DNA from: a virus
Taxonomy: Duplodnaviria > Heunggongvirae > Uroviricota > Caudoviricetes
Reading direction: 5' to 3' (one strand)
Length of the DNA stretch: 16,051 bases
IMG/VR virus record: IMGVR_UViG_2698536480_000003
Part shown: positions 1 to 16,051 of the stretch, one piece after another
Layout: every line of letters starts with the position of its first letter
Position numbering within the stretch: the stretch's first letter is position 1
Translations under genes and position numbers: made by a program
Notes under the pieces: model-generated
Told to the model about the DNA's origin: nothing
What the model saw: only the letters and a program-made list of their open reading frames with translations
Databases searched by the model: none

Positions 1-144
1 TTTTATGACGGCGGCAGAATCATAAAGCACCTCATTACCCTTGCCACCGCCTCGCAGAACGGGCATTCCCTGTTCCTGCCAGTTCTGAATGGTACGGATA
101 CTCGCACCGAAAATGTCAGCCAGCTGCTTTTTGTTGACTTCCAT
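1..144 (-). CDS. nohA: Terminase small subunit (lambda Nu1-like), N-terminal 48 codons only; the gene continues past the window start
   Basis: Minus-strand translation from ATG at 144..142 gives MEVNKKQLADIFGASIRTIQNWQEQGMPVLRGGGKGNEVLYDSAAVIK, recognised from memory as the lambda Nu1 N-terminus. The track ORF 3..209 is in a different frame and is not this gene. Confidence 0.85.
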   Translation of the reverse strand, partial: MEVNKKQLADIFGASIRTIQNWQEQGMPVLRGGGKGNEVLYDSAAVIK

Positions 145-321
145 TGTTCATTCCACGGACAAAAACAGAGAAAGGAAACGACAAAGGCCAAAAAGCCCGC
201 TTTCAGCACCTGTCGTTTCCTTTCTTTTCAGGGGGTATTTTAAATAAAAACATTAAGTTACGACGAAGAAGAACGGAAACACCTTAAACCGGAAAATTTT
301 CATAAATAGCGAAAACCCGCG

Positions 322-333
322 AGGTCGCCGCCC
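322..333. other. cos cohesive-end site (cosN core aggtcgccgccc, reverse complement of the lambda GGGCGGCGACCT end), flanked by cosB-like sequence toward Nu1 and right-end/cosQ-like sequence toward 540
   Basis: The reverse complement of about 145-340 matches the remembered first ~190 nt of the lambda genome, and 334-537 matches the remembered last ~200 nt of lambda in reverse complement. Confidence 0.8.
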
Positions 334-532
334 CGTAACCTGTCGGATCACCGGAAAGGACCCGTAAAGTGATAATGATTATCATTTACATATCACAACG
401 TGCGTGGAGGCCATCAAACCACGTCAAATAATCAATTATGACGCAGGTATCGTATTAATTGATCTGCATCAACTTAACGTAAAAACAACTTCAGACAATA
501 CAAATCAGCGACACTGAATACGGGGCAACCTC

Positions 533-766
533 ATGTCAACGAAGAACAGAACCCGCAGAACAACAACCCGCAACATCCGCTTTCCTAACCAAATGATTGA
601 ACAAATTAACATCGCTCTTGAGCAAAAAGGGTCCGGGAATTTCTCAGCCTGGGTCATTGAAGCCTGCCGCCGGAGACTGTGCTCAGAAAAAAGAGTTTCT
701 TCTGAAGCAAACAAAGAAAAGAGTGACATTACTGAATTGCTCAGAAAACAGGTCAGACCAGATTGA
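533..766 (+). CDS. ynfO: Small basic protein, 77 aa, probably a ribbon-helix-helix-like DNA binder (YnfO family)
   Basis: ATG at 533; N-terminal basic stretch followed by RFPNQMIEQINIALEQ (strand-helix pattern typical of RHH regulators); same position and size as Qin ynfO from memory. Confidence 0.65.
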   Translation: MSTKNRTRRTTTRNIRFPNQMIEQINIALEQKGSGNFSAWVIEACRRRLCSEKRVSSEANKEKSDITELLRKQVRPD

Positions 767-823
767 AGCAATTTAGATAATCGTGCAGACTACGCCCCCT
801 CATATCACATGGAAGGTTTATCT

Positions 824-1240
824 ATGGATCAGGTAGTCATTTTTAAACAAATATTTGATAAAGTTCGAAACGATTTAAACTATCAATGGTTTTATTCTGA
901 GCTAAAACGTCACAATGTCTCACATTACATTTACTATTTAGCCACAGAGAATGTTCATATTGTATTAAAAAATGATAATACAGTGTTATTAAAGGGCCTA
1001 AAAAACATTGTGTCTGTCAAATTTTCAAAGGATAGGCATCTTATAGAAACGACCTCTAATAAGCTGAAATCCAGAGAGATCACATTTCAGGAATACAGAA
1101 GAAACCTTGCTAAAGCAGGAGTTTTCGGTGGGTTACAAATATCCACGAACAAAAAAGATATTACTATACCTTTGATAATTCATTACTATTTACTGAAAGC
1201 ATCCAGAAAACTACACAGATCTTACCACGCTAAACCATAA
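824..1240 (+). CDS. ydfO: DUF1398-family protein (YdfO/YbcV-like), 138 aa from the internal ATG (143 aa from the track start at 809)
   Basis: ORF 809..1240; GGAAGG Shine-Dalgarno 5-6 nt upstream of the ATG at 824 makes that the likelier start; order after ynfO matches Qin. Confidence 0.7.
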
Positions 1241-1384
1241 CGTCCGGCTTCTCTCACTCCTGAGCCGGACTGCATTGGTTTAATAAAAACCATCAACAAT
1301 TGTGATTTAGATATTCGGAACCATTCAAATATAACAAAACCCCGTAAAAACGAGGTTTATGGATAAATTTTATTATTGAATACA

Positions 1385-1558
1385 TCAGATTAAATTAATC
1401 TTGACATCATAGCTTTCAAGACCCGTCATTTTTTCCCGTGCGGTAAACTGAATACTGGTAACTTCTTTCCCGGTCTTTTTCTTAAGTTCAATAATTTTTT
1501 TTGTTATATATTCAGAAATATCTGCTTCTGCTTTTGTTTTTAAGTTTTCAATATTCAT
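1385..1558 (-). CDS. gnsB: GnsB (Gns family, secG-suppressor/unsaturated fatty-acid phenotype), 57 aa
   Basis: Hand translation of the minus strand: (M)MNIENLKTKAEADISEYITKKIIELKKKTGKEVTSIQFTAREKMTGLESYDVKINLI*. AGAGGA Shine-Dalgarno upstream. Absent from the ORF track because it is under 60 aa. Confidence 0.85.
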   Translation of the reverse strand: MNIENLKTKAEADISEYITKKIIELKKKTGKEVTSIQFTAREKMTGLESYDVKINLI

Positions 1559-1729
1559 CATTTCCTCTTTTAGTCTGTTATGACTTTCCAGTTACACAGT
1601 AAGTCGATTATATGGTGCAAACGTGTAAAAGATAAGATGAAACATCGCAATAATCAACATACGATAGTCTAAATTTTACACAAACAGACAAAGAGAATTT
1701 TCCTGAATTATCAATGCAATAGCATCAAA

Positions 1730-1885
1730 TCAACTCAAGAGCCTTATTGCTGCTTCCAGAATTTCTTCTGAAGTAACATGTCGATCCGCGGCTACATAAA
1801 TGACTTTATGATCTCCGGTCAGAGATGGAAACCCTGCGGCCATTACAGTAAGGTGTGTTTTTTCGCCATTTGGATATTCACGCAT
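1730..1885 (-). CDS. ynfN: Small protein YnfN-like, 51 aa (MREYPNGEKTHLTVMAAGFPSLTGDHKVIYVAADRHVTSEEILEAAIRLLS)
   Basis: C-terminal part of track ORF 1730..2002. The track start lies inside the cspI terminator hairpin, so an internal ATG (1885, or 1957 for a 75-aa form) is preferred. Size matches my memory of YnfN; start uncertain. Confidence 0.45.
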   Translation of the reverse strand: MREYPNGEKTHLTVMAAGFPSLTGDHKVIYVAADRHVTSEEILEAAIRLLS

Positions 1886-2002
1886 GATGGTGTTAACTCC
1901 AGTCATCGCTGGCACTACCACTGCTGGTTCAGAGTTAAAAAAAACTATGATTTTTTTCATGATGTTACCGTAGTATGTGAGTATCCATCGAATAGACACC
2001 AA

Positions 2003-2026
2003 GCAAAAAAGCTCCCGAAGGAGCCT
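2003..2026 (-). terminator. Rho-independent terminator downstream of cspI (stem gctcc/ggagc, loop cgaa, followed on the minus strand by a T-run)
   Basis: Hairpin at 2011-2024 with A6 at 2005-2010 on the plus strand, which is a U-run after the hairpin on the minus transcript. Confidence 0.6.
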
Positions 2027-2231
2027 TCATTTTCACTTTTTTAAATCCAACGACAGACGGCTGGCATTTAAGTATTGTGAAATATTATCAAATGTAATCA
2101 TCATTGATTTACAAAAGATACATTTTGCCCCGAAAGGATTCATGTCAGAAACATCAAAAGATGATGTTCTATACTGGGAACCATGACAACACGGGCATCT
2201 AAAGTGAATATGGTTTGTAATATTGTCTACC

Positions 2232-2444
2232 TCAAAGCGCCACTACATGAACAGCGGCAGGACCTTTAGGTCCGTTCTCAATACCAAATTCAACTTCCTG
2301 ATTCTCAGTTAATGTTTTGAAATCGTTGCTCTGAATTGCTGAGAAATGGACAAACACATCTTTGCTGCCATCTTTCGGCGTGATGAAACCAAAACCTTTT
2401 TCAGGGTTAAACCATTTCACTAAACCAGTCATTTTGTTAGACAT
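2232..2444 (-). CDS. cspI: Cold-shock protein CspI (CspA family), 70 aa
   Basis: [70 protein letters not shown] with RNP1/RNP2 motifs; csp-type leader upstream (AAAGGUAAUAAUUAUG). Confidence 0.95.
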
Positions 2445-2806
2445 AATTATTACCTTTTGAAGAAATTAGCCCTTGGGCAGAATGGTCCGAAAAAAAATAT
2501 CAGAGAGAAAAACCAACAAGGAAATCTCAAGAGGTACAAATAATAAAATTATAACAATGACTGCTTCAGATAAATTTGTAACAAACCAGAACACCATTAA
2601 CGCATGATTAACCACCCATAGCAAGGATTACTTTTGTAAAGAAAAACACAGCAATGAAAGAATAGCTTTATTTATTAATAAAACGTGTCATTCTGATTAA
2701 GACCTTTTATCTTACCCTTAAGATTTCAGGAATTTTGGCTCATGGAAGAGTCCTTTTTATTTAAATTTTACATTCCGCGATGTAAATGTTCCGATTTAAT
2801 ATTACC

Positions 2807-3830
<1,024 letters not shown>

Positions 3831-3834
<4 letters not shown>

Positions 3835-4142
3835 AGATATTTATGATGAGGACGCTCGTGCTTATTGGCAGGATTTTCAATCTTAAAGGAGTACTGATGC
3901 TGCAGATAAGACTCAACTTTTTCTGACAATTTTTCTGCTACTTCCAGGAAGACTTGCCGGACGCTCCTTCTGGCTGCTGCCTCATAAAACTCCAGCGCAG
4001 CTCCTTCAACACGGTCCATGGCGACATCCAGGTCAAAAATTTCACCGTCAAAGCGTTCTTTGTCCTGTAAGGCTACAGTTACCGTAACTTTATTCTCAAA
4101 ATTACGGACTCCTTTCACAACCAGTTCATAGTCTTGAGTCAT
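3831..4142 (-). CDS. ydfR: DUF1327-family protein inside the lysis cassette, 103 aa
   Basis: ORF 3831..4142 with ATG start, sitting between holin and endolysin as in Qin. Confidence 0.75.
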
Positions 4143-4146
4143 TGGA

Positions 4147-4362
4147 TTACTCTCCTCTCGCAGCCTTACGCCTGTCTTCTTTAATCTTGAAATAAAGATT
4201 TGTCAGATACGTCAGCAGGCCAAAAACCAGGCTACCCAGCACACCGATTGCAGCCCACTGTGACGGAGTTACTTTATCGAGTAACTGCAATGCCCAGAAA
4301 CCAGCATTACCCGCCGATGTGCCATAGGCAACACCTGTTGTTAACTTATCCATTGATTTCAT
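4147..4362 (-). CDS. essQ: Class II holin / pinholin (phage 21 S21-like), 71 aa, with MKSM dual-start motif
   Basis: [71 protein letters not shown]: two transmembrane helices and a charged C-terminus. The track ORF extends upstream to 4437 from a non-ATG start. Confidence 0.9.
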
Positions 4363-4581
4363 ATCCTCACCCCGATGTACACGGATGGTGCAATATGTTT
4401 GAAAAGATCGGAGTCTACGGGGTAGTTTTGACAGCACACGTTGTTCTCAACGGCGCTAAAAAAACATACACATTAAAAATGTGGGTAATTATTTTGAAAG
4501 AAAGTCATATATAAAATAATAATACGAGAAATGTTTTCATATTTAGTGTACTGTATACGGCCATTTATACAGGAAAAGCCT

Positions 4582-4752
4582 ATGTCAGAACGTAAAAACT
4601 CAAAATCACGCCGTAATTATCTCGTTAAATGTTCCTGCCCAAACTGCACCCAAGAGTCAGAACACAGTTTTTCAAGAGTACAAAAAGGTGCCCTTTTGAT
4701 CTGCCCTCATTGCAACAAAGTATTCCAGACAAATCTTAAAGCTGTAGCCTGA
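4582..4752 (+). CDS. ynfU: Small zinc-ribbon protein (CxxC...CxxC), 56 aa
   Basis: MSERKNSKSRRNYLVKCSCPNCTQESEHSFSRVQKGALLICPHCNKVFQTNLKAVA; AGGAAA Shine-Dalgarno 5 nt upstream of the ATG at 4582. Symbol is from memory of Qin small proteins and is not certain. Confidence 0.55.
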   Translation: MSERKNSKSRRNYLVKCSCPNCTQESEHSFSRVQKGALLICPHCNKVFQTNLKAVA

Positions 4753-4811
4753 TTGATTTTATTAGTAACAAGTATTTTTTATATTTTAATAATATATTTA
4801 AAGCAGATAAT

Positions 4812-4836
4812 AAAAAACCCGCCTGAGCGGGTTTGA
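4812..4836. terminator. Bidirectional rho-independent terminator (stem aacccgc/gcgggtt, loop ctga) with A-run on one side and T-run on the other
   Basis: Hairpin 4816-4833 preceded by aaaaa and followed by ttt; it can terminate ynfU (+) and the cspB transcript (-). Confidence 0.7.
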
Positions 4837-5115
4837 GATTGTGGTGCTTTTTGTGGGAGTCATCCACTTACGCACTTTGTTTTGCCATGCCAGCAGTTAG
4901 CTTCTGCTGTAAAACTATTCATGCAGCAAACCTGCACTTCACCACAATGGTTAGCATACTTTTCCTGATTAAGATTTTGCCAAATATGCTAGCCATTGTT
5001 TCATGTATTGGACCTCCTTACTTTTTATTAAAGAGATCCAATATTCACTACTCTGTCCGTATCTCTACTCAGGCATCAGCCTTCTTCGTTATCGTATACA
5101 GACGAGCGATGAATT

Positions 5116-5331
5116 TTAATCAGTAATGATGACATTTGCTGCTGCAGGACCTTTAGCACCACTCTCTATAGAGAAGGTAACCTTTTGACCTTCAAATAAG
5201 GTTCGATAATTATCATTCTGAATCGCAGAAAAATGCACAAACACATCTTTACTACCATCAACAGGAGAAATAAAGCCGAAACCTTTATCAGCGTTAAACC
5301 ATTTTACTAAACCAGTCATTTTATTTGACAT
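5116..5331 (-). CDS. cspB: Cold-shock protein CspB (CspA family), 71 aa
   Basis: [71 protein letters not shown]; long leader upstream with cold-box-like and GCCGAAAGGC elements. Confidence 0.95.
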
Positions 5332-5631
5332 TCTACATTCCTTAACTTGAGCCTTTCGGCATAAATGGTTTGCATAACAGAAACGACTTCGTACTTAATT
5401 GGAGAGACTCAAAGAAGGAATAAGTGAATAACACCTGAAATGAGAACTGCTTTAGTAAACTACTTCGTATATCGTCTGTTCTTCAAACCGACGCAATCAT
5501 TAACGCATAGTTGAACATATGAAGCAATGTTTATTTTAGACATCCAGCCATCTTCAACCCCATCAAAAAACTATAGCTTTCTTCAGGAACGTGTGTATAG
5601 TGCGCCAAGTTATCAGTATTAAGGAATTTTT

Positions 5632-5844
5632 TTGTCCCGTAAAATGACAGGAATTGTCAAAACCTTTGACGGCAAAAGCGGCAAGGGTCTTATCACCCCA
5701 TCCGATGGTCGTATCGATGTCCAGCTTCATGTTTCAGCGCTCAATCTCCGCGATGCAGAAGAAATTACCACCGGATTACGCGTGGAATTTTGCCGGATAA
5801 ATGGTCTGCGTGGCCCTTCAGCTGCCAATGTTTACCTTTCATGA
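5632..5844 (+). CDS. cspF: Cold-shock-like protein CspF (CspA family, divergent paralog), 70 aa
   Basis: [70 protein letters not shown]; the first codon is TTG with AAGGAA Shine-Dalgarno 5 nt upstream; divergent from cspB. Confidence 0.9.
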
Positions 5845-5898
5845 GCTATATTAAAGCTTTAATTTCAGGCCCCATCGGATCACACATGGAGAGTTTTT

Positions 5899-5988
5899 AT
5901 GAATAACCCCGTCTGTCTTGATGACTGGTTGATTGGCTTTAAAAGCTTATGCTGTACTTTGGCCGTAATAGCTCTGCTAATAATATAA
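5899..5988 (+). CDS. Candidate 29-aa hydrophobic peptide ([29 protein letters not shown])
   Basis: GGAGAG Shine-Dalgarno at 5888-5893, 5 nt before the ATG; C-terminal transmembrane-like stretch. Not in the ORF track because it is short. Confidence 0.3.
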
Positions 5989-6135
5989 TAAGCAGACTCA
6001 TTGTGTTTAGGGACATTGTACTGGAAGAAAACATTTTAAACATCAGGCAAATAACCAAGTCACCAGCTAAATAATAAGTTAACAGACATGAGTCCCGGGA
6101 TGAGATTCAACATTACCATTGCCCCATTTAAAGCA

Positions 6136-6162
6136 CAAAACCCGCTCATCAGCGGGTTTTCT
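6136..6162. terminator. Bidirectional intrinsic terminator; on the minus strand it is in the position of the lambdoid late terminator tR'
   Basis: Stem aaacccgct/agcgggttt with loop catc at 6138-6159; U-rich tracts follow on both strands. Confidence 0.7.
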
Positions 6163-6205
6163 ACTTTTTCTTAACGTCGGGTATACAAAGCCCATCGTTG
6201 AAAAA

Positions 6206-6234
6206 ATTTTATCCATATTTTTTGAAAAATGCAA
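6206..6234 (-). promoter_or_regulatory. Sigma-70 promoter (TTGCAT-17nt-TAAAAT) immediately downstream of the Q gene: candidate PR'-like late promoter
   Basis: Minus-strand -35 at 6234..6229 and -10 at 6211..6206 with a 17-nt spacer; about 30 nt after the quuQ stop and about 40-60 nt upstream of the terminator hairpin. Confidence 0.55.
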
Positions 6235-6265
6235 ACATCATGTCGCCATCTTCAGCAAAAATCAT

Positions 6266-7018
6266 TTATCTCGTCACCTTCCTCAATTGCGCTTCCGCGT
6301 ATGCTTCTTCCTGCCAGCACTTTGTTACCAGTTTACCAATGACGTCCGCATACCCCTTATACCACTGATAATCGGTCAGGTCTGGTACCAGCTTCTGGAC
6401 ATGACGTCGTGCCAGCGTGGTCGGTAAACGACTAAACCGGTTTCCATTACAACGCCCACAAATCTTATATACCGGTACGCCATGAAACCGGGTTCTTTTT
6501 TCATCCAGAACAATCCCTTTACCCTTACACCCTCTGCACGCTGTGCTGGCTTCGCCCTTACCATGGCAATGCTGACATAGTTCCTTCACCCATTCTTCCT
6601 TGATTACAGATTCCCCGCGTCTGTAGTGTTTCACCACTTCGCGCAATACATTATAAAATCCCGTACCTGAACAATGCTCACAGCGAGCCTTACTTGCCGC
6701 AGACCTGGAGTAATCAGCAAAGGCAAAACTCACGAGGTAAGGAATAATCTGTAACCGGATTTCTTCACTCAATTTGTTCAATGTCGGGTTATCCAGTGCC
6801 ATCGCGTAATTTAGCAGGCCTTCAATCGCAAACTGAGGGTCCTGAACACCAACTTTTGCCAGAAATAAGGCCAACCCAAGTGGTGCTTTCGACTGCACCA
6901 TCCCCTGCGCTGCCATTACATCCGTAATTGTTAAACAACCGGTGCCTGTCGCTGGAGCGTCATCGCTCAATTTTGGAGATTTTGGGGAGTAATATTTTGG
7001 TAAGGCTTCAAGGTTCAT
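6266..7018 (-). CDS. quuQ: Late-gene antiterminator Q (zinc-binding, multiple CxxC motifs), 250 aa
   Basis: MNLEALPKYYSPKSPKL... with CEHCSGTG, CQHCHGKG, CRGCKGKG and CGRCNG motifs. ATG at 7018 is preceded by GGAG; the longer track ORF (7048) starts at TTG and overlaps ydfU. Confidence 0.85.
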   Translation of the reverse strand: MNLEALPKYYSPKSPKLSDDAPATGTGCLTITDVMAAQGMVQSKAPLGLALFLAKVGVQDPQFAIEGLLNYAMALDNPTLNKLSEEIRLQIIPYLVSFAFADYSRSAASKARCEHCSGTGFYNVLREVVKHYRRGESVIKEEWVKELCQHCHGKGEASTACRGCKGKGIVLDEKRTRFHGVPVYKICGRCNGNRFSRLPTTLARRHVQKLVPDLTDYQWYKGYADVIGKLVTKCWQEEAYAEAQLRKVTR

Positions 7019-7031
7019 GCTCGTTCTCCAC

Positions 7032-8081
7032 TTACGCCAGTACGCCAATTGCCAGCGCGCGATCGATAAAACGAAATATCAGCTCCAGTTGAGAGCCATA
7101 CTTATCTTCAAATGCCACTGTATCCGTATGCAGCTCGTTGTGATGCTTTCTGCACAAAGGCAACACAAAGAGATCATGTGCTTTTGTTCCCATTCCGCCC
7201 TGCCCGTGACCAATCAGATGATGCGGATCGTCGGCTGGCATACCGCAGCAAGCACACGGCTGTGTCTTAACCCAACGTGTGTATTTCTCCTTAACCCAGC
7301 GGCGACGTTTAGGCAGCTTCATGAAAGATTCCGGAGACTCTGGATCAACGGTGATGCTTACCACCGTCTTTTCCTGTGGTGATTTTTGTTGCTGGTGGGC
7401 GTAAGGCAACGGTGCAAGATTTTTTGTGCGTTGTTTCAATATGCTGGTGGCGGTCTGCTCTCCCGGTACGATGTCGCTTTCGCGGTACACCGAGCAGATT
7501 TTTTCCGCTGGTAATCCCAGCGAACGACGCGATACAGCCTCAGGTAGTGCATCCACCACCTGATTGCAGACCGCCCACCAGGATAATTCAGCCAAAGATA
7601 ATTCCCGCTCCTGCGTACCGCTTATTGCGTGACGGATGACGTCAATCACCCATGCTGTCAGATTTTGTTGAGCAAGCAGCTCCAGTGATTCCGATGTCTG
7701 GTCACGCAGTTGGTTGTCGCAGTGCCAGCACAACACCATTGCGCCGGTACCATAACGGTGAATGACTGTTTCAGTGTGATGGTAATCGCCATTAGGCCAC
7801 TGGCAGGATGTAACATGACGTAATAGCCAGTCGGACAATGCGCCAACGCCGCCAGCAGCACGAATCACCCGTTCGTTACTAAAAAACGGCAGCAATGTTT
7901 TGTCTTCCGCCAGCGGCTGGCGAACGGCAGGAACGACTCCGGATGGCAGATTACGCATGCTTTTTGGTTCCGGTTCCACCAGCACTCGAGGATTATGAAA
8001 TATCTGTATGGATTCACGGCCCGGCTTAAGGACCACCAGCCCAAGCTCAGGCACCAGAACAGGTCTAAGTAATACCCGCAC
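7032..8081 (-). CDS. ydfU: DUF968-family protein with Cys/His (HNH-like) motif, 349 aa
   Basis: C-terminal CACCGMPADDPHHLIGHGQGGMGTKAHDLFVLPLCRKHHNELH; preferred start is GTG at 8081 with GGAGG 4 nt upstream (the track start at 8120 is also GTG and has no Shine-Dalgarno). Confidence 0.75.
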   Translation of the reverse strand: MRVLLRPVLVPELGLVVLKPGRESIQIFHNPRVLVEPEPKSMRNLPSGVVPAVRQPLAEDKTLLPFFSNERVIRAAGGVGALSDWLLRHVTSCQWPNGDYHHTETVIHRYGTGAMVLCWHCDNQLRDQTSESLELLAQQNLTAWVIDVIRHAISGTQERELSLAELSWWAVCNQVVDALPEAVSRRSLGLPAEKICSVYRESDIVPGEQTATSILKQRTKNLAPLPYAHQQQKSPQEKTVVSITVDPESPESFMKLPKRRRWVKEKYTRWVKTQPCACCGMPADDPHHLIGHGQGGMGTKAHDLFVLPLCRKHHNELHTDTVAFEDKYGSQLELIFRFIDRALAIGVLA

Positions 8082-8082
8082 G

Positions 8083-8361
8083 TTACCTCCAGATCCGTTG
8101 CTGGAAAGTGCGGGACGCACGTGGTGGGCGTTCGGAATAAGGCAGCCTGACAGAGATTATCCAGTGCCGATAGTCGAGACTGAGAGCTTTCTTAACCTCG
8201 AACCCGCGCCTGCGGTAAGAATGAATCAGCCATTCGGCCTGTTCTGCAGTGCATGGAGGGTGCTGGAACCATTCAGACTTGAATGCGTGAGAATACCGCC
8301 CGTGCGTGCAGGCAAGAACGGGCGAATTATCAGAATTGTAATATTTTGCGTTGCGTGCCAT
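8083..8361 (-). CDS. Hypothetical 92-aa Cys/His-containing protein whose stop is one nt from the ydfU start (translational coupling)
   Basis: ATG at 8361 with GGAG 8 nt upstream; stop TAA 8085..8083, then ydfU GTG at 8081. Sequence MARNAKYYNSDNSPVLACTHGRYSHAFKSEWFQHPPCTAEQAEW... Family not recognised. Confidence 0.5.
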   Translation of the reverse strand: MARNAKYYNSDNSPVLACTHGRYSHAFKSEWFQHPPCTAEQAEWLIHSYRRRGFEVKKALSLDYRHWIISVRLPYSERPPRASRTFQQRIWR

Positions 8362-8427
8362 CGGTTTTCTCCGGTGGCACGGTGTTACTCAGCGGGAGTT
8401 CAGCCCCGCGCAAGATTGTAGATGAGT

Positions 8428-8679
8428 TTATTCTCCTGAAAAAGCAGAAAAGCCAGCTTTTATTCCGATCTCTTTCAATGCCTGTAATGAAGTGACAAAC
8501 TCACCTTCGCGCAAGATAAATCCGTCCGTGACCCGAGCATCCACAAAATTAATTAACGCAGCCCCATTCTTTCGCAAACACATAATGCGGTAATGACTAA
8601 CAAGATTTCCATTTTCAACGCACACAGCATAGAGGCCATCTTCACAAAAAATTTTACGCAGTTCTTCGATGTTCATCAT
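8428..8679 (-). CDS. rem: Small protein, 83 aa, likely Rem
   Basis: ORF starts MMNIEELRKIFCEDGLYAVCVENGNLVSHYRIMCLRKNGAALINFVDARVT...; AGGA Shine-Dalgarno upstream; length and position (between ydfU and hokD) fit my memory of Qin rem, but the sequence itself is not verified. Confidence 0.5.
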   Translation of the reverse strand: MMNIEELRKIFCEDGLYAVCVENGNLVSHYRIMCLRKNGAALINFVDARVTDGFILREGEFVTSLQALKEIGIKAGFSAFSGE

Positions 8680-8795
8680 CAGAATCCTTCCGGATAATTA
8701 GCTCTCCCCTTTAAGGGACCATCCCTCTTATCCCTGCGCGCTACTTAAGTATTTTTGATTCTATTCCGGCACCGTCCAGAACTTCAAACGCGTTG

Positions 8796-8828
8796 AAAAT
8801 AAAAACAAAAACCCGCCGAAGCGGGTTA
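8796..8828 (-). terminator. Rho-independent terminator downstream of hokD (stem aacccgc/gcgggtt, loop cgaa, then T-run on minus)
   Basis: Hairpin at 8810-8827 preceded on the plus strand by aaaataaaaacaaaa, which is a U-run after the hairpin on the minus transcript. Confidence 0.7.
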
Positions 8829-8895
8829 AGTGCGGGTGCGTTGAGGATGCCTGCCACATCAGAGGTGGCGAGGGATTTCTCCCCCGCCGGGTCTC

Positions 8896-9051
8896 TTACT
8901 CCTCAGGTTCGTAAGCTGTGAAGACAGCGACCTCCGTCTGGCCGGTTCGGATTCGTACCTCGCAGAGGTCTTTCCTCGTTACCAGTGCCGTCACTATGAC
9001 GGTTAAACAGATGACGATCAGGGCGATTAACATCGCCTTTTGCTGCTTCAT
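8896..9051 (-). CDS. hokD: Hok-family type I toxin HokD (RelF), 51 aa
   Basis: Hand translation: MKQQKAMLIALIVICLTVIVTALVTRKDLCEVRIRTGQTEVAVFTAYEPEE*. Absent from the ORF track because it is under 60 aa. Confidence 0.9.
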   Translation of the reverse strand: MKQQKAMLIALIVICLTVIVTALVTRKDLCEVRIRTGQTEVAVFTAYEPEE

Positions 9052-9122
9052 AGCCTGCTTCTCCTGTCAACGCAAAGCAGAAGTGTCACCTTCGGTGCGA
9101 AACAGAGATGTCATGCTTTGGT

Positions 9123-9410
9123 TCAGAGAATGCGTTTGACCGCCTCGCTATATACTTCCGAGCGTTCTCTTTTCCCAACAGAAATCACGAAAACGACAAC
9201 TTTCTCGTCTATAACCTGGTATACAAGGCGATAGCCTGAAGACCGGAGCTTAATCTTGTAACAATCAGGCATACCACGGAGCTTGTTTGCTTCAATCCGG
9301 GGTGACTCAAGTACTTCAACCAGCTTCTTTTTCAACTGTTCACGTACCGTCGAGCCCAGCTTTCGCCATTCCTTTAGTGCCCGCTCGTCAAAATCCAGAA
9401 AATACGCCAT
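9123..9410 (-). CDS. relE: Type II toxin RelE (ribosome-dependent mRNA endonuclease), 95 aa
   Basis: MAYFLDFDERALKEWRKLGSTVREQLKKKLVEVLESPRIEANKLRGMPDCYKIKLRSSGYRLVYQVIDEKVVVFVISVGKRERSEVYSEAVKRIL; start overlaps the relB stop (TGATG). Confidence 0.95.
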   Translation of the reverse strand: MAYFLDFDERALKEWRKLGSTVREQLKKKLVEVLESPRIEANKLRGMPDCYKIKLRSSGYRLVYQVIDEKVVVFVISVGKRERSEVYSEAVKRIL

Positions 9411-9649
9411 CAGAGTTCATCCAGCGTCACACGTACTGGCTTAGGATTACGAAGCCGTTCTTTCACTATCTCCACAAGTTCAGCATCTTCATCACTCAGG
9501 AGTGTCTGTTTGAACGGCAAGCGTTCATTGTCAGCGATATACTCGAGCATGAGACGAAGCGCTTCAGAAGGAGTTACACCCATTTTTTCAAGCGCGGCGT
9601 AAGAACGCGCTTTAAGTTCATCGTCAATACGCAGGTTAATGCTACCCAT
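9410..9649 (-). CDS. relB: Type II antitoxin RelB (RHH family), 79 aa
   Basis: MGSINLRIDDELKARSYAALEKMGVTPSEALRLMLEYIADNERLPFKQTLLSDEDAELVEIVKERLRNPKPVRVTLDEL. Confidence 0.95.
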   Translation of the reverse strand: MGSINLRIDDELKARSYAALEKMGVTPSEALRLMLEYIADNERLPFKQTLLSDEDAELVEIVKERLRNPKPVRVTLDEL

Positions 9650-9660
9650 GTCTTACACCT

Positions 9661-9686
9661 CTTGTAATTACAAATGTCATTACAAG
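9661..9686. promoter_or_regulatory. relBE operator-like inverted repeat (cttgtaatta ... tcattacaag) in the relB promoter region
   Basis: Inverted TTGTAAT/ATTACAA hexad-type repeats matching 9 of 10 positions, 12-37 nt upstream of the relB start. Confidence 0.55.
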
Positions 9687-9979
9687 TATCGCACTACAAC
9701 ATGCTTAGGGCAAGTCACGAAGGAAGTCAGAAAGTAGTCGTAAGAACGGTGATCACTGTCCGCTTTGTGCCAGGAGCAGCCATTGCTAAGTCCATCCTGT
9801 ATTGTGCAGGTCAGCTCGTTTTTAAAGAGTCCGGCCATCATCTTACTGGTACAGACACCATATACTTTGTGACGGTCAGGCTACATATGCACAACTCAAC
9901 TTATTCATCTATTTTTTGCTTTAGCATGTCAGTGTTGCTTTCTCGTCGGCGGGTGAGCGGTGACCTGACCTGTCGATAA
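9674..9979 (+). CDS. ydfV: Questionable ORF, 101 aa, divergent from relB and overlapping its operator (YdfV-like placement)
   Basis: ATG at 9674 lies inside the relO repeats; no clear Shine-Dalgarno; position and size are similar to Qin ydfV as I remember it. May not be expressed. Confidence 0.3.
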   Translation: MSLQVSHYNMLRASHEGSQKVVVRTVITVRFVPGAAIAKSILYCAGQLVFKESGHHLTGTDTIYFVTVRLHMHNSTYSSIFCFSMSVLLSRRRVSGDLTCR

Positions 9980-10131
9980 AGGAACGTAACACGTTTTATG
10001 CAACACCCGCATGCGGCAGAAAATTATTGCCGAACGTTTACCCCTGTCAACAAGCTTTACTTTCTGAGGCGCGCCAGCCCGCGAGGAAAACAATCTGAAC
10101 ATCAAACAATTAATGACACAAGAAATACGAT

Positions 10132-10158
10132 TAAAGATTTTTTTGTGCATGCCGATAG
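10132..10158 (+). promoter_or_regulatory. Sigma-28 (FliA) class 3 flagellar promoter: TAAAGATT-11nt-GCCGATAG
   Basis: Close match to the FliA consensus TAAAGTTT-N11-GCCGATAA, 24 nt upstream of the flxA ATG with AAGGAG Shine-Dalgarno between them. Confidence 0.75.
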
Positions 10159-10181
10159 TGCTTTTTTAAAAGGAGAAATCT

Positions 10182-10514
10182 ATGTCTGTCACAATTCAGG
10201 GAAATACCTCAACCGTTATTTCAAACAACTCCGCCCCGGAAGGAACATCAGAAATAGCCAAAATCACAAGACAAATTCAGGTGCTGACTGAAAAGCTTGG
10301 GAAAATCTCATCGGAAGAGGGGATGACGACACAGCAGAAAAAAGAAATGGCTGCATTGGTACAGAAGCAAATTGAAAGCCTCTGGGCTCAACTGGAGCAG
10401 TTGTTAAGGCAGCAGGCAGAGAAAAAGAATGAAGACGCGACAGTTCAGCCTGATAAAAAAGAAGAGAAAAAAGACGATACAAATACCGCTGGCACCATTG
10501 ATATTTACGTCTAA
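10182..10514 (+). CDS. flxA: FlxA (FliA-regulated protein), 110 aa
   Basis: MSVTIQGNTSTVISNNSAPEGTSEIAKITRQIQVLTEKLGKISSEEGMTTQQKKEMAALVQKQIESLWAQLEQLLRQQAEKKNEDATVQPDKKEEKKDDTNTAGTIDIYV; sigma-28 promoter upstream. Confidence 0.9.
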   Translation: MSVTIQGNTSTVISNNSAPEGTSEIAKITRQIQVLTEKLGKISSEEGMTTQQKKEMAALVQKQIESLWAQLEQLLRQQAEKKNEDATVQPDKKEEKKDDTNTAGTIDIYV

Positions 10515-10528
10515 GTGACAGCCGTATT

Positions 10529-10552
10529 GTGGCCCTCATCGGGCCACTTTTC
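10529..10552 (+). terminator. Rho-independent terminator after flxA (stem tggccc/gggcca, loop tcatc, then cttttc)
   Basis: Hairpin at 10530-10546 followed by a T-rich tract, 15 nt after the flxA stop. Confidence 0.6.
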
Positions 10553-10801
10553 GCCATCAGCCTTTTCTTTAAAGACATATTATCTTTGTATCATTTCTGA
10601 TAGTTAACATTACAAGATATAAGTAATGGACGCACTCCCAATTAGTCTATTTAAATCGCCACGAGTTTAACTGACAACCCATGATCAATTATGAATTGCA
10701 ACTATTTCTGTAGTCACTTTTGTGGGGACAGTCCACAAAACTGCCAACTTCCGCTTCTTGCTCTTAGCGGACATTAGCATAGGCTATTTACCATAACGCC
10801 T

Positions 10802-12444
10802 CATTACGCGCACCGCCCAGACTGACTCAGCGCGTTTCTGGCATATCCCCGGTAAAACAAGTAACAAACCACCCGAAAATGAACACCAGAAACGCGACTT
10901 AAGAATCTACCCTATGAATGGATATGCACTCAACCGAATCGATCTTGGTTTCAATCTTTTTTATCGGGATCAGGCTTCTTTTTAGGTAACTTCGGGGGCT
11001 TAACTTGCTGATGACTTTGCGTTCGGCGCGTAAGCCAGGGATGGTCAGCTTTAGGTTTAACATAGTATTTTGAGCGTAAATCAATACGGGCATTATCCAC
11101 TCGTTCATGGACACTCTTTTCATCATCCAGTGGTATAGGCTCCGGGCCATCAACATACTTTTCCCAGCCCAGCGCTTTCCCGTCATACAGAACGTTAATT
11201 TCACCGTCAAAGTTCTCGCATACAGTAACAACCGAATGCCTAAGTCGATATCCCCGGCCCTCACTGCGTACCTGAAACGCACTGCTTTTGTACTGGAAAG
11301 TGAGATTTTTAGACAGAACGCGCTTCGCCTGTAGGCTGAAGATATAACCCAGTTCCTCTTCAGAATGGTGCACATCAAGATGAGCATTATCAGTAGTACG
11401 AGGCGACGTAGCGAACCGGTTGTTATAGGCTTCAATAAAGGTCGGCAACCATGCATTTGCTGTTTCAATATCACTGATATTCTGAAGCCGCATTTCTTTG
11501 ACCAGCCTGTCCTGTAGTGTCTGATTGGCGCGCTCTACCCGCCCTTTTGCCTGCGGGCTGTTGGCATGGATTGGCTCGATGCCCAGTGTCTTTATCGCAC
11601 GAGTGAACTGGGTCAGCTCACCTTCCCGCTCTGGGTTATTTACCCTGAATATACTGTGTCTATCAGAGTAGAGAGCGAGCGGTACGCCATGATCATTAAG
11701 GTAACCCCGGAGGGTTTCCATGTAAGCCCGGGTTGTTTCAGCAGGCACAAAACGCAACGCCATCAACGCACTGGTGGCATCATCAATGAAAACGATCAGT
11801 GTACATCTGGGGCCTCGATTTTCAAACCAGTCATGAGGTGAGCCATCAATCTGGATCAGTTCACCGTAAGATGGTCGTCGCATGCGGCGTTGATATATAC
11901 GGGCAATTTTACGACGGCGTTCACGCCATAACCCCTCTTCTATCATCCACTTTCTGAGAGTTTCAACGGATAAAGATAAACCGTGTATCTCGCGCAATTT
12001 TTCGCACGCAAACGTAGGTCCAAAATCAGCGTAACGGCCTTTGAGGAGTGAAATTACTGTTGCTCTGAATTCAGTAGAAAAGGAATTATTAGGACGCTTT
12101 CCACGTCGGTGGGAAACCAGACCAGAAGGCCCTTCATTTCTATACCGTTGCACCAGACGTTTAACCTGCCGAATAGAAATGCCAATGCGTGCCGCAGCTT
12201 GTTCCTGAATAATCTGAAGTCGGTGGAGTTCCTTATGACTCATCGTAACAGTCTCTTTGATCATGAAAAATCCCCCAGAGAATTGTCTGGGGACATTTTA
12301 GAATGGTTCAAAGGGGACATTACAGCTTGGTGTTAACAATAGCCTGCTTCTCCGTGCCTTTCGGCACGTAAGAGGCTAACCTACATGTGTCTAGCATGAA
12401 ATTGGCCTCAGATTAATGTTAAGCGTCTTGCAGGACGCGTAATG
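10802..12444 (-). mobile_element. Insertion sequence, about 1.64 kb, carrying a single DDE transposase; ends proposed from imperfect terminal inverted repeats (cattacgcg...)
   Basis: 10802-10826 (cattacgcgcaccgcccagac) versus the reverse complement of 12420-12444 (cattacgcgtcctgcaagac): 9 of 9 at the tip, then partial. No clean target-site duplication found, so the exact boundaries are uncertain. Confidence 0.4.
10951..12264 (-). CDS. DDE transposase with N-terminal helix-turn-helix and rve (integrase-core) domain, 437 aa; IS481/ISNCY(IS1202-group)-like
   Basis: N-terminus ELHRLQIIQEQAAARIGISIRQVKRLVQRYRNEGPSGLVSHRRGKRP; catalytic-core-like IQIDGSPHDW ... FIDDATSA ... ANSPQAKGRVER (D, D, E). 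Exact IS family not determined. Confidence 0.8.
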   Translation of the reverse strand: MIKETVTMSHKELHRLQIIQEQAAARIGISIRQVKRLVQRYRNEGPSGLVSHRRGKRPNNSFSTEFRATVISLLKGRYADFGPTFACEKLREIHGLSLSVETLRKWMIEEGLWRERRRKIARIYQRRMRRPSYGELIQIDGSPHDWFENRGPRCTLIVFIDDATSALMALRFVPAETTRAYMETLRGYLNDHGVPLALYSDRHSIFRVNNPEREGELTQFTRAIKTLGIEPIHANSPQAKGRVERANQTLQDRLVKEMRLQNISDIETANAWLPTFIEAYNNRFATSPRTTDNAHLDVHHSEEELGYIFSLQAKRVLSKNLTFQYKSSAFQVRSEGRGYRLRHSVVTVCENFDGEINVLYDGKALGWEKYVDGPEPIPLDDEKSVHERVDNARIDLRSKYYVKPKADHPWLTRRTQSHQQVKPPKLPKKKPDPDKKD

Positions 12445-12598
12445 TTAACTGGGGCTTTTCTCTATCTGCCGTTGGTGTCCATGCCCGAGGCAGATAGCCT
12501 CAAGCGCCCGCAGTCATTCTACTTAACTAAGATTTCCCCGCAAACCGTTTTTGTCCAGCACAGTAAATATCCAACTAAACCAATGGAGTTCGCTGTAT

Positions 12599-12778
12599 TT
12601 ACCGCCAGTATTCAATGCACATGACCGCCATGAACACCCCTAAAAAAAGGGCATTTATATATCCAAATATTAATATCAAAACATCAACTTTTTCCATATA
12701 CCTTGCTGTGAAGATGATGGGCATACATGATGCGAACAACCAGAACGCAACAAACAAAAACTGCAATGCGTTTTTCAT
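12599..12778 (-). CDS. Small predicted two-helix membrane protein, 59 aa
   Basis: MKNALQFLFVAFWLFASCMPIIFTARYMEKVDVLILIFGYINALFLGVFMAVMCIEYWR; AGGAGG Shine-Dalgarno 4 nt upstream of the ATG at 12778. The track ORF 12599..12817 starts at an upstream GTG. Confidence 0.5.
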   Translation of the reverse strand: MKNALQFLFVAFWLFASCMPIIFTARYMEKVDVLILIFGYINALFLGVFMAVMCIEYWR

Positions 12779-13032
12779 TATTCCTCCTACAATCAATGTG
12801 CAATTACATTTAAACACACCTCAATTTGGCCGGACATATAAATATCTAAACCAGAAAAAATCACTTACATAGCGTTACAAACTCTTTAGTCTAAAGGTTC
12901 ATCGTAAAACATTCCCCATACTTATCAGTCCGTTCCGCGCCAGGTAGCTCATTGCCTTATCTGGCAACCTGTAATCAGGTTTCCGCTTTTTCAGTTGGCT
13001 GGTCGTTTAACCGACATAGTTAATCCATTAAT

Positions 13033-13320
13033 CTAGTTGCCGGATGTTGGTGGATTTTCGCGTTTTAGTTGTTCATAAAAGTGCACAGCTTTAACCAGTT
13101 CTTCTGATGTAACTGGGACTGGTGAGGCAGTGAATAAGGCCTGAATTTGATAGTTCGGCCTGTCGTTACAATCCTCTTTTTTCGGTACATATTTCCAGTC
13201 ACCAGACCACTACTTCCCCTGAAAGTCCGTAACGCCTTTTTTCACGTAGCGATATCGCCATGCCACTGGTTTTGCTTGCCCCGCCGTTTCATGCCCTTCC
13301 TGATAATTAATCTCGCTCAT
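13033..13320 (-). pseudogene. Accessory ORF of about 95 codons interrupted by a single in-frame TAG (at 13210-13212)
   Basis: MSEINYQEGHETAGQAKPVAWRYRYVKKGVTDFQGK*WSGDWKYVPKKEDCNDRPNYQIQALFTASPVPVTSEELVKAVHFYEQLKRENPPTSGN*; the frame is intact on both sides of the TAG. Confidence 0.4.
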
Positions 13321-13382
13321 TCATCGCCCCACTCATCACAATATGCTTCGACCGGAGTTTTTCCCGCTTCATAGTCATCACG

Positions 13383-13508
13383 CTAGGATTCGACATCAGC
13401 AGCACTTCCACCGCGTAACTCACCATAGTCCATTAATAGTTCATCCCGCTCTTCAAAACTGATGTTATATTTAGCTGAACAAAAATCAGCCACTTTGTTC
13501 TTCCTCAT
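13383..13508 (-). CDS. Candidate small protein, 41 aa (MRKNKVADFCSAKYNISFEERDELLMDYGELRGGSAADVES)
   Basis: ATG-initiated minus-strand ORF read by hand; in tandem with the neighbouring small ORFs; no family recognised. Confidence 0.25.
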   Translation of the reverse strand: MRKNKVADFCSAKYNISFEERDELLMDYGELRGGSAADVES

Positions 13509-13557
13509 CGTCTTTTATTTCGTGGTATGAGTAATTGCAGTAGTTAAAGAAAATTTC

Positions 13558-13668
13558 TTATGCTCCGTCATGAATTTCCTCAGGTGTTGCGTCATCGTCC
13601 ACTTCGAATACATCCTCAAAATCTCCACCAGCTATTCCCGTTTCAATAATAATTTTGAACTTTCGCAT
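13558..13668 (-). CDS. Candidate small acidic protein, 36 aa (MRKFKIIIETGIAGGDFEDVFEVDDDATPEEIHDGA)
   Basis: ATG-initiated minus-strand ORF with GGAGG and a GC hairpin (gccgccc/gggcggc) upstream; no family recognised. Confidence 0.25.
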   Translation of the reverse strand: MRKFKIIIETGIAGGDFEDVFEVDDDATPEEIHDGA

Positions 13669-13840
13669 TTCACTACCGCCCTTTCGGGCGGCCTCCTGAT
13701 GTTCTGAGGGTGCAGAAATCCATCCGGTTAAGGATTAAATTTTATTTACAGAACTGAATTTAATTATTCAGATATACGTATCTGTAGCCTTACGAATCTA
13801 CTCACTGGATGCCTCTTTCATAAAAATAATCCAGTGGGTT

Positions 13841-14287
13841 TTATCGTTTTTTCCCTGTTCGTTGACAGATAACAGGTTTTCTGTCTGTCAGTGCCAGAAT
13901 CTGGCTTACCGGTATTTGCGTTTCATTCCATTAAAAAATCAGAACGCCGTGCGGCCTCAACACCCGAAAGGCTTCTTTAAATCTCTGTCGCGAATCATCA
14001 CGCCAGGCATCTTTATTCAGCCGTCCATATTTCTTTCCCATCCAGGCGTTATCACCAACACTCTCAAGATGCGGAGGGTCTAATACAACCATCGAAAAAG
14101 ATGCGTCTGCAAATGATAATGCACGAAAATCTGCGATAATGTCAGGGCTGATAATCAAGCGTCTCCCATTGCGTAATGTGTATCCTTCTTTTCTGATATC
14201 GCTGAATATCGCCCGTTCGTCAGACTTATCGAACCAGAACATGCGGCTGCCACAGCACATATCAAGAATGGTTGCCGGTGCACTCAC
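13841..14287 (-). pseudogene. Small SAM-dependent methyltransferase (motif I LDMCCGS followed by DPPH, RsmD/gamma-like order), about 150 codons, interrupted by one in-frame TAA at 13931-13933
   Basis: Track ORF 13931..14287 (118 aa) ends ...RPHGVLIF*, and the same frame continues WNETQIPVSQILALTDRKPVICQRTGKKR* to 13841. Start is GTG overlapping the upstream ORF stop (GTGA). Confidence 0.55.
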
Positions 14288-14454
14288 TGCGCCACGTCCT
14301 GAAAATTACCCTGATAGAAAGCCAGTATGCGCTGCATAACTTCGCTCTTCCGGCACTCGCGACAGATTATGTTTAGGCGACTGTCGTAGCGACGTATTTC
14401 TCCGTCAGGTGATGACCAGATAAGGTCCGGATCAACCACAGCAGGTTTCTTCAC
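14284..14454 (-). CDS. Candidate 56-aa protein translationally coupled to the methyltransferase (GTG start; VKKPAVVDPDLIWSSPDGEIRRYDSRLNIICRECRKSEVMQRILAFYQGNFQDVAQ)
   Basis: GAGGG 5 nt upstream of the GTG at 14454; its TGA stop overlaps the methyltransferase GTG start. The open frame extends further upstream without a standard start codon. Confidence 0.35.
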   Translation of the reverse strand: MKKPAVVDPDLIWSSPDGEIRRYDSRLNIICRECRKSEVMQRILAFYQGNFQDVAQ

Positions 14455-14598
14455 CTTTGCCCTCGAGAGTTTTTTGCGGGCGTTTTGCCAGTCCTTACGC
14501 GCCTGTTCAGAGGGGAATAACCCGTATCCGAAGAGCAGTTAATTGCGCTGAAAGGAATAAAAAAAGGTACGTTAAAAAAGGCCCGGGAAAAATCGTTT

Positions 14599-14736
14599 AT
14601 GGAAGGAAGGGAATATAAGCATGTCGCTCATGACGGTATGCCATGGGATAACAGTCCATGCTTTTACAACCTGGAAGAAATTGATCGCTGGATTGAGCGC
14701 CAGGCATCAGCGAGACCAAGACGTCATCTTACTTGA
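14599..14736 (+). CDS. Excisionase-like C-terminal remnant, 45 aa from the first ATG (MEGREYKHVAHDGMPWDNSPCFYNLEEIDRWIERQASARPRRHLT)
   Basis: The frame is open from 14521 (PVSEEQLIALKGIKKGTLKKAREKSF...) but has no ATG/GTG/TTG before 14599. The GREY and YNLEEIDRWI motifs resemble excisionase-like proteins from memory. Sits immediately upstream of int. Confidence 0.4.
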   Translation: MEGREYKHVAHDGMPWDNSPCFYNLEEIDRWIERQASARPRRHLT

Positions 14737-14770
14737 CTAAAAGCCACACTAACTAATGAGAGAAGTTGAA

Positions 14771-16051
14771 ATGAAATATCCGACAGGCGTGGAAAACCAT
14801 GGAGGGAAATTACGTATCTGGTTTGTTTATAAAGACGTAAGAGTCAGGGAAAATCTGGGGGTTCCTGACACAGCAAAAAACAGGCGCGTTGCAGGTGAAC
14901 TACGCTCCTCTGTTTGTTACGCAATAAAAACTGGTGTTTTCGACTATGCAAAACAGTTTCCCTCCTCACGCAATCTGGAAAAATTTGGTGAGGCCCGACA
15001 AGATTTAACCATAAAAGAACTGGCTGAAAAATTTCTGGCACTGAAAGAAACTGAAGTCGCCAAAACATCACTCAACACATACCGTGCCGTCATCAAAAAT
15101 ATCCTGAGCATAATCGGTGAAAAAAATCTTGCCTCATCGATTAATAAAGAAAAATTACTGGAGGTTCGTAAAGAGTTACTGACTGGATACCAGATCCCCA
15201 AAAGTAACTATATTGTTACACAACCAGGGAGATCGGCTGTAACTGTAAATAATTACATGACAAATCTTAACGCCGTGTTCCAGTTTGGTGTTGATAACGG
15301 TTACCTGGCAGATAATCCGTTTAAGGGGATCTCGCCATTAAAGGAATCAAGAACCATTCCGGATCCTCTTTCGCGGGAAGAATTTATCCGTCTTATCGAT
15401 GCGTGCAGAAATCAGCAAGCAAAAAATTTATGGTGTGTTTCTGTTTATACTGGAGTTCGCCCTGGTGAGCTGTGTGCACTTGGATGGGAGGACATAGATC
15501 TGAAAAATGGAACAATGATGATCAGGAGAAATTTAGCAAAAAACCGTTTCACGGTACCAAAAACACAGGCGGGAACCAATCGGGTCATTCATCTTATTAA
15601 GCCAGCAATCGACGCTCTCCGGAGTCAGATGACATTAACGAGACTGAGCAAAGAGCATATCATTGATGTTCACCTCAGAGAGTATGGCAGAACAGAAAAA
15701 CAAAAATGCACCTTTGTTTTTCAACCTGAAGTGTCAGCGAGAGTAAAAAATTATGGTGACCATTTTACCGTTGACTCAATAAGGCAGATGTGGGACGCAG
15801 CGATAAAACGTGCCGGACTCCGCCATCGAAAATCATATCAGTCGAGACATACTTATGCCTGCTGGTCGCTGACAGCTGGTGCTAACCCGGCATTTATAGC
15901 AAACCAGATGGGCCATGCAGATGCGCAAATGGTATTTCAGGTATACGGAAAATGGATGTCTGAAAACAATAATGCACAGGTAGCTTTGTTAAATACACAG
16001 TTAAGCGAGTTTGCCCCAACCATGCCCCATAACGAAGCAATGAAAAATTAA
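14771..16051 (+). CDS. int: Tyrosine recombinase / phage integrase with N-terminal arm-binding domain, 426 aa (431 aa if started at ATG 14756)
   Basis: MKYPTGVENHGGKLRIWFVYKDVRVRENLG (arm-type N-terminus like Rac-type integrases), and a C-terminal catalytic region ...HRKSYQSRHTYACWSLTAGANPAFIANQMGHADAQMVFQVYGKW. The stop codon is the last three bases of the window. Confidence 0.85.
   Translation: MKYPTGVENHGGKLRIWFVYKDVRVRENLGVPDTAKNRRVAGELRSSVCYAIKTGVFDYAKQFPSSRNLEKFGEARQDLTIKELAEKFLALKETEVAKTSLNTYRAVIKNILSIIGEKNLASSINKEKLLEVRKELLTGYQIPKSNYIVTQPGRSAVTVNNYMTNLNAVFQFGVDNGYLADNPFKGISPLKESRTIPDPLSREEFIRLIDACRNQQAKNLWCVSVYTGVRPGELCALGWEDIDLKNGTMMIRRNLAKNRFTVPKTQAGTNRVIHLIKPAIDALRSQMTLTRLSKEHIIDVHLREYGRTEKQKCTFVFQPEVSARVKNYGDHFTVDSIRQMWDAAIKRAGLRHRKSYQSRHTYACWSLTAGANPAFIANQMGHADAQMVFQVYGKWMSENNNAQVALLNTQLSEFAPTMPHNEAMKN

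Follow-up and report, generated by a model that had tools for sequence, protein, structure and literature searches.

In phage lambda, the late antiterminator Q loads at a sigma-dependent pause, and the Q-modified polymerase is resistant to intrinsic as well as Rho-dependent terminators. That the late promoter with its terminator (PR'-tR') can be separated from the lysis genes by cargo is textbook knowledge, this being the site of the Shiga toxin genes. In DLP12, a cryptic lambdoid prophage of Escherichia coli K-12, the moron gene nmpC lies between Q and the holin gene and harbours the regulatory RNA IpeX in its 3' region; IpeX has been shown to act in trans. Tree et al (2014) described the slot, which follows the Q-antiterminated PR', as a site of moron insertion, and in the literature it also figures as the invariant location of stx. 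The anti-sRNAs AsxR and AgvB of EHEC prophages, which are 51-60 nt long, bind Hfq (Tree et al, 2014).

Here we analyse such a region in a stretch of viral DNA of 16,051 nt (IMG/VR record IMGVR_UViG_2698536480_000003), which is referred to as the window throughout. The region very probably belongs to a lambdoid prophage of the Qin type and represents its late-regulatory part, consisting of a Q module and one AT-rich cassette in the moron slot. It resembles the stx or moron slot of lambdoid and Stx phages in its position, in having its own signals and in the lower GC content of its cargo, but the cargo is a cold-shock cassette and not a toxin, and cspF, ynfU and ynfS are antisense to the late transcript. 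With lambda 6S RNA and the StxS leader of Stx phages it shares an apparently constitutive PR', the same AACGATGGG, an early intrinsic terminator and an in vivo 3' end, although the Qin leader comprises ~67 nt compared to the 194 nt of lambda 6S RNA. Like nmpC with IpeX, cspB is a prophage moron gene with an RNA feature in its 3' region, but there is no sequence relationship between the two RNAs and the element in the cspB 3'UTR is a prediction. Like AsxR and AgvB, this element follows the coding sequence of a moron and precedes the next gene of the phage, among convergent units, but it spans ~160 nt and contains multiple helices. Finally, the cspB and cspI leaders score above the gathering threshold of the cspA thermoregulator family (RF01766), whereas the 3'UTR element is unrelated to that leader family.

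The gene order itself is already known, being present in every K-12 annotation, and the slot is the classical lambdoid moron slot, so that the main claim of the first-pass annotation of this DNA, namely that cargo genes are wedged between the Q-dependent promoter and the holin gene, is already known as well. The moron-slot observation adds little in itself. What matters more, and goes beyond that annotation, is that the cargo represents one mobile cassette and that the cspB 3'UTR contains a predicted, covarying structure without an Rfam match.

Results

Identity and gene content of the region

About 2.2 kb around cspF-cspB-ynfU match Qin, a cryptic prophage of E. coli K-12 MG1655, with 100% identity (window coordinates equal NC_000913.3 coordinates minus 1,636,223). 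Among 5426 complete E. coli genomes, 1615 contain the block at a coverage of at least 80%. The genes essQ, ynfU, cspB, cspF, ynfS and quuQ/ydfT are each already part of the RefSeq annotation of K-12, and a Pfam search backs the identity of each gene in the block (Table 1). Compared with the RefSeq annotation of Qin in K-12, the gene coordinates, strands and distances given by the first-pass annotation are all right. A fourth cargo gene, ynfS, was absent from it. The holin gene essQ is the first gene of the lysis cassette; its ATG lies 1.84 kb from the putative +1 of the late promoter, and 1.77 kb separate tR' from essQ.

Table 1. Features of the late-regulatory region and its cargo, in window coordinates.
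Feature	Position	Strand	Description and evidence
essQ	4147-4362	-	Phage-21-type holin; Pfam PF04971 (E 4.4e-34); RefSeq
ynfU	4582-4752	+	56-aa zinc-ribbon protein, convergent with cspB; Pfam PF23499 (E 3.5e-31)
Bidirectional intrinsic terminator	4809-4834 (hairpin 4834-4815)	- (strong U-tract); + (weak)	Serves cspB 3'UTR and ynfU; scan
Structured RNA element	4838-4999	-	Predicted, ~160 nt, multi-helix; conservation and covariation
H3	~4994-4950	-	Predicted hairpin
P1	4948-4940 paired with 4846-4838	-	Predicted 9-bp closing helix
H4	4937-4921	-	Predicted hairpin inside P1
H5	4909-4891	-	Predicted hairpin inside P1
AAAGUGCGUAAG	4878-4867	-	Near-invariant single-stranded stretch
H6	4867-4853	-	Predicted hairpin inside P1
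SL2	5007-5042	-	Stem-loop with 14-bp stem; UAAGGAGGU in 3' arm; fold
SL1	5043-5114	-	3'UTR stem-loop; covarying outer stem; conserved internal region GAUAACGAAGA...CCUGAGUAGA
cspB CDS	5116-5331	-	Pfam CSD (E 9.8e-32); RefSeq b1557
cspB 5'UTR	5332-5492	-	cspA-type thermoregulator leader; Rfam RF01766, 158.8 bits (gathering 78)
cspF	5632-5844	+	CspA-family paralogue, TTG start, divergent from cspB; Pfam CSD (E 5.6e-22); RefSeq
ynfS	5899-5988	+	29-aa small protein; Pfam PF23697 (E 4.7e-23); RefSeq b4750
tR'	6130-6160 (hairpin 6160-6137)	-	Bidirectional intrinsic terminator; hairpin and T-tract scan, Term-seq
Late promoter PR'	6191-6235	-	Consensus scan; compared with lambda PR'
PR' -35, TTTGCA	6235-6230	-	
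PR' -10, TAAAAT	6211-6206	-	
PR' pause element, AACGATGGG	6199-6191	-	Sigma-dependent; 9-mer as in lambda
quuQ/ydfT	6266-7018	-	Lambda-family late antiterminator Q; Pfam PF03589 (E 3.6e-54, 181 bits) and PF00684; PHROG 127; RefSeq

Q protein, late promoter and terminator

QuuQ matches the structure of lambda Q (PDB 7ubm) with an E-value of 4.6e-36 and, judged by this homology, is a lambda-type Q protein such as a lambda-type antitermination module contains. An extra insertion of ~40 amino acids provides it with four CxxCxGxG motifs. On the minus strand, 3' of the quuQ stop codon, the sequence reads TTTGCA-18-TAAAAT-tttttc-AACGATGGG, to be compared with TTGACT-17-TAAATT-tgactc-AACGATGGG at lambda PR'. 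The pause element is identical in Qin and lambda, follows the -10 element by 6 nt in both, and is kept in 2H10, SfV, Ayreon, Tritos and one Stx2c phage. The spacer between -35 and -10 is unlike that of lambda, as is expected for a Q of different specificity. By analogy, the +1 would be located near 6199, because the pause element and its spacing match lambda PR'.

The initially transcribed region thus placed contains the pause-inducing element and is followed by a terminator with an in vivo 3' end: published Term-seq data contain a 3' end at 1642356(-), corresponding to window position 6133, in three of three growth conditions with 55,000-123,000 reads (Adams et al, 2021; PMC7815308, supplementary file 1). 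Because this 3' end at tR' is present in all three conditions, PR' appears to be constitutively active in K-12 and to give rise to a leader RNA of ~67 nt ending at tR', although RNA ending at this position could partly stem from transcription through quuQ and not from PR'. The plus-strand side of tR' would end cspF-ynfS transcripts. The same Qin Q/PR'/tR' module drives stx2c in Stx2c phages.

The cargo slot in related phages

The cargo genes are indeed found between a lambda-type Q-dependent promoter and terminator and the holin gene, as the first-pass annotation had stated. The first-pass annotation had also considered the wide spacing unusual, and had proposed to compare it with related prophages; here the claim fails, because phages with the same Q/PR'/tR' contain 1.6 to >4 kb of cargo at this site. 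Among the phages compared, a short gap is found in lambda only (406 bp from tR' to S), which is thus the exception. In SfV, Ayreon, mEp460 and many Stx2c-converting phages, quuQ/PR'/tR' is ~90% identical to the window, and the homology breaks at window position 6137, that is at the tR' hairpin. The slot comprises 1.6 kb including a DNA methylase in SfV, 2.3 kb in Ayreon, and ~4 kb in one Stx2c phage, where it contains a lipoprotein-like ORF, a DNA methylase, tRNA-Met, tRNA-Arg and stx2A/stx2B. The block of the window itself is carried by further GenBank phages, with 100% identity in PhiR42_1 and 95-97% identity in HannyBb, PhiR63_1, 2H10 and Tritos, the Tritos copy having a 259-bp deletion.

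The cargo has the properties of a moron. It sits between conserved phage functions and is replaced by other cargo in related phages, and its base composition differs from that of the neighbouring phage genes, with a GC content of 35-41% across the cargo (4400-6200) compared to 45-55% in the flanks (lysis genes, quuQ/ydfU). It also has its own expression signals and its own terminator, and is expressed in uninduced K-12.

Expression signals of the cargo genes

In addition to the cspB leader, the cspI leader in the window is recognised by RF01766 (112.8 bits; gathering score 78), whereas cspF shows just a 14-bit partial match. The RF01766 match covers the 5'UTR and the coding region only, and the terminator part of the model does not align. 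A Rho-dependent 3' end has been mapped inside the cspB leader (1641634(-), window position 5411), and a reporter fusion comprising the cspB 5'UTR and ORF was found to be Rho-dependent (Adams et al, 2021; PMC7815308). For ynfU, the promoter scan revealed a promoter-like site at 4494-4523 that agrees with the consensus at 10 of 12 positions and is the best in the region; consensus matches are, however, no commoner in this region than expected by chance, and all cargo promoters except that of cspB rest on such matches. On the plus strand, a Term-seq 3' end at 1641060 (window position 4837) indicates that ynfU transcripts end at the shared hairpin (Adams et al, 2021; PMC7815308). According to the preprint in which YnfU was identified, the tagged protein was the most abundant among the newly found small proteins of K-12, and YnfS was detectable by experiment. 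Because the genes have their own expression signals, the cargo is expressible from a silent prophage, and Term-seq 3' ends of both cspB and ynfU transcripts are present in uninduced K-12.

The 3' end of the cspB transcript

The scan confirmed the minus-strand terminator that had been noted about 280 nt after the cspB stop codon: a hairpin with T-tract (4834-4809) begins 280 nt past the stop. A 3'UTR running the full 280 nt to this hairpin is, in contrast, a misfit with published Term-seq data. The dominant cspB 3' ends are located at 1641226 and 1641224(-), corresponding to window positions 5003 and 5001, and are supported by 0.6-2.5 million reads (for scale, the rpsT terminator and sroA have 0.30 million and 0.98 million reads, respectively, on the same strand and sheet), and the curated list for the three growth conditions contains no minus-strand 3' end at the 4834-4809 terminator (Adams et al, 2021; PMC7815308). 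The main 3' end is thus found 113-115 nt past the stop codon and 4-6 nt past SL2.

The proximal cspB 3'UTR has a fold z-score of -7.0. Its first stem-loop, SL1, shows compensatory changes in seven of the nine outer-stem pairs (RNAalifold, 14 sequences); SL2 is not conserved in other lineages and is specific to the Qin lineage. A 97-codon ORF on the plus strand (4833-5126) was rejected as a gene, as it contains frame-shifting indels in homologues and is not conserved.

A conserved element with a predicted structure in the distal part of the cspB 3'UTR

That the cspB 3' region might contain an RNA feature, for which the first-pass annotation had seen room, is borne out by conservation and covariation. 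The first copy of the distal element outside the block was found on an E. coli phage-plasmid and the next ones on Klebsiella and Enterobacter plasmids and in phage PHB10, and pattern scans of genomes and viral contigs supplied further copies. The resulting 125 loci form 17 clusters below 96% identity and represent at least nine genera. At all 125 loci, the core motif is located 133-215 nt past the stop codon of a CspB-like gene on the same strand. Most homologues were fetched with the pattern CTAACYRC...AAGTGCGTAA, so that the invariance of both motifs is partly by construction; the BLAST- and protein-derived sets confirm both motifs, in 28 of 30 cases as well as in hits from plasmids and phages. 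Retrieval by protein similarity alone, with an LCDK-type Csp as query, gave 31 loci whose LCDK-type Csp is at least 75% identical, and the element is present at 30 of these 31 loci; another protein-based retrieval gave only identical copies of the Qin type.

Under the proposed structure, 91.5% of the alignment cells are paired, compared to 24-57% in slid controls. Both-sided changes are found in 12 pairs, compared to 2-5 when the partners are slid and to 0 of 500 shuffles, in statistics that ignore phylogeny. RNAalifold independently gives the same helices, with compensatory changes in 15 of its 35 pairs. Degenerate copies of the element exist as well (loci L338, L341 and L124).

Within the window, nhmmer detected one copy of the element; it follows cspB, and none was found downstream of the paralogues cspI and cspG. 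A search of Rfam 15 with 4838-4999 gave no match at the gathering threshold or at E-values up to 5, the sub-threshold hits being driven by the terminator (Trp leader, 22 bits; isrK, 18 bits; rsmX, 16 bits). A genomic repeat of the REP/ERIC type is ruled out, as the cspB 3'UTR is single-copy and always beside cspB. Pairing of AAAGUGCGUAAG with the csp leader was no better than that of shuffled sequences in 11 lineages. The literature on quuQ, or on essQ and cspB together with sRNA, yielded nothing relevant, and the predicted cspB 3'UTR structure with its covariation is apparently undescribed.

The cargo as one cassette

The first-pass annotation had presented ynfU, cspB and cspF as three wedged genes. 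They do not represent separate insertions but one conserved cassette that recurs at other loci. We compared 25 loci from other contexts, namely Enterobacter, Kluyvera, Kosakonia and Superficieibacter contigs, phage PHB10 and IMG/VR contigs, after orienting them on the 3'UTR element. In most copies cspF is divergent and located ~880 nt upstream of the element, the CspB-like gene is located ~390 nt upstream, and many of the loci contain a convergent ynfU homologue 95-190 nt downstream. The cassette proteins encoded elsewhere are 59-82% identical to those of the window, and neither a Q nor a holin gene was found near the 25 loci. The cassette is also present on plasmids, phage-plasmids and chromosomes without Q and holin. 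Its composition varies: on F-type plasmids a distant paralogue of YnfU is encoded upstream of cspF in place of the convergent gene, SSU5-like phage-plasmids contain only the csp gene and its 3'UTR, and deletion variants without cspF and ynfS are found in Tritos and at one further locus (L183). The genes cspF, cspB and ynfU form a co-inherited mobile unit, which suggests a common function for the three proteins. Of these, CspB is a cold-shock protein, CspF is an atypical paralogue of the Csp family, and YnfU is a small zinc-ribbon protein of high abundance.

A model for late transcription

With the strands as annotated, a late transcript would have the sense orientation for cspB and the antisense orientation for both cspF and ynfU, as the first-pass annotation had described. 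In a silent prophage, PR' would fire constitutively with transcripts stopping at tR', and cspB, ynfU and probably cspF-ynfS would be transcribed independently. The cspB gene would be expressed from a cold-shock promoter and a Rho-attenuated thermoregulatory leader, and the convergent cspB and ynfU transcripts would use their common bidirectional terminator. If Q is made, as in intact phages with the identical block, the modified RNA polymerase would first pass tR', then the attenuator in the cspB leader and the structures of the cspB 3'UTR, and finally the terminator at 4834-4809. The read-through transcript would contain cspB in sense and ynfS, cspF and ynfU in antisense orientation, and continue into essQ-ydfR-rrrQ-rzpQ. 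We infer this Q-dependent read-through of the cargo by homology with lambda and the Stx phages; against it stands that the prophage is defective in K-12 and in this window, so that Q may never be expressed here.

Discussion

Our best guess is that the 3'UTR element controls 3'-end processing or stability of the cspB mRNA in cis, a role that is favoured because the major cspB 3' end abuts the element. More specifically, we tentatively propose, at somewhat less than an even chance, that an undescribed conserved RNA travels in the cassette and may bind CspB, CspF, YnfU or a ribonuclease, thereby setting the 3'-end processing or stability of cspB mRNA. As modelled, this RNA would combine SL1, whose internal loop resembles loop E, with H3 and with a three-way junction that is closed by the 9-bp helix P1; its loops would be near-invariant, and AAAGUGCGUAAG would form the junction sequence. 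Within the Enterobacteriaceae, cassettes containing the element are found in prophages and chromosomes as well as on phage-plasmids and F plasmids.

Alternatively, the distal 3'UTR (~5000-4809) could be cleaved between SL2 and H3 and released as a trans-acting sRNA of ~190 nt with AAAGUGCGUAAG as its seed, which we consider unlikely. Small RNAs are known from moron sites, the abundant 3' end at 5001-5003 coincides exactly with the 5' border of the element, and both the covariation and the near-invariant single-stranded stretch would fit such an RNA; the multi-helix junction, however, resembles a protein or ribosome ligand more than a seed-type sRNA. The element of the Qin lineage does end in a strong U-tract terminator, but a terminator after P1 is absent in most lineages, and the one at 4834-4809 is without a curated minus-strand 3' end in the three growth conditions. 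Unlike AsxR and AgvB, which bind Hfq, the element is also missing from the Hfq interaction tables examined, all obtained at 37°C: sRNA predictions based on RIL-seq do not include the cspB 3' region, the only entries in the RIL-seq-based tables being the cspF.cspB intergenic region and the cspB CDS, both low-scoring, and the Hfq-CLASH tables have no entry for the cspB 3' region.

It is improbable that the element acts on the plus strand, either as the 3' tail of the ynfU mRNA or in an antisense interplay of ynfU and cspB. In K-12, ynfU transcripts stop at 4837, short of the element, even though the convergent ynfU ends ~15-100 nt from it in many lineages. On the antisense strand 87.6% of the cells still pair, compared to 91.5% on the sense strand, but the G.U cells (38 csp-sense versus ~17 antisense) reveal a modest preference for the csp-sense strand. 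Moreover, a csp gene accompanies the element at 125 of 125 loci, and the element is intact on phage-plasmids without ynfU and cspF. We give as little credit to a recent neutral hitch-hiking insertion, in which 3'UTR conservation would reflect shared ancestry only and no selection: most E. coli copies are at least 95% identical and degenerate copies occur, but the helices still pair where the Csp proteins are down to 65-75% identity, the both-sided changes far exceed the slid and shuffled controls, the SL1 outer stem covaries, and the element is kept at nearly all loci found by protein similarity alone.

If the element acts as the binding site proposed above, it would represent a new regulatory layer on a textbook cold-shock gene.

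RNA 3' ends in the cspB and tR' regions

The stem-loop SL2 of the cspB 3'UTR carries a perfect Shine–Dalgarno sequence, UAAGGAGGU, within its 3' arm, and 7 nt past this sequence lies the AUG of an 11-codon open reading frame (ORF). According to the published K-12 Term-seq data, this same AUG is the site of the dominant cspB RNA 3' end. Both the ORF and SL2 are restricted to the Qin lineage (coordinates of these and further features are listed in the table). The Term-seq data also contain a minus-strand 3' end at K-12 position 1642188 (window 5965), detected in stationary phase only, which is located downstream of the terminator tR' and antisense to ynfS. This 3' end implies either partial read-through of tR' or a promoter within 6130-5965.

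Features of the window with their coordinates
Feature	Position	Strand	Remarks
cspI with its own cspA-type leader	2205-2590	minus	Rfam, 112.8 bits
ynfQ	2033-2221	minus	directly downstream of cspI; ATT start
11-codon ORF, MKQWLAYLAKS	4969-5004	minus	
SL2 stem-loop, cspB 3'UTR	5007-5042	minus	
quuQ	6266-7018	minus	
ISNCY-family transposase gene	10951-12264	minus	
sok antitoxin RNA of hok/sok locus	12338-12509	minus	Rfam, 102 bits
Integrase gene	14756-16051		closes the transposase/sok part

Variation of the late region and the cassette

Natural deletion variants of the cassette were found in phage Tritos, in which a deletion of 259 bp has taken out ynfS together with the 3'-terminal part of cspF, and in an IMG/VR contig (L183) lacking cspF, ynfS and the SL2-H3 portion of the 3'UTR while retaining cspB, the three-way junction and ynfU. 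Phage HannyBb contains two tandem late-promoter/terminator modules (at about 3520-3640 and 5230-5360 of the HannyBb sequence), of which one is divergent and adjoins the HannyBb Q gene and the other, 1.7 kb further along, is a remnant of the Qin-type PR'/tR'. Additional cargo is present between the two modules, including a 94-aa ORF for which no Pfam match was found.

Compared with lambda Q, the antiterminator QuuQ has an insertion of ~40 aa, which creates four CxxCxGxG motifs; these are scored by Pfam as a DnaJ-type zinc-finger domain. Elsewhere in the window, the adjoining transposase gene and sok RNA belong to a part that is unlike K-12 Qin, which has the dicA/dicC immunity region there.

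A second cold-shock moron

The product of ynfQ, a gene absent from the ORF list because of its ATT start codon, is a small zinc-ribbon protein (CxxC...CxxC). The pairing of a csp gene with a small zinc-ribbon gene recurs in the modules cspB/ynfU, cspI/ynfQ and, at the K-12 cspG locus, cspG/ymcF. cspI is a second cold-shock moron, located past the lysis cassette (rzpQ), and the lysis genes are therefore flanked on both sides by csp cargo in the late region.

Follow-up and report, generated by a model that had tools for sequence, protein, structure and literature searches.

A PR'/tR'-like unit behind quuQ as the probable late-gene control cassette of the Qin prophage of Escherichia coli

Results and Discussion

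The Qin cryptic prophage of E. coli possesses, directly behind the gene quuQ, a PR'-like promoter, a lambda-type pause element and an intrinsic terminator, which together very probably form the late-gene control cassette of a Q antiterminator of the lambda/phi80 type. The arrangement is that of a textbook Q cassette and was previously unannotated. A PR'/tR'-type late unit had been proposed at this place in the preliminary description, and it is supported by the family of the Q protein, by sequence elements that show lambda identity in a lambda-like geometry, by their selective conservation, by the lysis genes located downstream and by an RNA 3' end that Term-seq detected in vivo.

Gene setting

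The DNA analyzed here (the window) is a stretch of 16,051 nucleotides from the IMG/VR virus record IMGVR_UViG_2698536480_000003, of which positions 5000-7200 agree at 100% identity with E. coli K-12 strains, MG1655 among them. In the quuQ/cspF part, the coordinate in NC_000913.3 equals the window coordinate plus 1,636,223, while the lysis-gene annotation of NC_000913.3 was placed on the window with an offset of 224. The features of the region are collected in Table 1. Downstream of the terminator, and on the same strand as quuQ, the late (lysis) genes are found, separated from the terminator by cargo genes, one of which encodes YnfS, a protein that has been detected (PMC6001520). None of the RefSeq E. 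coli genomes listed has an annotation in the interval of the short RNA discussed below, and in an Rfam scan of the window and 13 related loci the only matches above threshold were tRNAs and, upstream of cspB, the cspA thermoregulator.

Table 1. Genes, control elements and RNA 3' ends in and around the quuQ late unit, in window coordinates
Feature	Position	Strand	Basis and remarks
ydfU	7032-8081	-	NC_000913.3 annotation
quuQ (ydfT)	6266-7018	-	NC_000913.3 annotation; stop codon 6268-6266
-35 TTGCAT	6229-6234	-	Sequence; 31 nt after quuQ stop; same as annotated phi80 pR' -35
17-nt spacer TTTTCAAAAAATATGGA	6212-6228	-	Candidate Q-binding element, by analogy with phi80 and lambda
-10 TAAAAT	6206-6211	-	Sequence; TAAGAT or TAGGAT in relatives
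Predicted start A6199 and sigma70-dependent pause element, AACGAT then GGG (+1 to +9)	6191-6199	-	Lambda identity
5'-terminal RNA hairpin AACG.UGGG...CCCG.CGUU	6173-6199	-	Predicted by folding; pairs the first transcript nucleotides
Predicted constitutive PR'-tR' RNA of ~67 nt, 6S-RNA analogue	6133-6199	-	3' end, Term-seq; 5' end, lambda homology
tR'-like intrinsic terminator hairpin	6137-6160 (core 6141-6156)	both	Flanked by A-tract and U-tract
Plus-strand U-tract UUUUCUACUUUUUC	6161-6174	+	Its first four U, 6157-6160, end the extended hairpin
RNA 3' end, LB OD 0.4	6133	-	Term-seq score 103591
RNA 3' end, LB OD 2.0	6133	-	Term-seq score 55368
RNA 3' end, M63	6133	-	Term-seq score 123305
Second RNA 3' end	5965	-	Term-seq 1642188(-); antisense to ynfS; LB OD 2.0 only
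ynfS (29 codons)	5899-5988	+	NC_000913.3; convergent cargo gene
cspF	5632-5844	+	NC_000913.3; convergent cargo gene
cspB	5116-5331	-	NC_000913.3; between terminator and lysis genes
Lysis genes essQ, ydfR, rrrQ, rzpQ/rzoQ	2807-4362	-	NC_000913.3; presumed antitermination targets

The antiterminator QuuQ

The gene quuQ, immediately upstream of the promoter, encodes a protein of 250 amino acids that belongs to Pfam family PF03589 (E = 3.6e-54). According to a previous study, PF03589 corresponds to Q-lambda, PF06530 to Q21 and PF06323 to Q82 (PMC9388147). The only Pfam matches of QuuQ were PF03589 and a DnaJ-type zinc motif, and neither PF06323 nor PF06530 was among them; membership in PF03589 makes lambda, and not 82 or 21, the relevant comparison, so that the qut sites of 82- and 21-type Q proteins, to which the unit was at first to be compared, were the wrong reference for a Q of the lambda/phi80 type. 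QuuQ also matched the structure of Q-lambda (PDB 7ubm, E = 4.6e-36) from end to end, with residues 1-120 and 160-250 aligned. When it was aligned with the Q proteins of phi80, Gifsy-2, lambda and P22, it proved to be full length with all four CxxC motifs intact.

The four CxxCxG motifs of QuuQ represent two predicted zinc sites. They place QuuQ in a long Q subfamily, together with the Q proteins of phi80, Gifsy-2 and several Erwinia, Klebsiella and Salmonella phages, in which a second CxxCxG pair is inserted in the zinc 'arm'. QuuQ shows 93-94% identity to the Q proteins of the isolated phages mEp460 (94%) and 2H10 and of Stx2c-converting phages.

Predicted promoter, spacer and pause element

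The minus strand reads, in order, TTGCAT-17-TAAAAT, a 6-nt discriminator TTTTTC and then AACGATGGG. The promoter-like sequence that had been reported past quuQ is present, at the distance from the stop codon given in Table 1. Its description as near-consensus was an overstatement, as the -35 agrees with TTGACA at three of six positions and the -10 with TATAAT at five of six. A consensus scan of positions 5000-7200 found seven promoter-like sites against 4.7 +/- 2.2 by chance; since such sites occur at about the chance rate, the hexamers alone would not carry the claim of a promoter. The -35 aligns with lambda TTGACT, and it is invariant in 10 related phages.

The 9-mer AACGATGGG at 6199-6191 is identical to lambda PR' from +1 to +9 and is located at the same distance from the -10 as in lambda. 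It is found once in the 16-kb window, where 0.13 occurrences would be expected, and the pause element that it contains (AACGAT and GGG) is invariant in all relatives examined. Because the 9-mer stands at the exact lambda distance from the -10, the start is predicted at A6199 (NC_000913.3:1642422(-)), and the 5' end of the short RNA would, by this analogy, be located there as well. The supplements of Cappable-seq and of Kim 2012 gave no coordinate near the predicted start.

The -10-like element of lambda consists of AACGAT at +1 to +6 and the GGG behind it; through this element, sigma70 keeps the polymerase in a promoter-proximal pause, and Q needs this pause (PMC4005639, PMC9191641). The scrunched-pause consensus of lambda, T+14 N Y+16 G+17 (PMC9191641), is absent from the Qin unit, where the TNYG element instead occurs as TTTG at +11 to +14, indicating that the position of the pause may differ from that in lambda.

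The spacer carries TTTCAAA at 6227-6221, where phi80 has its annotated Q site, TCGCGGA, and where ATTGAAT is found in lambda, whose spacer, the Q-binding site there, also differs in sequence. The upstream half of the spacer thus differs among the Q types of Qin, phi80 and lambda, as would be expected if each Q recognizes its own site.

Terminator and mapped RNA 3' ends

A strong hairpin with a U-tract had been placed within about 50 nt of the promoter, and such a hairpin is indeed present 45 nt past the -10. On the minus strand, its core is CCCGCU-GAUG-AGCGGG at 6156-6141, A-U pairs extend it to 6160-6137, and UUUUGUGCUUU follows. The consensus scan flags this hairpin as a terminator on the plus strand only. 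For the homologous hairpin, the records of SfV and Ayreon carry a terminator annotation.

RNA 3' ends were taken from the curated Term-seq table of Adams et al. 2021 (PMC7815308, Supplementary file 1). The table contains an 'orphan' 3' end at 1642356(-), with the sequence ...AGCGGGUUUUGUGC (PMC7815308), which corresponds to window position 6133(-), 8 nt past the stem, and was recorded in all three conditions (Table 1). In the M63 minus-strand list, its score resembles that of the fabI mRNA end and is about twice that of the hokD end. For the short terminated minus-strand RNA of about 60-70 nt that the preliminary description had called for, a fitting 3' end has been located by Term-seq, while its length of ~67 nt is a prediction that takes the 5' end from lambda homology. 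Since the start rests on homology, the signal at 6133(-) could belong partly or wholly to read-through transcripts of ydfU-quuQ.

The second 3' end, at 5965(-), has a score of 87904 versus 55368 at tR' in the same condition (LB OD 2.0). The local hairpin at this position is weak (z = -0.8), and the end probably reflects read-through of tR'. The U-tract of the Qin allele is short and interrupted (UUUUGUGC), with a U-run of UUUUG versus five to seven U in most relatives, and the terminator tail is one U shorter than in phages 2H10 and Tritos. Given the second 3' end, tR' is suggested to be leaky in stationary phase.

On the plus strand, the hairpin reads CCCGCUCAUCAGCGGG, followed by UUUUCUACUUUUUC, and folds with -15.1 kcal/mol (z = -5.1). 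The same hairpin had been held to terminate cspF as well. The plus-strand T-tract is good, but ynfS intervenes between cspF and the hairpin, which starts 149 nt past the ynfS stop, and the curated Term-seq lists include no plus-strand 3' end between cspF and quuQ. The stem is preceded by GUAGAAAA in Qin, 2H10, HannyBb and Tritos and by UUAAGAA or AUAACAAA in SfV-type and Salmonella relatives; compared with the relatives that lack cspF, the clade with convergent cspF has the better A-rich stretch for supplying the plus-strand U-tract. A good plus-strand U-tract, improved in the cspF clade, keeps dual use plausible, and the convergent cspF-ynfS unit is probably insulated by the hairpin as well. 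As 2H10 and HannyBb, both of them isolated phages, possess the complete arrangement with convergent cspF, antisense late transcription across cspF is compatible with a working phage.

Conservation and distribution

Ten related phages were aligned, among them E. coli phages Tritos, 2H10, Ayreon, mEp460 and HannyBb and an Stx2c-converting phage, Shigella phage SfV, and Salmonella phages 118970_sal3 and F1055. Mean pairwise identity is 100% in the -35, 97-100% from +1 to +15, 95% in the spacer (flanks 73-84%) and 89% in the -10, compared with 84% between the quuQ stop codon and the -35, 73% in the discriminator, 66% from +16 to +39, 51% in the hairpin loop and 45% past the terminator. The conservation profile tracks the functional elements. 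Homology with SfV, mEp460, Ayreon and the Stx2c phage stops at 6137, which is the last base of the extended hairpin, indicating that the Q gene, promoter, pause site and terminator travel as one mosaic module.

The same promoter/pause core was found in at least 121 IMG/VR contigs, with 46 distinct downstream variants, and in 114 of these 121 loci a GC-rich hairpin, which ends at +57 to +62, is followed by a T-rich tail. Of 5426 complete E. coli genomes, 2429 (~45%) possess the unit. A scan of species-representative genomes with the promoter core gave five matches, which belong to Escherichia, Shigella and one probably contaminated bin, so the module is essentially confined to Escherichia/Shigella, plus variants in Salmonella phages.

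Comparison with known Q cassettes

By definition, a Q cassette begins with a Q gene, behind which come PR', a sigma-dependent pause element, a terminator and late genes (PMC9388147), and for the Q-lambda class the Qin locus contains a PF03589 Q gene, the pause element at the sequence level, a terminator with a mapped 3' end, and late genes downstream. The lambda sequence is TTGACT-17-TAAATT-TGACTC-AACGATGGG, to be compared with TTGCAT-17-TAAAAT-TTTTTC-AACGATGGG in Qin. Shared between the PR'-qut-tR'/6S RNA region of lambda and the Qin unit are the position directly after a PF03589 Q gene, the 17-bp spacer, the 6-nt discriminator, the identical +1 to +9, a 5' AACG...CGUU hairpin and an intrinsic terminator before the lysis genes. 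Besides the spacer and the pause consensus, the differences include the -35-like TTGACT upstream of the pause element, which in lambda is contacted by sigma region 4 in the Q-loading complex and is TTTTTC in Qin. The terminated RNA is predicted to be ~67 nt in Qin versus ~194 nt in lambda, and QuuQ, with its extra zinc module, is 33% identical to lambda Q. Unlike lambda, Qin has about 1.8 kb of cargo (the convergent cspF-ynfS, then cspB) between the terminator and the holin gene.

Phage phi80 (JX871397) shares with Qin a long Q with an inserted CxxC module, the -35 TTGCAT of its pR' and a 17-bp spacer ending in ..TGGA. Its record annotates a -35, a Q site, a -10 and a first terminator about 50-75 nt past the start, and the layout of the Qin unit is alike. 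Apart from the Q site, phi80 differs in its pause element, TAACGCT versus AACGAT in Qin, and its Q is 36.5% identical to QuuQ. The late leaders of P22 (gene 23) and Gifsy-2 resemble the Qin unit in having a lambda-family Q and a short leader that starts with AACGATGG(G), forms a 5' hairpin and is closed by a strong hairpin at about +35 to +70; their spacers (lambda-like in P22) and downstream genes differ from those of Qin. At the level of sequence, the Qin unit has everything expected of a cassette that operates in the manner of lambda PR'-qut-tR', and its nearest counterpart in the details is phi80.

By analogy with lambda, the cassette would operate as follows. Without Q, sigma70 RNA polymerase would initiate at the PR'-like promoter, with the predicted +1 at A6199(-), sigma region 2 would recapture the -10-like AACGAT(GGG) at +1 to +9, giving a pause at about +13 to +17, and the polymerase would then stop at the hairpin and U-tract, releasing an RNA of ~67 nt with its 3' end at 6133. 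In the presence of QuuQ, a site in the spacer between the -35 and -10 would be bound, and QuuQ would load onto the paused polymerase and render it resistant to termination. Such a polymerase would cross tR', proceed antisense over ynfS and cspF and past cspB and its 3' end, and subsequently arrive at the lysis genes essQ, ydfR, rrrQ and rzpQ.

The short RNA and its possible function

The predicted 67-nt RNA folds with -26.2 kcal/mol (z = -5.5 versus shuffles) into two hairpins, one at the 5' end and the other that of the terminator, joined by an A-rich linker. In the 5' hairpin, all cells are paired in the 10 phages, as are 259 of 264 cells in 33 IMG/VR variants, where pairing is kept through one-sided changes only; since transitions opposite G or U preserve pairing anyway, this does not amount to statistical support for the hairpin. 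Covariation in the 10-phage alignment, with 92% of the structure paired, was not above the shuffle control. Analogous 5' hairpins are found in lambda, P22, Gifsy-2, phi80 and SfV. In all lambda-family cassettes examined, the hairpin includes +1 to +4 in its stem, and it might have a function of its own, such as stabilizing the 5' end of late mRNA.

There is a small chance that the ~67-nt RNA is more than a by-product, either as a regulator similar to StxS or IsrK or through a shared hairpin that couples the convergent units. In the latter case, the terminator-resistant late transcription brought about by QuuQ could silence cspF-ynfS via antisense RNA or polymerase collision. As for the former, StxS of Stx phage and IsrK of Gifsy-1 are short constitutive RNAs made in lysogens from an antitermination-controlled phage promoter, and they provide a precedent for functional RNAs of this origin (PMC7547250); the Qin RNA is alike by prediction. 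StxS has features of its own, namely RNase E processing to 74 nt, Hfq binding and defined targets (PMC7547250), and no sequence or Rfam relationship between StxS or IsrK and the Qin RNA was found.

That the RNA, besides being a by-product of antitermination, regulates in trans like StxS or in cis like IsrK appears unlikely. This reading would fit with a 3' end that is abundant in three conditions, with a linker (AAGAAAAAGUAGAAAA) rich in A-R-N triplets and with the wide occurrence of the unit in complete E. coli genomes. Against it, the linker is accounted for equally well by its complementarity to the plus-strand U-tract, the 3' tail makes a poor poly-U of the Hfq type, and the would-be seed (+16 to +39) is less conserved than any other part of the RNA. 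Likewise, no Rfam family scored above threshold: the matches to isrK (16.6 bits versus a gathering score of 50), isrJ (25.1 versus 37, in phi80 only) and various leader families were terminator-driven, and they were rejected.

As well, HnrS, a 66-nt sRNA from late regions of EHEC prophages (PMC13502914), was considered as a possible homologue and set aside; the comparison was made by description, and its 99% EHEC/EPEC distribution is a misfit. The HnrS paper names neither antitermination nor PR' (PMC13502914).

Is the cassette functional in Qin?

The cassette might be a fossil, in which PR' fires and terminates but QuuQ is unable to load or is never made, leaving no late-control role in the host. 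Qin is after all a cryptic prophage, the Qin variant of the window is without the dicC-dicA-dicB segment of K-12, and the loss of one U from the terminator tail relative to 2H10 and Tritos would also be in keeping with decay. However, the intact QuuQ, so similar to the Q proteins of isolated and Stx2c-converting phages, and a promoter and pause element identical to those of the isolated phage HannyBb make this very unlikely. Moreover, Qin was reportedly defined via lambda qin hybrids, in which prophage DNA replaced the need for lambda Q, and the titles of two papers (Kaiser 1980; Espion et al. 1983) agree with this.

Finally, it is highly improbable that the hairpin is a shared bidirectional terminator of ydfU-quuQ(-) and cspF-ynfS(+), with fortuitous hexamers and a 3' end that is simply the end of the quuQ mRNA: U-tracts on both sides of the hairpin, promoter hexamers not above chance in the scan and the start-site evidence that was not found would agree with it, whereas the 9-nt identity with the lambda pause element at the exact lambda spacing, the annotated phi80 pR' with the same -35 and layout, the -35, spacer and +1 to +15 as the most conserved non-coding stretches (above the 31 nt that separate the -35 from the quuQ stop), and the abundance of the 3' end under every condition in what is a repressed cryptic prophage argue against it.

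Significance

With the late-control cassette as the preferred reading, the orphan Term-seq 3' end of K-12 at 1642356(-) is accounted for by the tR' that belongs to the late promoter of Qin, for which a start site at 1642422(-) is predicted. The Qin unit would also provide a second natural model for Q-lambda-type loading, in which the lambda pause element is kept while the candidate Q-binding site is different, and it would represent a loading variant that does without the -35-like TTGACT and employs a Q protein with a two-zinc arm.

The same Q/PR'/tR' module is located before tRNA genes in the contig of an Stx2c-converting phage. If stx2c follows those tRNA genes, the strength and leakiness of the module would bear on toxin expression.

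QuuQ and the 5' end of late transcripts

The antiterminator QuuQ carries four CxxCxG motifs, which read as a DnaJ-like module with two predicted zinc sites (Pfam DnaJ_CXXCXGXG, E = 1.3e-08). Q-lambda possesses a single zinc ribbon at the corresponding position, through which it touches sigma region 4 and the Q-binding site. Q proteins of phi80, Gifsy-2, SF10, Fraca, and of Erwinia and Klebsiella phages share this insertion.

With transcript starts assumed by analogy, most lambda-family Q cassettes examined can pair the opening nucleotides of their late RNA in a 5'-terminal hairpin. It closes with AACG...CGUU in Qin, SfV, lambda, P22, Gifsy-2, SF10, and phi80; in Fraca the pairs are AUUAU...AUAAT and in a Klebsiella phage UCGU...ACGA, and the case of Erwinia phage Eho59 is ambiguous. 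Among members of the Qin family, all changes in this hairpin are one-sided. A possible role is to stabilise late mRNA at its 5' end.

Coordinates of the features (window positions unless a locus is named)
Feature	Coordinates	Strand	Remarks
Unannotated 11-codon ORF, MKQWLAYLAKS	ATG 5004-5002	-	Perfect Shine-Dalgarno TAAGGAGGT before the ATG
cspB leader	5100-5492	-	Rfam cspA thermoregulator RF01766, 158.8 bits
Qin 5'-terminal hairpin	6173-6199	-	Compared with loci L002, L012, L013, L014, L016, and L018
QuuQ CxxCxG module	6590-6680 (QuuQ residues 113-190)	-	Pfam DnaJ_CXXCXGXG match
HTH and rve transposase-like ORF, 437 aa	10951-12264	-	Counted in the 3.7-kb segment
Phage integrase	14756-16051 (window end)	+	After the 3.7-kb segment; apparently uninterrupted
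Stx2c_PV98-693 (locus L005) segments	2651-2783 and 5038-5267		Q/PR'/tR' module and tRNA genes

RNA 3' ends around cspB

The most abundant 3' end of the region in the published Term-seq lists lies at NC_000913.3 1641224/1641226(-) (window 5001-5020, minus strand), about 113 nt downstream of the cspB stop, and its scores range from 0.6 to 2.5 million. No hairpin with a U-tract is found at this end, which coincides exactly with the start codon of the unannotated ORF, and one possibility is that a bound 30S subunit protecting the RNA is its source. Another Term-seq 3' end, 1641634(-) (window 5411), falls within the cspB leader.

Comparison with MG1655

The window differs from MG1655, with an identity of 99.87% across 3-11135, after which a different 3.7-kb segment (11136-14891) replaces the K-12 region extending from within ydfW via dicC, dicA, ydfABC, dicF, and dicB up to IS2. 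Unlike the apparently uninterrupted integrase of the window, the corresponding K-12 gene, intQ, is an IS2-disrupted pseudogene.

The late control module in other phages

In one IMG/VR viral contig, a Qin-type promoter and spacer are fused to a lambda-type 6S leader, AACGATGGGTTAATTCGCTCGTTGTGG..., with the fusion point within the common AACGATGGG. The conserved pause element, a sigma70-dependent -10-like sequence at the start of the predicted PR' transcript, apparently doubles as a recombination point between modules. As a separate observation, phage Tritos (L006, 1830/1831) differs from Qin by a 258-bp deletion corresponding to window 5835-6092, which takes out ynfS and the final cspF codons, while PR', tR', and cspB are retained.

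The Stx2c-converting phage Stx2c_PV98-693 possesses the Q/PR'/tR' module as in Qin, located 5' of two tRNA genes, and its Q is 94% identical. Given this position in Stx2c-converting phages, the Qin-type module presumably drives stx2c late expression there.

Follow-up and report, generated by a model that had tools for sequence, protein, structure and literature searches.

T4 Imm, HK97 gp15 and P22 SieA are short, hydrophobic exclusion proteins of phages and prophages that reside in the inner membrane and are encoded at accessory positions. A 59-codon open reading frame, here termed ORF59, is located in a stretch of DNA of 16,051 nt (IMG/VR virus record IMGVR_UViG_2698536480_000003), the whole of which was analyzed and is referred to as the window. 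The ORF59 protein is like these exclusion proteins in size, hydrophobicity and accessory position, and this likeness is one of description; in contrast to them, it matches no profile family, and its gene shows no recognizable promoter and terminator of its own such as a classical moron has. Small inner-membrane exclusion proteins of phages appear to be the most plausible analogy for the way in which ORF59 might act.

Several other groups of small proteins come close to ORF59 in one respect or another. The Hok/Gef toxins (PF01848) are likewise small hydrophobic membrane peptides, and hok sequences adjoin ORF59 in two diverged loci. Unlike them, ORF59 has two helices instead of one, contains no Hok/Gef domain (Pfam, E ≤ 10), comes with neither an antisense RNA promoter nor an occluding mRNA fold, and belongs to a separate mosaic module. 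The class II holins, i.e., pinholins (S21, two transmembrane helices, about 70 aa), share with ORF59 the two helices, the size of about 60–70 aa and the lambdoid phage background. However, the C-terminal tail of ORF59 beyond the second helix consists of four residues, EYWR, with net charge 0, and is thus not highly charged, and 8 kb separate the gene from the lysis cassette, which has a holin gene, essD; ORF59 is probably not a holin. With the small phage lipoproteins Cor, Llp and Rz1 it shares a lipobox-like motif with an invariant Cys18, but it shows no sequence similarity to them and carries a hydrophobic stretch after the cysteine as well as a second transmembrane helix. Finally, AcrZ, MgrB, SafA and MgtS are small regulators of the host that bind a larger membrane protein by way of a conserved helix face; their size and this mode of action would fit the G39/A43/G47/N42 face of ORF59, whereas these are single-helix proteins of the core chromosome to which no homology of ORF59 was found.

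Reading Frame and Translation Signals of ORF59

The elements from which ORF59 would be expressed are the following:

12599-12778, minus strand: ORF59 coding sequence, 59 codons and TAA, for a two-helix membrane protein (from its translation, the paralog and dN/dS)
12788-12783, minus strand: Shine-Dalgarno sequence AGGAGG, followed by the 4-nt spacer AATA and the ATG at 12778-12776
12779-12898, minus strand: conserved untranslated stretch between the upstream pseudogene and the ATG, with no recognizable σ70 promoter

The reverse complement of 12599-12778 runs from ATG to TAA and is translated into the 59-aa protein MKNALQFLFVAFWLFASCMPIIFTARYMEKVDVLILIFGYINALFLGVFMAVMCIEYWR; around the start, the minus strand reads TAGGAGGAATAATG. 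The AGGAGG sequence that the preliminary description had placed 4 nt ahead of the ATG was confirmed on the minus strand. Four copies of this hexamer are present in the 16-kb window when both strands are counted, and only the copy of ORF59 precedes an ATG and a long ORF, in agreement with the earlier rating of this site as one of the strongest translation signals of the window. The length of ORF59 by itself is not beyond chance, as an ATG-initiated ORF of at least 59 codons appeared in 33% of the dinucleotide shuffles of 12400-12950, and in 1.7% of them when a loose Shine-Dalgarno-like 4-mer was also required. Many GenBank entries use an in-frame GTG at 12817, which would make ORF59 72 aa long. 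The 59-aa form is right, since the GTG start puts the Shine-Dalgarno sequence within the coding sequence and the paralog, described below, allows no upstream extension.

A Diverged Paralog and Long-Term Selection

The argument that ORF59 is a gene is carried by a second 59-aa protein of E. coli, MRKILMYLCISIWIVISCVPIILTSEYLTEASIMALMFGHANALCIGVFISIIYIECWR, which is 41% identical to ORF59 at the amino acid level over the same length and without gaps. HMMER run exhaustively over 1.84e9 proteins recovered this paralog (E = 1.2e-8), and tblastn against plasmid records did so at 3e-10. The start and stop codons of both genes coincide. At the nucleotide level they are 59% identical, with 34, 42 and 28 matches of 59 at the first, second and third codon positions, respectively, and the comparison gives pN of 0.34, pS of 0.72 and dN/dS of about 0.19 (Fisher p = 9e-5). 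In blastn of the two loci the similarity is nearly limited to the ORF, reaching about 22 nt beyond the stop codon, and the sense frame is the sole frame that is open in both. The same-length paralog, the dN/dS of about 0.19, the near-confinement of similarity to the ORF and the open sense frame together indicate that ORF59 is a real gene. Judged from the codon substitutions that separate the two branches, it has been under long-term purifying selection.

The Host Prophage and the Position of ORF59

The sequence of the window is that of a lambdoid prophage of E. coli which resembles Qin and has decayed, and many complete genomes match it with 100% identity (a window coordinate equals the coordinate in locus L003 minus 501). 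The parts of the prophage that matter for ORF59 are listed below:

2807-4437: lysis cassette rzpQ-rrrQ-ydfR-essD, including its own holin gene essD
10951-12264, minus strand: ISNCY-family transposase ORF, 437 aa, intact, annotated by RefSeq on identical DNA (Pfam HTH_28/29/32, weak rve_3)
12899-13320: frameshifted hypothetical gene, a pseudogene, upstream of ORF59
13931-14287: SAM methyltransferase, followed by a truncated DUF977 gene
14771-16051: integrase; the excisionase/integrase end is joined directly to the truncated DUF977 gene

The order of genes begins with ynfO, ydfO, gnsB, ynfN/R/Q and cspI. The lysis cassette is followed by ynfU, cspB, cspF, ydfT (the Q antiterminator), ydfU and rem, and next by hokD (8896-9051), relE, relB, ydfV, flxA, the ISNCY transposase ORF and ORF59. 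A DUF7167 pseudogene with an internal stop lies beyond the pseudogene at 12899-13320. Rfam matches to the cspA thermoregulator at 5100-5492 and 2205-2590 (both on the minus strand; 159 and 113 bits, respectively) span the 5′ leaders of cspB and cspI, which are cold-shock genes of the prophage.

ORF59 is co-oriented with the early-right genes of the phage. In phages PhiR42_1 and vB_EcoS-640R1, which are better preserved, it is preceded by cro-like, cII-like, replication, DUF977 and small nin-type genes, while hok, rem, ydfU and Q come after it. The accessory location given in the preliminary description is thus borne out, the place being the nin-like region of a lambdoid prophage. The prophage of the window has itself undergone a deletion, whose junction lies at about 14524-14536; the replication genes, ydaT, dicC, dicA, ydfABC, dicB, ydfD and the exonuclease gene were lost there, and they are still present in ATCC 8739. 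As a result, this copy of the prophage is without the immunity region and the PR promoter. A different deletion, between ydfW and ydfX, is found in K-12 Qin, and ORF59 was lost with it. Absence from otherwise identical prophages had been named in the preliminary description as a point that would speak against the gene; this point applies in part, as K-12 Qin lacks ORF59, through a larger deletion. The K-12 case indicates that ORF59 is dispensable, which is what would be expected of an accessory gene.

The insertion sequence that had been noticed beside ORF59 is real: the transposase ORF belongs to an ISNCY-family element whose left end is at 12338, and 260 nt separate it from the end of ORF59. 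No terminal inverted repeat was found at the far end of the element. In ATCC 8739 and BUCT2930 the transposase is marked by RefSeq as a truncated pseudogene, and the K-12 'gene' ydfW (49 aa) corresponds to the 3′ end of the transposase frame.

Transcription and Translation of ORF59

A scan of both strands of 12100-13400, which weak promoters would escape, yielded no σ70-like promoter, and no terminator was found on the strand of ORF59 between ORF59 and the hok promoter. Given the shared orientation and the lack of a recognizable promoter or terminator of its own, ORF59 is probably transcribed with the early-right operon. The folding energy of the 5′ region of ORF59 is unremarkable in comparison with shuffled sequences (z = 0.48), and the Shine-Dalgarno sequence is unpaired in the centroid structure. 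The simplest reading is that ORF59 would be a delayed-early gene, transcribed from PR and efficiently translated; a weak local promoter may exist in addition. In the window PR is gone and no local promoter was found, so this particular copy of ORF59 may be silent.

Two other features of the upstream region were considered and set aside. An apparent mosaic boundary about 200 nt upstream of ORF59 proved to be an artefact of a 57-nt indel, as the homology runs on into the upstream gene, and an antisense RNA at ORF59 was rejected after the promoter scan had yielded no site on either strand. A terminator-like hairpin with a T-run is present at 12966-12981 on the plus strand, i.e., upstream of and antisense to ORF59, where it could halt read-through from the Sok promoter. 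This hairpin is not conserved in vB_EcoS-640R1, in which a 57-nt deletion takes the T-run.

Architecture of the ORF59 Protein and Its Proposed Role

The ORF59 protein is strongly hydrophobic (GRAVY 1.27). In Kyte-Doolittle plots with 19-residue windows it exceeds 2 at residues ~4-25 and ~31-55, and AlphaFold2 models helices at 3-24 and 31-58 with a mean pLDDT of 82.6. Translation, hydropathy peaks and modeled helices agree with one another, and the description of the product as a 59-aa two-helix membrane protein is upheld. The connector had been placed in the FTARYMEK region, which also holds: in the AlphaFold2 model the two helices are joined by ARYMEK.

The residues that are invariant in both branches are M1, L5, L8, W13, S17, C18, P20, I21, I22 and T24 in the first half of the protein and L36, F38, G39, N42, A43, L44, F49, I55, E56, W58 and R59 in the second, with G47 being almost invariant. 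They form conserved blocks, namely W13, S17-C18-x-P20-I-I-x-T24, G39-x3-A43-x3-G47 beside N42, and the C-terminal I-E-x-W-R. A small-residue ladder of the GxxxAxxxG type next to an asparagine is a mark of a tight helix-packing face in membrane proteins. The conserved positions, including the G39/A43/G47 ladder, point to tight helix-helix packing, whether between copies of the protein in a homo-oligomer or with a larger partner in the membrane, and ORF59 may therefore oligomerize or pack through the conserved face of its second transmembrane helix. In the paralog the N-terminus has a charge of +2 and the loop is acidic and without positive charges, a pattern that fits an N-in, loop-out, C-in arrangement. 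The most likely topology would have both ends of ORF59 in the cytoplasm and the short loop ARYMEKVD in the periplasm.

From these elements a role can be sketched. ORF59 would be transcribed with the early-right operon, and its strong and unoccluded ribosome-binding site would ensure efficient translation. The product would insert into the inner membrane as a helical hairpin with its N- and C-termini in the cytoplasm and its loop in the periplasm, and the conserved face of the second helix would pack as a homo-oligomer or onto a larger membrane protein. In this form ORF59 might act on the host envelope, for instance as a gate or a block for a process at the inner membrane, with the uptake of DNA from rival phages as one example, or it might modulate a membrane complex of the host. 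That ORF59 is a real gene for an inner-membrane hairpin, transcribed with the early operon and serving the phage as an accessory envelope factor, is as a whole judged to have a somewhat better than even chance of being correct. The biological role within it, that of an oligomerizing accessory factor of the phage in the inner membrane, is a guess by analogy that is held with low confidence.

A different fate of the same protein, possible though unlikely, would be that of a small lipoprotein, in which residues 1-17 act as a type II signal peptide and cleavage before Cys18 leaves a lipidated peptide of 42 aa with the second helix. Both subfamilies satisfy the PROSITE lipoprotein rule PS51257 (LFVAFWLFASC and LCISIWIVISC), having K/R within the first seven residues, an uncharged h-region and the sequence LFAS/C or IVIS/C with the cysteine at position 18; S17 and C18 are invariant and lie in the best-conserved block of ORF59, and the distribution of charges fits N-in. 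The rule is, however, known to match transmembrane helices, and the residues after the cysteine, MPIIFT or VPIILT, are hydrophobic and continue the 21-residue helix of the AlphaFold model. Hydrophobic residues in this place are atypical of the N-termini of mature lipoproteins. The membrane hairpin is the preferred form of the ORF59 protein.

The hok/sok Neighbor and the Question of Toxicity

Downstream of ORF59 the window contains a hok/sok locus that has been split into two parts, and the features involved are:

8896-9051, minus strand: hokD coding sequence, which together with the leader behind ORF59 makes up one hok locus
about 12339-12509, minus strand: orphaned hok mRNA leader with the mok 5′ end and the sok region (Rfam RF01794 'sok', 102 bits, E = 1.2e-22)
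12516-12543, minus strand: putative hok promoter TTGCGG-16 nt-TAGAAT, 56 nt past the ORF59 stop codon, recognized by reading the sequence and lying below the threshold of the scan

Alignment with intact loci places the point at which the hok-derived sequence behind ORF59 breaks off inside the hok start codon (GGCTAT/TGTTAAC, 12339/12338). When one whole hok locus is used as the query, it aligns in two pieces, 12599-12339 and 9065-8801, which identifies hokD and the leader behind ORF59 as the two separated halves of a single hok/sok locus. A direct repeat of 15 nt, GGAGAAGCAGGCTAT, is present at 12353-12339 and at 9064-9050, and it flanks the 3274-nt (~3.3-kb) segment that separates the halves and contains relE, relB, ydfV, flxA and the ISNCY element. 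The hokD (relF) gene of the relBEF operon is known as an 'orphan' hok without mok and sok; in the window, the promoter, leader and sok are located 3.3 kb away from it.

Among 85 related loci, 44 have an intact hok about 250 nt downstream of ORF59, and the paralog likewise precedes a hok 3′ remnant. As it is seen at the loci of both ORF59 and the paralog, the adjacency to hok is old. A single ORF59-hok cassette was nevertheless rejected, since the homology with other phages that carry hok does not start before the hok promoter. The hok/sok unit stands behind unrelated cargo in phages Tritos, PPompW and Rac-SA53, and the homology begins 42-78 nt past the position of the ORF59 stop codon, at the hok promoter. 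Moreover, ORF59 is present in only 3 of 80 Hok-bearing phage records, and the splitting or loss of hok has left it uninterrupted. The unrelated cargo, the small share of records and the survival of ORF59 after the loss of hok suggest that the adjacency is probably a matter of synteny and not of function.

These observations bear on the reading of ORF59 as a membrane-damaging toxin or an abortive-infection effector, possibly a modulator or immunity partner of Hok, which is rather doubtful. The protein is small, it has the GRAVY of a highly hydrophobic peptide and a glycine-zipper-like GxxxAxxxG with a buried Asn, and hok or its remnant follows the gene in two loci that have diverged to 41% identity, with hok intact in more than half of the ORF59 loci counted above. 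With 59 aa and two hydrophobic segments ORF59 also falls within the size and hydrophobicity range used for type I toxins (<60 aa). Against this stand the independence of hok/sok as a mosaic module and the rarity of the pair among Hok-bearing phages, just described, together with the free and strong Shine-Dalgarno sequence and the lack of an antisense promoter, which would be unexpected for an unguarded potent toxin; neither a Hok/Gef nor a PADLOC match was obtained. As to a type I antitoxin RNA, no σ70-like site was recognized in 12100-13400, and the only RNA family match nearby is the sok/hok leader downstream. Sequestration of the Shine-Dalgarno sequence or of the mRNA by structure is absent from ORF59, as the centroid structure and the z-score given above indicate. 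On these sequence features ORF59 is unlikely to be a classical type I toxin.

The preliminary description had suggested superinfection exclusion, abortive infection or membrane toxicity as functions. Overall, the analysis speaks neither for nor against these functions: PADLOC gave zero matches, the features of a type I toxin are absent, and no promoter of its own was recognized. The latter point is relevant because exclusion in a lysogen requires expression in the lysogen, while no promoter of ORF59 itself is recognizable and the PR of the window is deleted. A low probability is given to the specific proposal that ORF59 and the paralog found next to ttcA represent a new single-gene membrane effector of prophages, acting in exclusion, in abortive infection or as a Hok modulator, and that the adjacency to hok is functional. 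Taken together, ORF59 and the paralog are carried by roughly one third to one half of E. coli genomes, and if the effector reading is true, this would be a very common accessory function. If ORF59 is without a phenotype, it would be one more conserved prophage ORFan.

Variation among Close Copies

The close copies of ORF59 are uninformative on its coding status, because they are always at least 95% identical at the nucleotide level. Contigs of viral, genomic and metagenomic origin supplied 164 full-length copies, of which 163 are uninterrupted. The 164 copies contain 8 variable sites, one synonymous and seven conservative nonsynonymous (A16V, V31I, I37M, Y40H, L44I, M53T and Y57C), and no signal of short-term purifying selection on the protein was found among them. 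ORF59 is less polymorphic than its immediate flanks, with 5 sites in 180 nt in comparison with 17 in 201 nt (p = 0.026), and it is intact while neighboring genes are pseudogenes.

The sole interrupted copy (L088 2826-3368, E. coli ECMA0423, CP178302.1) has a mutated Shine-Dalgarno sequence and several frameshifts. It shows 32 gaps in 561 nt, in coding and non-coding DNA alike and often in homopolymers; in view of this pattern genuine decay is no more probable than a faulty assembly, and the copy was left out as evidence of decay.

One may ask whether the ORF59 of the window is a once-functional, now unexpressed passenger of a decaying prophage, kept by its shortness and by the youth of its lineage. 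The neighborhood is clearly damaged, with the upstream gene frameshifted, the DUF7167 gene interrupted by an internal stop, hok split and the immunity region deleted. The scan for a promoter was negative, copies that are all at least 95% identical have had little time for decay, the changes within the subfamily are mostly nonsynonymous, and K-12 lost the gene with no known consequence. Yet ORF59 varies significantly less than the DNA on either side of it, and the paralog has stayed intact in 1045 genomes amid fragments of integrase, hok and sitD; the passenger reading is regarded as improbable.

Distribution, Relatives and Annotation

A search of 5426 complete E. coli genomes detected ORF59 in 1568 (29%), throughout with at least 95% nucleotide identity, and the paralog in 1045 (a further 19%) with at least 99% identity. 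ATCC 8739 and EC958 are among the strains that carry ORF59. No relatives beyond the two Escherichia/Shigella branches were found in a word-indexed search of 5.8e9 proteins, performed with the single sequence and with a profile of the two branches. Likewise, these two branches were all that was recovered by the exhaustive HMMER search of 1.84e9 representatives and by scanning translated contigs from viruses, genomes and metagenomes. One Klebsiella oxytoca plasmid record is 97% identical. Profile searches with ORF59 in Pfam, NCBIfam, PHROGs and PADLOC at E ≤ 10 gave zero matches, a sequence profile search of the PDB gave nothing, and Foldseek comparison of the model with BFVD and PDB returned generic hairpins only (E > 0.9). 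The protein, whose family the preliminary description could not recognize, is thus without a described family in the collections just named.

ORF59 is already in databases, solely as an uncharacterized hypothetical protein, with entries that name it 'hypothetical protein' or 'membrane protein'. In both searches of E. coli genomes no RefSeq annotation underlies ORF59 or the paralog among the matches listed. A literature search with exact peptide strings of ORF59 gave no matches, and neither a preprint on Hok diversity nor the main text of a CFT073 Ribo-seq preprint mentions the gene. Small membrane proteins are systematically missed by genome annotation, and ORF59 with its paralog is a concrete case; once the family is annotated, transposon, Ribo-seq and proteomic data could be examined for it.

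In some phage records another frame has taken the place of ORF59:

12615-12872, plus strand: shadow ORF of 85 codons, not a gene, annotated in phage records instead of ORF59

That the real gene is this plus-strand ORF can practically be dismissed: although gene callers picked it in PV340562 and ON470612 as 'hypothetical protein' or 'hornerin', it has no Shine-Dalgarno sequence before its ATG, it encodes a low-complexity, N-, K- and T-rich product that matches no family, and the corresponding frame has two stops in the paralog, where no antisense ORF is listed. The annotation of the shadow ORF in these GenBank records, at 10959-11210 of PV340562 and 23105-23356 of ON470612, once under the name 'hornerin', is probably a propagating error.

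The paralog resides in a prophage-remnant islet of about 2.3 kb between ttcA and uspF, in the Rac attachment region, where its neighbors are an integrase fragment, the hok 3′ remnant and sitD fragments. Its carriers include NU14, clone D i2 and a Nissle-derived strain. At L089 5001-5180 the paralog comes from an E. coli KE48 'plasmid' record that is really a chromosomal segment, and it is also present in L090-L097.

Follow-up and report, generated by a model that had tools for sequence, protein, structure and literature searches.

Disabling lesions in four adjacent genes of the defective Escherichia coli prophage Qin are consistent with ordinary decay

Four consecutive genes of the cryptic lambdoid prophage Qin (Kim), as found in non-K-12 Escherichia coli, are interrupted by five nonsense codons, two frameshifts, and one 90-nt deletion within 1.39 kb; these lesions very probably reflect ordinary decay, in a defective element, of accessory genes that are dispensable. 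The genes—a small phage DNA methyltransferase (phrog_954), a DUF7167 gene (phrog_1997), a 58-codon gene designated orf58 (phrog_519), and a gene assigned to phrog_660—all lie on the minus strand of the window, by which we mean the whole 16,051-nt stretch of DNA that was analysed (IMG/VR record IMGVR_UViG_2698536480_000003); the features described below are on that strand as well. The nonsense codons comprise two AAA>TAA changes, one TGG>TAG, and two CAG>TAG. An earlier note on this DNA had described two broken genes, the methyltransferase and the phrog_660 gene. Both are indeed broken, but DUF7167 and orf58, which lie between them, are broken too and had been missed. The stops appear to be tolerated because the genes are needed by neither the host nor the element, and nothing indicates a role for the stops themselves.

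The match that identifies the window as Qin spans nohA to intQ and adjoins rspB, and the corresponding element in MG1655 is annotated under the name 'cryptic prophage Qin'. Matching genomes carry nohA, cspI/B/F, rrrQ, ydfT (Q-like), ydfU, rem, hokD, relBE, flxA, and ydfW on one flank, and dicC/dicA/dicB, xis, and int on the other. Two Rfam matches to the cspA thermoregulator (2205-2590 and 5100-5492), upstream of cspI and cspB, are as expected for Qin. Replication-type genes (O-like, DUF977/LygF) precede the four broken genes, which are followed by an ISNCY transposase remnant and by ydfT, the homologue of the Q antiterminator; from this gene order, we infer that the block is the nin-like, accessory part of the lambdoid early rightward operon. 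At least 80% of the block is present in approximately 376 of 5,426 complete E. coli genomes (~7%). In K-12, the block is deleted, leaving the gene order ydfW-ydfX-dicC, so that the four broken genes are visible only in fuller versions of Qin.

Hundreds of complete E. coli genomes, including ATCC 8739, W, IAI39, 042, and CE10, which we take to represent several phylogroups, share the 1.6 kb surrounding the stops at 100% identity. Recurrence of the same bases in hundreds of independent complete genomes bears out the view of the earlier note that the stops are not sequencing artefacts. A sequencing or assembly error, or alternatively a variant genetic code, is extremely improbable as an explanation for the stops. 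Elsewhere in the window, 18 intact genes are free of internal stops and end in TAA (10), TGA (7), or TAG (1); since TAA and TAG terminate normal genes here, the standard genetic code applies, as befits an E. coli host, and a variant code was ruled out. Across these phylogroups, the dead block at 12900-14500 is identical, and thus more uniform than expected of vertically inherited neutral DNA. This uniformity suggests a recent recombinational spread of one Qin haplotype.

The methyltransferase pseudogene (13798..14287) was delimited by annotation and by DNA alignment to intact homologues (L011, L007, and L012). Its frame starts at a GTG (14287) and reads ...RPHGVLIF-TAA(13933-13931)-WNETQIPVSQIL..., with the TAA at codon 119 (13931..13933) replacing, by an A>T transversion, the AAA (Lys) of the motif LIFKWNE. 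The AAA is present in all three of the intact methyltransferases (157-175 aa; one from an Stx2c phage and two from E. coli prophages). Intact homologues continue ...GKNDKTHWIIFMKE and end at a position equivalent to 13800-13798 in window coordinates; as they run through the TAA at 13933-13931, this stop is premature. The gene also contains a second lesion, 26 codons past the TAA: a +1 G frameshift (13853..13855; GGG, as compared with GG in intact homologues), after which the frame terminates at a TAA at 13843-13841. An intact methyltransferase homologue matches phrog_954, annotated 'DNA methyltransferase', with an E value of 3e-88 over profile positions 47-206. The copy in the window, by comparison, has no full-length phrog_954 match, stops after 118 of approximately 160-175 residues, and is frameshifted beyond; judged from these alignments, it is a pseudogene of phrog_954 and not a working member. 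Searches against Pfam returned generic methyltransferase matches only, all below threshold, while NCBIfam returned no match and a sequence search found no solved relative.

The 118-residue stump retains the N-terminal two thirds of the methyltransferase, including the DPPH motif, and is presumably inactive, as the last third of the protein is missing. In most strains, RefSeq nonetheless lists codons 1-118 (13931-14287) under the accession WP_001310834.1, as though they made up an intact 'class I SAM-dependent methyltransferase', whereas the gene is flagged 'frameshifted; internal stop' in strains E105 and BL12. The annotation of WP_001310834.1 as an intact enzyme is an annotation artefact, and RefSeq is inconsistent between strains in this respect.

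The phrog_660 pseudogene (12899..13320), which encodes a protein of a family with no known function, is likewise flagged 'frameshifted; internal stop' in RefSeq. Its frame begins at an ATG (13320) and reads ...DFQGK-TAG(13212-13210)-WSGDWKYVPKK...; the TAG at codon 37 (13210-13212) replaces a CAG, CCG, or CTG of intact homologues, and is premature given that homologues run through it. Alignment to a full-length 171-aa homologue reveals further damage downstream. A 90-nt in-frame deletion (junction at ~13042-13056) falls between two near-identical AATCC(A/G)CCA motifs of the 171-aa relative; a second TAG (13033-13035) replaces a CAG; and a 4-nt deletion occurs near 13003, the true end of the gene being at 12901-12899. 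No Pfam or NCBIfam match was obtained for this gene, for which phrog_660 is the sole match. The earlier description of it as 'ea-like' finds no support, as no Ea-family match (Ea22, Ead, Ea8.5, and similar) was recovered.

These alignments confirm much of the earlier note with respect to the stops themselves: both occur at the positions and in the minus-strand frames that it gave (TAA 13933-13931 and TAG 13212-13210), both are nonsense substitutions of sense codons, and the intact homologues continue past them, such that the proteins do not naturally end there. The accompanying picture of otherwise clean genes does not survive. The note had counted exactly one stop per gene, having taken the second TAG of the phrog_660 gene (13035-13033) as its natural end; it had described both genes as otherwise open for their full length, though the methyltransferase frame closes early at 13843-13841 and the phrog_660 gene has lost 90 nt; and it had reported no frameshifts, of which each of the two genes contains one (the +1 G and the 4-nt deletion, respectively).

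The codon-37 TAG of the phrog_660 gene is observed in 40 of the 79 loci carrying this gene, and 35 of these loci are outside the five known Qin copies. A run of adenines upstream of the codon has 6, 7, or 8 bases in TAG alleles. This run has 6 bases in 34 of 37 alleles with a sense codon, while the other three (TGG) have 8 and are themselves frameshifted. An origin of the TAG as a by-product of a homopolymer frameshift, a possibility raised by the many relatives with eight adenines upstream and an 85-codon ORF in another frame, was rejected because all intact-frame alleles use the frame given in the earlier note, six adenines, and a sense codon 37; the length of the run varies only in broken alleles. 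In many non-Qin prophages (loci L004, L010, L035, and others), a TAG allele with two extra adenines upstream opens an 85-codon, Arg/Lys-rich ORF. This ORF, annotated as a hypothetical protein, is probably a chance reading frame within a pseudogene. Polymorphism among TAG-bearing alleles amounts to 11 nonsynonymous and 4 synonymous changes, near the neutral expectation. On these allele comparisons, the TAG allele is a dead, drifting one that is passed among lambdoid prophages by recombination, together with the rest of a module that was already dead.

The two genes between the methyltransferase and the phrog_660 gene show a simpler pattern. The DUF7167 pseudogene (13486..13668; 60 codons), whose intact homologue matches Pfam DUF7167 with an E value of 8e-15, carries a premature TAA at codon 37 (13558-13560) in place of AAA (Lys) and is annotated with an 'internal stop' in RefSeq. 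The orf58 pseudogene (13317..13493; 58 codons), identified by its match to phrog_519 (function not known) and by alignment to homologues, carries a premature TAG at codon 37 (13383-13385) in place of TGG (Trp); in addition, Qin has GTG as its start codon in place of ATG. Each of the two genes has one disabling lesion, and the frames downstream of the stops are intact. Among 83 further loci carrying both genes, 80 of them from IMG/VR, the AAA of DUF7167 and the TGG of orf58 are present in all 83; the two stops are observed only in the five Qin copies.

A hairpin rich in G and C and closed by a GAAA loop (GCCGCCC-GAAA-GGGCGG; 13666-13696) separates an AGGAGG motif from the ATG of DUF7167. The surrounding 58 nt have a predicted folding energy of −17.4 kcal/mol (z = −2.1), and the motif is kept in related prophages. 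By folding, the hairpin may place a remote Shine-Dalgarno sequence near the DUF7167 start codon, an arrangement for which gene 38 of phage T4 is a described case.

The surroundings of the block are also decayed. On its upstream side is a C-terminal fragment of a DUF977 (LygF/Ren-like) gene (14284..14530), delimited by annotation and by blastn of the window against loci L001 and L003. This fragment is joined to a 5'-truncated excisionase (xis) gene by a deletion whose junction (14524-14530) shows a 7-base overlap; relative to ATCC 8739, the sequence removed includes the O-like gene, a ydaT-like gene, dicC, dicA, dicB, and an exonuclease gene, and as a consequence the four genes are without their upstream promoter region in the window. 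None of the 12 top genome matches listed is collinear across this junction, and a promoter and terminator scan of the block found promoter-like sites no more often than by chance. In O157:H16 98-3133 and E105, other rearrangements set in at nearly the same DUF977 position, suggesting that this breakpoint is a recurrent one. Beyond the downstream end of the block, Rfam gives a sok match (102 bits) over 12338-12509. Homology to intact hok/sok-type loci of related prophages gives way at 12339 to the ISNCY transposase remnant, so that the hok-like toxin ORF is cut off and only the leader/sok part is left. The element as a whole is defective, with IS remnants, truncated genes, and deletions, and its regulatory and replication region is absent from the window.

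If the block is transcribed, translation would end early in each gene, giving fragments of 118, 36, 36, and 36 residues. The earlier note had raised translational read-through as a possible way around the stops. In the methyltransferase and phrog_660 genes, further lesions interrupt the frames beyond the stops, and read-through therefore cannot rescue either; the near-neutral 11:4 ratio among phrog_660 TAG alleles likewise speaks against it, and the window contains no tRNA gene and hence no suppressor tRNA. The intact downstream frames of DUF7167 and orf58 leave room for a narrower proposal, in which their stops act as leaky attenuators and low read-through keeps both genes expressed at a reduced level. 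The stop contexts are UAA-U in the methyltransferase and UAA-G in DUF7167, both of which would be efficient stop signals in E. coli termination; the latter weighs against leakage in DUF7167. Attenuation of this kind would fit the single lesion in each gene, the perfect conservation of the stops, and dN/dS values of 0.10-0.18 against intact homologues, and a precedent has been published: many conserved in-frame stops in bacteria have been proposed to be read through, since dN/dS stays below 1 (Belinky et al., 2021; PMC7918605). However, dN/dS was measured here against intact relatives, so that low values mostly reflect evolution before the stops arose, and polymorphism within Qin in DUF7167 and orf58 is confined to three changes, two nonsynonymous and one synonymous. 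The weakened GTG start of orf58, the loss of the upstream promoter region in the window, the lack of a suppressor tRNA there, and the presence of two flanking genes beyond rescue also count against leaky stops, which we consider very unlikely.

The lesions are not of recent origin, contrary to what the earlier note had suggested. The Qin alleles of E105 and BL12, which are approximately 1% diverged, carry every lesion, and the BL12 allele has two additional 1-bp deletions in the phrog_660 gene. A repaired query of 850 nt, with four stops and the frameshift restored, was searched against the 5,426 complete E. coli genomes; its best match was the broken allele itself, at 99.4% (5 differences in 850 nt), and no allele of the Qin haplotype with any lesion reverted was found among these genomes. 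The sharing of lesions by diverged Qin alleles, together with the lack of a reverted allele, indicates that inactivation is not recent, and the occurrence of the phrog_660 TAG at 35 non-Qin loci is similarly at odds with a recent event. All four genes were very probably inactivated before the present E. coli Qin alleles diverged. Values of dN/dS between broken genes and intact relatives are 0.10-0.25, as compared with 0.12 between two intact methyltransferases; because these values are low against intact homologues, most of the divergence predates inactivation, and the neutral phase looks short. Across the whole block, polymorphism among Qin alleles comprises 6 nonsynonymous and 7 synonymous changes, a ratio not clearly neutral, though only three diverged alleles contribute and several sites look like retained or imported ancestral states.

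Several features of the block count against plain decay. Of all random single substitutions in the four genes, 3.5-6% would be nonsense changes, and 17-56 sites separate each broken Qin gene from its closest intact relative. A rough estimate from the nonsynonymous excess gives approximately 1-1.5 expected stops in the four genes, as compared with 4-5 observed; this excess, approached from dN/dS and from Qin-unique sites, is modest, non-significant, and dependent on rough assumptions. All eight lesions fall in the distal 1.39 kb, while the genes of the upstream ~2.1 kb are undamaged in ATCC 8739. Furthermore, the DUF7167, orf58, and phrog_660 genes all have their first stop at codon 37, the spacings between these stops being 173 and 175 nt; agreement of the codon number in all three genes would have a probability of approximately 1e-4, although this was judged post hoc. 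The three codon-37 mutations differ in type and age and so are not one event. With no mechanism found, the pattern is treated here as a coincidence. That the stops are non-random in some sense, whether through selected early termination (e.g., polarity), low read-through of DUF7167 and orf58, or a process setting stops at a constant distance from start codons, is in our estimation very unlikely.

Selection for inactivation, as part of prophage domestication, could account for such a clustering, either because the gene products were costly or because premature termination led to Rho-dependent polarity, which would stop early rightward transcripts short of the hok-like gene, the Q homologue, and the lysis genes further on. 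A stop in each of four adjacent genes stands out against the low background of changes (dN/dS 0.10-0.25); the lesions are restricted to the block, with upstream genes and the 18 other window genes intact, and they are fixed in all Qin alleles examined. Yet the excess over the neutral expectation is modest even on these rough estimates, and the mutations are of mixed types and different times, with the phrog_660 TAG present in other prophages and the other stops confined to Qin. As would be expected of plain decay, the stops come together with frameshifts and deletions, and the operon had already been cut by IS insertions and deletions. Other E. coli prophages commonly carry the methyltransferase, DUF7167, and orf58 genes in intact form, which argues that their products are not generally harmful. 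The specific suggestion of the earlier note, that a toxic methyltransferase had been selected against, finds no support, given that intact copies are annotated in prophages of O157:H7 and other strains and that three neighbours that are not methyltransferases are broken as well. Selected inactivation is thus a very unlikely account of the block, and ordinary decay of dispensable genes remains the preferred one.

Decay of Qin is well established: pseudogenes such as intQ and ydfE are known in K-12, and the prophage has been treated in an analysis of 'grounded' prophages (PMC6379469), in which the four genes described here are not mentioned. The window and the Qin of K-12 represent the same element, at the same site by rspB and with shared flanking genes, and both have decayed by point mutation, IS insertion, and deletion; they differ in that the K-12 version lacks the block. 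The block itself resembles the nin-like or 'moron' modules of lambdoid phages, which likewise consist of small, tightly packed or overlapping genes between the replication genes and Q, in varied combinations. Such accessory modules are exchanged as mosaics; in Qin, by contrast, the module is dead, and one dead allele, the phrog_660 TAG, is itself exchanged. The Qin stops are also comparable to those surveyed by Belinky et al. (2021; PMC7918605) in being perfectly conserved across many genomes, but unlike the proposed read-through stops of that study, they are followed by broken frames in two of the four genes, and the phrog_660 TAG alleles drift neutrally.

Qin is a well-known cryptic prophage and most of the four genes are already flagged as pseudogenes in RefSeq, and the finding carries little biological weight. 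It serves as a worked example of a cryptic prophage losing dispensable accessory genes, and of a dead allele handed between lambdoid prophages by recombination. It also illustrates that the conservation of an in-frame stop in hundreds of genomes is not, by itself, a sign of read-through or function; here, it reflects one haplotype carried by many strains.

Follow-up and report, generated by a model that had tools for sequence, protein, structure and literature searches.

The locus analyzed here raises the question of whether a small methyltransferase gene and the 56-codon open reading frame (ORF) that precedes it constitute a functional pair. Both lie on the minus strand of a 16,051-nucleotide stretch of virus DNA (Caudoviricetes; IMG/VR record IMGVR_UViG_2698536480_000003), referred to below, at its full length, as the window. 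The original prediction regarded the two as an operon, in which a translationally coupled small protein might control an orphan DNA methyltransferase, and ranked it as the leading candidate for an undescribed accessory module. Our analysis indicates that the locus very probably consists instead of two genes from the rightward early operon of the Qin prophage, both decayed: a dead methyltransferase and the tail of a DUF977 gene. On this reading the locus reflects ordinary decay, and no new module.

The prophage in the window is Qin (Kim), a defective lambdoid element of Escherichia coli, at its usual site. The whole length of the window is 100% identical, as two pieces, to a chromosomal region of hundreds of E. 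coli genomes, and the annotated positions of the Qin genes in reference genomes map exactly onto the ORFs of the window. The annotation of these reference genomes gives the order ydfU, rem, hokD, relE, relB, ydfV, flxA, ydfW and a truncated ISNCY transposase; after this remnant come two small pseudogenes, a 'class I SAM-dependent methyltransferase', a 'DUF977 family protein', xis, int and rspB. Synteny and near-identity beside rspB thus both place the window in Qin, with which it has in common ydfU, rem, hokD, relBE, ydfV, flxA and ydfW, and then xis and int by rspB. It differs from Qin in a further deletion of 2,088 bp, which fuses the DUF977 remnant to xis, and from the Qin of strain K-12 in that the dicA, dicC, dicF and dicB region is missing. 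Around the two genes in question, the following features were mapped, in part from the annotation of L001, a genome with a complete DUF977 gene, and of L002, which carries the commonest Qin variant:

14771-16051, plus strand: integrase of the prophage, extending to the end of the window and adjoining rspB in the reference genomes
14531-14736, plus strand: 5′-truncated excisionase gene of the xisR type (Pfam PF06806, positions 17-69 of 70, E 1.6e-23; annotation of L001 and L002)
13486-13668, minus strand: DUF7167 pseudogene with an internal stop, downstream of the methyltransferase and not a nuclease (from the L001 annotation, offset +7699)

Decay is common to the genes 3′ of the methyltransferase (10951-12264, 12899-13320 and 13486-13668, all on the minus strand), which the RefSeq annotation of L001 gives as a truncated ISNCY transposase, a frameshifted hypothetical gene and the DUF7167 gene with its internal stop. 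An Rfam scan of 13000-15000 gave no match.

The methyltransferase gene and its landmarks are as follows:

13798-14287, minus strand: pseudogene of a small phage-type class I SAM-dependent methyltransferase (PHROG 954; alignment to intact homologues; RefSeq)
14246-14266, minus strand: motif I, the SAM-binding loop LDMCCGS, residues 8-14, near-invariant across the family
14069-14080, minus strand: motif IV, DPPH, residues 70-73, a catalytic motif of the amino-methyltransferase type; D70, P71, P72 and H73 are invariant in 80 sequences
13931-13933, minus strand: nonsense codon TAA at codon 119, replacing the invariant Lys of LIFKWNE (comparison with relatives)
13847-13852, minus strand: run of six A's with a +1 A insertion, causing a frameshift at codon 147 (alignment to relatives)

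The minus-strand translation from 14287 to 13841 reads VSAPATILDMCCGSRMFWF...VVLDPPHLES...GVLIF*WNETQ...QRTGKKR*. Motif I is followed by DPPH at a spacing of 62 residues, where about 60 had been predicted, and the succession of motif I and motif IV supports the earlier assignment to the class I SAM-dependent methyltransferases, with a gamma-like or RsmD-like motif order. The ancestral gene had 162 codons and a stop codon (TAG at 13798-13800, minus strand). The RefSeq coding sequence covers just the first 118 of these codons (13931-14287, minus strand; product WP_001310834.1), and RefSeq treats the 118-residue product as an ordinary coding sequence, with no pseudogene label.

Profile searches place this gene in a known family. 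Residues 4-147 of the window protein match positions 51-194 of the 229-position profile PHROG 954, 'DNA methyltransferase' (E 5.4e-72), and an intact homologue 82% identical to it, P0004, matches the PADLOC models PDLC03288 (MTase_II, 1.1e-72) and PDLC03730 (orphan MTase, 9.5e-49). Pfam returned weak generic matches only, to Methyltransf_11 (7.5e-4, below the cut-off) and N6_N4_Mtase (0.06); nothing in NCBIfam came close to any cut-off, and a PDB sequence search with the single sequence and two profiles gave nothing significant. To the same family belong WP_001310834.1, ORF50 of Listeria phage A118, and homologues in an Stx2c phage and in Salmonella phage Oslo. The window gene matches the family profile over full length; it has the D-x-C-C-G-S of motif I and the invariant DPPH, it shares the position in a phage early operon with no nuclease partner, and its LIFKWNE and THW..F.K segments can be recovered once two lesions are corrected. 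Unlike the intact members of PHROG 954, the window copy is disrupted twice, by a nonsense mutation at codon 119 and, at codon 147, by a +1 frameshift, which makes it a pseudogene; it has also lost the upstream transcription unit. The gene can therefore not be called undescribed, as originally proposed: it is present in RefSeq, in PHROG 954 and in PADLOC, and its relatives form more than 6,600 clusters at 90% identity.

The family is found far beyond the enterobacteria. At E ≤ 1e-10, the relatives comprise 1,097 representatives of 50%-identity clusters, and 254 phage records carry the methyltransferase, with hosts that include Streptococcus, Vibrio, Acinetobacter, Listeria, Gordonia and Enterococcus. 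Intact enterobacterial members are 157-167 residues long and read LIFKWNETQ...QRTGKNDKTHWIIFVKE. Across phages of Firmicutes, Actinobacteria, Bacteroidetes and Proteobacteria, the protein of about 160 residues is 46-62% identical. Segments that are invariant across these phyla include D-PPH, F-K-W and T-x-W, and the Cys-Cys pair within motif I is also conserved. This cross-phylum conservation is unusually strong for a phage accessory gene. The phage loci compared were:

L083: Listeria phage A118
L085: Gordonia phage Pickett
L086: Vibrio phage X29
L087: Streptococcus phage Javan187
L088: Bacteroides phage BKO1-TP3

Longer forms of the protein also occur. In some 30 or more relatives of 248 residues (e.g., P0007, P0014 and P0075, from Klebsiella, Citrobacter, Leclercia and Enterobacter), a conserved extension of about 85 residues is fused to the C-terminus of the methyltransferase; it reads ...LLLVDVPETVWPAEVGMVF...HHQRRLKHHINRMWLEKMPVP... 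and has no Pfam match. Many other members are 200-240 residues long, with 50-80 additional N-terminal residues that may be either a DNA-binding or recognition module or the result of mis-called starts.

To model the fold of an intact member, we used P0004 and an 80-sequence alignment, from which AlphaFold predicted a single domain (pLDDT 86.6). An alignment of 30 near-identical sequences had given a pLDDT of 58.6 and was discarded; the greater diversity came via a search with the Listeria A118 protein. Comparison of this model with known structures retrieves a generic class I fold only. That is, the RNA methyltransferases Bud23, Trm11, RsmC and TrmN rank equal to or above the DNA methyltransferases M.TaqI and M.BceJIV, and the matches also include many small-molecule methyltransferases; comparison of the predicted structure cannot tell DNA from RNA methyltransferases here. 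The intact protein ends about 90 residues past motif IV, and has no target-recognition domain. Relative to the gamma-class enzyme M.TaqI, therefore, the family has the same order of motifs I and IV and lacks the C-terminal target-recognition domain. It differs from both the gamma class and the RNA m2G methyltransferases RsmD, RsmC and Trm11 in that motif IV has a His where those have Tyr or Phe; nor does it have the target-recognition or RNA-binding domain of M.TaqI, RsmD, RsmC and Trm11, or a sequence-profile match to them. In amino-methyltransferases, a motif IV of the DPPH type that follows strand 4 is indicative of N-methylation at an exocyclic amino group.

The genomic surroundings of the family were examined in 80 methyltransferase-encoding loci from different species (L003-L082). 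No restriction endonuclease recurs in these 80 loci, the only nuclease-type neighbors being single matches to HNH and VRR-NUC. The downstream neighbors are varied, and the commonest among them are DNA methylases, of the C5 type in 5 of 78 loci and of the MT-A70 type in 3 of 78; upstream, an N6_N4 methylase, a PAPS reductase and Lar were found in one locus each. In Gordonia phage Pickett and Bacteroides phage BKO1-TP3, too, other DNA methylases or PAPS reductase adjoin the methyltransferase. This arrangement beside DNA-modification genes suggests that the methyltransferase may be part of small anti-restriction islands in prophage early regions. In the window itself, there is no ORF longer than 85 residues on either strand within about 1.6 kb downstream, and upstream of the pair there are only the excisionase remnant and the integrase. 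The adjacent endonuclease of a type II restriction-modification system is thus absent, and the original description of the gene as orphan-type stands.

Because of the location in phage early operons, the DNA-modification neighbors and the database labels, we infer that the intact family probably acts on DNA and would serve in the escape from restriction. The alternative that fares best is that the ancestral family methylates not DNA but either RNA, acting on rRNA or tRNA as RsmD, RsmC or Trm11 do, or some other substrate; this would be compatible with a dead copy in the window. A protein of only about 160 residues with no target-recognition domain would be consistent with this alternative, as would best structural neighbors that include Bud23, Trm11, RsmC and TrmN; the degree of identity maintained from E. 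coli prophages to phages of Listeria, Streptococcus, Gordonia and Bacteroides might fit a universal substrate, and the literature searched contains no experimental specificity. The PHROG profile and the REBASE-derived PADLOC models, however, label the family as DNA methyltransferase, and the Pfam and NCBIfam searches found no match to an RNA methyltransferase family, so that assignment to an rRNA or tRNA family, the outcome the original prediction had held to be decisive against it, did not materialize. In addition, the gene repeatedly adjoins other DNA methylases, PAPS reductase and Lar, and phages carry it within early operons, as they do known anti-restriction methylases. We thus consider a substrate other than DNA to be unlikely. 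A broader proposition, in which the intact family would be either a DNA methyltransferase that is non-specific or reads a very short motif, or an enzyme acting on RNA or another substrate, rather than an ordinary sequence-specific orphan methylase, appears to us similarly improbable.

For the DNA methyltransferase reading, GenBank offers a note on ORF50 of Listeria phage A118, 'methylates cytosine residues in DNA', which is annotation only. Our literature search found no experimental study of the methyltransferase family or of DUF977/LygF. M.EcoGIX is an unrelated plasmid enzyme.

Comparison with the relatives indicates that the methyltransferase in the window carries two independent inactivating lesions. 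The first is the in-frame TAA at codon 119, which the original prediction had correctly identified as inactivating. In the scored relatives this codon is AAA in 61 of 79 and AAG in 16 of 79, i.e., it encodes Lys in 77 of 79; K119 is invariant in the 80-sequence alignment, and the TAA of the window is a single base change away from AAA. The second lesion, the +1 A at 13847-13852, had been overlooked. The window reads GGGAAAAAACGAT in this run, and the relatives have five A's, e.g., GGGAAAAACGAC. Removing one A restores the C-terminal tail KNDKTHWIIFMKEASSE*, which matches the C-terminus of the homologues, and shifts the stop to 13798-13800. The stop at 13841-13843, taken as the left end of the gene in the first reading, is therefore out of frame because of the insertion. 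The uninterrupted frame of about 150-170 codons that contains KWNE and THW..F.K in the family is absent from the window copy, which is thus a pseudogene member. Nor did we retain a split enzyme or a programmed read-through at the TAA as explanations, because the segment 3′ of the TAA has its own frameshift.

Related lesions were seen in other copies. P0001, a near-identical variant of 133 residues from a metagenome contig, has GAA (Glu) at codon 119 and retains the frameshifted C-terminus QRTGKKR; this GAA may have arisen by mutation of the stop codon to sense, or it may be a sequencing variant. The homologue in Salmonella phage vB_SosS_Oslo (L084:2504-2960) is also frameshifted, after ...GRLNKK, an independent decay of the same gene.

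Given the RefSeq annotation, we also considered whether the 118-residue N-terminal product might be a functional protein under selection, for instance a fragment that binds SAM or has a regulatory role; its presence in many E. coli genomes would then be accounted for. A 1,061-bp allele probe (13700-14760) is indeed found at 99% identity or more in 1,810 genome records, RefSeq lists the product as a coding sequence, and several 118-residue variants exist at 94-98% identity (P0009, P0013, P0035 and P0040). The truncated product nevertheless lacks seven invariant residues, K119, W120, P138, T150, H151, W152 and F155, together with the two final core strands that AlphaFold predicts (pLDDT 86.6). 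Moreover, the region after the stop is frameshifted, as neutral decay predicts, the neighboring genes are likewise pseudogenes, no promoter-like site lies upstream, and vertical inheritance of Qin, which sits at a fixed place in the chromosome, accounts for the spread of the allele. A functional role for this fragment is therefore very unlikely.

The decay that we favor extends to the sequence upstream, where the features are these:

14284-14530, minus strand: 3′ remnant, of about 81 codons, of a gene for DUF977, also named LygF or 'Ren-like exclusion protein' (matches to PF06163 and PHROG 142)
14284-14287, minus strand: GTGA, the stop/start overlap of the DUF977 frame (TGA, 14284-14286) and the methyltransferase (GTG, 14285-14287)
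14524-14530, no strand assigned: deletion junction with 7 bp of microhomology, GTATCCG (blastn of the window against L002)

The ORF of 56 residues (14284-14454, minus strand) begins with GTG and ends with TGA, but its frame is open for 85 codons, back to 14538, and the GTG at 14454 is an internal Val codon, that of RAKVKKP, of a longer protein. Residues 7-52 match positions 82-134 of the 134 of Pfam PF06163 (E 3.5e-13), and the ORF also matches PHROG 142, 'Ren-like exclusion protein' (1.3e-16). A complete DUF977 gene of 140 codons is present in L001; its product contains ...RAKVKKPAVV..., reads ...SGYGLFPSEQARKDWQNARKKLSRAKVKKPAVVDPD..., and matches PF06163 at positions 1-134 (E 5.1e-29). The window ORF, by contrast, gives no such match to the whole profile (134 positions, about 140 residues). 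Homology to DUF977 in the window starts at GYGLFPSE, so that what remains is the C-terminal part, the last 81 or so of 140 codons, with no native start codon. In other genomes, RefSeq flags the corresponding segment as 'incomplete; missing N-terminus'. In phage records the DUF977 gene is named LygF and lies 3′ of the replication genes, and the remnant in the window holds the place that its intact relatives have directly after those genes. A PDB search with DUF977 gave no match. The 56-residue ORF is thus an artefact, called from a GTG that lies within the DUF977 remnant. The original prediction had treated it as a gene in its own right, unless it proved to be the 3′ end of an unrelated decayed gene, and this is what the match to the end of PF06163 reveals.

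The missing part of the DUF977 gene was traced by comparison with L002. Window positions 13001-14530 correspond to L002 5302-6831, and 14524-16051 to 8920-10447; absent from the window are the intervening 2,088 bp (L002:6832-8919), which comprise a pseudogene for an exoribonuclease together with the first 39 nt of xis. None of 5,426 complete E. coli genomes spans an 81-bp probe that bridges this junction, each half being common alone. Either the source strain has a private deletion, or the junction is an artefact that arose during assembly. The copy of DUF977 in L002 had itself been truncated by an older deletion, which took the immunity and replication region. PhiR42_1 (ECOR13) retains that region, with cI, Cro/DicC, cII, O, LygF and the methyltransferase, and its methyltransferase carries the same 118-residue truncation. 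In the window, no promoter-like minus-strand site was detected upstream of 14454 or of the DUF977 remnant. With the upstream promoter and the replication region deleted, the term operon is not supported for the window copy.

The GTGA shared by the upstream stop and the methyltransferase start is present as originally described, and an AGGA sits 9 nt upstream of the GTG of the methyltransferase. The intact pair in L001 has the identical 4-nt overlap in RefSeq (coding sequences 6585-7007 and 6232-6588), and the junction sequence of a diverged DUF977-methyltransferase pair from Shigella flexneri (L035), GGCGCAGTGAGT, is the same as that in the window. A small upstream ORF that overlaps the start of a methyltransferase is also what the window shares with restriction-modification systems regulated by a C-protein (controller). 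The window differs from these systems, however, in having no nuclease and in that the upstream ORF is a gene fragment, and the full-length DUF977 is not conserved together with the methyltransferase.

The last point is evident from the survey of 80 loci, 73 of which have an upstream ORF on the same strand. These 73 ORFs fall into 57 unrelated clusters, and the upstream genes belong to 18 different Pfam families, each found in at most three loci. DUF977 is a clear upstream neighbor in only one locus of the 80, that of S. flexneri; another, L004, has one weak DUF977 match of 20 residues, 0.5 kb upstream of the methyltransferase. A conserved small regulator directly upstream of the methyltransferase was not found in the 80 loci. 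Conversely, of 24 phage records with DUF977, one (PhiR42_1) is among the 70 listed of the 254 phage records with the methyltransferase, and in Rac-SA53 the gene after LygF is a different one. The exact 4-nt overlap, in turn, was found in 32 of the 73 loci, with unrelated upstream genes. Because it is seen with any upstream gene, we regard the GTGA overlap as the normal packing of phage early operons, and not as a specific pairing; it is no chance event, yet it is non-specific. The proposal that the small protein is a controller is thus not borne out.

Although the overlap is real and the junction recurs in S. flexneri, a functional or recently functional module, in which a translationally coupled small protein regulates an orphan DNA methyltransferase, is extremely improbable, since the small ORF is a 3′ fragment of a 140-codon gene, a truncation that refutes such a module for the window, and since DUF977 so rarely precedes the methyltransferase, the upstream genes and the 4-nt overlaps are so diverse, and DUF977 in Rac-SA53 precedes a different gene.

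Our proposed reading is therefore that of stepwise decay of an early operon. In an intact relative, the order is cro/dicC, cII, the replication gene O, DUF977 (LygF, 'Ren-like'), the small methyltransferase and further small genes, and such early-operon genes are tightly packed, with stop/start overlaps a matter of routine. The intact methyltransferase of about 160 residues has little beyond the class I catalytic domain that binds SAM, in which the DPPH of motif IV comes after motif I, and phages may use this orphan enzyme on their own DNA, methylating a base at its exocyclic amino group, and so escape host restriction. The copy in the window, with its TAA at codon 119 and its frameshift at codon 147, is non-functional; the DUF977 gene upstream has lost its first 59 or so codons, and the immunity and replication region that supplied the promoter has been deleted.

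Both the methyltransferase family and the Qin locus are already known, and the pair is not a conserved module. The locus is nonetheless a clear case of stepwise prophage decay, in which two nested deletions have joined a nonsense codon and a frameshift in a homopolymer, and it offers a caution, in that ORFs called mechanically from an internal GTG of a truncated gene can mimic small 'coupled' regulators. The wider interest lies in the intact family, which is widespread and strikingly conserved, has no target-recognition domain, and has DNA as its putative substrate.
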